Assembly (NCBI GenBank): GCA_017610275.1
Contig: JAFCCI010000005.1
Coordinates: 1 to 42,469, forward strand
DNA from: Candidatus Woesearchaeota archaeon
Lineage (GTDB): Archaea; Nanobdellota; Nanobdellia; Woesearchaeales; CG1-02-33-12
Reading direction: 5' to 3'
Length of the DNA stretch: 42,469 nucleotides
Shown here: piece after piece, positions 1 through 42,469 of the stretch
How positions within the stretch are numbered: the stretch's first letter is position 1
Layout of the letters: every line of letters starts with the position of its first letter
Made by a program: the position numbers and the translations under genes
Notes under the pieces: model-generated
The model's database searches: none
Told to the model about the DNA's origin: nothing
What the model saw: the letters and a program-made list of their open reading frames with translations, nothing else

Positions 1-1070
1 TACCCAATAACATTTTTATTATCTTTTTTTAGTTTATTTATTCTTTTCATACACTCAATTGCATTAGAAATTTTGTCAGGGTTTTGTGCAAGACTAACAT
101 CCTTATTTTTATATCTAAGAGGCATGTGTATCATTACTTTTATTTGCTTTTTGGCAAGTTTTTTTATGGTTTTATTAATCTGCTTGATTGTTTTGTCAGA
201 CTCAATATCTCCTTTAGGCGTATAAAATTCAATCATAGGTGGATTTTGCTTTAATTTAGCTTTAAGGTGTTTATTATCCCATCTTGATTTTAAGGCAAAC
301 TTATCCAAGCCCAATTTCGGAAGAATATTTTTAACATCACCGCAATAAAGAGAAATATTATTTAGTTTATTCAGCTTAAGATTTTCAAGAGCATATTTAT
401 GGGCTAAAGAATTGATTTCAACACCATACACCTCTTTTACATTTGTATTCCGGGATAAAACCAATGGATATGGCCCGCAGCCAGAGAACATAACAAGGAT
501 TGATTCATCTGGCTTAACAAGTTTCATTACTCTCTTTCTTTCATTGCTTAAGCGAGGAGAGAAATATACCTTTTCAACATCAAGCTTTATTTTTACACCA
601 TTCTCAATATAAATTGTTTCCTTTTTTCTTTCCCCTGCTAAAACCTTCAGTTTTTGCGTCCTGAAAACACCACCATGAATACCAATTTTTTTAACAATAG
701 TCTTTATATTTTTGTTTATTTTTAATAATGCTTCTGCAACTATCTTCTCTTTTTTTATTAGGCCTTGCTTAATCTCAAGAATTATTATATCACCAATAGT
801 ATCAAAAGCAGACGGAACAAGGATTAACTCTTTTTTTGTAAGCTTATATTTCAATAAGTCTGTTATTGTGATTTTATTTGTTTTCTTTAGTTTTTTTTCA
901 GTAAATTTTACAAATGGAAACTTTTTATTTAAATCTTTTTTCTCATTAATCGGAAAGTAGATGAAATTCTTATCTTTAACTATTTCATACTCTTTGTCAA
1001 AAAGACCATTGTCCAATAAATATTTCTTCAGTTTCTCAGCTTTCCTTAAAGGAACTTTTATAGTTAGCAT
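1..1070 (-). CDS. Trm5/Taw2 (Met-10+) family tRNA methyltransferase; 3' end runs off the window, so it has no stop and is absent from the ORF track
   Basis: My own minus-strand translation from ATG at 1070-1068 gives 'MLTIKVPLRKAEKLKKYLL...VYFSPRLSNERKRV...ILVMFSGCGPYPLVLS...VYGVEIN...YCGDVKNIL'. This shows the Trm5-type FSPRL..ER motif, then SAM-binding motif I, acidic motif II and the GD motif. The frame stays open to position 3. Confidence 0.7.
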   Translation of the reverse strand, partial: MLTIKVPLRKAEKLKKYLLDNGLFDKEYEIVKDKNFIYFPINEKKDLNKKFPFVKFTEKKLKKTNKITITDLLKYKLTKKELILVPSAFDTIGDIIILEIKQGLIKKEKIVAEALLKINKNIKTIVKKIGIHGGVFRTQKLKVLAGERKKETIYIENGVKIKLDVEKVYFSPRLSNERKRVMKLVKPDESILVMFSGCGPYPLVLSRNTNVKEVYGVEINSLAHKYALENLKLNKLNNISLYCGDVKNILPKLGLDKFALKSRWDNKHLKAKLKQNPPMIEFYTPKGDIESDKTIKQINKTIKKLAKKQIKVMIHMPLRYKNKDVSLAQNPDKISNAIECMKRINKLKKDNKNVIG

Positions 1071-1092
1071 AGCAAGAAAGATTCTTAAACAT

Positions 1093-1100
1093 TATTTAAA
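1093..1100 (-). promoter_or_regulatory. TATA box (TTTAAATA on the minus strand) for the Trm5-like gene; implies a leaderless mRNA
   Basis: The proximal edge lies 23 nt from the A of ATG (1070). No SD lies in between. Confidence 0.4.
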
Positions 1101-1101
1101 T

Positions 1102-1983
1102 TTATCCTAAAATAACAAGAAATGCGCCTATAAGCATAATAACACAAGCTAAAATTCTTTGAGTGAGATTTTTCTCATGAAATACTCTTCCACCAACAGC
1201 TGTTGCAAAGAATGCAGACATTCTCTTTATTGGAATTACAAGGCTTACATAAGTCATTGAGACTGCCTGTGTGTATGCTAACCTATAACTGGTTACTAAA
1301 ATTGCAACAAGAAATATCCACTTTCCTGCACTTTTTACTCCATGTTTTATTCCTTCAAAACCATTATGGAATATACAAATTAAGATTATAAAATTTATTG
1401 CAATAAAAAACTGGATTATTGGAATATAAGTTAATGGTGAGACAGTTCTTAGAATAAATTTATCAAATATAGAGCAAAAGCCATATAAGATTAGTGCAAG
1501 GAATATATAATAAAAGTAATTTGACTTAAACGTTTTTGTGAATATCTTTTTTGTTCCGTGATTTTCTGCTTCCAAAACATAAGAGCCAATTATTAATAAT
1601 ATTATTCCAAATAACTGCAGCGAAGTTACCTTTTCTCCGAGAATAAAGAATGCAAGAACAACAACAATTGCTGGGCTAAAAGTCATTAAAGGGCTGACTA
1701 TTGAAACATCCATATGCCTTACTGCCTTTGCAACAAACAAAAAAGCAATTGATCCAAAAATAGACGCTAGGTACATTAAGCCAAGTGTTTTTATAGGAAG
1801 ATTAAAGTTAATATATGGTAATAAAACTAAAGCTATAAGAAAATTAAATATTGCCAAAACAGCTGAGAATTCCATTGCATGCTCTTTCAGCAGGGTTTTC
1901 TTTTCAATAATTGTAAATGCAGCTGTTAATAATGCTGCTAATGTTGCAAAGAGATACCATTCCATCTTAAAAAAATTCTCCAA
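1102..1983 (-). CDS. EamA/DMT-superfamily permease (about 10 TM helices)
   Basis: The 293-aa ORF is hydrophobic throughout with two similar halves, as in EamA-domain transporters. The second Met (codon 7) is an alternative start that would remove the 17-nt overlap with fen. Confidence 0.7.
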   Translation of the reverse strand: MENFFKMEWYLFATLAALLTAAFTIIEKKTLLKEHAMEFSAVLAIFNFLIALVLLPYINFNLPIKTLGLMYLASIFGSIAFLFVAKAVRHMDVSIVSPLMTFSPAIVVVLAFFILGEKVTSLQLFGIILLIIGSYVLEAENHGTKKIFTKTFKSNYFYYIFLALILYGFCSIFDKFILRTVSPLTYIPIIQFFIAINFIILICIFHNGFEGIKHGVKSAGKWIFLVAILVTSYRLAYTQAVSMTYVSLVIPIKRMSAFFATAVGGRVFHEKNLTQRILACVIMLIGAFLVILG

Positions 1984-2998
1984 GATCTTTCTGTTGTTTG
2001 CTTTCTTTGTTCTTCAATAGCTTGTCTAAAACTGTTTTAACCCTTTCCATTGCAAAATCATGCTCATTAACTAATAAATTAATAACTTCTTCCTTATTGG
2101 GCTCTTTCCATTCAATTAAGTATTCTTTTTCAATAGGTATATTCTTAAACAATTCATAAACTTTTTTCCATGGATAATCAAAAAAATCATCCCATTTAAC
2201 ATCTTTAAATAAGCCATCAAAGTCAGAGCCATATTTTTTAACAAGCTTTATGGCATTTTTTGGGCCTATCCCTTTAATGCCTCCAATATTATAGTCTGTT
2301 CCAACAAGCATTGCCAAAACAATAAGCTGATTCTGGTCAATACCAAGATTATTAAGGTTTTCTGATAAATTAATTAATTCTGGCCTTATATTTGTGTATG
2401 ATAACCCGGATTTTTTTCTTTTTCCAATCAAAGATAAGTTTCTTACAAGCATTGGCGAGCCAAACAGCAATGAATCAAAATCCTGTGAAACACAGTAATC
2501 TGCATCCTTTTTTTTAGCCAAGTATGCTGCCTGAGCTTCGCCTTCTGAAGGTGCTTGCACAATAGGTAATCCCAGGGCAGAAATAAGTTTTTTTGATTCC
2601 TTTATTATATTTTCTGTAAGCCTTGTTGTCCTTGAGGCATATTTTTTCATTTCTTCTATATTTTCTTCTTCAACAGCTTTTTCATATTTTTTTTCTGCAT
2701 GTATCTTAATCTCTTTTCTTCTCTGCCTTTCTATCTCTTTTAGTTTTGGCGGATTTCCATCAAAAACAAAAATTAATTTTATATTGTTTTGCATAAGTTT
2801 TGTTGTTCTTGAAAATAATCCAACAAGATGGGATGTTACATTGCCCTTTGAGTCCATAAGCAAGGATCCATCTCTTGAGCGAATAGTTGTTAAAAATTGA
2901 TAAAGAAGATTGTATGAATCAATAACCAATGTTTTGTTATTCAAATCATTTAATGATAGTTCATTGCTTTTTAATAGGCACTTTATCTGAGTTCCCAT
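1967..2998 (-). CDS. fen: Flap endonuclease 1 (FEN-1)
   Basis: 343 aa. N-domain 'VIDSYNLLYQFL', 'FVFDG.PP.LK', I-domain 'APSEGEAQAAYL', H3TH 'LVGTDYN.GGIKGIGPKNA'. Length is canonical for archaeal FEN-1. Confidence 0.93.
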   Translation of the reverse strand: MGTQIKCLLKSNELSLNDLNNKTLVIDSYNLLYQFLTTIRSRDGSLLMDSKGNVTSHLVGLFSRTTKLMQNNIKLIFVFDGNPPKLKEIERQRRKEIKIHAEKKYEKAVEEENIEEMKKYASRTTRLTENIIKESKKLISALGLPIVQAPSEGEAQAAYLAKKKDADYCVSQDFDSLLFGSPMLVRNLSLIGKRKKSGLSYTNIRPELINLSENLNNLGIDQNQLIVLAMLVGTDYNIGGIKGIGPKNAIKLVKKYGSDFDGLFKDVKWDDFFDYPWKKVYELFKNIPIEKEYLIEWKEPNKEEVINLLVNEHDFAMERVKTVLDKLLKNKESKQQKDLGEFF

Positions 2999-2999
2999 T

Positions 3000-3911
3000 T
3001 TATATTTTTTTTATTTTTATGTTTTTAAATTCTTTTGAAAGCATTTCCTTTGCTTTTTTTGTTAACTCACCTTTTGTTAAGAATAAAACAGGAAGTTTTT
3101 TTATCTGTCCCTGAACAAAAGCAGAGCTTAAGTCAGAATCACTTATTCTTTTCTTGCTTTTTGCCTTGCAGTAATATGTCAAACTGCCGACAGCGCTTGG
3201 CACTTCAATAACAAGGTCTAAATCTGAATTCTTTTTTACTATTTTTTGTTCTATAAGATTGATATTACTTTTTTCAAAAAATCTTTTAACCTCACTTAAA
3301 AATTTATCTTCAGCTGTTTTGTCAACAAATATTTTCTTTTCTTCCTTCTTAATTTCTTCTTTTGGCATTACCCTTTTTAATTCTTCCTTCTTAATTTCTT
3401 CTTTTGGCTTTTCCTGTTCTTTTCTGGTAATTGTTTCCTGAACTGGCTTAACATCTTTTTTTGGCTTATCAAATTTAATTGTTTCTTTTATTATTCTTGA
3501 TGCCTCTTCATTAGTTATTAAATACCATTTCCAGAATATTTCTACATTATCATTAATCTTTACCTGTAATGGAATAGCAAAATCCTTTATATTCCTTAAG
3601 GCAACCCTCACAACAGGCTCTGCTATTTTGTCCCTCAAGATTTTCTTCTGCATCAGTAAATCATAAACCCTTTTTTCCTTTTCATGAAGGTTTTTTGCAA
3701 AATCCTGCAGTCTTGATTCCTGGCCAGGCAGGTAATAAAGAGGTGTGCTTCCGAATTTGACATGAGAAATTTTAAGAATATTTTTTGATACAAGCTCTGA
3801 AAGTATTGCAGAGGCCATTAATATATCTGTTCCAATTACTTTTGCTATTTGTGCAGGTATGACAGGCCCTCTCATCCTTATTGTTTGTATGACTTTCTCC
3901 TTGCTGTCCAT
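3000..3911 (-). CDS. Hypothetical DNA-binding protein: N-terminal winged-helix-like region, K/E-rich repeat linker, C-terminal Mrr/PD-(D/E)xK-like domain
   Basis: 303 aa. N-terminus 'RMRGPVIPAQIAKVIGTDILMASAILSELVSKNILKI' looks like a wHTH. The linker has duplicated 'PKEEIKKEE'. The C-terminus 'DLDLVIEV...YYCKAKSKKRISDSDL...LPVLFLTKGELTKKAKE' fits a D..E.K nuclease-fold pattern. Its stop lies 1 nt from the fen start. Confidence 0.45.
   Translation of the reverse strand: MDSKEKVIQTIRMRGPVIPAQIAKVIGTDILMASAILSELVSKNILKISHVKFGSTPLYYLPGQESRLQDFAKNLHEKEKRVYDLLMQKKILRDKIAEPVVRVALRNIKDFAIPLQVKINDNVEIFWKWYLITNEEASRIIKETIKFDKPKKDVKPVQETITRKEQEKPKEEIKKEELKRVMPKEEIKKEEKKIFVDKTAEDKFLSEVKRFFEKSNINLIEQKIVKKNSDLDLVIEVPSAVGSLTYYCKAKSKKRISDSDLSSAFVQGQIKKLPVLFLTKGELTKKAKEMLSKEFKNIKIKKI
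3341..3408 (-). repeat. 26-bp direct repeat (two copies, 42-bp period) inside a coding region
   Basis: 'cttccttcttaatttcttcttttggc' occurs at 3341-3366 and 3383-3408. It encodes the duplicated 'PKEEIKKEE' linker. Confidence 0.8.
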
Positions 3912-3933
3912 GAGAAAAGAGTCATATACAAAC

Positions 3934-3941
3934 TTTATATA
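3934..3941 (-). promoter_or_regulatory. TATA box (TATATAAA on the minus strand) for the 3911-1967 gene pair
   Basis: 23 nt from ATG 3911. No SD. Confidence 0.4.
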
Positions 3942-3984
3942 CTTTATTGTTTAAAATTACAAAAATATATAAAATAAGGAGTGA

Positions 3985-4512
3985 TTGATAATAAATATGC
4001 ATAAAACTTATAATAACAAACCATTAAAGTTTTGTTTTGAAGGACCAAGAAGTTCAATAAATTATAAGATTAACAAATTAATAGACTTTATTGATATCCC
4101 CTTAGGGCTTTATGGTAAAACTGTTAAGATAGAAGAAAGGGAAAACAGAAGGATATTTGAAGGTTTTTCAGAAGATATTGGGGGTATACTCAGGTCATCA
4201 CCTGGTTTTCCATTCCTGAGGCAGGTAATTAATGAACAGATTTCTGACCTTTTAAATGAAGAGGATGAATATAAAAAAATACCATCTCCTTTTAACAATG
4301 AATGTCAAGAAGAAGTGAGAGAAAGATATGTTTACTGCATAGGTGAAAAAGGGGGTCCATCTCACCCTGCTTATCCTATTCATTACAAATTAGAAGTTCT
4401 TGAGAGAACTCATCAAGCAGAGGTTAATGTACTGCTTCAATCGGACTTAGCAAAAGAAAAAATAAATTCTGATATTCTTTTTGAATTAAGAAAGAGGTTG
4501 TTTCAGGACTAA
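3985..4512 (+). CDS. Hypothetical protein (no recognisable family)
   Basis: 175-aa ORF. 'AAGGAGTG' at 3977-3984 is a plausible SD for ATG at 3997, so the TTG at 3985 in the track is probably not the real start. No motifs recognised. Confidence 0.5.
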   Translation: MIINMHKTYNNKPLKFCFEGPRSSINYKINKLIDFIDIPLGLYGKTVKIEERENRRIFEGFSEDIGGILRSSPGFPFLRQVINEQISDLLNEEDEYKKIPSPFNNECQEEVRERYVYCIGEKGGPSHPAYPIHYKLEVLERTHQAEVNVLLQSDLAKEKINSDILFELRKRLFQD

Positions 4513-5096
4513 GGCCTGATCCACTTAATCTCATAATAGGTTACATCACCTTCATTATCAACTATGCCTATCATTAAGCGCTTTTTTGTGGAATGTGCAA
4601 CCCTGTTTTTAGCAGCAAACTCATACCAAGTTAAAGCAGACCCCTCATGAACAGGATAAACAATCCACCTTGCATGGTCTTCGCCCGGCTTTACACCCCT
4701 GTCATAAATCCTGAAGTCAGCGCCAAACTTGAGTGCTGTTTTTATTATATAGCCCCTATTTCTTATATCTTTAAAAACACAATATCTTATCCAGAAATTA
4801 GGTTCAACTCTTTTTGTTTTTTTTATAAAATCATCAAAAGTAACTTTTTTCTTTTTATAATCCCTTATATCAACTTTGCCTTTATCCATTAAATATAAGG
4901 CTTCCAATAGTGACAAATAAACCTTGCCATCTTCTAAAATACTGCCAAATCTGCTTTGGTTGTATAACTCACGTGCAGCATCAGTGCTTTCTGTTAAAAC
5001 CCTTTCCCTTGTCAGGACTGCTTTAACCTTTTTTTTCTTTTTTTTTGTTTCTGTCTTTTTCTTAACAGTTTTCTTTGCTTTAGTTTTTTTGGACAT
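4509..5096 (-). CDS. endA: tRNA-splicing endonuclease (EndA), with a Lys-rich N-terminal tail
   Basis: 195 aa. 'LSLLEALYLMDKGKVDI', 'KFGADFRIYDRG', 'HSTKKRLMIG' match the conserved N- and C-domain signatures and the catalytic Tyr/His/Lys context. The first ~27 aa are poly-Lys. Confidence 0.85.
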   Translation of the reverse strand: MSKKTKAKKTVKKKTETKKKKKKVKAVLTRERVLTESTDAARELYNQSRFGSILEDGKVYLSLLEALYLMDKGKVDIRDYKKKKVTFDDFIKKTKRVEPNFWIRYCVFKDIRNRGYIIKTALKFGADFRIYDRGVKPGEDHARWIVYPVHEGSALTWYEFAAKNRVAHSTKKRLMIGIVDNEGDVTYYEIKWIRP

Positions 5097-5181
5097 AAAT
5101 TATGAAAACCTGTTTTTGTTTAAAAAACTTTAGTTTTAATAATTATTTTCTATATTGAAAATAAATAAACAATACAAAATC

Positions 5182-5189
5182 TTAAATAT
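5182..5189 (+). promoter_or_regulatory. TATA box (TTAAATAT) for rnz
   Basis: About 24-25 nt upstream of ATG 5214. No SD. Confidence 0.35.
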
Positions 5190-5213
5190 ATTAAGATAAC
5201 CCTTTTTGTTAAG

Positions 5214-6104
5214 ATGCAATTAACATTTTTAGGGACAAGTGCAATGGTTCCGACAAAAGAGAGAAACCATTCAGCTGCTTTGATTAGCTACGGCTCTGAA
5301 GGCATTTTGATTGATTGTGGTGAGGGCACGCAAAGGCAGATGAAAATAGCAGGAATAAAGCCATCAAAAGTGACAAAGATATTGATAAGCCATTGGCATG
5401 GAGATCATGTTCTTGGTATTCCTGGTTTGATACAAACTTTAGCAAAAAATGAATATGACAAAATTTTGGAAATATACGGGCCAGAGGGAACAAAGGAAAG
5501 AATGAAAAATATGTTTAAGGCATTTTCTTTTGAAGATAAAATAGAGACAAAAATTCATGAAATCACAAAGAAAAGATTTTTTGAAGGAAAGGATTTTTTT
5601 CTGGAGGCACTTCCTCTTGAACATGGTATTATAACTCTTGGCTTTACTTTTATTGAAAAAGATAAAAGAAGAATAAAGGTCGATATAGTAAGAAAGCTTG
5701 GTATTCCGGATGGACCCTTGCTGGGTAAGTTACAGTCAGGAAAGAGCATAACCTTTAAGGAAAAGAAAATAACACCAGAGCAGGCAACTTATGTTGTTAA
5801 GGGCAAAAAATTAAGTTTTATAACAGATACAGTGCCATGCAATAACGCATTGGAGCTTGCAATGAATTCTGATATTTTAGTTTGTGAATCAACCTATGCG
5901 CATAAACTTGAAGAAAAGGCAGCTGAATACATGCATATGACATCAAAACAAGCTGGTTTATTGGCTAATCAGGCAAAAGCAAAAAAGCTTATCCTAACAC
6001 ATTTCAGCCAGCGCTATAAGACAATGGAAGAAATAGAAGATGATGCAAAGGATGTTTTCTCAAATACAATCTGTGCCTACGATTTCATGAAATTAAAAAT
6101 ATAA
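5214..6104 (+). CDS. rnz: Ribonuclease Z (tRNA 3' endonuclease, metallo-beta-lactamase fold)
   Basis: 296 aa. 'MQLTFLGTS...PT..RN', 'LIDCGEGTQ', 'ISHWHGDH', C-terminal 'LILTHFSQRY'. Confidence 0.9.
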   Translation: MQLTFLGTSAMVPTKERNHSAALISYGSEGILIDCGEGTQRQMKIAGIKPSKVTKILISHWHGDHVLGIPGLIQTLAKNEYDKILEIYGPEGTKERMKNMFKAFSFEDKIETKIHEITKKRFFEGKDFFLEALPLEHGIITLGFTFIEKDKRRIKVDIVRKLGIPDGPLLGKLQSGKSITFKEKKITPEQATYVVKGKKLSFITDTVPCNNALELAMNSDILVCESTYAHKLEEKAAEYMHMTSKQAGLLANQAKAKKLILTHFSQRYKTMEEIEDDAKDVFSNTICAYDFMKLKI

Positions 6105-6139
6105 TCAATTAGAGCACCTTAAATAAAAATTAGATTATA

Positions 6140-6448
6140 TTACATATGCCCAGAATGCGTTCTTTTTTTGTTGTTCTCAACAACTTTCTCTAAAACTTCT
6201 TTGCTGTTAACACCAAGCATTTCACACAAACCCAAGCAATAGACCATTAAATCTGTGATTGCATCTATCATTTCATCCTTATGGCTAATTTCTCTGGCAG
6301 GTTTTTTATCACTGTTTTTATAAGCTCTTGCTAGTTCTCCAAGCTCTTCAGTCATTAAAATGATTTCTTTCCCAATATCTGTAATATTAAAACCTTTATC
6401 TAGCTTGTTTTGATAAATTTCTTTTTGCAATTTGGATAAATTTGTCAT
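6140..6448 (-). CDS. MazG-like nucleotide pyrophosphohydrolase domain protein
   Basis: 102 aa, all-helical. 'EELGELARAY' and 'DAITDLMVYCLGLCEMLGV' match the EEXXE/D metal-binding helices of small MazG proteins. Confidence 0.65.
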   Translation of the reverse strand: MTNLSKLQKEIYQNKLDKGFNITDIGKEIILMTEELGELARAYKNSDKKPAREISHKDEMIDAITDLMVYCLGLCEMLGVNSKEVLEKVVENNKKRTHSGHM

Positions 6449-6469
6449 AATAATCCTTTAAGGTAAAAT

Positions 6470-6685
6470 TTACTTTGAAGCCAGCTTTATATCGCTTGCC
6501 TTGACTGTTTTTCTTCCAGCATGTATTGCAAGCTTTACAGCATCTGATGCTATCTCTTCTGCTATCTCTTCTAAAGCATTTTTTAATGCTGCCTTTGCCT
6601 TATCAGAAACCCTCTCAGCACCGCATTTTTTCATTATTTTTTCCATTGCGGCCAATGGAATAAGTCTTTTTCCCATTTTTTTCAC
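6470..6685 (-). CDS. Archaeal histone (HMf family histone fold)
   Basis: 71 aa. '[62 protein letters not shown]' is a complete histone fold with the RKTV loop. Confidence 0.85.
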
Positions 6686-6884
6686 CCCAAAACAGTTAAT
6701 TTGTTTTAATAAGGTAAAAATAAGCCTTATATTTAAGGTTTTTGTTTTTTAGGCTAGATTAGAGGAAAATATGGTTTACTTAACAAATAAAACAATAAAA
6801 GAGACAGATTAAACCTTTATAGTGGTAAAAAGGCATAAACCTCTTTTCAAAAGGTATTTATGTATGTATTATTTAAATAAATAC

Positions 6885-7274
6885 ATGAGCAGAAAATCAA
6901 AGGGAATAAATGCTGAGCGTGAATTAGTTCATATGTTCTGGAATACAAATGAATGGTCTGCTGTAAGGGTAGCAGGCTCTGGAAGCAGCAGTTTTCCATG
7001 CCCAGATGTTTTGGCTGGCAATAGAATAAGAAAACTTGCTATTGAGTGCAAAACAGTTAATGCCAAAAGCAAATACCTAACAGATGAAGACATAAACCAA
7101 TTAAATGATTTTTCAGCTGTTTTTGGTGCAGAACCCTGGATAGGGGTTAAATTTAAGTCTGACTGGTTTTTTCTGAGTATAGATGACCTTAAAAAGACAG
7201 AAAAAGGTTATGCTGTCTCTAAAGAACTTGCAAAGAACAAAGGAATGATTTTTAATGAATTAGTTGAAAAATAG
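6885..7274 (+). CDS. hjc: Holliday junction resolvase Hjc
   Basis: 'KG.NAERELV..F...W.AVR.AGSG....PDVLAG......AIECK' carries the Hjc catalytic E..D..E.K pattern. I place the start at ATG 6885 ('MSRKSKG'). The track's 6822 start adds 21 non-conserved residues. Confidence 0.85.
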   Translation: MSRKSKGINAERELVHMFWNTNEWSAVRVAGSGSSSFPCPDVLAGNRIRKLAIECKTVNAKSKYLTDEDINQLNDFSAVFGAEPWIGVKFKSDWFFLSIDDLKKTEKGYAVSKELAKNKGMIFNELVEK

Positions 7275-7360
7275 GCTTCTTTTATTAAAAAACGAAAGGT
7301 TTATAAACTCATTTCCCCATAATATACCTATTATCCGCTTCTGGAATTCTGGAGGAAAAT

Positions 7361-7861
7361 ATGAGATTATCCAATAAAATCATAGAAGCCACTATTGTTG
7401 ATGTAGCTGGCGAGGATGTGCTTCCAATAGTCCATTTTCTAAAAAATAAAAAGAACATTTCAGAATTTAAGATAGCAGAAGTAATAAAAAAAGAGATAAA
7501 TACAACAAGAAACATGCTATACCGGCTGCAGGAGGCAAACCTTGTTTCTTTTATCAGAAAAAAAGACAAGAAAAAAGGGTGGTATATTTATTACTGGACA
7601 TTTAAACCAAAGATGATAAAACATATAATTATTAGTCTAAAAAAGGAAAAGTTATCGAAGCTAAAGGAAAGGATAATAAGGGAAAAGAGCAGCCATTTTT
7701 TTATATGCCAAAACAACTGCATAAGGCTTGATTTTGACCAGGCAATGAATTTTGAGTTCAAATGTCCTGAGTGCGGGGAAATAATGAACCAAGAGGATAA
7801 CTCAGAAAATATAAGGTTGATTGAAGAGGAAATAAAAAAGATTAAAGAAGAATTAAAATAA
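7361..7861 (+). CDS. tfe: Transcription factor E (TFE alpha): winged helix plus zinc ribbon
   Basis: 166 aa. wH 'ISEFKIAEVIKKEINTTRNMLYRLQEANLV', 'KKGWYIYYW', zinc ribbon 'CQNNC...CPECGE'. GGAGG at 7351-7355 precedes the ATG. Confidence 0.75.
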   Translation: MRLSNKIIEATIVDVAGEDVLPIVHFLKNKKNISEFKIAEVIKKEINTTRNMLYRLQEANLVSFIRKKDKKKGWYIYYWTFKPKMIKHIIISLKKEKLSKLKERIIREKSSHFFICQNNCIRLDFDQAMNFEFKCPECGEIMNQEDNSENIRLIEEEIKKIKEELK

Positions 7862-8770
7862 ATGCTTTCTGAACATCCATTTGTTATTAGCTTTAATTTC
7901 CTGTATAAATATATGCGGCTTGTAAATGCCAAGTTCTGAAATAATACCTGTTATTAAACTTGGATTAACTTTTTCAAATGCAAAATTGTTTATAGTGATT
8001 CCTTTAGGAGGATTTTTCCATATTTCATTTCCTTTTCTTATTTCAATCTCTTCTTCATAACCAAACACTGTTTCCACATCAAATTTCCATGAGTCAGTGC
8101 ATGCGTATACAGGAATATCATACTTATTAGCTATTTCTGCATAAAGCTCAGAACCAATTTTATTGATTACCTTACCCTCTGTTGTTATTGCATCAGCACC
8201 AATCAGCATTAAATCTGCTTTTTTTAATGCAAATCTTGCTGCAGCGTCAACAAAATGAGTTATAGGAATACCAAGTTTTGCAACTTCTTTTGCTGTGATT
8301 CTTCCCTGGTACAAGGGCCTTGTTTCTGTATTATGTACCTCAAATTGCTTTCCTTGCTTTTTTGCTTGTTTTAGGATTTCAAGTATTGTTGAAGAATGGC
8401 AGTGGGTAAATACAATTGTTCCATTTCTGATTTTCTTAGAGCCTATCTGTGCTATTATTTTTTGGTTTTTGTCAAATCGCTCTAAAACATCATCAACTTT
8501 GAGGCAAACAGCATTTGCCAACTCAATAGGGTCATCATAGTTAAGGTCGTACAGGATATAGTTTAATGCATTTCTCATGCACGGTTCAGTTGGCCTGCTT
8601 AAAAAAAGAAGGTTTTTTGTGTGATAAATATCTGCTAAAATTCCAGAAACACTTTTTGCCTTAGATAATTTTACAACCTCTCTTAGTGATTTTACAGCCT
8701 CTTTGGCAACATTTTCTGCACCCTGAATCTTTAGATTCCTAATCCTATCTATTGTTTTCTTTAAACTCAT
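7853..8770 (-). CDS. eIF-2B alpha/beta/delta family protein, most likely ribose-1,5-bisphosphate isomerase
   Basis: 305 aa. 'IRNLKIQGAENVAKEAV', 'THCHSSTILEIL', 'V..TE.RP..QG', 'LIGADAITTEGKVINKIGS' are typical of the short archaeal e2b2-type proteins. Confidence 0.7.
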   Translation of the reverse strand: MSLKKTIDRIRNLKIQGAENVAKEAVKSLREVVKLSKAKSVSGILADIYHTKNLLFLSRPTEPCMRNALNYILYDLNYDDPIELANAVCLKVDDVLERFDKNQKIIAQIGSKKIRNGTIVFTHCHSSTILEILKQAKKQGKQFEVHNTETRPLYQGRITAKEVAKLGIPITHFVDAAARFALKKADLMLIGADAITTEGKVINKIGSELYAEIANKYDIPVYACTDSWKFDVETVFGYEEEIEIRKGNEIWKNPPKGITINNFAFEKVNPSLITGIISELGIYKPHIFIQEIKANNKWMFRKHLF

Positions 8771-8782
8771 TTTTCAAAGAAA

Positions 8783-8995
8783 TTATTTCCTCTTTTTTCT
8801 TTTTTTGCTGGATTTTCTTACTTTAAATACAGATTCAATTTTTCTTTCTTCAGTTATGATCTTATTAGTAACTCTCACCAGGTTTTCATCCATTCTTGCA
8901 ATCCTTCTTTCCAACAAAACAAGAATCCTGAGAGAATATACTATTGCCGCTAAAGTGCCCAGTATCACACATAGAATAGCTGTTTCTAATGCCAT
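8783..8995 (-). CDS. Small single-pass membrane protein with a basic C-terminal tail
   Basis: 70 aa. One TM ('ILCVILGTLAAIVYSLRILVLL'), a helical segment, then 'KSSKKRKKRK'. No family recognised. Confidence 0.4.
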   Translation of the reverse strand: MALETAILCVILGTLAAIVYSLRILVLLERRIARMDENLVRVTNKIITEERKIESVFKVRKSSKKRKKRK

Positions 8996-9155
8996 TTTAT
9001 CACCTCTTTTAAACTCTTTTTATTATAATAGTATATTTATATAAATAGTTTTGGATTTTGCATTGTAAATAATTCCTCGTCATTTCCAAAAGATTTAAAT
9101 ATAACTTAACCATTTTAGATATCATTAAAGATTATAAATAAAAATCATATAAAGG

Positions 9156-9428
9156 GTGGATGTAATGGCTGAAGAAGATAAAAAATTCTCAAAACAATTA
9201 ATTGGTAAGATTGTTGTTAGCAAGACTGGAAAGCGCTTTGGTGAGGTTGGTGATATCATATTTGAAACAAGATCCGGGGAGCTTATCAATATTATTTTGG
9301 GCAACCCAACAACATATACTGAAAAATTAGAGCTTGAAAAAAACAAAGAAGGAGAAATATTAATTCCATTTAGTGCAGTCATAGCTGTTGGAGATTTTAT
9401 TGTCATAGCAGAGGAAGACATAATTTAA
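9156..9428 (+). CDS. PRC-barrel domain protein
   Basis: 90 aa. 'LIGKIVVSKTGKRFGEVGDIIFETRSGELINIIL' and 'ILIPFSAVIAVGDFIVI' match the PRC-barrel pattern. A GGTGG SD-like element lies upstream. Confidence 0.7.
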   Translation: MDVMAEEDKKFSKQLIGKIVVSKTGKRFGEVGDIIFETRSGELINIILGNPTTYTEKLELEKNKEGEILIPFSAVIAVGDFIVIAEEDII

Positions 9429-9448
9429 TTCTTTTTTTGGGATAAATA

Positions 9449-9456
9449 TTTAAATA
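9449..9456 (+). promoter_or_regulatory. TATA box (TTTAAATA) for rfcS
   Basis: 21 nt upstream of ATG 9477. No SD. Confidence 0.4.
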
Positions 9457-9476
9457 AAGCTTATTTAGCTTCCTTT

Positions 9477-10439
9477 ATGGAAAACACAATCTGGACTGAA
9501 AAATACAGGCCAAAGGAATTCTCTGATATAAAAGGTCAGAAAGAAATAGTCAAAAGAGTAAAGGCATTTGTTAAGCAAAAAAATATGCCTCATCTATTGT
9601 TTTCCGGGCCAGCGGGAACAGGCAAGACAAGCCTGGCTTTGGTAATATCAAAAAAACTGTTTGGCGACAGCTGGCATGAGAATATTCTTGAATTAAATGC
9701 CTCAGATGAAAGAGGGATTGATGTTGTAAGAAACAAGGTAAAGGATTTTGCAAGGACAAGGGCAATTGGCAATGTGCCGTTTAAGATAATTTACCTTGAT
9801 GAGTCAGATGCCCTGACAAAAGAAGCACAGCAGGCATTGAGAAGAACTATGGAGAATTATACAAGAACATGCCGCTTTATTCTCAGCTGCAACTACAGCA
9901 GCAAAATTATAGAGCCAATACAATCAAGGTGTGCTATATTCAGGTTTAAGTTTTTGAGCAAGAAAGAGATAATAGAACTGATTGAAAAAGTTGCAAAAGC
10001 AGAATCATTAAAAATAGATGATAAGACAAAAGAAGTTTTGTATGAAGTCAGCAATGGGGACTGCAGGAGGATGGAAAATATTTTGCAAAGTTGTGCAGCA
10101 TTATCCAGCAATATAACAGAAGATTTAATCTATTCAATAGCATCTATTGCAAGGCCAAAAGAAGTAGGTGAAGTGTTAAACCTTGCCTTAAAAAATAAAT
10201 TTAAGGATGCAAGGAACAAATTATTGGATGTTATGCTTGAGTATGGGTTGTCTGGCCTTGACATAATAAAACAAATTCAAAAGGAAATACTAAATTTAAC
10301 TATTGAACCAAGGAAAAAGATGTTCTTAATAGATAAATGTGGTGAGATAGAATTCAGGATGGTTGAAGGCTCTGACGAATTTTTACAGCTTGAAGCACTG
10401 TTAAGCCAGGTTACATTAACAGGAATAAAAAAAAATTAA
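9477..10439 (+). CDS. rfcS: Replication factor C small subunit
   Basis: 320 aa. 'WTEKYRP', Walker A 'GPAGTGKTS', 'LDESDALT' (DEAD-like), 'SRC' motif 'IEPIQSRCAIFRF'. Confidence 0.93.
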   Translation: MENTIWTEKYRPKEFSDIKGQKEIVKRVKAFVKQKNMPHLLFSGPAGTGKTSLALVISKKLFGDSWHENILELNASDERGIDVVRNKVKDFARTRAIGNVPFKIIYLDESDALTKEAQQALRRTMENYTRTCRFILSCNYSSKIIEPIQSRCAIFRFKFLSKKEIIELIEKVAKAESLKIDDKTKEVLYEVSNGDCRRMENILQSCAALSSNITEDLIYSIASIARPKEVGEVLNLALKNKFKDARNKLLDVMLEYGLSGLDIIKQIQKEILNLTIEPRKKMFLIDKCGEIEFRMVEGSDEFLQLEALLSQVTLTGIKKN

Positions 10440-11359
10440 ACAGAATGTTTTACCAGAACCTGTGTTGATATGTCTTCTTTATAATCATATTCTAATTTTA
10501 TATTGACTGGTTTTTCAAAATCAGTGTTTGTTTCTGTTTCCTGAGTGCAGGTTATCGTACGTTTTCCGCTATATAAAGTTATATAGCCACTTGTAGCGTC
10601 ACCATCTAAACCAACACAGTTTAAGCCGCTCATTCCTGTATCAACGCTCACAAAAATCCTGTTTTCATTTGTCCTTGTTTCCTCGCAGTTAGAACCCTTT
10701 TTGTATATTCCCCCATTTCCCTTAGGCTCTATTGTAAACTGAAAGTTAAACTTATTCTTTCCTTTAGGAGTTTCTTTAAAGGTTGTAACCTGTACTGGAC
10801 CGCCTGAGTTAAAAACAGCTTTCTCCTCATTAATTTTGCAAATATCTCCTTCTTTATCAATCTGACCTTTTTTTATGCAAAGCATTGAGTTTACATCTGT
10901 TGCATAATTATAACAGACATCGGCCCTTATTGTATAGGGAGTGTTTCCAGTTAAGCTTTCACGGTGATTTAATCCAGAAAATACTACATAAGTTGTTGTT
11001 CCTTCTATTTTGTTTCCTTCTGAATCCTTATAAGTTCCTTCTAAATCCTCATCAGAGTGTTTAACAAAATCAGAATCTGATAATCCAAATTCCCTTGGGT
11101 CAATTCCACTAAGACTTACCTCCACCTTATCCTTGCTTACACTTTGTTCACCATCATTCTTTAGCTTGACAACAACTTCAAAATCAAAGTCCCCCCCATC
11201 ATAGACCTCTGCTGGAGGTGCACCATCATCATAACTTATCAAAAGGCCTGTTGTTCCACCAATAAATGGGCTTTCCTTAGAAGGAGTAATTTTTTCTCCG
11301 CATCCAGATACAAAAATCAATAAACTCAATATTAATATTATATTGACATAATTTTTCAT
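10436..11359 (-). CDS. Secreted lipoprotein, paralog C of a three-member tandem family (unknown function)
   Basis: 307 aa. Signal peptide plus lipobox 'FVSG|C'. Shares 'G..G.L......APP.EVYD', 'CYNY.T.....CI', 'GGPVQVT' and 'NIKLEYDY' blocks with the next two genes. Confidence 0.6.
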   Translation of the reverse strand: MKNYVNIILILSLLIFVSGCGEKITPSKESPFIGGTTGLLISYDDGAPPAEVYDGGDFDFEVVVKLKNDGEQSVSKDKVEVSLSGIDPREFGLSDSDFVKHSDEDLEGTYKDSEGNKIEGTTTYVVFSGLNHRESLTGNTPYTIRADVCYNYATDVNSMLCIKKGQIDKEGDICKINEEKAVFNSGGPVQVTTFKETPKGKNKFNFQFTIEPKGNGGIYKKGSNCEETRTNENRIFVSVDTGMSGLNCVGLDGDATSGYITLYSGKRTITCTQETETNTDFEKPVNIKLEYDYKEDISTQVLVKHSV

Positions 11360-11414
11360 TTTTCAAGCCTCCAGTTTTTAATACATTATTTGATTATATA
11401 AATTTTTCTGTTAA

Positions 11415-12365
11415 TTAGGGTGTGTTTAATATTTCAACACCCTTTTGTATTGATGAAGTGTAACCATACTCTAACTTAACTTGTAGTGGTGTAGTATATG
11501 CTGATTTGCTCATTGCTGGTTTTGGAATAGTGCATATAACACTTCCAGCCCCATTTATTAACCTGATTGGATTATTTGGCCTGCAACTAAGACTATAGCC
11601 AGATACCCTACCACTTACATAAACCTTATCCATGTTTGTATAATCCAATGAATATGGGCAGTCAATATTAAGCCTGTTTTTGTCAATAACCTTACCACTG
11701 CCTACATTTTTGATATATACCTTAAATTGTATTTTGTTTGAAAGCACAGTTTCTTCTATTTTTGTTACAGCAACAGGAGCTCCCTGTCCGCCTGATAATG
11801 AGTAACTTTGGGGGATGGTGCAAACCTTTGTCTTTTGCTTTGTTGAATAAGGCTCTGGATCAATGCATACTGTCTGTGGAGCAAGAGTTTCATAATTATA
11901 GCAGGATGTAACAAGGAAGTTTGCATTATAGCTATCAGTTTTCCTGCTGTCAAAATTTATTATATTGCCCCTAAATGAAACCACATCATAGCCTCCCTCT
12001 GGGTTGTAAATGTTTTTTCCTTCAACCTTTGGAAGTGATATCTGTTTTGGCATGCCCACTACAATAGTATTGTCAAAGCCGCTCAAATAAAGAGTTCCAA
12101 CCCCTTTTGCATTTGGATTGATTACATTAATTGCCCAACCAGTAAGAGAATTTGGTTGTGGATATGCTCCTTTGTTTCTTATTTCTACAACAAGATCAAT
12201 TGGCATGTTGTCATACATCTTAGCTGGAGGCATATCTGTCATGAAATTCATAACAATCCCCTGAGTTCCTTTTCTATAGTCAACACCAGTTTCTCCTGTT
12301 TTTGGAGTGCATCCAAAACTAAAGAATAAAAGAAATATAATAACTATTAATATAATCTTTCTCAT
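11415..12365 (-). CDS. Secreted lipoprotein, paralog B of the tandem family
   Basis: 316 aa. Lipobox 'FSFG|C'. Blocks 'GTQGIVMNFMTDMPPAKMYD', 'SCYNYETLAPQTVCID', 'GQGAPVAVTKIEE', 'YTTPLQVKLEYGYTSSI'. Confidence 0.6.
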   Translation of the reverse strand: MRKIILIVIIFLLFFSFGCTPKTGETGVDYRKGTQGIVMNFMTDMPPAKMYDNMPIDLVVEIRNKGAYPQPNSLTGWAINVINPNAKGVGTLYLSGFDNTIVVGMPKQISLPKVEGKNIYNPEGGYDVVSFRGNIINFDSRKTDSYNANFLVTSCYNYETLAPQTVCIDPEPYSTKQKTKVCTIPQSYSLSGGQGAPVAVTKIEETVLSNKIQFKVYIKNVGSGKVIDKNRLNIDCPYSLDYTNMDKVYVSGRVSGYSLSCRPNNPIRLINGAGSVICTIPKPAMSKSAYTTPLQVKLEYGYTSSIQKGVEILNTP

Positions 12366-12412
12366 TTTATTATATAATCCCTAGATTTCTATTTAAAACT
12401 TTCTATTGGAAA

Positions 12413-13345
12413 CTATTTTTTTATTGTAATTTTTTTTGATATAGAGTAGGTATAGCCATAGTTTAGCTCAATTGTCAATGGGGTAGTATAGGTTGCTCTT
12501 TCCTTTGGCACACCTTTCTCAAGAATACATCTTACAACATCATCACCATATTTCAGCTTTAATGGTATTGGCTTGCATTCAAGCTCTTCATTTGAAAGCA
12601 TGACCTTTATATCCACTATATTTAATTCCTTATAATTTAATGGGTCTGAAGAGCATATATCAGATATTTTATCTTTGTCAATAACTTCCCCATTACCAAC
12701 ATTTTTTATATGGATTTTAAATGCTGGTTTTATTAAATTATCATCATCTACTGGAAGCATTTCACTCTCTACCTTTGTTATTGAAACAGGTGCTCCCTGA
12801 GGAGCAAGAGTTATATCCTTGACCCTGCATACTTTTTGCATCTTTTTTAGGTCATAAACATCTGTATCTATGCAGGTTGTAATATCTTTTTTTGTTTGGT
12901 ATTGGTAGCATACATTTGCTAATATTGTGGATTCATGCTTCTCACTCTGCCCGCCTATTTTCTTTGTTTTTGCTTTTATTATTTTTACTAACTGGTCTCC
13001 GGTTGGAAGAGAAATAGATTTTCCCTTTAAGTTAAACCTAATAGATTCATCATTTTGGTTCATTAATTCCATGTAAGCCTCCTCAACTGTAAAAGAAATA
13101 AATCCATTCTTAATATCAGATGCTCCAACATTCTCTAATATAACCCCTATCTGAAATGGATAATCTTTATATATTTCGTTGGGAGGTGCATTGTTTAAAA
13201 ATTCCATTAAGATACCCTGCTTTCCTGTTCTGAAGTCATCCTGCGTTGTTGGATTTACAAAAGGGTTTGAAATACATCCTGATATAAATAAAACAAGAAT
13301 AATCATAATTAATAAAATAATTCCAGCATTTCTGTTTTGTTTCAT
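12413..13345 (-). CDS. Secreted lipoprotein, paralog A of the tandem family
   Basis: 310 aa. Lipobox 'FISG|C'. Blocks 'GKQGILMEFLNNAPPNEIYKD', 'VCYQYQTKKDITTCID', 'PQGAPVSITKVES', 'YTTPLTIELNYGYTYSI'. Confidence 0.6.
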   Translation of the reverse strand: MKQNRNAGIILLIMIILVLFISGCISNPFVNPTTQDDFRTGKQGILMEFLNNAPPNEIYKDYPFQIGVILENVGASDIKNGFISFTVEEAYMELMNQNDESIRFNLKGKSISLPTGDQLVKIIKAKTKKIGGQSEKHESTILANVCYQYQTKKDITTCIDTDVYDLKKMQKVCRVKDITLAPQGAPVSITKVESEMLPVDDDNLIKPAFKIHIKNVGNGEVIDKDKISDICSSDPLNYKELNIVDIKVMLSNEELECKPIPLKLKYGDDVVRCILEKGVPKERATYTTPLTIELNYGYTYSISKKITIKK

Positions 13346-13378
13346 CTTTTAGTTTTATAATCTTTAGTTTTAGAGTTT

Positions 13379-15799
13379 TTATGCAAATTTTTCTATGTGT
13401 CCCATAACATTTTCTACATAGCTAGTATCTGCATTTTTGTCGCATCCAAGACCATTGTAACCTCTTATCGCCATTTTCACACAATTCCCATCATATTTAA
13501 GATATTTATTTATATACTCATCATTAAAACAATTCTTTCTGACACTACTTTCAAATATTGTTGTTCCATCATTTTTCTTTTTAATATTTCCTTCACTATC
13601 ACAAAAAGTGTTATACTTGTTTTTAAATATCCTGACCCCGCATTCAATATTTGTATTTATATCTTTTAATTCTTCTTTAGTTTTACTACAAAGGCTGCAC
13701 CAGTTGTTTTTAGTTTGTATTTGCATTACCCCAATGCATCCAGTTTCCTTATTTTCTACTACATTTCCTTCACCATCTATATGTTTTAAACCCTCATTTT
13801 CGGTCTCAGCAATTCCTAATATAAGTTTTTCAGGATATCCATATTCTTTAGCAGCCCCTCTTATTTTAAGTTCAACTTCACTGTCATCATAATCCTTCCA
13901 TTCCTCCTTTTTGAGAAAACCCATCATACATTTATCATCATACCATTGGCATTCAATATTATAATCTCCAAAATTACAAATGTCTTTTTCACAATAGTCT
14001 TCAGCAAAGTATATCTTACAATAGTCTTCACTTGGCAGGTCCTGAATAGTTATATAATGTGGGCATTCCTTGCATAAATCATAGGAAACTTCATCACCAC
14101 TTTTCTCGAAAGCCGAATAACAGTCTAAATTGCAAGGATTTGTATCACACCATTCTTGGTTACAAAAGCCAAGCTTATCATAATAATTTCCATCATAGTC
14201 ACCACATTTTAATATATTTTCACATATTTCTTTTATTTCTGATTGACTTTTTAATTCCTCAATTTTATTTTCTTCAGTCATTGCCTCTCCCGGGCTTATG
14301 TATTCTTTTACTTCTTCAATCTCAACAGGTGTTGACTTTTCAAGCTCATAAATATAGTTAACAGTAACCCTAAAATATCTTGTTGTTATTGGCTCATTAC
14401 CAAGCAAACTCTTTGGGTCAGCAGGATTTAACCTGCATTTAATAGAATAGTAATTACTTATATTTTCTGTTCTTTTGTCAGGGACAAGGCTATACACATT
14501 ATATCCATCATCATTTTTTTCTTTGAATTCAAACTCATGGTCACAGTTTGTTAGCTCTAGGCTGTCATGAACCTGAATCTCTAAGTTTGTTACTTTTTTG
14601 ATAATACCCTCCCAATTATTTTCTATGGTTATTCCAAAGAAAAAAGGGTTATTCTCTTGATCACTGTAAACCCCTATTGGCAGCGGCTCAGCTGTTTTCA
14701 TGCCTATTCCTATAGGTCCATTTGTGTATATTGCTATTGGGTTTATATGGCTTATTCCATAATGCTGGAATACATCAATTTCCTCTCTTTTAAAAGCCCT
14801 TAACCTTTCCTTATCCATGAAATATGTTTTTAGATAAGCCATTGTTTCAAAATTAAACTCTGCATTAAATATTACCTCTTTCTTGCCAGGATTAAGTTTG
14901 TCAAATACACAGTCAAGAGTTTCTTCTTCCTCTGTTGCTATATTAAACTCATTCTGAGGAGTTATATTACCATTTATTTTTTTGTCCCCTTCTTTTGCAT
15001 AACATGAAACATTTATGTTAATTTCTTTATCCCCTAATGTTTTTGCTTTTAGGGTAGCCCAAACAATTATTTTTTCTCCTTCAAAGAATTTTGAATCAGA
15101 TGCTTCCAAACCCTCAAGATAAACACCCACTGGCTCATGCTCATAATCATCAACTCTGCCTGTATAATAATCTCCTGTAGCTGTTTGTATAAGGCTATTA
15201 TAAACATTTTTCCAGGTTTTTCCAATATTTTTTATGACACTATTAAATCCATAGCTTAAGTCCCTCATGGTATTTGAGATTGTTTGCTGCACATTAATTC
15301 CTGTTTCAATATCCCCTACTCTTAAATCGTTTATAAAACCATTAATAAGGGCTGGAAAAACAAGAAATACCACTAATAATACTATGCCCCACCTGCATAT
15401 AGTAATAAACCAATTTTGTCCCATTGCAAAACAAAGGTATAATACCCAAGCTGGAAAAAATATAATTGCTGTCTGGAATGCCTGTGAACCTCCTAAAAAA
15501 GGGATTATCCCTCCTAAATAAGGAGCAAATATTGCAATTGATGAGAGGATAATGGGAACTTTAATGTTGGCAACATTAGCAACCCCTGTATTTTCTTGGT
15601 CATTAAATAGGGTAAGCCATGCAGCAAATGTTAATATTAAATAAGCAAATATTCTAAAACTAGTATTTCTAAAGTCTGAAAAAACATCAAGGAGATGAAT
15701 AACCAAACTAATAATAATAAAAAGGGTTATAGAAGGATTAGCAGTGAGCCCTCTATTCATATTCCTTAAAAACCCCTTCCACATATCTCTAGCTGCCAT
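13379..15799 (-). CDS. Large envelope protein: N-terminal polytopic membrane domain, a copy of the lipoprotein-family module, a Cys-rich region, and a C-terminal lytic-transglycosylase (SLT/GH23)-like domain
   Basis: 806 aa. About 5 TM helices lie in residues ~25-165. The centre ('VGVYLEG...','GPIGIGMKT','FFFGITIENNWEG','RYFRVTVNYIYELEKS') is collinear with the lipoprotein paralogs. About 20 Cys lie in 'CENILKCGDYD...CQWYDDKC'. The C-terminus 'LILGIAETEN...GCIGVMQIQ...NIECGVRIF...AIRGYNGLG' resembles the SLT E-S/T ... GLMQ ... AYNxG motifs. Confidence 0.6.
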   Translation of the reverse strand: MAARDMWKGFLRNMNRGLTANPSITLFIIISLVIHLLDVFSDFRNTSFRIFAYLILTFAAWLTLFNDQENTGVANVANIKVPIILSSIAIFAPYLGGIIPFLGGSQAFQTAIIFFPAWVLYLCFAMGQNWFITICRWGIVLLVVFLVFPALINGFINDLRVGDIETGINVQQTISNTMRDLSYGFNSVIKNIGKTWKNVYNSLIQTATGDYYTGRVDDYEHEPVGVYLEGLEASDSKFFEGEKIIVWATLKAKTLGDKEININVSCYAKEGDKKINGNITPQNEFNIATEEEETLDCVFDKLNPGKKEVIFNAEFNFETMAYLKTYFMDKERLRAFKREEIDVFQHYGISHINPIAIYTNGPIGIGMKTAEPLPIGVYSDQENNPFFFGITIENNWEGIIKKVTNLEIQVHDSLELTNCDHEFEFKEKNDDGYNVYSLVPDKRTENISNYYSIKCRLNPADPKSLLGNEPITTRYFRVTVNYIYELEKSTPVEIEEVKEYISPGEAMTEENKIEELKSQSEIKEICENILKCGDYDGNYYDKLGFCNQEWCDTNPCNLDCYSAFEKSGDEVSYDLCKECPHYITIQDLPSEDYCKIYFAEDYCEKDICNFGDYNIECQWYDDKCMMGFLKKEEWKDYDDSEVELKIRGAAKEYGYPEKLILGIAETENEGLKHIDGEGNVVENKETGCIGVMQIQTKNNWCSLCSKTKEELKDINTNIECGVRIFKNKYNTFCDSEGNIKKKNDGTTIFESSVRKNCFNDEYINKYLKYDGNCVKMAIRGYNGLGCDKNADTSYVENVMGHIEKFA

Positions 15800-15827
15800 A
15801 AATCCCTCTTTTTAGAAAAATAAAAGA

Positions 15828-17024
15828 TTATTTTTCAAGTTCTATTTTTAACTCAACAATATCAAGCATTGACAATGGTTCTATTTTTATGAAGTTGTTG
15901 CCTTCTTTTACATAATTATCTATGTTCTTGTAATATTTTGCTTCCTCTGTGTCAATAGAAATCATCCTGTTGTTTATATTAAGGTTCATTTCCTTGTCTT
16001 TTTTGTCATCCACAAACTCAAGAGTTAGCTTAGTATCATATTCATCGCCCTTAATCTTATCATATGTTGATTCGTTAATTGGAAAATAATATGTTGGGTA
16101 GGTTAGCTCTTTAAGATCAGTTGTTATTTTTATTTGCTCAATGCGATAAGAGCCCTTGTCTGTTTTAAAAACAATATTATTATCACCTTTATGTAAAAAT
16201 GTTGCTGAGAAAAGATACATATTGATTGTTTTGCAGTCAGGCACCCCAGAAAAGACCTCTCGATAGTTAATTAATACATCCAGTTTTCCAGCATCGTCCT
16301 GTTCGCAATCAGGCCAAAACCTGAGTTTTGCTCTCTCTAAATTTAACTTTTCATTCTCACTTACAAAGAATATATTCTTGCTTTCCTGCCTGCTTATATC
16401 CGCAACATCACCAACTATCCTAATGTCATCAAGGCTGTAAACATTTGTTGACCAGAATTTAATTCCTGTTCCAGAAACACTAAATTCCAGTATATTATCC
16501 TCTTCAAAATAATTTTTTTTAAGTTTTATTGGCTTTGGATTTGATGTTGTTATCTCGCTCTCAAATATATTAATATCATTAAGTTTTATGGTCAATATTC
16601 CCGTATGCTTTTTTGCTGTAAATGATAATAAAATATTTTCTGTATTTTTTAAGTCTAATATTTTAAAAGGAATTTCCTTTTTTACTTCATCAAATAATCC
16701 ATGCCTTATAATAAATGGATTAATTGTATCTAATTCTTGTGCATTTATAGTTTTATATAATTTAAATGCAGATATATCGTGCTCATACTCCTTCTCTTTC
16801 AGGTAATCAATCCTTCCAGGATACTCAAGCATTAAAATATTTTCTTCATCTTCAGCACTAACGCCACCTTCATCTTCATCTTCAATAGTTTCATTTTCCC
16901 CTAATAATTCTGCCCTTTCATCTGGCGGCAGAAATATAATATATAATATAATTAATCCAACCATAAGGGCTATAAATCCTGTTGCACTAGCAGCATTAGT
17001 ACCTTGAGCTTTTTTATTATTCAT
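15828..17024 (-). CDS. N-terminally membrane-anchored extracytoplasmic protein (unknown family), first gene of the 17024-10436 module
   Basis: 398 aa. One N-terminal TM ('GFIALMVGLIILYIIFL'), an acidic stretch 'EDEDEGGVSAEDEEN', then a beta-rich region. A 28-nt gap separates it from the next gene. Confidence 0.5.
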   Translation of the reverse strand: MNNKKAQGTNAASATGFIALMVGLIILYIIFLPPDERAELLGENETIEDEDEGGVSAEDEENILMLEYPGRIDYLKEKEYEHDISAFKLYKTINAQELDTINPFIIRHGLFDEVKKEIPFKILDLKNTENILLSFTAKKHTGILTIKLNDINIFESEITTSNPKPIKLKKNYFEEDNILEFSVSGTGIKFWSTNVYSLDDIRIVGDVADISRQESKNIFFVSENEKLNLERAKLRFWPDCEQDDAGKLDVLINYREVFSGVPDCKTINMYLFSATFLHKGDNNIVFKTDKGSYRIEQIKITTDLKELTYPTYYFPINESTYDKIKGDEYDTKLTLEFVDDKKDKEMNLNINNRMISIDTEEAKYYKNIDNYVKEGNNFIKIEPLSMLDIVELKIELEK

Positions 17025-17084
17025 AGATGACCACCTGTCCTAAATAGATAACTTAATATATATAAGTTTTCCTATTTTAAAGGT

Positions 17085-18057
17085 ATGAAACAAATACACT
17101 TTGATTTGAAAAAAGGAGAGCTAAAGCTAAAAGTTGAAAATATGGATGACCTTTGGTGTTTAAGTCATGTAATCCATTTTCATTGAGATAGGTGTTGAGA
17201 GTGTTGAATTTCATGAATATTCCTCTGTTTTAAGGGTTTCTGGGATTATAACACAGGGACCAGAAGATATAACAAAGGGTTCTTACCACACATTTAATCT
17301 AGAATCTGGTTCTATAATCACAATAATAAAAAAACAATGGTTAAGCTTTCAAATTGAAAAAATAAAACAGGCATCAGTTGAAACCAAAAAAATACTAATC
17401 TGTGTTCTTGACAGGGAGGATGTATGCTTTGGGCTTTTAAAAAGACAGGGTTTTAGTCTATTATCTGAGATTAAAGGGGATGTTGAGAAAAAAGCAGATG
17501 TAAAAGTAAAAACAGGAAATTTCTATGCAGAGGTTGTAAACAAGCTTTATAATTATGTTAAAAGATATAAAATTGAAAACATAATACTTGCAAGCCCTGC
17601 ATTCTGGAAAGAAGATTTAATGAAAAACATAAAGGATGAGGAAGTTAAGAAAAAAATCACCCTGGCAACATGCTCCTGCTCTGGAAAAGAGGCAATTGAT
17701 GAAGTTCTGAAAAGGCCTGAAGTAAAAAATGTTTTGAGCCAGCAGAGGCTTGCAAAAGAGCTGAAACTAGTTGAATCATTGTTAGAGGAAATCTCAAAAA
17801 ACAACCTTGCTGTCTATGGCCTGAAGGAAACAGAAAAAGCTGTTAATGCAGGGGCTGTTGAAAAGCTTTTAGTTACAGATGGACTCATACAAAAAACAAG
17901 ATTAAGCAAAAATTATGAAAAAATAGACCAGATGATGAAGAACACAGAGAGCATGAAAGGCAGTGTTAATATAATCGGCTCAGATCATGACGGCGGCAAG
18001 AAGTTAGATGGATTAGGTGGTGTTGGGGCCATATTGAGGTATAAGTTGAGTTATTAG
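17085..18057 (+). pseudogene. pelA: Pelota (Dom34 homolog), disrupted by a frameshift and an apparent ~30-aa internal deletion in the N-terminal domain
   Basis: Frame A runs from ATG 17085: 'MKQIHFDLKKGELKLKVENMDDLWCLSHVIHFH' then TGA at 17184-17186. Frame +1 is open from 17173: 'IFIEIGVESVEFHEYSSVLRVSGIITQGPEDITKGSYHTFNLE...PAFWKEDL...' and continues into the track ORF 17620-18057 ('CSGKEAIDEVL','LAVYGLKETEKAVNAGAVEKLLV'). Frame +1 has no start codon before 17620. Confidence 0.75.
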
Positions 18058-18458
18058 AATATCCTTTCTTTTATTAAATCTGGAATAATTTCTTCTCTCA
18101 TTATATCTATTAAAGGATATTTTTTGTTTTCAAAGTCTCCTCTTGATGTCCATACATAACCTGTTATTTCCATACCTGGTTTTAGTTCTCCCTTTATTTT
18201 TGTTATGTAAATTCTTGATATTGTTCTTGTGTCTGGGATATAGGGCGAATCACATACATACTCTTTAAAGAAATTTGAATCAACAACATCAACACCAAGC
18301 TCTTCTTTCAGTTCTCTTGAAAGAGTTTCTTTATCAGTCTCCCCTTCTTCTTGCCTTCCGCCAGGAGTCCAGTATTCCTTGAATCTTTTATGGCCTTTGA
18401 CAAGCAATATTTTTCCGTCTTTGATGATTATTGCAGCTAAACGTGTTCTTACATTCAT
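18054..18458 (-). CDS. NUDIX hydrolase
   Basis: 134 aa. Complete Nudix box 'GGRQEEGETDKETLSRELKEELGV'. Confidence 0.85.
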   Translation of the reverse strand: MNVRTRLAAIIIKDGKILLVKGHKRFKEYWTPGGRQEEGETDKETLSRELKEELGVDVVDSNFFKEYVCDSPYIPDTRTISRIYITKIKGELKPGMEITGYVWTSRGDFENKKYPLIDIMREEIIPDLIKERIF

Positions 18459-18522
18459 GATAATGATATTACAAGATAGGTTTATTAAGTTTTGTGGTTT
18501 TTAGAATTAAATTAACAAAAAA

Positions 18523-19095
18523 TTATCTATATTTCCTCAAGTTTCCATCTCTTTGTTTTATTAAATCTAAAAGTTTACTTGTAAAAACAAAATCTAAATT
18601 CTTTAAATTTTTAGGGTATAACGATATAAAATCAATTAAATTATCTTTATACATTTTCTTTTTTCTATCATAACTTTTCTTTTTATATTCTGGATTATCT
18701 ATCATACCCCAATATTCAACAAAAACATCAAATTCTGGAAGAAAAAAATCAGGTTCTAATTTTATATTTACAAAAGGAATTGTAAATATCCAAAAGGGTT
18801 TTGGAACTTTTATTTCTGGATGATGATTGTAAATAATATTTTTTCTTTTAAAATAAGCAGCAATTTTTTCTTCTGCATTTGAATCATACCTATTCTTTTT
18901 GTAGGGTACTAATATTTTATATCTTCTAACAGATTCATTCCAAAAAGTTGATACAGAAATGATTAAAATGAATATAGACATCATTCTAAGCAGATTATAT
19001 GCTTCTTGAGGTTTAACAGAGAGAAGAAACAAGCTAATTATTATAAAAAATATTGAACCTATTTGTTTTGTTGAAAATGTATTTTTGAATTTCAT
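18523..19095 (-). CDS. Membrane-anchored protein with a C-terminal PD-(D/E)xK nuclease-like domain
   Basis: 190 aa. Two N-terminal TM helices. Then 'SNAEEKIAAYFKRKNIIYNHHP...LEPDFFLPEFDVFVEYWGM...Y...K...Y', which resembles the 'PDF.LP...IEYWG' nuclease-fold module seen at the N-termini of some helicases and restriction-like proteins. Confidence 0.45.
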   Translation of the reverse strand: MKFKNTFSTKQIGSIFFIIISLFLLSVKPQEAYNLLRMMSIFILIISVSTFWNESVRRYKILVPYKKNRYDSNAEEKIAAYFKRKNIIYNHHPEIKVPKPFWIFTIPFVNIKLEPDFFLPEFDVFVEYWGMIDNPEYKKKSYDRKKKMYKDNLIDFISLYPKNLKNLDFVFTSKLLDLIKQRDGNLRKYR

Positions 19096-19097
19096 AT

Positions 19098-20285
19098 TTA
19101 ATTTCCTTTAACAACCCTCAGCGTCTCCCTGGCGATTTGGAGTTCTTCGTTGGTAGGAATGACCATGGCCACTACTTTTGAGTCTTTGGCCGTTATGATT
19201 GTTTCATTGTTTTCATTCTTTTTCTTGTCAATTCTTAGGCCAATGTATTCAAACTGTTTCAGTATTCTTTCCCTTAAATAATATGCATTCTCCCCAATGC
19301 CTGCTGTGAAAACAATTGCATCAACACCATTTAAACTAGCAATATAAGAACCAATATATTTTGTAATCCTATAAGCAAGAACATCAAGAGCAAGATGTGC
19401 TCTTTTGTTTCCTTTTTTCTCATTATTCCACAAAACCCTTACATCAGGGCTTATTCCGGATATTCCCAATAACCCTGATTTTTTGTTTAATATATTATCC
19501 ATTTCCTTAACAGAAAGTTTCTCTTTTTTCATAAGAAAGAAAATTATAGCAGGATCAATATCACCACAGCGAGTTCCCATAACAACTCCCTCCAATGGAG
19601 TAAAGCCCATTGAGGTATCAATGCTTTTCCCATTCATAACTGCAGCAATGCTTGAGCCATTACCAAGATGGCAGGTTATTATTTTTAATTTATTATAATC
19701 TTTTTTTAAGATTTCAGCTGCTTTTTTTGAAACATAATAGTGTGATGTTCCATGAAAGCCATAGCGCCTTATACCATACTTTTTATAATATTTATATGGA
19801 ATCCCATAAATAAATGCTTTTTCAGGAATACTACTATGAAAGCAAGTGTCAAAAACAGCAACCTGCTTTACACTTGGCAAGAGTTCTTTGCAAACCCTTA
19901 TTCCAATAAGATTTGCAGGATTATGCAAGGGGGCAAGTTCACTTAATTCTTTAATCTTTTTCATAACTTTATCATTAATCAAAACAGTTTTTTTAAACTC
20001 TTCACCACCATGAACTGCCCTATGGCCTATGGCCTTTATCTCACTAAGCAAACTTATAATCCTATTATCCAAAATTATGCCAAGAACATTCTTTAATGCT
20101 ACCCTATGGTTTTTAATTTTTTTTCTTATTTTCTTACTGTTGCCTTCTATTTCATACTTAATAAAAGAATTATTTAAACCAATGCCATCAGCAATTCCCT
20201 TAATCAAAACATGTTCTTTTTCTTTAATCTCAAAAAGCTGGAACTTCAAAGAACTTGAGCCCGAATTTAATACCAAAATTTTCAT
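19098..20285 (-). CDS. ackA: Acetate kinase
   Basis: 395 aa. 'MKILVLNSGSSSLKFQLF', 'GHRAVHGG', 'FDTCFH', 'YGFHGTSH', 'CHLGNGSS', 'DTSMGFTPLEG..MGTR.GD.DP'. Confidence 0.93.
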   Translation of the reverse strand: MKILVLNSGSSSLKFQLFEIKEKEHVLIKGIADGIGLNNSFIKYEIEGNSKKIRKKIKNHRVALKNVLGIILDNRIISLLSEIKAIGHRAVHGGEEFKKTVLINDKVMKKIKELSELAPLHNPANLIGIRVCKELLPSVKQVAVFDTCFHSSIPEKAFIYGIPYKYYKKYGIRRYGFHGTSHYYVSKKAAEILKKDYNKLKIITCHLGNGSSIAAVMNGKSIDTSMGFTPLEGVVMGTRCGDIDPAIIFFLMKKEKLSVKEMDNILNKKSGLLGISGISPDVRVLWNNEKKGNKRAHLALDVLAYRITKYIGSYIASLNGVDAIVFTAGIGENAYYLRERILKQFEYIGLRIDKKKNENNETIITAKDSKVVAMVIPTNEELQIARETLRVVKGN

Positions 20286-20289
20286 TATA

Positions 20290-21270
20290 TCACTTCTTTA
20301 TATTCTGAGCCTGCACAACAGTTATTGCAGTCAAGTCAACAATATCCTGAACAGAGCAACCCCTTGATAAATCATTCATTGGCTTTGCAAGGCCTTGGAG
20401 TATTGGGCCAATTGCCCTTACATTCCCCAATCTTTCAACAAGCTTGTATGATATATTGCCAGAGTTAAGGCTCGGAAACACAAGCACATTAATTTTTTCC
20501 CGGCAGTTAATACTAGGGCACTTTTTTTCACAAACATCTTCTATGAGTGCAGCATCTGCCTGGATCTCACCAACAACATTTAATCCAGATTTTTTGGCAA
20601 TTTTTACTGCCTTTCTTACTCTATCTACATCTTCTCCTTTTCCAGAACCAACTGTTGAATATGAGAGCATTCCTACCCTTGCTTTTTTATTAAAAAGATT
20701 TTCAAATGTTTCTATTGAAAGCCCTGCTATTTCAGCAAGATCTTCTGAGCTCGGGTCTGGGATAACAGCACAGTCAGCAAAGAGCAGAACTTTTTCATCT
20801 TTTGCCATAAGCATAGCACCAGACACTTTTTTAACATTCTTTTTTGTTTTTATTATCTGAAAAGCTGCCCTTACTGCTTCCGATGTTGAATGAGATGCCC
20901 CTCCTATTAAGCCATTAGCATCATTGCAATAAAGCATCATAGCCCCAAAGTAGAGCTCATTTTTCAGCATTTTTTTTGCATCATCTAAACTAACACCCTT
21001 ATCATTCCTTAATTCAAAAAGCTTTTTTGCATACAAATTAAATTTTTCTGATTTAAGATTATTAATAATCTCAACACCCCTTAGATTTAGCCCAAGATCA
21101 TCAATTTTCTTTAATACCTTTTTCACATCACCTAAAAGAGTAACCCTTGCAATTCCTTTCTTTAAAATGATTTCAGATGCCTTTAAAATCCTCTCATCAA
21201 ATGCCTCTGAAAAAACAATCTTTTTGGGATTTTTCCTTGCTTTTTTTATTATATTATCCAAAACTTCCAT
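20290..21270 (-). CDS. pta: Phosphate acetyltransferase (short, PTA_PTB-domain-only form)
   Basis: 326 aa. 'KKIVFSEAFDERILKA', 'NELYFGAMML', 'DGLIGGASHSTSEAVRAA', 'ADCAV.P.P', 'FPSLNSGNISYKL'. It lies 4 nt upstream of ackA on the same strand. Confidence 0.9.
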   Translation of the reverse strand: MEVLDNIIKKARKNPKKIVFSEAFDERILKASEIILKKGIARVTLLGDVKKVLKKIDDLGLNLRGVEIINNLKSEKFNLYAKKLFELRNDKGVSLDDAKKMLKNELYFGAMMLYCNDANGLIGGASHSTSEAVRAAFQIIKTKKNVKKVSGAMLMAKDEKVLLFADCAVIPDPSSEDLAEIAGLSIETFENLFNKKARVGMLSYSTVGSGKGEDVDRVRKAVKIAKKSGLNVVGEIQADAALIEDVCEKKCPSINCREKINVLVFPSLNSGNISYKLVERLGNVRAIGPILQGLAKPMNDLSRGCSVQDIVDLTAITVVQAQNIKK

Positions 21271-21498
21271 AATCAGGGTAACTTTCTTTTATTTATTTAA
21301 AGCTTTTCATTTGAAAAAACCCCTGAAAAAGATAACATTTAAATAATAGCTACATATAGTAATTATTGGGTTTTTTAACTGGGTGGTTACATATAAAAAT
21401 TAGCGACTATTAAATGCTGAAAAACCATAACATATTAATAGTAGTAACCTTAATTCATTTATATTAAATTAAAAATAAAAGAGGGAGGGTGAATAATA

Positions 21499-22320
21499 AT
21501 GATAGTAAAAGAAGAATTTTTAAGCAGGCTGAAATTGTATTTTTCTCTAAATCTGTATGAAGTAAAGATATGGACAGCCCTTTTATCAAGAGGGGTTTCA
21601 ACAGCTGGCGAGTTAAGTGACATTGCAAATGTTCCAAGATCAAGAAGTTATGATGTTCTTGAATCACTTGAGAAAAAAGGATTTGTTGTTATGAAGTTTG
21701 GAAAGCCAATAAAATACATGGCAGTTCCACCTGAAGAGGTTGTTGAAAGAGTAAAGAAAAATATGAGGACAGATGCAGAAACAAAAGTAAAGAGATTAGA
21801 TGAACTGAAGAAAACAGAGGTTTTAGGTGAGTTAAAGACTCTTTTCACACAAGGTGTTGAATTAGTTGAGCCAAGCGATTTATCTGGCTCATTAAGGGGA
21901 AGGCACAACCTCTATAACCACATTGACTTTACAATAAGGAGTGCTGAAGAGACAGTTACTATTGTAACAACAACCGCCGGCCTAATAAGGAAGGTAGAAG
22001 CCCTTAAGGGAACTCTTGAAAAAATGAAGAAAAAAGGAGTTAAAATAAGAGTAGCAGCACCAATAACAAAAGAGTGCAAGGCAGCTATTGATGATTTAAA
22101 AGATATTGCAGAAATAAGGCACATTGAAAATCTGAAAGCAAGATTTATAGTTGTTGACAGCAAAGAACTAATCTTTATGGTCATGGATGATAAGAATGTT
22201 CACCCAACCTACGATGTTGGAATCTGGGTAAACACACCAATCTTTGCTTCTGCATTAGAGCAATTGTTTGAGCTTGCATGGAAAGATTTGAAACCAGCAC
22301 TTAAAACAATTAAAGCATAA
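21499..22320 (+). CDS. TrmB-family transcriptional regulator
   Basis: 273 aa. N-terminal wHTH 'LYEVKIWTALLSRGVSTAGELSDIANVPRSRSYDVLESLEKKGFV' plus a C-terminal TrmB-type effector region. SD-like 'GGAGGGTGA' at 21484-21492. Confidence 0.85.
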   Translation: MIVKEEFLSRLKLYFSLNLYEVKIWTALLSRGVSTAGELSDIANVPRSRSYDVLESLEKKGFVVMKFGKPIKYMAVPPEEVVERVKKNMRTDAETKVKRLDELKKTEVLGELKTLFTQGVELVEPSDLSGSLRGRHNLYNHIDFTIRSAEETVTIVTTTAGLIRKVEALKGTLEKMKKKGVKIRVAAPITKECKAAIDDLKDIAEIRHIENLKARFIVVDSKELIFMVMDDKNVHPTYDVGIWVNTPIFASALEQLFELAWKDLKPALKTIKA

Positions 22321-22351
22321 TTTTTTTTATTTTTTTATTGTTCACAAAACA

Positions 22352-22359
22352 TTTAAATA
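22352..22359 (+). promoter_or_regulatory. TATA box (TTTAAATA) with a purine-rich BRE-like 'ACAAAAC' for rnhB
   Basis: 23 nt upstream of ATG 22382. Confidence 0.4.
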
Positions 22360-22381
22360 AGTATCTTATTCTTTAATTTTT

Positions 22382-23035
22382 ATGGTATTGATATTAGGCA
22401 TTGATGAAGCAGGCAGGGGCCCGGTTATAGGGCCGTTGGTCATAGCTGGAGTTTCTATAAATGAAAAAGACCTTGATAAATTAAAAGAGCTAGGAGTAAA
22501 GGATTCCAAACTGCTGAGCCCAACTCAAAGGGAAGGCATGTTTAATAAAATAATAAATACAGCAAAAAATCACAAGATTATAATAATCCCCCCAAAAGAG
22601 ATAGATTCTGCGCTTAAATCAGAAAGCCTTAACCTTAACTGGCTGGAAGCAATCAAATCTGCGGATATTATAAATTTTTTAAAGCCAGAAAAAGCCATAG
22701 TTGACTGCCCAAGCAACAACATACCAGCTTATACAAATTTTTTAAAAAAATACTTAAAAAACAAAACAGAACTTATTGTAGAGCATAAAGCAGATTTTAA
22801 ATATCTTGTTGTTTCAGCAGCCTCAATAATTGCAAAAGTAATAAGAGATAATGAAATAAAAAAAATACAACAGAAAATAAAAGAGCCAATTGGCTCGGGT
22901 TACCCATCTGATCCTGTTACAATAAATTTTCTGGAAAAAAACTATAATAATTACCTAGGAATTTTCAGGAAGGAATGGGCTTCATGGAAAAATATTAATA
23001 AAAAAAAGAAACAAAAGAGCTTAAAAGATTTTTAG
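22382..23035 (+). CDS. rnhB: Ribonuclease HII
   Basis: 217 aa. 'GIDEAGRGPVIGPLVIAG', 'GVKDSKLL', 'VDCPS', 'SAASIIAKV.RD', 'GSGYPSD'. Confidence 0.92.
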   Translation: MVLILGIDEAGRGPVIGPLVIAGVSINEKDLDKLKELGVKDSKLLSPTQREGMFNKIINTAKNHKIIIIPPKEIDSALKSESLNLNWLEAIKSADIINFLKPEKAIVDCPSNNIPAYTNFLKKYLKNKTELIVEHKADFKYLVVSAASIIAKVIRDNEIKKIQQKIKEPIGSGYPSDPVTINFLEKNYNNYLGIFRKEWASWKNINKKKKQKSLKDF

Positions 23036-23043
23036 TAAAAAAT

Positions 23044-23223
23044 CTACTCTTCTGCTCCTTCTTCCGAAGTTTTTTCAAGAACAGCTTCATAGTATTTTAT
23101 AGGCTTTATATCTGTTATGACTGTCTTATGCATAACAAACTTTCCATCTTTGCTCTTTAAAACCTTGCTCTCTACTATGGGCATATTCTTTATCTGCTCT
23201 AGTCTTTTCTCGCTAAATTCCAT
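23044..23223 (-). CDS. Possible small hypothetical protein (59 aa, below the ORF-track cutoff)
   Basis: My own translation: 'MEFSEKRLEQIKNMPIVESKVLKSKDGKFVMHKTVITDIKPIKYYEAVLEKTSEEGAEE*'. The composition is non-repetitive and it fills an otherwise empty gap. No family recognised. Confidence 0.3.
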   Translation of the reverse strand: MEFSEKRLEQIKNMPIVESKVLKSKDGKFVMHKTVITDIKPIKYYEAVLEKTSEEGAEE

Positions 23224-23353
23224 TTTTTAACCCCCTAAATTTTTTAATCTCTTTTGTCAAAAAGATTATATAATAAAGTCAGAAATAATTCTTTATATGA
23301 GTTTTTCAAAAAAAATGAGCATATTTTCAGGATAATTAAAGAAATCACGAAAA

Positions 23354-24310
23354 CTATGGCAGTGTTCTGTACTTTGTGTTTATCATACCCCATTCAACAA
23401 ACAACAATGCTAAAGCAGTCATCATGAGGCCCATTGAAAGATTTACAGGTATTTTTTTCTGTGAGCTTGCAGATATTTCTTCAAATGCATTGGATAAACT
23501 TTCCTCATTATCAGCCCTGTAATACTTACCATCTGTTTTTTGAGCTATGTCAATGAGGGTTGGCTCATCAAGTTTTGAGAGTAAATCGCCTTTTATGAAT
23601 GTCCCCCCTTCTTCTGTGCCAAGGCCTATAGTGTTAATTGTTACATAATTTTTGTTTGCATATTCAATAGCCGTATCAACAGGCGTTCCAACAGTGCTCT
23701 GCCCGTCTGTCAGCAAAATAATAACCCTTGAGTTTTCCTGGTTTAACAAAATATTTGTAGAGGTTATTATTGCTCCCCCTATATCAGTTCCTCCAACTCT
23801 CTTAATTCTTATGCCGGTAATAACCTCTTCTGTCTCTTTCATGTTATCTGTTAAATCCTGCTCAACAAAACTTGTTCCTGCAAAAGAAACAACACCAATA
23901 TTTGTTTTTGCTTTTAAGCTCTCAACAAACAATGAAGATGCCTTTCTTGCAGCATCAAGCCTATATGGCTTGAAATCATCTGCTAACATAGAGCTTGAGG
24001 CATCTATTGCTATCACAAAATCAAACTCACTGCTTTGGCCACTGTACCAAAGGACAGGTCCGGATATTGAAAATATGAGAAATAATAATACAACAACTCT
24101 TACAATCAACAAAAACAAATTTTTTGATATCCCCCTTGCATTTTTAAGTTCAAGCTTTGTTCCTGTCACTCTTTTGATTGCCTCAAAATTAGCAAATTTT
24201 ACTGCCCTTCTCTTGAGGTAACCTAAAACAAAGAAGTGGGTTATTATTAGCATGGGTATGCTTATTAAAAGCCACAAATAATAAGGATTAGTAAAGTTTA
24301 TTGTTATCAT
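23354..24310 (-). CDS. Membrane-anchored von Willebrand factor A (vWA) protein, BatA-like
   Basis: 318 aa. N-terminal TM helices, MIDAS 'VIAIDASSSM', 'VVSFAG', 'GGTDIG.AI', 'IILLTDGQS', C-terminal TM. Confidence 0.8.
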   Translation of the reverse strand: MITINFTNPYYLWLLISIPMLIITHFFVLGYLKRRAVKFANFEAIKRVTGTKLELKNARGISKNLFLLIVRVVVLLFLIFSISGPVLWYSGQSSEFDFVIAIDASSSMLADDFKPYRLDAARKASSLFVESLKAKTNIGVVSFAGTSFVEQDLTDNMKETEEVITGIRIKRVGGTDIGGAIITSTNILLNQENSRVIILLTDGQSTVGTPVDTAIEYANKNYVTINTIGLGTEEGGTFIKGDLLSKLDEPTLIDIAQKTDGKYYRADNEESLSNAFEEISASSQKKIPVNLSMGLMMTALALLFVEWGMINTKYRTLP

Positions 24311-25194
24311 CTTCTTATTTTATTCCTCATCAAAAAGAAATTTATTACATGATTTAAAAAAGGTTTATCTGTTCTTAATTCTAAAAAATTTGCTCTTGAT
24401 TTTATAAATGTATGTTTTACATATTTTACTTGTTCTTTAACAGCAGCCTCATATTCTTCCTTTATTGTTGCTGTGTCTATTAATACCTCTTTGTCAGAAT
24501 AAGGGTCTGAAATAACTATCTGGCCAACATCTTCAGGCATTTCATAGTCCCTTGGATCCCTGACCATCATCCCAATTATCTCAAATCTTTCAGATGCAGC
24601 ATTTAAGTATTTTTCCCAATCCTCACCAAGACCTATAAAATCAGATACTATCACAACTATTGCACCCCTTTTGAAAGAATTAATCAACTCAGTTATTACT
24701 CTTGCAAAATCAAATTTTCCTTCATAGAGTTTAGGATTAGACAAGGTTTTTAATATCATAAAATACTGCCCATTACCCATAGCAGGATGCAGGAATTTGA
24801 CTATTTTATCATTAAACATAACCAAACCAACTGAATCACCAGCCTGTATAGCTGCAAAGCTCAGTGAGGCAACAAGTTCTGCTGCATACTCATTTTTCAG
24901 CTTGTCAATAGATGCAAAAGACATGCTTGAGCTGACATCAACTAGAAAAATAATATTAACATTTCTTTCCTCAGTAAGCACTTTAATCAGCAAATCCTGT
25001 GACCTTAAGGTTGCTTTCCAGTCAATCAGGTTAGCATCATCACCAGAAATATAACCTCGATAACCCTCAAAATCCAGGCCTTTGCCTTTAAATGAGCTTT
25101 TATAAGAACCAGTTAAGATATCTATAAACCCTCTTTTGGTTGATACCTCTAATTTTTTAATAAGGGGCTTTAAGTTAAGCTTTAATTCTTCCAT
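24307..25194 (-). CDS. DUF58-family protein (vWA-like, MoxR-associated)
   Basis: 295 aa. 'G.DFEGYR.Y..GDD...IDWKAT.R', 'FLVDVSSSM', 'VVIVSDF'. ATGA start/stop overlap with the downstream vWA gene. Confidence 0.8.
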   Translation of the reverse strand: MEELKLNLKPLIKKLEVSTKRGFIDILTGSYKSSFKGKGLDFEGYRGYISGDDANLIDWKATLRSQDLLIKVLTEERNVNIIFLVDVSSSMSFASIDKLKNEYAAELVASLSFAAIQAGDSVGLVMFNDKIVKFLHPAMGNGQYFMILKTLSNPKLYEGKFDFARVITELINSFKRGAIVVIVSDFIGLGEDWEKYLNAASERFEIIGMMVRDPRDYEMPEDVGQIVISDPYSDKEVLIDTATIKEEYEAAVKEQVKYVKHTFIKSRANFLELRTDKPFLNHVINFFLMRNKIRR

Positions 25195-25207
25195 TTTTAA
25201 GCAGGAT

Positions 25208-26194
25208 TTATGGAACAGGAACTCTTGCCAGAATCTCTGAAATCACATCTTCAACCTTAATATTTTCTGATTGTGCTTCATAGTTTAGGATAAGCCTGTG
25301 CCTCAAAACATCATATGTAACCTCTTTAACATCCTGCGGCGTTACAAAGGTCTTGCCATTCATTAATGCCTCTGCTTTTGATGCAATAAACAATCCAATA
25401 GATGCCCTTGGAGAAGCACCATAATCTATATAATCTCCTAGCTTAACCTTATAATTATTAGGATTCCGTGTTGCATCAACTATCTGAACAATATATTTTT
25501 CAATCTTTTTATCTAGATAAACTTTTTTTACATCATCCTGCAATCCTAATATTTTTTCAGGAGACATTATAGGTTTTAAAGTGAAATTCTCAAACTTTTT
25601 TGTTGTTATGTTTTTATTAAGAATAGCCTGCTCTTCATCAAGAAGGGGGTATCCTATTTTAATCTTGAACAGGAACCTGTCAATCTGCGCCTCTGGCAAG
25701 GGATAAATACCTACTTGTTCTAATGGATTTTGAGTTGCAAGAATAAAAAAGGGCATTGGCATACTAAATGTTTCTTTTCCAATTGTTGCCTGTTTTTCCT
25801 GCATACATTCCAGCAAAGCGGACTGCACTTTTGGAGGTGCCCTGTTTATTTCATCAGCAAGAATAAAATTGCTGAATATTGGCCCTTTAAGAACATAAAA
25901 CCCTCTTTCCCGTTCATAAGCAGTTATCCCAATTATATCAGTTGGCAAAAGGTCTGGCGTAAACTGAATTCTGCTGAAGTCGCACCCCATAACAGCAGAT
26001 AAAGCCCTTACAATAAGTGTTTTAGCAATCCCGGGAACCCCTTCTACAAGCACATTGCCATTTGCTAATAATGCCCTTAAGAATCCATTAATTACTCTTT
26101 CCTGGCCAACAACTGCATTTGAAACTTCTTTTTTTATTTCACCAATAACTTTTTGGTTTTGAATTACCTTCTCAGCAAAATCTTCTTTATTCAT
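25208..26194 (-). CDS. MoxR-family AAA+ ATPase
   Basis: 328 aa. Walker A 'EGVPGIAKT', 'RIQFTPDLLPTDI.G', Walker B 'ILADEINRAPPKVQSALLE.MQE', 'ATQNP.EQ.G.YPLPEAQ.DRF', 'GASPRA'. Confidence 0.9.
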   Translation of the reverse strand: MNKEDFAEKVIQNQKVIGEIKKEVSNAVVGQERVINGFLRALLANGNVLVEGVPGIAKTLIVRALSAVMGCDFSRIQFTPDLLPTDIIGITAYERERGFYVLKGPIFSNFILADEINRAPPKVQSALLECMQEKQATIGKETFSMPMPFFILATQNPLEQVGIYPLPEAQIDRFLFKIKIGYPLLDEEQAILNKNITTKKFENFTLKPIMSPEKILGLQDDVKKVYLDKKIEKYIVQIVDATRNPNNYKVKLGDYIDYGASPRASIGLFIASKAEALMNGKTFVTPQDVKEVTYDVLRHRLILNYEAQSENIKVEDVISEILARVPVP

Positions 26195-26300
26195 ATTTAA
26201 GTTGAGTAATTCCTAATATTTATATTTTCTTATCCTACTCAAGAAGGGTAAAACCTCACACGATAGATTTATATATAGATATTTAATAATATAAAATAAT

Positions 26301-27026
26301 ATGTACTTAAGCACTTTCAAAAGGAAAAAAAAGAAACCTAATAGGCTTGAACTGGTAAAAAACAATACCTTTAAAAGAATTTATTCATTTAGAAAACATT
26401 TTTCTAAAAAAAACAGAGAAGACAATTTCATCCAGTTTTTTCATATTGTGAAGCTTTTTTTTGCTGAATTATTTAAGATTAGGTATGAATTTACATTTGA
26501 GGAATTAAATAAGGAACTGGAAAGAAAAAGGATAGATGAAAATCTGAAAGAACGAATTACTTTTTTTTTAAAAAAAGTGTCTGTTGTTGAATATAGTAAT
26601 GAAACCCTGTCTGAGCAGGAACTTAAGAAACTATTAAGTGATTTTTTAAAATTATTTGAAAAACTGACATTTAATGAAGAAAAAGTTAAGGAAACAAGAC
26701 TTTGTAAAATATTAAGGATTCTTAAAGTTAAGAGAATATCAACACACAAAAAAGAGAGGGTGAAAAAACAAAATGCTTTGTTAGTCCTGATGCAGCATAT
26801 ATCACCCAAACTTAAGATAAATCTTGAAAAAAGCAGGCTAGAGCAGATACATAATATGCTTATTAAGGCATTGGATATGCTAAATAACAATGAGATTCAA
26901 AAGAGCAAGCAGTTGTATGTAAAGATTAAAGAAAATTATAATCATCTAAAAATTGAAAATAAAAAAGAAATTTATGATGATATTCTTTTCTTATACAAAG
27001 AACTTGTTCCTAATAACAAGAATTAA
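26301..27026 (+). CDS. Soluble helical protein homologous to the cytoplasmic tail of the 1009-aa surface protein (unknown function)
   Basis: 241 aa, K/E-rich. 'FFAELFKIRYEFTFEELNKELERKRI...ITFFLKKVSVVEYS' aligns with 'FLSDLLKIEYEFTYEEFCKEIEKHKI...ITFFRKISEISYK' of 31218-34247. The C-terminal 'QLYVKIKENYNHL...KKEIYDDILFLYKEL' aligns with 'LAYIRIKELYEEL...KRKIYKKIVWLYNKI'. Confidence 0.6.
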   Translation: MYLSTFKRKKKKPNRLELVKNNTFKRIYSFRKHFSKKNREDNFIQFFHIVKLFFAELFKIRYEFTFEELNKELERKRIDENLKERITFFLKKVSVVEYSNETLSEQELKKLLSDFLKLFEKLTFNEEKVKETRLCKILRILKVKRISTHKKERVKKQNALLVLMQHISPKLKINLEKSRLEQIHNMLIKALDMLNNNEIQKSKQLYVKIKENYNHLKIENKKEIYDDILFLYKELVPNNKN

Positions 27027-30000
27027 TACATTTTCTTATGTTTTCTCTTTGATCCATTATGGGTAATCAAATAAAGCAGTAATATTATGATAAACAATAT
27101 TCCTATGCCTGCTGCAATAAGCCTTGTTTGTTTTTTCTGAGTTTCCTCATAAGTTGGCTCTTCTATTATTGGCTCTTTTGCAGTTATTAGATATCTGCAT
27201 GTATCAACAACTGACTGAATCAATAATTGTGCTCTTTTATAGTCTGATTTTGATATTAATTTTTGTGCATCTACAAGCTGCTCATTAAGTTCCAGGCATT
27301 CAGGATTTTCCTCAAGCAGATCCCTTGTGAATGCTATTTTGGTTTCAAATTCTTTCTGGCTCCATTGGCCAAGTTCTATTGAGCTCATGAAGAATTTAGC
27401 AGAATCATTAAACTCAGGGTCTTTTATGTCTGCAAACACAACAACCTCATATGAGCCCAATGCAGTATAAGATTCTATAATAAGGTTTGTTTTTACAGAT
27501 GTCTTTTTTTCTATTGTTTCAAAATAATCTTTTGTGAATCTTAGCTTAATAACACTGCTGTTGACAGAAGCTGTTAAACTTACTTCTTTTAAAGTTATGT
27601 CTCCATAATTATTTAGTGTTATTGGGGCAATAACTGTGTTATTTTTATACATTGTCATTGTTAAAGGAGTTATAAGATTAAATGAATATGGCTTTTCTAC
27701 CTCCACTTTTTTTGTCTTGATTACTATTGTTGATGATCCGCCACCTCCACTAACAATAATTGTTGGACCTGGTGTTATACCTTCATATTCTACAAATGTT
27801 AAGATTATATCATTACTTCTTGTTGTGTTGTAACTATCATTCATTATGAAATATATTGTTTCTGAACCATACCAATCACTTTTAGGCGTGAGTGCAACTT
27901 TATGCGTATCATTTCCTATTGAAATATCAATATTTGAATTCCCACGTACATTATAGGTTATTGTGTCATCTGTGTCAAAATCATGAAAGTAATCATCAAG
28001 GTCTATCCAATTGACATATATTGTGTTTTCATTTCCTGTGAAATCAGATATAATATAATTTACACTTACATCATGCAATGCTGGTGTTGTAAGGGTGTTT
28101 GTTGTGGATAAATTTGCCAGGTATTGTATATATTGATAATCCCCTGATTCAATTAATGAATCATTAACATAATCAGAACTCCAGCTTGCATTATTTAATC
28201 CAACTTCTGTAAAAGCAGTTTTTGTCTGCAGTGTTATGTTAGCTCCTGCAGGCATTGTTGTGCTAAAATTAATATAAGTTATGTTCATGTTATCCTCAGC
28301 CAGGAGATTTATTACTGAGGATATGAAATTCCCTTGCGAATAATAATTAGTTGAATTCTGATTATCAAGTATTATGTCTCCGCTTTGGGTGGTTATACTT
28401 GTGTTGCTTTTTATTCCAGGGCTGAAATCAGTTTTAGTTGTTTGTGTTACTATTCCAAAGCTTGGCAGCCTATTTGTGTTATTCACACTAACATTCCAGG
28501 TTATGCTGTCTGTTTCATTGGAGTTATCAGAAACTATTACTGTTATGTTACGCTGCCCAGCTGCTGTAAAATCAGGCTCATAAAGCCACGACTGGTTTGA
28601 TGACTGGTTAACAGAATCCAAATACCATGTATATGTCAGACTATCTCCATGAATCAAATCATCATCAGTTGCTGTTACATTAAACTGCAATGATAAGTTT
28701 TCTGCTGTGTTTGGTATTAAGTTAAGAGGGATATAAGATGTTATGTTAGGTGGGCTATTGAGGTTTAGTATTGTAAGGATTATAACTCCCCATGTTACAC
28801 TATTGCTATCATTTACTGAAATATTTATTGAATAATTTCCAACATCATCATTTGTGGGAGTAAAGTTAATAAATCCTGTTAAAGAACTTATATTAAATAA
28901 GGTACTGTTATCGCTGAATGTTAATGGATCATTTTCCTCATCTGTTGCATTAATATCATAAAAAAATAATATATCCTCTGTTGCTGTCTGATTTTCAAGT
29001 GGAGGGTCAAAATAAGGGGGATCATTTATTTCAGTGATATTTAACCAGAATGTTGCTGATGCTGTTCCATTATCCCCATCACTCACATTAATTTTTATGC
29101 TGTAAAGCCCTATCTGGCTCACATTTGGAGTAAAGTTAATAAACCCTGTTGAGGGGTTAATATCAAACAAAGTTGTATTATCGCTGAAGGTTAATGGATC
29201 TCCATCAGGATCAGATGCATTTATTGTTAAGTTGAATTCTAAATCTTCTGTTGCACTCTGGTTACCTATTGGATCAATTACTGGAGCCCTGTTTTGTGTA
29301 ACAGTAAATACTACTATTTCATAATCTATTTTCGGTATGGTAGCATCATCTGTAACAGAAATATTAATTGTGTAAACTCCTGCCTGGCTTTCATTTGGTG
29401 TAAATTCAATAAGCCCTGTTGATGGATTAATCTCAAACAAAGTTGTATTATCACTCAAGGTTAAGGTATCTCCAGTGTCAAGATCTGTTGCATTAACCTT
29501 CAAGCTAAATGTTTTATTTATCTTGATTATTCTATTTCCTATTGGGTCTAAAATAGGGGGGTTATTAATATCTAATATCTCGAGCACAAATGTTGTTGAG
29601 TCTGTTGCACCTTTTTCATCTGTTGCTGTAACAAGAATAGTATGATTTCCTTTGTCTTCATCAAGCGGTGTAAAGCTGAATTTTGCAGCTGTTTCATTAA
29701 TTTTGACAGAAGTTAACATTTTATCATAATTGCTTGAGAATGTAAGGTTATCACCATCCAGGTCAGAACCTGTAACTATCAACTCAAATAAGGTATTTTC
29801 TTCACCTGTCTTGTTAGTTATTGGGTCAATAACCGGAGCTGTATTATTGAGTATTGTAAGATTTAAAGTAGTAGAGGAATTAGCCATTCCATCGCCTACA
29901 GTGATATTTATTATATAATTACCAATATTATCCCTTGTTGGAGTAAAGTTAATAAACCCTGTTGAGTAAGTAATATTAAACAAGCTTGTGTTATCATAAT

Positions 30001-31210
30001 ATATTAAGGGATCATTATCTGGATCAGATGCAACCACCTGATAGCTAAAGACAGCATAAGCATATGCCTGTCGATTTGGAATTGGGTATATTATTGGAGG
30101 GTCCTGGACATTAGTTACATTTAATATTAGATTATTGCTGTCAGCTGTTACATAACTATCATTTATTGTGAAACATATTTCCTCAACACCAAACCAATTT
30201 GAGTCAGGATAAAAGCTTACATTATGGGGGGTTGGTGATTCTATGTTTATTGCTATGTTTGTGTTGCCTGTTGATGAAAAACTTGGATTGTCGCCACACT
30301 CACTGTAATCAGGATCATAAAAATAATCATCTAAGCTTATATTATTTATTAAATTATTATCTTCTTCCCATGTTATATTACCTATTGTTCCATTCCAGAT
30401 AGGATCTCTGTTGACATTTATTATGCTTAGATTCCATGTTATATTCTCTGTTTCATTTTCTATGTCACTTACTTCAAGGGTTATATTTCTATGAATAGGC
30501 TCGCAAAATCCTGTTATAAAGTTCAATGAGCCAGAAGTTTCATTAACTGTTGTTGAATTAACAACCCCATCAACAATCCACCTTGCAGTTAAAACATCAC
30601 CATACAGCAAATCAGGGTCTGTTGCATTATACCAAAATGAGAAACCAACAGTATTGTTTTCTGTTGTTTCTGGAGTTAAGTTTATTGGAGTGTAATTTAG
30701 TATTTGTGGAGGATCATTAACATTTGCCACACTGAAAACAACATTTTCTGTTACAGGGTCATTAGTTCCATCTTCAATACTAATACCCACTGTATGGTTA
30801 CCCACATCAATATTTGTTGGTGTAAAAGAAATAAATCCACTACCATTCATTTCAAATACAGGCCAATTAACTTCTGGAGATTCTGAATTATCTGTAAAAG
30901 TAATTGTATCATTATCAGGATCAGATGCATTTATCTGAACCTCAAAAAGCTGGTCTTGTGTTAGATTATAATCCGGAGGGCTCGGATTAAAATAAGGGGG
31001 GCCAATGTCAAAGATTGTGGCAAATCCAGTTATACTTGGTCTTAAGAAAAAATTTGCAAAATTATTTGTGCCTATACTAATCTCGTTGATAAAATGCTCA
31101 ATCCCTCCTTCATTTATTAGGCTAACAGAGTATACAACACTAATTACTAAAAACATAATAACTATTGACTTCAACTGTTTCTTATTTATCTCTTTTTTTG
31201 GTCTTATCAT
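27023..31210 (-). CDS. Giant surface adhesin-like protein with tandem cadherin-like/Ig-like domains and a C-terminal TM anchor
   Basis: 1395 aa. It has an N-terminal TM/signal. At least 6 units follow of the form 'PP..DPI.N....E...F...INA.DPD.D.LTFSDNT.LF.I...TG.I.FTP.....G.Y.I.I.V.D'. There are two 'Y.W..D'-type domains, two 'DLDDYF.D.D' domains and about 70 N-x-S/T sequons (eye count). The C-terminus is 'LIAAGIGILFIIILLLYLITH' plus 'KRKHKK'. Confidence 0.8.
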   Translation of the reverse strand: MIRPKKEINKKQLKSIVIMFLVISVVYSVSLINEGGIEHFINEISIGTNNFANFFLRPSITGFATIFDIGPPYFNPSPPDYNLTQDQLFEVQINASDPDNDTITFTDNSESPEVNWPVFEMNGSGFISFTPTNIDVGNHTVGISIEDGTNDPVTENVVFSVANVNDPPQILNYTPINLTPETTENNTVGFSFWYNATDPDLLYGDVLTARWIVDGVVNSTTVNETSGSLNFITGFCEPIHRNITLEVSDIENETENITWNLSIINVNRDPIWNGTIGNITWEEDNNLINNISLDDYFYDPDYSECGDNPSFSSTGNTNIAINIESPTPHNVSFYPDSNWFGVEEICFTINDSYVTADSNNLILNVTNVQDPPIIYPIPNRQAYAYAVFSYQVVASDPDNDPLIYYDNTSLFNITYSTGFINFTPTRDNIGNYIINITVGDGMANSSTTLNLTILNNTAPVIDPITNKTGEENTLFELIVTGSDLDGDNLTFSSNYDKMLTSVKINETAAKFSFTPLDEDKGNHTILVTATDEKGATDSTTFVLEILDINNPPILDPIGNRIIKINKTFSLKVNATDLDTGDTLTLSDNTTLFEINPSTGLIEFTPNESQAGVYTINISVTDDATIPKIDYEIVVFTVTQNRAPVIDPIGNQSATEDLEFNLTINASDPDGDPLTFSDNTTLFDINPSTGFINFTPNVSQIGLYSIKINVSDGDNGTASATFWLNITEINDPPYFDPPLENQTATEDILFFYDINATDEENDPLTFSDNSTLFNISSLTGFINFTPTNDDVGNYSINISVNDSNSVTWGVIILTILNLNSPPNITSYIPLNLIPNTAENLSLQFNVTATDDDLIHGDSLTYTWYLDSVNQSSNQSWLYEPDFTAAGQRNITVIVSDNSNETDSITWNVSVNNTNRLPSFGIVTQTTKTDFSPGIKSNTSITTQSGDIILDNQNSTNYYSQGNFISSVINLLAEDNMNITYINFSTTMPAGANITLQTKTAFTEVGLNNASWSSDYVNDSLIESGDYQYIQYLANLSTTNTLTTPALHDVSVNYIISDFTGNENTIYVNWIDLDDYFHDFDTDDTITYNVRGNSNIDISIGNDTHKVALTPKSDWYGSETIYFIMNDSYNTTRSNDIILTFVEYEGITPGPTIIVSGGGGSSTIVIKTKKVEVEKPYSFNLITPLTMTMYKNNTVIAPITLNNYGDITLKEVSLTASVNSSVIKLRFTKDYFETIEKKTSVKTNLIIESYTALGSYEVVVFADIKDPEFNDSAKFFMSSIELGQWSQKEFETKIAFTRDLLEENPECLELNEQLVDAQKLISKSDYKRAQLLIQSVVDTCRYLITAKEPIIEEPTYEETQKKQTRLIAAGIGILFIIILLLYLITHNGSKRKHKKMY
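28480..31010 (-). repeat. In-frame tandem coding repeats (~270-285 nt units) encoding cadherin-like/Ig-like domains
   Basis: The stretch 'caaacaaagttgtattatc' is identical at 29164 and 29434 (270-nt period). A degraded relative lies near 28890-28915 ('aaataaggtactgttatcgctgaatgttaatggatc'). Matching protein motifs are 'DPD.D.LTFSDNT.LF.I...TGFINFTP'. Confidence 0.75.
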
Positions 31211-31217
31211 TTTTTAT

Positions 31218-34200
31218 TTAATTTACTTTAACTTTATCCAATGCTCCTTCCTTTATTTTATTGTATAACCAGACAATTTTTTTATAGATTTTTCTTTTTT
31301 CCTTGACAGGCAACTCTTCATAAAGCTCTTTTATTCTGATATACGCAAGTTTTGCAGAATCAATATCTGATTCCCTTATTGATTTTTTTGATTTAATTAA
31401 ATCCTTATATACCTCCAGCATTAAATTGGATTCTTTTTTAATCTTCTGTTTTTTCTTTAGTTTAGTTTTCTTTGGCTCTTCTTTTTCTGTTTTGCCTTCT
31501 AAATATTCCTCTGAGCCAAGCTTGACTATAATCCTTGCTTCTTTAACCATCTCCCTTAATTCTGGCTTCTCCATCTTATAACCCTTGTAGCTTATTTCAG
31601 ATATTTTTCTGAAAAAAGTTATAAGCATTATCCTTAATGGAGTTGAAATTTTATGTTTTTCTATCTCTTTGCAGAACTCTTCATATGTGAACTCATATTC
31701 TATCTTTAGCAAATCACTTAGGAAGTCCCTGACTATTCTGACAAATTCTTTTGAAAGTTCATCTATAGGTTTTTTATCAATACTCTTTTCAAGCTTGTCT
31801 AACCTTAATAATATTGATTCCCTTTCTTTTAATTCCTCTGGCACCTCTTTCTTCCTTTTCTTAAATAAAACAATAAAAGGCACAAATTTCATCAATATCT
31901 TTGCAATAAAAGGCTGATAATATTTATGATACTTAATTATAACAAACATTATTGCTAAAATAAGTAGTATTATCAATAGGATGGTTGGCCATATAGCTTT
32001 TTTAACAACAGCAGGAATCTCTATTTTTTTGCAAGCAGGACATGGACCCCCACAATCTATTTTTTCTTCACACAAGCCATGATGGCAATTCTTTATTTTA
32101 TCAGAGCAACTTGGGCATGGGGGGCAAGGTCCTCCACAATCAATATCTTCCTCGCCTTGGTTCTGTATGCCATCAAAGCATGTTTTGCATACAAGACGAC
32201 AAGGTCCTCCACAGTCAATGCCCTCCTCTCCCTGGTTTTGTATTCCATCAAAGCAGGTTGGGCATGGAGGGCATGGACCACCGCAATCTACACCAGTTTC
32301 ACATGAATTATCATGGCAATTTTTTATAAGATCAAGGCAGGTTCCAACATATTCGCATGGCCTGCTTTCAAATGGTTTCCTAAACTCTGTTCCGCACTCT
32401 GCAAGGTCTATGCATTTTCTTATTTGTATTCCTGATGGAAGACATTTTCCCCATTCAGTGCATTCCCATAATTCCTCGCAGATTATTCTTGTTCCTCCAC
32501 CACCACCTCCACCACCAGAAGGAGGAGGAGGTTCTGGAACATCTATCACAAAGAGATAAACTATATTACTTTCTGTTATTGCTCCACTTGGGTCATGGGC
32601 ATAAAACTTTACTGTCCTGTTGCCATAAAAGTTTGCCTGTGGAGTGTAAGTAATAATATTTGTTAAGGGGTCTATTGTGATATCAATATTAGGAACTTTT
32701 ATACTTGTATATGTTAATATTTCTCCATCAGGATCCATAAAATAATCATCAAGGTCACGCCCAGTAAGTATTGTATCTTCATTCCATGTTTCATTTGGCA
32801 TAATTGAGATTAAAACAGGTGCCCTATTTGTTATTATGAAATTATCTGTTTGACCAACAATTCCGAGGTCATGAGAAAAATTATTATAGAAAAAATTAGA
32901 GGCATTACAGAAAACAAGGTAATCAAAAGTTCCTGGCGAACTAAATGACCTAGTGTACTCATATAATAAAGAACTATAATTAAATTTCATATCAACAGGG
33001 AGGGAAAAACTATCTAAACTAAATTTGGTGCCGCTGTAAGGTGAGTAATAACTATCCATAAAATAATTAAATATAATATAATCAAGGGGAGCTGAATAAT
33101 TGTTTAAATTAAATCTGATATTACAATACCCTACGGTGTCATTCATGACATAACCATAAGCAGTATCAGTAAGATTGGCAAAAAATGTTACATTTTCATT
33201 TACATATATTGTATTATTATCTGTCTGATCCCATGTCTTTAACCTTAATGTTGCATTTTCAGCAGCAGAATATGCCTGCCAAGGATTAAAATATGGTACT
33301 TCAAATACAACATCCCCATTAGAATAACTTAAGACTACACACTCATCACTTGGGCATGTTATCCCCCCTCTTTTTATTTTTGGCTGTACTAAATTTATGT
33401 TATTTAAAGTTAATATTGCAGGCTGGTCTAAACATGGTACATTATGTTTACGGGGATCAATTCTAATATAATTATAATCTATATAAACATTTGAATCAAG
33501 GTCTGCATCGTCAAAATTAACTGGCGAATATGCGAAATTTATTAATCCTTTATCTGGAAGACCAATTGTTGCATCTTCTATTGCTGTCCAGTCTCCTAAT
33601 TCTAAAGGATTTTCAAATTCTGAAAAATTAGTAGTTAGGCTATTCTTGAAATTATCCCATTTTGGCTCAACATCAATATGATTAATTGAAAAACGTGAGT
33701 CAGATATACCATAGCCCAGTTTTCCACAAGTATTATTGCTGTATGCCTTAACAAATATTTGGTAAATACAATTTCCATCACTTGCATTTGTAGAGTTCCA
33801 ACTATGGTTATAATATTTATCACTGCCATCTGTATCATTTCCAATAAATGACCCATACCACCACTCTCCTTCACCATCCTCTACCCATGCATCATATAGT
33901 GCATTTGCATAGTAAAATGATAGTTTAATATACTCTTTATCATGCCTTTTTTCTGAAGTTGCCTTCACATCTATTATTCCATTTATAATCTCCCATCCAT
34001 TAGGGTAAATGTCTGTTACGTTTGGATTGCCATATCCTATACAAAGACGAATATGCGCCTGGTCTACCATACTCCCTGTTATTTTAATTGGAATTTTTGT
34101 ATGGTTATAAACAATTAAATTAAAGCATACAGATGCCAGCATAAATAATATTATCAGCAAAGCAATTATATTATTTGAGAGATGTTTTCTGCTCTTTATT

Positions 34201-34247
34201 TCTCTCCAGCTATTTTCTCTTTCCTTTTTTACTTTATTATTCTTCAT
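31218..34247 (-). CDS. Type-I-like surface protein: N-terminal TM, large ectodomain, P4-S-G8 linker, four Cys-rich 'DCGGPC' repeats, TM, conserved cytoplasmic tail
   Basis: 1009 aa. 'NETWNEDTILTGRDLDDYFMDPDGEILTY' domain, 'PEPPPPSGGGGGGGGT', repeats such as 'TCFDGIQNQGEEGIDCGGPCRLVC', TM 'IWPTILLIILLILAIMFVII', then a ~210-aa K/E-rich tail homologous to 26301-27026. Confidence 0.7.
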   Translation of the reverse strand: MKNNKVKKERENSWREIKSRKHLSNNIIALLIILFMLASVCFNLIVYNHTKIPIKITGSMVDQAHIRLCIGYGNPNVTDIYPNGWEIINGIIDVKATSEKRHDKEYIKLSFYYANALYDAWVEDGEGEWWYGSFIGNDTDGSDKYYNHSWNSTNASDGNCIYQIFVKAYSNNTCGKLGYGISDSRFSINHIDVEPKWDNFKNSLTTNFSEFENPLELGDWTAIEDATIGLPDKGLINFAYSPVNFDDADLDSNVYIDYNYIRIDPRKHNVPCLDQPAILTLNNINLVQPKIKRGGITCPSDECVVLSYSNGDVVFEVPYFNPWQAYSAAENATLRLKTWDQTDNNTIYVNENVTFFANLTDTAYGYVMNDTVGYCNIRFNLNNYSAPLDYIIFNYFMDSYYSPYSGTKFSLDSFSLPVDMKFNYSSLLYEYTRSFSSPGTFDYLVFCNASNFFYNNFSHDLGIVGQTDNFIITNRAPVLISIMPNETWNEDTILTGRDLDDYFMDPDGEILTYTSIKVPNIDITIDPLTNIITYTPQANFYGNRTVKFYAHDPSGAITESNIVYLFVIDVPEPPPPSGGGGGGGGTRIICEELWECTEWGKCLPSGIQIRKCIDLAECGTEFRKPFESRPCEYVGTCLDLIKNCHDNSCETGVDCGGPCPPCPTCFDGIQNQGEEGIDCGGPCRLVCKTCFDGIQNQGEEDIDCGGPCPPCPSCSDKIKNCHHGLCEEKIDCGGPCPACKKIEIPAVVKKAIWPTILLIILLILAIMFVIIKYHKYYQPFIAKILMKFVPFIVLFKKRKKEVPEELKERESILLRLDKLEKSIDKKPIDELSKEFVRIVRDFLSDLLKIEYEFTYEEFCKEIEKHKISTPLRIMLITFFRKISEISYKGYKMEKPELREMVKEARIIVKLGSEEYLEGKTEKEEPKKTKLKKKQKIKKESNLMLEVYKDLIKSKKSIRESDIDSAKLAYIRIKELYEELPVKEKRKIYKKIVWLYNKIKEGALDKVKVN
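32030..32340 (-). repeat. Four tandem ~26-28-codon Cys-rich repeats ending in 'DCGGPC..C'
   Basis: Units are 'TCLDLIKNCHDNSCETGVDCGGPCPPCP', 'TCFDGIQNQGEEGIDCGGPCRLVCK', 'TCFDGIQNQGEEDIDCGGPCPPCPS' and 'CSDKIKNCHHGLCEEKIDCGGPCPACK'. The two central units are near-identical at the DNA level. Confidence 0.8.
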
Positions 34248-34800
34248 TTATCCTCAGGAATTCTTGAATAAAGTATTCAACCTGCCATGTTTTCAAAAAT
34301 TCTTTTAATTCATCCAGCTTATTTATTGGAATCAGAACATTGTTTCTTCCAACAGCACTTCCATTTAATAAGTTCAGGAAGCCCCTTTGACCTTTCCTCC
34401 CCTTCAATGCATAACCAAAAAGTGTTTTTTTAGAATGGTTAAGTGTTTTCAGGTCATATGTTAATAGGATAAGGGTTTCTATATTAAGTGTTTTATTGAT
34501 AATCTTATTATTTTTTATGCTGAATCCATTTTGAATTAACCTTAAATAAAGTGTATCTTTAAATAAATCACCAGCCAGCAAGAATTTAATATCTGCTTTC
34601 ACTTGTTTTCTATTGAAAATATCTTTTACTTTAAGAAGAATATTCTTAGTATGGCTATTATTGTCTTTAAAGATTATTACCAAGCCAATCTTGCTTGTTT
34701 TTCCTTTTTTATCATATCCTAATAGAACTATATCAATAACCTCTTTTTCCCTGCAGATTTCCTTTAATTGCTTTATCTCTTTCCTGATATCTGAAAACAT
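34237..34800 (-). CDS. Hypothetical cytoplasmic protein (no signal peptide), embedded in the surface-protein operon
   Basis: 187-aa ORF that overlaps the downstream 1009-aa gene by 11 nt. No confident family assignment. Confidence 0.45.
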   Translation of the reverse strand: MFSDIRKEIKQLKEICREKEVIDIVLLGYDKKGKTSKIGLVIIFKDNNSHTKNILLKVKDIFNRKQVKADIKFLLAGDLFKDTLYLRLIQNGFSIKNNKIINKTLNIETLILLTYDLKTLNHSKKTLFGYALKGRKGQRGFLNLLNGSAVGRNNVLIPINKLDELKEFLKTWQVEYFIQEFLRINEE

Positions 34801-34893
34801 CTATTGTTTATTATCAACATAACTCATATATAAACCTTTTGTTGTTGATTATCAACTAAAAGATTTTTTAAATTTAGAATATTAAAAGAACAC

Positions 34894-35322
34894 TTAAATA
34901 ATCCTCTTAAAAACAAACCTTACTGTACCAGTATAGTTGCCATAGGCTGTATCTCTTGGAGCAGAGGCTGAGAATGACAGCTTTTTTTCCTCGTCTGGCT
35001 TGATAACAAAGTAATTGTCTGATACAGAGACAAATTCTGTAAGGTTGCCATCAAAATTAATATAAATCCTTAATGGATAATCTCTTTTATTTGATAAATT
35101 AATATACCTTATACATGAGTTGCTTGCCGGCTTAACCATTCCAAAGGCTAATCTTTCACCATCAACATCAAACCCTGCATGATCCCCTACTAAGAGAGAC
35201 ATATCAATTTCTTTTACATCTGCTATTATATAAAATGAGTAAAAAAGAATTGTAGCTGTTATACCTGTTAGTGTAATAATAAGCATTAAAATTATAAAAA
35301 TTTTTGTTTTCACTATAATCAC
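34894..35322 (-). CDS. Small secreted or membrane-anchored beta-sandwich-like protein
   Basis: 142 aa. N-terminal hydrophobic helix, then a beta-rich region ending 'GNYTGTVRFVFKR'. 4-nt overlap with the upstream gene. Confidence 0.5.
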   Translation of the reverse strand: MIIVKTKIFIILMLIITLTGITATILFYSFYIIADVKEIDMSLLVGDHAGFDVDGERLAFGMVKPASNSCIRYINLSNKRDYPLRIYINFDGNLTEFVSVSDNYFVIKPDEEKKLSFSASAPRDTAYGNYTGTVRFVFKRII

Positions 35323-36527
35323 TTATTTTCTCTTTTTAGTTTATTCTTTTTTAACTTCTTTTGCTTTCTTTCATTAATTCTTTTTTTAAATATCCAGATA
35401 ATATCCATAGTAATAAGCAATATAATAATTAATATTAATATAGTTGTTGTATTAAGGCTTATTGTTACTATTCCTGGCTTTTCAACTAATGCCTCTTTTT
35501 TCTCAACAACATTAACCTTGCCTGTTTCTACTGTTGTTTTATCTTCATAATAAATAGTTATCTTAGCATCATAAGAGCCGGCTTCAACATTATTTGTGTC
35601 CCAATAGGTGGTTATTGTTTTTTTCTCCCAAGGCAAAAGTTCTATGCTTGGCGTTTTGATAATGCTATCATTTATTTTTATTTCTCCATAAACATTCTCA
35701 ATCTTATTGCCCCAGTCACTTTCTATCTCAATATAAAAAGGGTTTATTTTGTCTTTTTCAAACTCTTTTGTATAATTAATTATTTTAATATTAAGTTTTC
35801 CTATTTTAAAATTCTTTTCATCTTCTTTTGTTTTACCATCATAGTTCAAGGTTGCAACAGCTTTATATGTGCCTGCTGAATATCCTGTTGTGCTAAGTTG
35901 TGCATGCAGGGTTTCCTTTGTGTTAGATTTTAATGATTTTTCTTCTGTGTAAACTGTGGCAAGCTTTTTGTTATCTAAGCTGTAAACATCTATAGCTGCT
36001 TTTATGCTGTTTATATCATCTTCTCCAAAGCTTTTTACATTAACAGCAAAATTAACTGGCTCATTAAGATTAACATTTGGCGCACTAAGGCTCATATCAA
36101 CATATTTTCCTGGGTTGAGGACATGTATAAGAATATAAATTTGAGCATTTGAGGATGTTCCGACAGCTCCCCCTATTTTTGATTTATCAATAATTTCTTC
36201 TGCCATAACAAAAATTCTATGATGCCCTGGCTTTTCAATCTTGTTTGGCAGCTTTACAGTTACTGTAAATTTACGGTCAGTGCTGTCAGGCTTGATAATG
36301 GTTTTGCTTAGTGTTGCATACTCTGAGAGGTATTCAGAAACAGAAAGCATGACTTCAAGATTAGATTTTGTAATTTCAAAGTTAAAAGTTTTTTCAATCC
36401 CTGGCTTAAAATCTATTTCATTATCACTAGGGAAATACAGCCCCACTGCCTCTGCCGGTTTAATAATAACAAAAATTACAATCAATAAAAAAATGAATAC
36501 ATTTGTTCTTTTTAGTTTGATTTTCAT
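35319..36527 (-). CDS. Secreted CARDB-like (Ig-fold) repeat protein with a C-terminal TM anchor and basic tail
   Basis: 402 aa. Signal peptide 'IIKPAEA|VG'. Two or more segments of the CARDB type ('EPVNFAVNVKSFG...GTYKAVATLNYDG','...AGSYDAKITIYYED'). C-terminal TM plus 'RKQKKLKKNKLKRENK'. Confidence 0.6.
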   Translation of the reverse strand: MKIKLKRTNVFIFLLIVIFVIIKPAEAVGLYFPSDNEIDFKPGIEKTFNFEITKSNLEVMLSVSEYLSEYATLSKTIIKPDSTDRKFTVTVKLPNKIEKPGHHRIFVMAEEIIDKSKIGGAVGTSSNAQIYILIHVLNPGKYVDMSLSAPNVNLNEPVNFAVNVKSFGEDDINSIKAAIDVYSLDNKKLATVYTEEKSLKSNTKETLHAQLSTTGYSAGTYKAVATLNYDGKTKEDEKNFKIGKLNIKIINYTKEFEKDKINPFYIEIESDWGNKIENVYGEIKINDSIIKTPSIELLPWEKKTITTYWDTNNVEAGSYDAKITIYYEDKTTVETGKVNVVEKKEALVEKPGIVTISLNTTTILILIIILLITMDIIWIFKKRINERKQKKLKKNKLKRENK

Positions 36528-36572
36528 TCTAAACTATAAAATATTTTAAAAACAAGAAAAGATTATTTAGTT

Positions 36573-37205
36573 TTATATGAGCAGGGCTGTTGCAGTCATT
36601 GTATCGCTTTTTTGTCCTTCTGCATTGCTTGGTATCCAAATCTCTACATCAAACCTCATTTCATCCAGTCCATCATTTGCTGAGAAATTACTGCATACAT
36701 GTCTTTCTGTATTTATTGTAGCATTATAAAACTGGTTAAGAACAAAACCTGCAGATGCAACACATGAACCTGCCTCACTGTTATTTCCCTTCCATTTATA
36801 AACTGGATTTGCGCCACCAATGAACTGGTTTGCACTGTCTCCAGTTTTTATAGTTAGGTTTACGTCAACATTTCCAGTATTTTCTAAAATAAGGCCATCC
36901 TCTTGTGCTTCAAAACCCGTACCAGTACAATTTGGGCCTATGCTTGTAGGAAAACTTTTCAATGTGCAACCTGACCTATTTGTAATGACTTTTCCTGTAC
37001 CCCAATTGATAGAATCTATTTTCCACTGAACTTCTATTAATTGGATTATTTGAAGAGCTATGGTTGCTTCATCTGTTGCAAAACCAGTTATGCCTGGCAT
37101 TCTTACCCTTGTCAGCCTGTTCAGGCTGATTAATGTTCCACCTAATGAAATAACTATTGCTCCAATCAGCAAGATTGCCAATGTTTTATTTGAGATTTCA
37201 TTCAT
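36573..37205 (-). CDS. Secreted or membrane-anchored protein carrying an 'ITGFAT' motif after its N-terminal helix
   Basis: 210 aa. TM 'LAILLIGAIVISLGGTLISL', then 'RMPGITGFATDEATIALQI', then a beta-rich body ('LILENTGNVDVNLTIK'). Confidence 0.5.
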   Translation of the reverse strand: MNEISNKTLAILLIGAIVISLGGTLISLNRLTRVRMPGITGFATDEATIALQIIQLIEVQWKIDSINWGTGKVITNRSGCTLKSFPTSIGPNCTGTGFEAQEDGLILENTGNVDVNLTIKTGDSANQFIGGANPVYKWKGNNSEAGSCVASAGFVLNQFYNATINTERHVCSNFSANDGLDEMRFDVEIWIPSNAEGQKSDTMTATALLI

Positions 37206-37212
37206 TTTATTC

Positions 37213-37437
37213 TCATTGTTTTATTTCTAATTTGATATTTGCATTTGTTTCTACTAGTTCTGGTGTGTTCTCCATGTTAAATTCAATATCCTCATTTGTT
37301 GATCCCGCTGTTTTTTGAGCAGGTGAAGTTTCTTTTATGCTAATGGATTCAAGCACAGTCCATGTGCCTATTACTGAAACAAGAACTGTTAGAACAAGTA
37401 AAACAATGATTGTTGCCTTTGGAATGTCTTTTTCCAT
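37213..37437 (-). CDS. Small single-pass membrane protein, first gene of the surface operon
   Basis: 74 aa. TM 'ATIIVLLVLTVLVSVIGTWTVL'. A 7-nt gap separates it from the next gene. Confidence 0.35.
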   Translation of the reverse strand: MEKDIPKATIIVLLVLTVLVSVIGTWTVLESISIKETSPAQKTAGSTNEDIEFNMENTPELVETNANIKLEIKQ

Positions 37438-37717
37438 TTAAAACCTCTTTTACTTTAACATTAATACCCAAATATGTATACTAATATATAAATATTTTGG
37501 TTTTTTAAGCGTTATTATACCTATTTAATTTTTTTATTTCTTATGTATTAATATTTTTCTATTCTTGAGTTGGTATATTTTTTATTTTTATTACCTAAAT
37601 TAAAATCTTTTTTGATTTTTTTTGTTAATTCTCTTATTTAAACAAGAGTTATTAATAATTTCTTTCTTTTACAGTACTTGATATTTTGATAAATCATATA
37701 AATTAGGCAATTTTTCA

Positions 37718-37855
37718 ATACATATAAAAATTTCTGTTGGGGTAATCGCATATAATGAAGAGAAAAATATTGAAAGATTAATAACTTTATTGATTAATCA
37801 AAAACTTGAAATATTCAAGATTAAAGAGATTATTTTTCTTGCGAAACTTATTTAA
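37718..37855 (+). pseudogene. Remnant of a family-2 glycosyltransferase gene (N-terminal ~45 codons only)
   Basis: Translation 'IHIKISVGVIAYNEEKNIERLITLLINQKLEIFKIKEIIFLAKLI*' is roughly 60% identical to the N-terminus of the intact GT2 at 41331 ('MDISIGIMAFNEEKNISRLLEALLNQELKKVKIKEIIVVSDGSTD'). It has no ATG and stops before the 'SDGSTD' motif. Confidence 0.6.
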
Positions 37856-37938
37856 ATAACAGAATAAATTTTTTATTTGTTGAGTTGATGGAATATTGTT
37901 TAATGAACTCACATATAAAGTGGCATCTAAAATTGTAT

Positions 37939-37963
37939 TTAGGTTCAAATCCTAATCCTGGCA
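37939..37963 (+). other. tRNA 3'-end-like fragment (T-arm, 3' acceptor strand and discriminator); not a complete tRNA
   Basis: 'TTAGG-TTCAAAT-CCTAA-TCCTGGC-A' is a perfect 5-bp T-stem around a canonical TTCAAAT loop, followed by 7 nt plus a discriminator. No complementary 5' acceptor strand (GCCAGGA), D-arm or anticodon arm lies in the ~80 nt upstream. Confidence 0.35.
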
Positions 37964-37970
37964 TATTAAA

Positions 37971-39641
37971 ATGAGAGTTATAAAGATATGGAATGTTATT
38001 TTAGTAATTCTATTCGTCTTGCTTTTTGTGTCAATATACAACACACTGAGCAATAGAAAAAGTTATAATAATTACTTAATAAACAAAGAAATAAACTTTA
38101 AAGATAAATCAATGGAAAGCAAAACTTTTATTGATTCATTGAATTATACTCCTTCTTCTATAATACCTTTCTGGTTCTGGAATGGCAACATGACAAAAAA
38201 AGAAATAAAAAGGCAAATTAACCTTATTAAAGATGTAGGCATAAATGAATTGATGATACATGCAAGATCAGGGCTTGAACAGGAATACCTTTCTGAAGAA
38301 TGGTTTGAACTCGTTGGTTTTGCGCTTGACGAACTTAAGAAAAATAATATGAAAGTGTGGATATATGATGAGTTTGACTGGCCCAGCGGCACGGCTGGAG
38401 GGAAGGTTTTAGAAAACAATTCTCATTTTATTGCAAAGAACCTTAAAATGGAAAAAGTTAATAAAAGCTACTTCAGTTTAAAAACAAATGAAAAATTCAA
38501 TGTGGAAAAAATTGTTTCAGTAATCATTTATGAAAAAGACAGCAAAAAAAATGTGAAAAATAATTATTGCATTGAAAACAGTTGTTTTTTTGAAGATTTA
38601 TACCTCAATAATTCAATATATGTTTTTTATCAGGATTTTGGTCACTTTAGAACAGAGTACAAAAAAAATTATTATGTTGATTTGCTTGACAGCGAAACAA
38701 CAAAAACTTTCATAAGATTAACTCATGAAGAATATTATGAAAGATTTAGTGATTATTTTCAAGACACTATAGTTGGATTCTTTACAGATGAGCCAGGATT
38801 TTATTCAAATGTTTACGAAGAATATGACATTGGCTCAATACCATGGACAGATGATTTTGAAACTGATTTTTATGAAATAGAAGAATATAACATAACTGAT
38901 TATCTTTATTTTATTTGGGAAGAAGGTGACAGTAACATCTCAAGAAAAGTAAGAAAAGATTATTTTGAGGTAAGAAACACAATTTATTCCAAGAATTACT
39001 TTGAAATCATAAGAAACTGGACAAGAGAGCATAATGTTCTTTTTTCAGGGCATCTTCTTATTGAAGAAGATTTATCTCAGATAGTCCTTTTCCAGGGAGA
39101 TTTTTTCACATCAATTAAATATTTTGATATACCGGGCACGGATGATATAAACGAGTTCAATAAAAACAAAATAACCCCTTTACTTGCTTCATCTGCAGAG
39201 TTCATTTATGGAAAGCCTTATTCACTAACAGAAACTTTTGCAGGCTATGGATGGGATTTAAGCTATAATGAAGTTTTAAAAACTTCTGAATGGCTTTATG
39301 AGAATGGCATTGATATAATAGTTGTTCATGCATTATTTTACACAACAGAAGGAGAGATCCAGTATAATGATTATCCCCCCTCATTTTTTTACCAGAATGA
39401 AATGATTTGGGGCCATATACCTGATTATTTGAATTACACAACAGGAATACTATATTCAGAAGATCAGCAAAAGGAAACTGTTTTTATAAGATACCCTATA
39501 AGCGAGGCCTGGGAAGTTTTCAATCCATTTGATTTTTCTTGTATAGAAAAAATAGATAAAGAGATGAAACAAACAATAGCCTACTACAAGAAAAAAGGAA
39601 AATATATAATCCTTGTTCCAGATTATATCCTTGAGAAATAA
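37971..39641 (+). CDS. Membrane-anchored putative glycoside hydrolase-like protein (family uncertain)
   Basis: 556 aa. N-terminal TM. 'PFWFWNGNMTKKEIKRQINLIKDVGINELMIHARSGL...YLSEEW...MKVWIYDEFDWPSGTAGG' resembles the N-terminal catalytic-barrel signature of some bacterial glycosidase-like proteins. This comes from motif memory only. Confidence 0.4.
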   Translation: MRVIKIWNVILVILFVLLFVSIYNTLSNRKSYNNYLINKEINFKDKSMESKTFIDSLNYTPSSIIPFWFWNGNMTKKEIKRQINLIKDVGINELMIHARSGLEQEYLSEEWFELVGFALDELKKNNMKVWIYDEFDWPSGTAGGKVLENNSHFIAKNLKMEKVNKSYFSLKTNEKFNVEKIVSVIIYEKDSKKNVKNNYCIENSCFFEDLYLNNSIYVFYQDFGHFRTEYKKNYYVDLLDSETTKTFIRLTHEEYYERFSDYFQDTIVGFFTDEPGFYSNVYEEYDIGSIPWTDDFETDFYEIEEYNITDYLYFIWEEGDSNISRKVRKDYFEVRNTIYSKNYFEIIRNWTREHNVLFSGHLLIEEDLSQIVLFQGDFFTSIKYFDIPGTDDINEFNKNKITPLLASSAEFIYGKPYSLTETFAGYGWDLSYNEVLKTSEWLYENGIDIIVVHALFYTTEGEIQYNDYPPSFFYQNEMIWGHIPDYLNYTTGILYSEDQQKETVFIRYPISEAWEVFNPFDFSCIEKIDKEMKQTIAYYKKKGKYIILVPDYILEK

Positions 39642-39708
39642 AGATTTAAATTAAGTTATAATGTTATCACTTACAATATAATATTGTTTAGTAAATTTAC
39701 ATTACAGC

Positions 39709-41238
39709 TTATAATTTCCTAACTCCTCCCTTTTTGAAGAATATTTCATTTTTCCATATAAACATAACTATGACAATCAGAATAAAAATATTCAGGAAGG
39801 GAAACAACCTGAAGCCAAAGAGTCTTTCTATTAGTATACTACGGGGACCATATCTTAAAAAAAGAGGCATGTAATAAGTAAATAATGAATTTGATATTGG
39901 CTGCCATGTTGTAAGTTTAAGTTTATATTCAGGTAATGCTCTTATTGGCAAATCATCAGCATGGTATTCACTTGTTAAAACCTGCATACCTATCAAATTT
40001 ATAATTATTGAAATAATGGCCAATAACAAAATAAACTTTAGCTTAATTTTTTTGAAACAAAAAGTTAATGATAACATTAAAAATGGGATAACAGGATATA
40101 AATACCTTGGTCCAAAAGAACAGTTTGCTCCCCACTCAAACAGTTGTGAATTATAAATTAAGAATAAAATAAATATAAAAATGATTAAATTTGCTTCTAA
40201 TTTATGCTTTTTGTGCATGTATAACAAGCCAATCAAAGATAATACCAAAACAGGTGAATAAAAAAACAATCCTCTAAAAGGATAAAATAATAACCTTAAG
40301 ATTATTTTAAAATTAGCTAATGAAAAAAGAGACATATAATCAGTTTTAAATTGAGGAGGTATAATCCCTTGTGCATAATCATTTATAAATATTACTGGAG
40401 AAACCTTTTCTCCCAAAAGAAAAACCTTCTCATCTATGTGATTGTAACCTATATCAAAAATATTGCTAAAGATAGAATAATTATACATAAATAATAGACT
40501 AATAGCTATTAAAAATCCAAGCAAAAATGGAATAAGTTGTTTCCATTTTTTTAATGCAAAAATCATAATTATACAAGCAAGGATTACTATTGAAGTTGAA
40601 TATTCACATGTTATTGCAAATCCACCACAAAGACCAGCAATGAAAAAGTTTTTGTTACTAAACTTATTTTCTTGCTTCATCTTTAAAATTAAATAAAAAC
40701 ACATAAATGCAAAAAAGTTAGCGATAGCATATTGGTAGATGATTGTTGCATATGCAAATATCATAGTCCCCAATCCAAAAATAATTATAATCAAAATTCT
40801 ATACATCTCTTTTTTTACAAAAAATCCTGAAATTTTATACATCAAGACAACCAAAAGTGCTGAGAACAAAACAGAACTAAAGGTTATTACCATAAACTCT
40901 AAAACATGTAGTTTTAAATCAGTATCAGGAATTCCAAAAATTATTCTGAAAATAACATAAACAGGAATTGTTAGAAAAGAAGCACCAGGAGGCTTGTCAC
41001 TATAGTAATGGTTATTGTAATAAGCCCTGTCACCTGTATTACTGCCCCTATCATGATCACCAGCTATAGTTTCTGTATCATTTATGTAAGAGTCTATCTC
41101 AAAACGACCCTCATCAACTATTGCCCTTGTTAAATCAAGCTTAGATGCATCTGTCCATGGACCAAACCTTGCAAAGAATAGGTAAATAATGAAGAATGTT
41201 AGAAATATTTTGAATTCCTTTTTGTTTAATATGCCCAT
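39709..41238 (-). CDS. GT-C fold glycosyltransferase (PMT/ArnT-like, family 39/83-type polytopic membrane protein)
   Basis: 509 aa, about 12 or more TM helices. The first extracytoplasmic loop 'GDHDRGSNTGDRAYYNNHYYSDKPPGASFL' has the acidic residues and the 'DKPPG' signature typical of this superfamily. Confidence 0.7.
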   Translation of the reverse strand: MGILNKKEFKIFLTFFIIYLFFARFGPWTDASKLDLTRAIVDEGRFEIDSYINDTETIAGDHDRGSNTGDRAYYNNHYYSDKPPGASFLTIPVYVIFRIIFGIPDTDLKLHVLEFMVITFSSVLFSALLVVLMYKISGFFVKKEMYRILIIIIFGLGTMIFAYATIIYQYAIANFFAFMCFYLILKMKQENKFSNKNFFIAGLCGGFAITCEYSTSIVILACIIMIFALKKWKQLIPFLLGFLIAISLLFMYNYSIFSNIFDIGYNHIDEKVFLLGEKVSPVIFINDYAQGIIPPQFKTDYMSLFSLANFKIILRLLFYPFRGLFFYSPVLVLSLIGLLYMHKKHKLEANLIIFIFILFLIYNSQLFEWGANCSFGPRYLYPVIPFLMLSLTFCFKKIKLKFILLLAIISIIINLIGMQVLTSEYHADDLPIRALPEYKLKLTTWQPISNSLFTYYMPLFLRYGPRSILIERLFGFRLFPFLNIFILIVIVMFIWKNEIFFKKGGVRKL

Positions 41239-41260
41239 ATTTTCTTGTTTTATTCCCTTT

Positions 41261-41270
41261 TATTTAAATA
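41261..41270 (-). promoter_or_regulatory. Palindromic TATTTAAATA TATA element for the GT-C gene
   Basis: 23 nt from ATG 41238 on the minus strand. Confidence 0.4.
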
Positions 41271-41300
41271 TTGTGGAACACAAATTTTGCTTTAATAAAC

Positions 41301-41308
41301 TATTTAAA
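41301..41308 (+). promoter_or_regulatory. TATA box (TATTTAAA) for the GT2 gene
   Basis: 23 nt upstream of ATG 41331. Confidence 0.4.
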
Positions 41309-41330
41309 CATGGGTTCTTTTTAAATATGT

Positions 41331-42206
41331 ATGGATATTTCAATCGGTATAATGGCCTTTAATGAGGAAAAAAATATCAGCAGGTTATTGGAAGCCCTCT
41401 TAAACCAGGAACTTAAAAAAGTTAAGATTAAGGAAATCATTGTTGTTTCAGATGGAAGTACAGATAAAACAAATGAAATTGTAAAAAAGTTTGCACGGAA
41501 AAATAAAATAATCAAATTAATAACTAGAAAAAAACGGGAGGGTAAGGCACTAGCAATAAACAGATTTATCAAAAAAGCAAACTCAAAAATACTTGTTTTA
41601 GAAAGCGCTGATACTTTGCCAAGAAAGGATTGTATAGAAAAGCTTTGTCTTCCTCTTTTTAAAAAAAATGTTGGGATTTGTGCTTCTCATCCAATACCAA
41701 TAAACAAAAAAGATTCTTTTATTGGACTTACTATTAATCTTTTATGGTCATTGCATCACAGAATTTCATTAAAAAGCCCTAAGTTTGGTGAATTGATTGC
41801 ATTTAGGAACATAATTGAGAAAATTCCTAATACAGCGGCGGATGAGGAATATATTGCTATGGTTATACAAAAAAAAGGTTTTTTAGTAAAATATGTACCT
41901 AATGCTATTATATTTAATAAGGGTCCAACTACTATCAAAGACTTCTTAAAGCAACGAAGAAGAATTTACTGTGGGCATCTGGAACTAAAAAAGAAATCTC
42001 ATTATGAAGTTCCAACAATCAGTAATTTCAATATTTTGAAAAATTTAATAGCGACTTTAGATATAAGGCAAAAACATCTAATTTGGACTTTTGGGGCAGT
42101 GATACTTGAGGCTTATGCTAGGTTACTTGGTATGATTGATTTTTATACTAGAAAAGAACATGCTATTTGGAAGATTGCTGAGAGTACAAAAAGATTAAGG
42201 TTATAA
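41331..42206 (+). CDS. Family 2 glycosyltransferase (GT-A fold)
   Basis: 291 aa. 'ISIGIMAFNEEKNI', 'VVSDGSTD', 'GKALAIN', 'ESAD', 'EE' region. Divergent from the GT-C gene. Confidence 0.85.
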   Translation: MDISIGIMAFNEEKNISRLLEALLNQELKKVKIKEIIVVSDGSTDKTNEIVKKFARKNKIIKLITRKKREGKALAINRFIKKANSKILVLESADTLPRKDCIEKLCLPLFKKNVGICASHPIPINKKDSFIGLTINLLWSLHHRISLKSPKFGELIAFRNIIEKIPNTAADEEYIAMVIQKKGFLVKYVPNAIIFNKGPTTIKDFLKQRRRIYCGHLELKKKSHYEVPTISNFNILKNLIATLDIRQKHLIWTFGAVILEAYARLLGMIDFYTRKEHAIWKIAESTKRLRL

Positions 42207-42241
42207 CTTTATATTATTTAAATAAAATTAGAGGATTAAAT

Positions 42242-42469
42242 ATGAAAACACTTTTGTTACCACTTAAATTATTAATCTTTAATATATCAAGAAGATTAAA
42301 TAAAACATTTATTCTTCCTGTTAATTATACATATTCAATTACATCCAAATGTGACTCTAAATGTAAAACCTGTAACATCTGGAAACAAAAGTCAGGCAAT
42401 GACTTAACAAAAAAAGAATGGAAAAAAATCATAAGAAATATTGGAAATGCCCCTTTTTGGATTACTATA
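42242..42469 (+). CDS. Radical SAM protein, N-terminal fragment (runs off the window)
   Basis: My own translation: 'MKTLLLPLKLLIFNISRRLNKTFILPVNYTYSITSKCDSKCKTCNIWKQKSG...'. The CxxxCxxC cluster 'CDSKCKTC' follows a beta-strand, as in radical SAM cores. Confidence 0.65.
   Translation, partial: MKTLLLPLKLLIFNISRRLNKTFILPVNYTYSITSKCDSKCKTCNIWKQKSGNDLTKKEWKKIIRNIGNAPFWITI

Follow-up and report, generated by a model that had tools for sequence, protein, structure and literature searches.

A chromosomally fixed five-gene locus of Woesearchaeota may build a membrane-tethered surface complex with a predicted murein-cleaving head

The specialised lytic transglycosylases of bacteria, among them VirB1, EtgA and FlgJ, make an opening in the wall of the very cell that produces them, on behalf of a co-encoded machine. 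Like the Gram-positive conjugation PG hydrolases (PrgK/TcpG/CwlT-type), VirB1, EtgA and FlgJ/SltF carry, behind an N-terminal membrane anchor or scaffold, a head of the SLT, GH73 or NlpC/P60 type that can be exchanged. In archaea, large SLT proteins of Woesearchaeota and Pacearchaeota have already been published (in 2021, PMC8204110; in the AR20 and Lake A MAGs, PMC9723730) and bacterial walls were independently taken to be their target (PMC8204110, PMC9723730), the lineages themselves being treated as lacking murein (PMC8204110). Secreted archaeal PG hydrolases also combine archaeal genes with bacterial-type PGH domains aimed at bacteria; they reportedly kill bacteria directly, and PGH homologs are noted as abundant in the Nanoarchaeota (PMC12352652).

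Here, we analyzed a window of DNA, i.e., the whole stretch of 42,469 nt from Candidatus Woesearchaeota archaeon (GCA_017610275.1 JAFCCI010000005.1:1-42469), in which five ORFs, g1 to g5, are located on the minus strand (17024-10436) between pelota and rfcS. The features of the locus are as follows.

17025..17084, minus strand: divergent g1/pelota intergenic region, 60 nt
17024-15828, minus strand: g1, 398 aa
15799-13379, minus strand: g2, 806 aa
13345-12413, minus strand: g3, 310 aa; lipobox FISG/C24, tandem beta-sandwich, six conserved Cys, ortholog group p1
12365-11415, minus strand: g4, 316 aa; lipobox-like FSFG/C19, tandem beta-sandwich, ortholog group p2
11359-10436, minus strand: g5, 307 aa; lipobox FVSG/C20, most divergent paralog, ortholog group p3
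10427..10435, minus strand: T9 run directly after the g5 stop, a candidate archaeal oligo-T terminator by sequence reading
9477-10439, plus strand: rfcS, the flank on the g5 side

All five co-directional ORFs of the preliminary description were thus found between rfcS and pelota, separated by 28, 33, 47 and 55 nt in order from g1 to g5, and its proposal of a five-gene envelope module was supported. The stop of g5 overlaps that of rfcS by 4 nt, and the pelota copy in the window carries an internal deletion or frameshift of roughly 85 nt. Reading of the sequence ahead of g1 revealed a TATA-like TTATATATATT at roughly 17055-17066, some 31-42 nt before the ATG, as well as AGGTGG, an SD-like motif, at 17031-17036, and the intergenic region between g1 and pelota is likely the operon promoter. 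SD-like motifs were found upstream of g1, g2 and g5. The terminal T9 run falls within the 3′ end of rfcS on the opposite strand; a T4AT5 stretch lies downstream of g1, and no T-run like T9 was read after g2, g3 or g4. The layout is operon-like, with one strand, short gaps, SD-like motifs and the terminal T9, and it suggests that the five genes are cotranscribed.

Far from being never syntenic in related genomes, the five genes showed strong synteny across relatives. Among 80 species-level Woesearchaeota/Nanoarchaeia loci (GTDB species representatives, with order scored only where the locus was long enough), the arrangement pelota, g1-g2-g3-g4-g5, rfcS was kept in most of the sufficiently long loci, and it also held in relatives with 38-61% g4 identity. 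A g1 relative was encoded on 168 matched stretches of the species-representative genome collection, and a reduced three-gene form of the operon occurred as well. The neighbors of the operon comprised pelota, rfcS, a PRC-barrel protein, IF-2B, NUDIX and ackA/pta. Judged from these genomes, the operon is chromosomally fixed and lineage-wide in Woesearchaeota-type Nanoarchaeia.

By its description, g2 is very probably one of the published Woese/Pacearchaeal SLT proteins or a close relative of them, as both come from the same lineages, bear an SLT/GH23 domain within a large extracellular protein and have bacterial peptidoglycan as their proposed target. However, a length of up to 3,000 aa is reported for fam00969 (PMC8204110), against 640-1,250 aa for the g2 orthologs, and the published reports concern a single domain-bearing protein, in contrast to the five-gene operon found here. 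Our literature search turned up no account of the operon as a whole or of its fixed place between pelota and rfcS, nor of the lipoprotein paralogs, the prepilin-like g1, the g2 core or the exchange of heads. Compared with the secreted archaeal enzymes of PMC12352652, which are presumably released rather than membrane-bound, g2 is tethered by a polytopic membrane domain and belongs to a conserved module of several genes. With the bacterial enzymes introduced above, it has in common a membrane anchor ahead of an exchangeable head and a predicted local, tethered action in place of bulk lysis. The earlier statement that the module fits no known family was supported for all but the g2 head: outside this head, none of the five proteins matched Pfam, NCBIfam, PHROGs or PDB. 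The SLT-bearing protein itself is already in the literature.

All three parts that had been proposed for the 806-aa protein, namely, about five TM helices, a Cys-rich region and an SLT-like domain, were recovered, and g2 can be divided as follows.

15326..15799, minus strand: aa 1-158, positively charged N-terminus and about five TM helices, membrane anchor
15128..15325, minus strand: aa 159-224, predicted helical stalk of low confidence, ending in the conserved 'ATGDYYTGxVD'
14306..15127, minus strand: aa 225-498, tandem beta-sandwich core with invariant C266, C297, C419 and C455
13880..14305, minus strand: aa 499-640, Cys-rich tether of low confidence, variable or missing in orthologs
13382..13879, minus strand: aa 641-806, GH23/SLT lytic-transglycosylase head, from Pfam, motifs and AF2

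Hydropathy placed five hydrophobic helices within aa 22-158 (AF2 pLDDT of ~80-90), and the topology predicted from these helices and the charged N-terminus is N-in/C-out, with an extracellular, Cys-rich ectodomain. The TM domain, an anchor and not an obvious transporter, is poorly conserved (top-residue frequency of 0.40), and a variant clade has just one TM helix in its place. In the stalk, aa 158-194 have a pLDDT below 50, and the family consensus shows A207, G209, Y212 and V216 of the 'ATGDYYTGxVD' segment to be near-invariant. The core is the best-conserved part of g2 (pLDDT of ~90). In Foldseek searches, it matched tandem Ig-like/beta-sandwich proteins at an E value of ~1e-5 and also DUF11-type proteins; since these matches are to generic beta-sandwiches only, the fold says little about function. 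The tether (pLDDT below 50, alignment occupancy of 0.61) follows, and of the 27 Cys residues of g2, 13 fall within aa 526-624.

The preliminary description had assigned a glycan-cleaving head to g2, and this prediction from sequence was borne out by a GH23 domain above the Pfam threshold. Against Pfam SLT (PF01464, gathering threshold of 21.3 bits), the full protein scored 26.0 bits (E value of 7e-6) and its C-terminal part 28.3 bits (E value of 1.4e-6). The motifs GLMQ and AYNxG are signatures of family-1 lytic transglycosylases; the g2 head carries GVMQI at 690-694 and GYNGLG at 780-785. A profile of the ortholog heads matched MltC, EtgA and Slt70 (E values of 1.5e-5 to 7e-5) with the catalytic Glu aligned. 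The candidate catalytic residue of g2, E667 in 'GIAETE-N', aligns to the Glu of the MltC 'ES', its column is at least 90% conserved across 52 heads, and in the E-S motif, which in this family closes the first helix, the g2 of the window has Asn instead of Ser. The AF2 model of the head (pLDDT of ~90) matched LT_GEWL and lytic transglycosylase in BFVD. With its signature motifs intact, the domain is likely active, and by its family it would be predicted to cleave the MurNAc-GlcNAc bond with a 1,6-anhydro product.

By domain prediction, the module has no invariable head, which may be SLT, GH73, amidase, NlpC/P60 or none. Among 52 g2 C-terminal regions, we found SLT in 28, Glucosaminidase (GH73) in 7 and Lysozyme_like in 2, while Amidase_2 and NlpC/P60 heads occurred elsewhere in the family. 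The choice between SLT and GH73 differed even between close relatives with 78-86% g1 identity. In about 15 of the 52 orthologs, no hydrolase domain could be recognized; at least two proteins (L075 and L082) stop right after the core. Because headless orthologs exist, murein cleavage cannot be the universally conserved function, and because heads are swapped or absent, the conserved function would lie in the beta-sandwich core and its partners. Bacterial murein is the sole polymer common to the four bond specificities of SLT, GH73, amidase and NlpC/P60 domains; amidase_2 and NlpC/P60 require MurNAc-peptide bonds, which are missing from pseudomurein.

The three proteins downstream of g2 had been described as clear paralogs with collinear blocks, and BLASTP was significant for each pair (E values of 1.6e-38 for g3-g4, 1.7e-16 for g4-g5 and 1e-10 for g3-g5), the quoted blocks matching the family consensus. 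The six Cys residues said to be conserved after the lipobox were confirmed in the family alignment, C167, C182, C236, C261 and C278 being invariant and C155 at least 90% conserved. The lipobox Cys itself was present in 103/103 family members, with G, A or S at position -1 in all of them, and the strict pattern [LVI][ASTVI][GAS]C was satisfied by 67/103. The claim of a lipobox in all three proteins stood for the Cys and for g3 (ISGC) and g5 (VSGC), which fit the strict pattern, but the SFGC of g4 is degenerate, deviating at -3 and -2. We consider g3-g5 to be surface-located lipoproteins with putative lipidation.

Many archaeal lipoproteins are solute-binding proteins; the g3-g5 family differs from these, having no match to such a family and a tandem beta-sandwich instead. 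An archaeal lipoprotein lipidation enzyme, AliA, has been reported in DPANN, and the predicted lipoproteins of Haloferax volcanii have been functionally classified (both PMC12462473); g3-g5 resemble AliA/AliB-dependent lipoproteins in their signal peptide ending in a lipobox and in the invariant Cys. The family spans 3,344 clusters at 50% identity, and position within the operon predicted orthology almost strictly, with p1 pairing with p1 in 1217/1260, p2 with p2 in 1252/1260 and p3 with p3 in 1218/1260 comparisons. Such strict positional orthology indicates that the triplication is old and argues for three non-redundant subunits.

The preliminary description further proposed that the same module occurs four times, the fourth copy being the center of g2. 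BLASTP between this center and the lipoproteins gave an E value of 0.08 and a first hhalign run one of 0.26, and an HMM-versus-sequence search yielded no significant match. With richer, domain-restricted alignments, hhalign produced a full-length match of 240 collinear columns (score of 26.0, P = 0.0079, probability of 5%), which exceeded all 40 block-shuffled controls (maximum of 21.8) and the reversed profile (17.7). The AF2 model of g4 (pLDDT of 89.8, pTM of 0.83) is all-beta with two 24-residue strands, and it shares with the independently modeled g2 core the order of secondary-structure elements and two strands of 24-25 residues. DSSP states of the two models agreed at 66% of aligned positions, compared with 35-50% in shifted registers. 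A fourfold module is thus plausible from the concordant predicted structure and the hhalign score above shuffles, despite the weak sequence statistics; the similarity appears real but weak and may best be read as fold-level homology.

Conservation seems highest in the protein encoded by the first gene of the operon, the best 120 g1 homologs listed all being at least 43% identical. It consists of a short charged leader, a [KR]-K-[AG]/Q-G-G site (the slash marking the putative cleavage), a hydrophobic helix of ~20 residues, an acidic linker and a conserved ectodomain of ~330 aa with two invariant Cys (C240 and C264). In an alignment of 50 homologs, the leader had a median length of 4-5 residues; K/R occupied -3 in 48/50 and -2 in 40/50, A/G occupied -1 in 49/50, Q followed at +1 in 46/50 and G at +3 in 33/50. 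Leader, site and hydrophobic helix together match the pattern of a class III signal peptide of the type-IV-pilin kind, in which [KR] stands at -2/-3, G/A at -1 and cleavage precedes Q or a hydrophobic residue. On this reading, g1 is a bitopic protein whose conserved N-terminus resembles that of a prepilin. The site of the EppA substrate EpdA, RGQI, is comparable (PMC4187195); however, the acidic +5 residue of EppA-type substrates is absent, g1 having N in 33/50 and A in 10/50. Class III signal peptides also occur on surface proteins that are not filament subunits, such as the sugar-binding proteins of the Sulfolobus bindosome and other EppA/PibD substrates (PMC4187195; bioRxiv 10.64898/2026.04.22.720090). 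With these, g1 shares the short charged leader, the small -1 residue, Q at +1, G at +3, the hydrophobic helix and a large globular ectodomain, but it differs in the +5 position, in having no TFF assembly genes nearby and in that no binding-protein domain was detected.

As the best explanation, which we favor tentatively and at slightly less than an even chance, we propose that the locus encodes a tethered murein-hydrolase surface complex that would act on bacteria on contact. The operon would build a membrane-anchored extracellular complex, in which the poorly conserved helical anchor holds g2 in the membrane and g2 projects first its tandem beta-sandwich core, then the flexible disulfide-rich tether and finally the murein-cleaving enzyme, here GH23. 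The lipoproteins g3-g5, which would share the core fold, would pack with the g2 core into a hetero-oligomer of fixed stoichiometry on the external side of the membrane, and g1 would be the fifth subunit, perhaps an adhesin or organizer. Since the archaeon would have no murein of its own, the tethered head would cut the glycan strands of a bacterial wall pressed against it, be it for anchoring to bacteria or for feeding on them. We infer the physical assembly of the five proteins from synteny and paralogy, and bacterial murein as the in vivo substrate, dependence on cell contact and the earlier terms 'multi-component machine' and 'host-contact apparatus' are to be taken in the same conditional sense. 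We know of no Woesearchaeon shown attached to a bacterium.

Less probable, yet the strongest of the alternatives, is a primarily structural role as an envelope scaffold. This would be a lattice of the S-layer-like or sub-S-layer type or an Ig-like hetero-oligomer that organizes the membrane, with the head as an optional antibacterial or scavenging accessory. Archaeal surface layers typically contain Ig-like domains anchored in the membrane or by a lipid, three fixed paralogs would suit a pseudo-symmetric lattice, and the operon sits among housekeeping genes, with its locus fixed as described above. The conservation pattern fits as well, with core and partners conserved and the head variable, absent from some orthologs and present in only ~61% of alignment columns. 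However, subunits of 300-400 aa are small, an operon of five genes headed by g1 points to a complex of set stoichiometry more than to a wall protein made in bulk, and searches of Pfam, NCBIfam, PDB and Foldseek revealed no similarity to known S-layer proteins, which are highly abundant and form a 2-D lattice.

Rather improbable is a surface-displayed hydrolase that scavenges free or detrital peptidoglycan or kills competitor bacteria without stable host attachment. A secreted enzyme would serve such a role better than one with a five-TM membrane tie. This reading also leaves four conserved partner proteins unexplained, and we found no muropeptide transporter within or beside the operon. It draws on the murein specificity of the heads, on the killing of bacteria demonstrated for hydrolases of other archaeal lineages (PMC12352652) and on the proposal that dead-cell peptidoglycan is a nutrient for Pacearchaeota (PMC11537232).

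We regard as very doubtful a wall-opening accessory of an envelope-spanning machine (type-IV-filament-like or for DNA or protein transfer) with a pilin-like g1. The g1 N-terminus does fit the class III pattern [KR][GA]/Q, as does the EppA substrate site RGQI, and the head profile matches EtgA, a T3SS-specialised enzyme. The bacterial analogues would be VirB1, EtgA and FlgJ, and swapping between SLT and GH73 heads also occurs in flagellar FlgJ/SltF-type systems. Yet searches of the operon, of the flanks conserved around it and of all 42 kb of the window turned up neither a secretion ATPase nor a platform protein nor a prepilin peptidase, and whereas a specialised lytic transglycosylase lies within the cluster of the machine that it serves, there are no ATPase, channel or filament genes with this operon. 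The g2 producer would have no murein wall to open, N at +5 of g1 is not acidic, and a globular ectodomain of 330 aa is unlike a major pilin.

Least credible of all is an autolysin remodeling the archaeon's own glycan wall, which the membrane tether (as in many bacterial autolysins and MltA-E type enzymes) and the core, chromosomal operon would suit, but against which stand the absence of wall-synthesis genes from the window and flanks, the murein-free status given to these lineages in the work cited at the outset (PMC8204110), the bonds needed by the amidase_2 and NlpC/P60 heads and the headless orthologs.

The tethered murein-hydrolase complex accordingly remains the reading that we prefer. 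Relatives belonging to many species carry the operon at an unchanged place in the chromosome, so that it would probably represent a core surface device with which these archaea deal with bacteria.

The five genes, designated g1 to g5, and the adjoining rfcS gene are arranged as follows.

17024-15828, minus strand, g1, ORF of 398 aa, single-helix (bitopic) protein
15799-13379, minus strand, g2, ORF of 806 aa, membrane anchor, beta-sandwich core, tether and enzyme head
13345-12413, minus strand, g3, ORF of 310 aa, lipobox protein
12365-11415, minus strand, g4, ORF of 316 aa, lipobox protein
11359-10436, minus strand, g5, ORF of 307 aa, lipobox protein
9477-10439, plus strand, rfcS, convergent with g5

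The preliminary description had placed five co-directional genes between pelota and rfcS, and the ORFs, their strand and the gaps between them (28, 33, 47 and 55 nt) confirmed this layout. The g5 and rfcS genes overlap by 4 nt (10436-10439), a stretch that takes in both stop codons, while g1 shares a 60-nt spacer at its 5′ side with the divergent pelota gene. This spacer holds a TATA-like TTATATATATT plus an SD-like AGGTGG, further SD-like sequences (GAGGG and GGAGG) lie upstream of g2 and g5, and a T9 run directly follows the g5 stop codon. We infer that the five genes are cotranscribed. The T9 run, a possible operon terminator, also forms the C-terminal lysine codons of RFC on the opposite strand. 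The window further encodes ordinary archaeal housekeeping functions (FEN1, tRNA-intron endonuclease, Hjc, TFIIE-alpha, IF-2B, RNase HII, ackA/pta and a MoxR-DUF58-VWA set), and its GC content is even (~30-35%) throughout. The g1-g5 region is thus part of the chromosome and not a mobile element; a mobile-element or viral origin was rejected in view of the housekeeping flanks, which are syntenic across species, and of zero PHROGs matches.

Several neighboring features deserve mention in their own right. The pelota gene (17085-18057, plus strand) is damaged: residues 1-31 of its ortholog are encoded at 17085-17177 and residues 60-353 at 17173-18054 in a different frame, with residues 32-59 missing, corresponding to an ~85-nt deletion plus a frameshift. 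It is either a pseudogene or the product of an assembly error. Downstream of the module lie a bacterial-type acetate kinase/phosphotransacetylase pair (ackA/pta; 19098-21270, minus strand) and a BatA-like MoxR-DUF58-VWA operon (23354-26194, minus strand). A second surface-protein cluster (27023-37205, minus strand) encodes proteins of 1,395 and 1,009 aa that contain Big_9/cadherin-like Ig repeats; behind them come small proteins whose Pfam matches, to PG_0320-like_C and the WxL-interacting-protein host-binding domain, are weak and below the cut-offs. The cluster recalls the WxL/Csc cell-surface loci of Gram-positive bacteria.

Homologs were found exclusively in metagenome bins named Woesearchaeota, Nanoarchaeota, Nanoarchaeia or Pacearchaeota. 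The order pelota (minus), g1, g2, g3, g4, g5, rfcS (minus), PRC-barrel was present in three distant contigs, whose g4 proteins share 61%, 40% and 38% identity with ours, and when a single genome from each GTDB species was scanned, 168 matched stretches were seen to encode a g1 relative. From these lineages we fetched 80 loci, and HMMs recovered pelota, g1, g2, the three lipoproteins and rfcS in most of those that were sufficiently long; the conservation of gene order in relatives, which the preliminary description had left to be checked, was thus found. Five loci (L015, L017, L042, L049 and L053) carry a reduced form around 10000-14300 of each locus, made up of pelota, g1, a single-TM-helix protein distantly homologous to g2, and one lipoprotein, with an adenylate-kinase-like gene downstream in place of rfcS. 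The distant g2 homolog was detected by BLAST with E values of 1e-4 to 1e-3 in two of the five loci and more weakly in the others, and one copy has an SLT-like end. This three-gene form may represent the ancestral state that preceded lipoprotein triplication. In two loci (L016 and L033) the rfcS ORFs reach 846 and 955 aa where about 320 aa is usual, suggesting that an intein or some other element is inserted. Many contigs with this locus (among them L005, L007, L012 and L015) are titled "uncultured Methanosarcinales archaeon", a label that is probably wrong for these Woesearchaeota-type contigs.

Scans of all five proteins against Pfam, NCBIfam and PHROGs returned the SLT head of g2 as the sole match, and searches of PDB by sequence and by profile, run with the lipoprotein family, g2 and the g1 family, yielded nothing meaningful; matches to the PapG lectin (E of about 1) were dismissed. 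Apart from the SLT head, the earlier remark that the module fits no familiar family therefore held. When PDB and BFVD were searched by Foldseek with the full g2 model, the matches were generic tandem Ig-like/beta-sandwich proteins only, none of them function-specific: complement MG domains, integrin calf/thigh domains, RbmA, Cna, transglutaminase barrels, the AglB/STT3 soluble domain, VPS26/arrestin and DUF11. The AglB match was rejected as evidence of homology, as it is confined to the beta-rich part and g2 lacks an OST-like TM domain.

The g3, g4 and g5 proteins are clear paralogs, as had been proposed (BLASTP E values of 1.6e-38, 1.7e-16 and 1e-10), and each carries a signal peptide that ends at the lipobox Cys. 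Across 103 family members this Cys is invariant and the -1 position is always G, A or S; the strict bacterial lipobox pattern fits 67 of the 103, and the g4 lipobox (SFGC) is degenerate. Six further Cys are conserved in the family. The AlphaFold2 model of g4, built from the 103-sequence alignment, was confident and all-beta (pLDDT 89.8, pTM 0.83), with two 24-residue strands. Among 36 genomes, the best matches of the three lipoproteins fell on the same position in 1217/1260, 1252/1260 and 1218/1260 cases, and this near-perfect positional orthology implies that the triplication is old and that each copy was kept. The second paralog is enlarged to 822 and 1,028 aa in L020 and L045, compared with ~320-370 aa elsewhere.

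The g2 protein begins with a charged N-terminus and ~5 TM helices (aa 22-158), followed by a helical stalk of low model confidence, a confidently modeled beta-rich core (aa 225-498, pLDDT about 90), a segment of low confidence (aa 499-640) in which aa 526-624 contain 13 Cys, and a confidently modeled C-terminal domain that matches Pfam SLT above the gathering score. The core is the best conserved part, with a top-residue frequency of 0.57-0.69, against 0.40 in the TM anchor and 0.34 in the stalk, and the C-terminal third is occupied in only about 61% of alignment rows. The TM domain was rejected as a transporter or enzyme because it has no invariant residues, is poorly conserved and, in a variant clade, gives way to a single helix. 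The glycan-cleaving head proposed in the preliminary description stood as far as its signature is concerned: E667, GVMQI and GYNGLG are present, and the family profile aligns with the catalytic region of MltC, EtgA and Slt70. The head is not fixed, however, being swapped or absent in orthologs. Precomputed Pfam matches on g2 homologs comprised SLT, Amidase_2, NlpC/P60 or none, and one ortholog has Glucosaminidase. When 52 C-terminal regions were cut after the core, SLT was found in 28, Glucosaminidase in 7 and Lysozyme_like in 2, with fn3 spacers in 7 and no hydrolase match in about 15; in L075 and L082, g2 stops at the core. Even among close relatives of the window, L006 and L008 carry SLT, and L005 and L007 match GH73 weakly, without reaching the gathering score. 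The head is an exchangeable cassette. Between catalytic Glu and GLMQ motif, the SLT domains of the family (13382-13879 here) have additional conserved Cys residues, which suggests disulfide stabilization of an extracellular enzyme.

The claim that one module occurs four times, once within g2, fared less evenly. Neither pairwise BLAST (E=0.08) nor a first profile-profile comparison (E=0.26) of the g2 center with the lipoproteins was significant, although the aligned blocks were those already named, and the lipoprotein HMM found no significant match in g2 sequences, only a mild sub-threshold enrichment confounded by protein length. With enriched input (138 lipoproteins without their signal peptides, together with some 70 g2 cores from related loci), hhalign aligned g4 35-316 with g2 224-498 collinearly from end to end over 240 columns (score 26.0, P=0.0079), compared with 17.7 (29 columns) for a reversed profile and 11.7-21.8 for 40 block-shuffled profiles. 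DSSP states of the two independently predicted models agreed at 66% of aligned positions (strand Jaccard 0.63), compared with 35-50% (0.28-0.45) in shifted registers, and both long strands were in register. These data provide modest evidence that the g2 core and the lipoproteins have a tandem beta-sandwich fold in common, and they are probably distant homologs.

The g1 protein consists of a single N-terminal hydrophobic helix and a 330-aa ectodomain with many invariant positions, including two invariant Cys. For a plain anchor, its N-terminus is conserved to an unusual degree: after a leader that typically counts four residues come [KR] (48/50), [KR] (40/50), [AG] (49/50), Q (46/50) and then G-G, with ~20 hydrophobic residues behind them. 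Archaeal class III (prepilin) signal peptides show this pattern; the EppA substrate EpdA is cleaved at RG|QI and requires Gln at +1 (PMC4187195). As the +5 residue is Asn and not acidic, and no pilus-assembly genes were found near g1, the prepilin likeness is a lead and not a classification. A lone 21-column hhalign match of g1 to the lipoprotein family (E=0.05) was rejected as homology.

The g1-g5 finding is real; its mechanism is proposed and unproven. The four head types cleave four different bonds, which to our knowledge co-occur only in bacterial murein; pseudomurein has neither MurNAc nor the lactyl-peptide link. Since, in addition, no wall-synthesis genes occur in the window or its flanks, the g2 head most likely acts on the peptidoglycan of bacteria. 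Four features suggest a hetero-oligomeric surface platform, with the enzyme as an exchangeable tool mounted on it: the core is conserved, the three paralogs are fixed, g1 is highly conserved and the operon combines three different modes of anchoring. Both this assembly and its topology are predictions. The enzyme would be tied to its producer's membrane behind stalk, core and long tether, which favors action on something the cell touches. We give a little less than an even chance to g1-g5 being a contact-acting tethered-hydrolase complex. That they are primarily a structural envelope scaffold with the hydrolase as an accessory is unlikely. Scavenging or antibacterial action without stable attachment would share the murein substrate and dispense with lasting contact, and we regard it as less likely still. 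An accessory role in wall opening, for a pilus-like or transfer machine, would suit the prepilin-like g1; no pilus-assembly genes were found nearby, and this role is distinctly improbable. An autolysin acting on the archaeon's own wall, in a region devoid of wall-synthesis genes, is the least credible.

Large SLT proteins of Woesearchaeota and Pacearchaeota have been described before. Genes of this kind are the basis on which Lake A Woesearchaeota were interpreted as "vampiristic" or predatory (PMC9723730), and they were also noted in ODZ DPANN (PMC10936187); bacteria-killing archaeal peptidoglycan hydrolases have been demonstrated in other lineages (PMC12352652). In the papers retrieved, we saw neither the operon nor its fixed locus described, nor the lipoprotein family, the prepilin-like g1, the shared core fold or head swapping. 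The lipoprotein family is large and unannotated, with 3,344 representative clusters at 50% identity reaching E<=1e-3; g3-g5 add a non-haloarchaeal case of conserved lipobox proteins, and the operon is a case of three membrane-anchoring modes together.

As far as we know, few uncultured archaea are as widespread as Woesearchaeota and Pacearchaeota, and all cultivated DPANN archaea attach to archaeal hosts. The module is conserved in many species-level genomes, fixed in position and predicted to be surface exposed, with a tip that would be directed at bacterial murein whichever bond is cut, and so offers a concrete molecular handle on the proposal that Woesearchaeota and Pacearchaeota interact with bacteria. 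The g1 protein, the g2 core and the three lipoproteins are defined targets for antibodies, FISH-coupled imaging, metaproteomics and heterologous assays. It is a speculative and rather doubtful extension that the operon is the core contact apparatus of these lineages, a five-subunit surface complex without characterized counterpart, whose interchangeable murein-cutting heads would mean that much of this very large, uncultured radiation lives on bacteria, not archaea. If this were true, archaeal machines for cell-cell interaction would gain a new class, defined by the fixed lipoprotein trio together with the prepilin-like g1, and its signature would be a lipoprotein family of about 3,300 clusters at 50% identity without a Pfam entry.

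Follow-up and report, generated by a model that had tools for sequence, protein, structure and literature searches.

A GH23/SLT lytic transglycosylase domain on a membrane-anchored scaffold protein of Woesearchaeota and its place in a conserved five-gene cluster

The C-terminal ~165 residues of an 806-aa protein encoded in a 42,469-nucleotide stretch of archaeal DNA (referred to here as the window) are, as judged from profile and model comparisons, a true family-1 (GH23/SLT) lytic transglycosylase fold, for which activity would follow by family analogy. Large extracellular proteins that carry GH23 domains have already been described in Woese- and Pacearchaeota (PMC8204110, PMC9723730, PMC10936187, PMC11537232); binding and degradation of bacterial walls was suggested as their role (PMC8204110, PMC9723730), and the domain is read as a sign that these archaea live attached to bacteria or feed on them. 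The 806-aa protein most likely belongs to these reported DPANN GH23 proteins, and its SLT domain, being of a kind previously reported in these archaea, is not new. The additions of the present work are the scaffold family on which the domain is carried, the all-murein-hydrolase repertoire of that family, the exchange of its catalytic modules as cassettes, and a five-gene cluster in which the scaffold gene is found. On balance, we consider it probable that the protein displays a wall-cutting enzyme at the far end of a tethered stalk, as the head of a five-protein surface complex directed toward bacteria.

The terminal domain and its catalytic motifs

The whole gene for the scaffold protein and its terminal SLT domain was taken from the list of open reading frames and occupies 13379..15799 on the minus strand, with an ATG start and a TAA stop at 13379-13381. 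An earlier note on this DNA had proposed an SLT/GH23-like domain at the C-terminus of an archaeal membrane protein; the peptide strings that it quoted are contained exactly in the translation, and the coordinates that it gave, 13379-13880, correspond to residues 641-806 together with the stop. The domain, delimited here as residues 640-806 (13382..13882, minus strand), was identified by Pfam, by a family profile, in a structural model and by Foldseek. The search with Pfam SLT (PF01464), which the note had suggested as a check, was significant: the C-terminal 173 aa scored 30.6 bits (E-value 2.8e-7) and the full-length protein 26 bits, both above the gathering cutoff of 21.3 bits. The match extended over profile positions 3-87 of 117, and this partial coverage is explained by a lineage-specific, Cys-containing insertion of ~45 aa (residues ~730-775; 13475..13612, minus strand), which in the alignment of the family SLT domains follows the 'NIECG' helix and precedes the YNG motif and which folds as helices with high confidence in the AlphaFold2 model.

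A profile of 16 SLT domains from the family matched E. coli MltC at an E-value of 2.2e-9, and also Slt70 (1.2e-6), EtgA (1.3e-6) and MltE (1e-5). The AlphaFold2 model of the domain had a pLDDT of 92.3 and a pTM of 0.88, and its 50 best PDB matches in Foldseek were GH23 lytic transglycosylases or goose-type lysozymes throughout, the top viral matches being likewise GH23/LT_GEWL. These matches had a probability of ~1.0 and TM scores of 0.45-0.55, with E-values (about 5e-3) that are modest because of the insertions. Both profile and structure match the lysozyme-like fold, the lack of which had been named in the note as evidence against the domain. The sole PDB matches of a single-sequence phmmer search were designed pentatricopeptide repeat proteins, which were rejected as relatives as a compositional/repeat artefact (per-stretch E-values of 35-140).

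The SLT motifs occur in the canonical order that had been read from the sequence, namely Glu667, G690-V-M-Q693, a helix bearing N717, and Y781-N-G783. Glu667, the predicted catalytic acid/base (codon at 13799..13801, minus strand), is invariant in the 16 family SLT domains, aligns with the Glu of the 'TES' motif of MltC, and ends helix 22-32 of the model, directly ahead of the beta lobe that bears GVMQ; its position in the catalytic groove is thus predicted from alignment and secondary structure. In motif II, G690-V-M-Q693 (13721..13732, minus strand), the G, M and Q are invariant, as are N717, whose helix lies between the GVMQ and YNG motifs, and the Y, N and G of Y781-N-G783 (13451..13459, minus strand), which corresponds to the SLT 'AYNxG' motif and is preceded by G780. 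The catalytic Glu had been placed in 'AETE' with a Ser or Thr after it. The first part of this claim stands, in that the invariant residue is the second Glu of 'AETEN' (E667), whereas the residue that follows is Asn668, not Ser/Thr. E665, the Glu before Thr, was rejected as the catalytic residue, since the invariant Glu that aligns with MltC is E667. Among the 16 family domains, the residue after the catalytic Glu is Ser in 11, Gly in two, Thr in one, and Asn in the 806-aa protein and in its relative P0013. The 'E-S' pair, which is common and not universal in the SLT family, is therefore not present here, and we treat this residue as a variable position that is not disqualifying.

The scaffold family and its exchangeable heads

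The archaeal origin stated in the earlier note agrees with the gene content of the window, which encodes an RFC small subunit, FEN-1, Hjc, TFE, a tRNA-splicing endonuclease and aIF-2B. Full-length homologs of the 806-aa protein at 46-72% identity were found in Woesearchaeota/Nanoarchaeota MAGs, from which every named homolog came, the host being a DPANN archaeon of Woesearchaeota type. Membrane location was also borne out, by a hydropathy scan and by the AF2 helices, which place about five hydrophobic helices (22-40, 46-63, 76-98, 100-125 and 130-158) in an N-terminal polytopic anchor spanning residues ~22-158 (15326..15736, minus strand). The anchor is followed by a helical stalk that leads into the conserved motif 'ATGDYYTG.VD' (residues 170-218; 15146..15292, minus strand), in which AF2 predicts a helix at 170-208 with low confidence and in which A207, G209 and V216 are invariant. 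Next comes a conserved ectodomain made up entirely of beta structure, with two beta-sandwich modules in tandem (residues 225-495; 14315..15127, minus strand; AF2 pLDDT 80-92), then a poorly conserved acidic linker (residues 496-524; 14228..14314, minus strand), the identity of which was ~0.2-0.3 in all pairwise comparisons, and then a disulfide-rich module defined by the positions of its 13 Cys (residues 525-627; 13919..14227, minus strand). The ~48-aa Cys repeat of this module is present twice in the family members P0006, P0010 and P0011. Since TM counts by hydropathy are noisy across distant homologs, we treat the topology as a prediction, in which a cytoplasmic N-terminus and five membrane helices would be followed outside the cell by the stalk, the two beta-sandwiches, the acidic linker, the disulfide-rich module and the enzyme. 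Extracellular display is suggested by the five N-terminal TM helices, by the strongly K/R-rich N-terminal extensions of homologs, and by the distribution of Cys, 21 of 27 of which lie beyond residue 520. No recognized peptidoglycan-binding domain (LysM, SH3, PG_binding) was found in the protein by Pfam.

The N-terminal ~500 aa, comprising the polytopic anchor and the tandem beta-sandwiches, characterize a large family that is lineage-specific and for which a profile search gave 1,508 representative clusters at 50% identity. The tandem beta-sandwich ectodomain is the hallmark of this family, and Foldseek found for it generic tandem Ig-like/beta-sandwich matches alone (TM <0.2) and no specific structural homolog, so that its fold gives no pointer to a function. 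In a survey of the scaffold family restricted to tails of 90 aa or longer (146 proteins), the catalytic domains recognized by Pfam were murein hydrolases without exception: SLT in 67 tails, Amidase_2, NlpC/P60 and M23 in four each, GH73 in three, and Amidase_3, Lysozyme_like and SLT_2 in one each. Amidase_2/3, NlpC/P60, M23 and GH73 thus stand in other members in place of SLT or beside it, and tails with two enzymes exist, such as SLT with Amidase_2, NlpC/P60 with SLT, and SLT with an M15-like domain. Roughly half of the family tails contained no hydrolase recognizable by Pfam, and 31 of 177 scaffold proteins were almost tail-less, some of them from truncated contigs. This suggests that the scaffold and its operon serve primarily for something other than wall cutting, to which the enzyme is an accessory.

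Comparison of close relatives demonstrated, at the level of aligned sequences, that the hydrolase modules are swapped as cassettes. For instance, P0009 is 60-90% identical to the 806-aa protein up to about residue 640 and ~15% identical thereafter, where it has a GH73-like domain in place of SLT, and this identity breakpoint sets the cassette junction directly after the disulfide-rich module ('...CQWYDDKCMMGFL'). P0013 has a scaffold that is 20-70% identical and an SLT module that is 83-97% identical, and the reverse was found for P0003 (scaffold 80-90%, SLT module 23-57%). Nothing suggests a recent transfer of the SLT module into this lineage: tblastn searches with it in phages and plasmids were blank, an SLT profile search gave just eight short DPANN/metagenome matches, the GC content of the segment (0.308) was treated as equal to that of the window (0.317), and viral and bacterial structures fit the model equally well.

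The five-gene cluster

The scaffold gene lies in a cluster of five genes separated by gaps of 28-55 nt. Upstream, after a gap of 28 nt, is a gene (15828..17024, minus strand), here called up, for a 398-aa single-pass membrane protein with the conserved anchor 'GLIILYI.FLPP', in which Pfam, NCBIfam and PDB searches detected no known domain. Downstream are three genes for lipoprotein-like paralogs, A (310 aa; 12413..13345, minus strand), which follows after 33 nt and has an invariant lipobox-like Cys24, B (316 aa; 11415..12365, minus strand) and C (307 aa; 10436..11359, minus strand); A and B are related at an E-value of 2e-39, and the three represent three orthogroups in fixed order. Searches of Pfam, NCBIfam, PDB profiles and a set of 5.8 billion proteins gave no informative match for the partner proteins, and no homology of these proteins to known secretion or tail components was found. 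The lipoprotein paralogs were also considered as distant copies of the ectodomain, which was not supported, in that BLASTP was blank and hhalign gave a probability of 1.6% and an E-value of 0.03.

The gene order Pelota, up, scaffold, three lipoproteins, RFC is kept in 65 species-level genomes. The up gene adjoins the scaffold gene in 52 of the 53 assessable species-level loci, and at least one downstream lipoprotein gene is present in all 53, with at least three in 39 of the 46 loci assessable for this. It is this synteny that suggests that the five proteins may form one complex. An equally possible reading is that the cluster, which has a fixed place beside housekeeping genes, serves envelope biogenesis in general.

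Proposed role, alternatives and related systems

The earlier note had left a choice between a target on bacteria and a fold re-purposed for another glycan. The first of these is favoured and the second disfavoured by the alternative murein hydrolase heads of the scaffold, because the bonds cut by the amidase, endopeptidase, GH73 and SLT heads co-occur solely in bacterial murein. The evidence thus favours bacterial murein, cut on contact, as the substrate, and speaks against pseudomurein or a fold put to another use. There is a precedent in archaeal peptidoglycan hydrolases, which have killed bacteria in experiments (PMC12352652). If the chemistry is that of MltC, Slt70 and MltE, Glu667 would donate a proton to the MurNAc-beta-1,4-GlcNAc bond of bacterial peptidoglycan, after which the C6 hydroxyl of MurNAc would close the 1,6-anhydro ring. 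The tether to the archaeon would restrict the enzyme to the murein of a bacterium, or of a sacculus fragment, that touches the cell. The SLT protein may be the wall-opening head, and the single-pass protein and the three lipoprotein paralogs the rest of a surface complex, by means of which Woesearchaeota and Pacearchaeota would attach to the walls of bacterial partners or prey and gain entry through them, with heads (glycosidase, amidase, endopeptidase) that are swapped by lineage and presumably suited to the wall of the partner. Nothing in the window points to a particular bacterial partner. A more tentative extension, which we put forward as possible though doubtful, is that the cluster is a previously undescribed surface machine that defines Woesearchaeales/Pacearchaeales, the exchangeable heads of which are matched to partner walls, and that it serves as the wall-breaching host-range device of an archaeon-on-bacterium episymbiosis.

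Some of the same observations could be explained if the tethered hydrolase digested the peptidoglycan of dead bacteria for an auxotrophic cell with no specific host contact, freeing muropeptides, amino sugars and amino acids at the archaeal surface. DPANN archaea are auxotrophs, it has been suggested that Pacearchaeota obtain amino acids from the peptidoglycan of dead bacteria (PMC11537232), the spread of the hydrolases over glycan, amide and peptide bonds would suit complete digestion, and surface tethering would keep the products close to the cell. However, each protein has one or two hydrolase types and no full digestive set, neither a muropeptide transporter nor a gene for downstream catabolism is found in the conserved cluster, and cassette exchange among close relatives is more in keeping with adaptation to particular wall chemotypes than with digestion in bulk, which makes such scavenging unlikely. 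Contact-dependent, bacteriocin-like killing of competing bacteria appears quite improbable. Archaeal peptidoglycan hydrolases, of the M23 type, do kill bacteria in experiments, homologs of such hydrolases are plentiful in Nanoarchaeota (PMC12352652), and effectors in arms races typically exchange their C-terminal modules. In contrast to the weaponized archaeal hydrolases described in 2025, which are patchy in distribution, often plasmid-borne and secreted, the scaffold is polytopically anchored and its gene holds a fixed core locus in the 65 genomes, in a cluster that contains no immunity-like, secretion or injection genes. Of the features of a bacteriocin-like protein, a wall-binding domain, secretion and a mobile distribution, none was found for the 806-aa protein, and tblastn detected no phage or plasmid relatives.

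The Asn in place of the usual Ser after the Glu in the 806-aa protein and P0013 might also indicate that catalysis was lost or weakened and that the fold is a murein-recognizing adhesin that holds the archaeon on the bacterial wall, which would be in line with the 'attachment' proposed besides degradation by Castelle et al. and with the lack, by Pfam, of any other recognizable wall-binding domain in the scaffold. We consider this very improbable, because the invariance of Glu667, G-x-M-Q, N717 and Y-N-G in 16 divergent family members is the pattern expected from selection on catalysis, and because otherwise intact homologs have also Gly or Thr after the Glu. There is only the faintest likelihood that the substrate is something other than murein, such as the archaeon's own envelope glycan, methanogen pseudomurein or chitin-like polymers, given that the MurNAc-L-Ala amidases, NlpC/P60, M23 and GH73 among the alternative heads jointly make sense for bacterial murein only. 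Pseudomurein has beta-1,3 links and L-talosaminuronic acid instead of MurNAc, and its structure contains no lactyl-L-Ala bond. A partnership of Woesearchaeota with methanogens has been suggested, the cluster resembles a housekeeping envelope locus, and GH23 enzymes can bind chito-oligosaccharides (PDB 4hjy); against this, producers of pseudomurein are almost devoid of peptidoglycan hydrolases in the PLoS Biol survey, and we found no published report that these lineages synthesize murein or pseudomurein. An autolysin acting on the archaeon's own murein was set aside on the literature examined, which contains no report of murein synthesis for these archaea.

The proposal of a bacteria-directed surface complex bears on whether the very abundant Woese- and Pacearchaeota live on bacteria and on their mode of attachment. 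No co-culture of any member of these groups with a defined bacterial host is known to us. Taken by itself, the SLT domain is an old hint, whereas the scaffold family, the cassettes and the invariant operon together provide a concrete, testable candidate apparatus, in which the type of cassette could predict the wall type of the partner from metagenomes. Should the cluster prove to serve the envelope in general, with the enzyme as an optional part, the finding would remain an ordinary one. The operon and the cassette exchange merit follow-up.

When compared with family-1 lytic transglycosylases, such as MltC, Slt70 and MltE/EmtA of E. coli and MltF and Slt of P. aeruginosa, which share the fold and provide the best sequence-profile and structure matches, the archaeal domain has the same order of motifs, with the Glu at a helix end, G-x-M-Q on the beta lobe, the N helix and Y-N-x-G. 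In contrast, it is just 12-16% identical to them, has Asn for Ser after the Glu, contains eight Cys together with the ~45-aa insertion, and is carried on a polytopic scaffold instead of a lipoprotein anchor or a superhelical domain, in a producer for whose lineages we found no report of a murein of their own. With the large extracellular lytic transglycosylases of DPANN archaea in fam00969 (Castelle 2021), the protein shares the lineage, the SLT domain, the predicted extracellular position and the link to bacterial walls; by description, on which the whole comparison is based, those proteins reach 3,000 aa against 806 aa here. The prior DPANN reports, as far as examined here, described the GH23 domain alone, and not the scaffold ectodomain, the exchange of heads or the five-gene cluster. 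The haloarchaeal M23 'Woldo' hydrolases (PMC12352652) have in common with it an archaeal origin, hydrolase domains of the bacterial murein type and a history of domain shuffling. They are soluble, secreted, patchily distributed and often plasmid-borne, with recognized wall-binding domains (PMC12352652), unlike the 806-aa protein, which is membrane-anchored, has no known binding domain and is encoded at a core chromosomal locus.

A further, tentative likeness is to EtgA of the T3SS and to virion-associated lysins on tape-measure, internal-core or tail proteins of phages, in which an SLT domain is part of a large structural apparatus, or is encoded with one, and opens a local, contact-limited hole in murein. 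VirB1 of the T4SS and FlgJ of flagella are specialized lytic transglycosylases of trans-envelope machines. The transglycosylases of secretion systems cut the wall of the producer itself and phage lysins are delivered by virions, whereas the archaeal enzyme would cut a foreign wall, and no resemblance was found between the partners encoded in the archaeal cluster and the known components of such machines. If the wall-breaching reading of the cluster is true, it would be a cellular counterpart of phage tail lysins. EtgA was among the best sequence matches of the domain, and phage tail lysins, tape-measure proteins and the PRD1 transglycosylase (P7) were among its best viral structure matches.

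The SLT domain and its catalytic residues

An earlier note had proposed that positions 13379-13880, which correspond to residues 641-806 and the stop codon of an 806-codon ORF (13379-15799, minus strand), encode an SLT (GH23)-like domain, and the peptide strings that it quoted are present exactly in the last ~165 residues of the translation. In the HMM search that it had suggested, the C-terminal 173 aa of this protein, here called the scaffold protein, matched Pfam SLT (PF01464) with an E-value of 2.8e-7 and 30.6 bits, above the gathering score of 21.3, with partial coverage of the model (positions 3-87 of 117). When the equivalent domains of 16 homologs were aligned, the profile built from this alignment matched E. 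coli MltC (E 2.2e-9), Slt70 (1.2e-6), EtgA of type III secretion (1.3e-6) and MltE (about 1e-5), and the AlphaFold2 model built from the same alignment was confident (pLDDT 92.3, pTM 0.88). Each of the 50 PDB entries that best matched the model is a GH23 lytic transglycosylase or a goose-type lysozyme (probability ~1.0, TM 0.45-0.55), and among predicted viral structures the model came closest to LT_GEWL/SLT domains in tail lysins, tape-measure proteins, internal core proteins and the PRD1 transglycosylase. The Pfam match, the family profile, the confident model and the structure matches therefore confirm a C-terminal SLT domain and show that the motif match is not due to chance. Between the 'NIECG' helix and the YNG motif there is an insertion of ~45 residues (730-775) that contains Cys.

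The invariant positions of the 16-domain alignment, with coordinates checked, are E667, G690, M692, Q693, N717, Y781, N782, G783, Y794 and V795. Of the two Glu in 'AETEN', E667 is the second, and it aligns with the Glu in 'TES' of MltC. The catalytic Glu had been sought within AETE(N), where one Glu is indeed invariant and aligned with that of MltC, but the requirement for Ser/Thr after the Glu points to the wrong residue, E665-T666. The residue after the E667 equivalent is Asn in the scaffold protein and in its homolog P0013, Ser in 11 of the 16 domains, Gly in two and Thr in one. In lysozyme-like enzymes, the end of a helix before the beta lobe is the canonical site of the acid/base, and the model places E667 last in helix 22-32, directly before the beta lobe bearing GVMQ. 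From the alignment and the secondary structure of the model, we infer that E667 would sit in the groove.

A scaffold family with exchangeable hydrolase heads

Hydropathy and an AlphaFold2 model of residues 1-505 indicated about five membrane helices at the N-terminus (residues ~22-158), and the model contained a long helix of low confidence (residues 170-208) and a confident all-beta ectodomain of two beta-sandwich modules (residues 225-495, pLDDT 80-92), followed in the sequence by an acidic linker (residues 496-524), a 13-Cys module (residues 525-627) and the SLT domain, which contains eight further Cys. The odd number of helices and the Cys-rich tail suggest an N-in/C-out topology. Distant homologs have strongly basic N-terminal extensions, for example with 33 K+R vs 3 D+E. 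For the ectodomain, Foldseek found no specific structural relative; its matches, to RbmA, complement MG domains, adhesins and integrin legs, were of a generic tandem Ig-like kind, and none reached a TM of 0.2. A six-Cys unit of ~48 aa ('CP.Y.TIQ..PS.DYC..YL.E.YCE.D.C.F....I.C.WYDNKC'), which matched no Pfam family, falls in the 13-Cys module (13919-14227) and is duplicated in the hydrolase-less homologs P0006, P0010 and P0011; it could be a binding module.

Full-protein homologs have the N-terminal ~500 residues in common and differ in their C-termini. A scaffold-only profile retrieved 1,508 clusters (representatives at 50% identity), of which 877 had E <1e-30. When the tails of 146 family members with at least 90 residues beyond the scaffold were scanned with Pfam (counts per family, no union, 40 of the 146 proteins coming from a search with an SLT-bearing query), SLT was found in 67 members, Amidase_2, NlpC/P60 and Peptidase_M23 in four each, Glucosaminidase (GH73) in three (E down to 2.3e-8), and Amidase_3, Lysozyme_like and SLT_2 in one each. 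In the unbiased subset of tails, a rough count of motifs gave 37/106. No enzyme class other than murein hydrolases was found among the Pfam matches in the 146 tails, the other matches being non-catalytic or below threshold: PKD, fn3, DUF4112, DUF6442 (below the cutoff) and, in two members, Pur_ac_phosph_N, the fn3-like N-terminal domain of purple acid phosphatases. Some heads are combined, such as SLT with Amidase_2 in P0045, NlpC/P60 with SLT in P0031, and SLT with a sub-threshold M15 match in P0038, and the GH73-like heads of P0009 and P0020 fell under the Pfam cutoff (22.6-23.9 vs 30.2 bits). About half of the family tails have no recognised domain, and 31 of 177 family proteins are almost tail-less, some of them on truncated contigs.

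In sliding-window comparisons with the scaffold protein, P0009 is 60-90% identical to about residue 640 and ~15% identical thereafter, with a GH73-like domain in place of SLT and the junction after the Cys-rich module ('...CQWYD.KCM.GFL'). P0013 has a scaffold of 20-70% identity, a different linker and an SLT module of 83-97% identity, while P0003 has a scaffold of 80-90% identity and an SLT module of just 23-57%. P0006, P0010 and P0011 have a ~76% identical scaffold, a doubled Cys-rich repeat and no enzyme. These discordant identities, together with the enzyme-less relatives, indicate that the enzymatic head has a history separate from that of the scaffold. No sign of recent acquisition of the SLT module from bacteria or phages was seen in G+C, which equals that of the rest of the window, in tblastn searches of phage and plasmid collections, which gave no match to the segment, or in the SLT profile search, which returned only short DPANN/metagenomic relatives.

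A conserved five-gene cluster and its genomic setting

The scaffold gene is one of five same-strand genes separated by gaps of 28, 33, 47 and 55 nt, together with up, which encodes a 398-aa single-pass membrane protein (15828-17024), and genes for three ~310-aa paralogs (12413-13345, 11415-12365 and 10436-11359). The paralogs are mutually related (E 2e-39 and 2e-17), form three orthogroups in constant order, and have an invariant lipobox-like Cys at ~24 and six more invariant Cys. The four partner proteins matched nothing in Pfam, NCBIfam or PDB sequences, except that the lipoprotein signal region weakly matched a Bacillus lipoprotein, and the wholly unannotated lipoprotein family is found in the same lineage only. 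The same gene arrangement surrounds homologs of just 28% identity. When one genome per species was scanned (65 loci) and partners were scored with local HMMs on six-frame ORFs, up adjoined the scaffold gene upstream in 52 of 53 assessable loci; downstream, at least one lipoprotein paralog was present in 53/53, at least three in 39/46 and the RFC small subunit in 32/38, and Pelota was upstream on the opposite strand in 44/49. This conservation shows that the scaffold belongs to a vertically inherited core locus, and not to a mobile or patchy element.

The scaffold gene is chromosomal and archaeal. The window has a G+C content of 31.7% and contains archaeal genes for RFC small subunit, FEN-1, aIF-2B, RNase HII, TrmB, tRNA-splicing endonuclease, Hjc and TFE-alpha. 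Every homolog with a name belongs to a MAG of Woesearchaeota, Nanoarchaeota or Nanoarchaeia, and the nearest of these (71% identity) comes from a 'Candidatus Woesearchaeota archaeon' of groundwater. This Woesearchaeota-type cluster, together with its Pelota/RFC synteny, was also seen in many automated 'TPA_asm' MAGs that bear the title 'uncultured Methanosarcinales archaeon' (loci L009-L012, L014, L018-L020, L024-L026, L028, L034, L036, L047-L050, L057, L058, L060-L064) and in an 80-kb contig titled 'Candidatus Aminicenantes bacterium' (L021), names that are probably due to mis-assignment or mis-binning. The Pelota gene of the window (17085-18057, plus strand) is disrupted, with a stop after the first 33 codons, the remainder in another frame and about 30 codons missing compared with the intact 353-aa ortholog of related locus L001, and represents either a pseudogene or an error in the assembly. 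A pta-ackA pair encoding bacterial-type phosphotransacetylase and acetate kinase (19098-21270, minus strand) is also found near the cluster in L001. A trio of MoxR AAA+ ATPase, DUF58 and VWA/BatA genes (23354-26194, minus strand) forms a bacterial-type 'Bat-like' cluster in this archaeal genome.

Substrate and possible role

SLT enzymes cut the MurNAc-GlcNAc bond and GH73 enzymes the GlcNAc-MurNAc bond, Amidase_2 and Amidase_3 cut the MurNAc-L-Ala amide, and NlpC/P60, M23 and M15-like enzymes cut stem or cross-link peptide bonds. The presence of heads of such differing bond specificity on one scaffold argues, as far as domain assignments go, for bacterial murein, the only substrate for which the set would make sense as a whole. 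Of the two readings offered by the earlier note, a bacterial target is thus favoured and a re-purposed fold argued against, and a non-murein substrate is very improbable given the same set. Pseudomurein is argued against because it has no MurNAc, no lactyl-L-Ala bond and no beta-1,4 links. Judged by the domain evidence and the head repertoire, the SLT finding is real and was, overall, correctly interpreted.

The polytopic anchor means that the enzyme would reach only material touching the archaeal surface. We lean towards a reading in which the SLT domain is the head with which a surface complex opens, on contact, the walls of bacterial partners or prey, in functional analogy to the specialised transglycosylases of secretion systems and to virion-associated lysins. 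This wall-opening reading is weakened above all by the many family members in which no enzyme can be recognised; scaffold and operon may therefore have a different core role, to which the hydrolase is an accessory. Alternatively, murein from dead cells might be digested at the surface for food, which we consider unlikely, and a contact weapon against competitors appears less likely again. A wall-binding adhesin with weakened catalysis is slightly more doubtful than such a weapon.

The observation of the earlier note and its preferred implication are already in the literature. A 'large lytic murein transglycosylase' (GH23) was described in five Woesearchaeota MAGs by Vigneron et al. 2022 (PMC9723730), who argued for predation on bacteria; the point was repeated in PMC10936187 and PMC11537232. 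Castelle et al. (PMC8204110), who also proposed that GH23 proteins of Woese-/Pacearchaeota attach to and degrade bacterial walls, refer to earlier sightings (Rinke 2013, Castelle 2015). A 2025 study (PMC12352652) showed by experiment that archaeal peptidoglycan hydrolases kill bacteria, and it counted solely enzymes bearing a recognised wall-binding domain, so that the scaffold family would have been left out. In the literature searched, we found no description of the scaffold family, of its murein-hydrolase-only cassettes with mosaic exchange or of the invariant five-gene cluster, which together suggest, in a concrete and testable form, how these archaea may engage with bacteria. The cluster and cassette results lift the SLT finding somewhat above routine annotation.

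The window also encodes two neighbouring giant surface proteins of 1,395 and 1,009 aa (27023-31210 and 31218-34247, minus strand), which bear Big_9, He_PIG, cadherin-like and PKD Ig-type repeats and are candidate adhesins of the same organism. A 556-aa protein (37971-39641, plus strand) that partially matches GH106 alpha-L-rhamnosidase (E 4e-10) is another possible enzyme against foreign cell-surface glycans.
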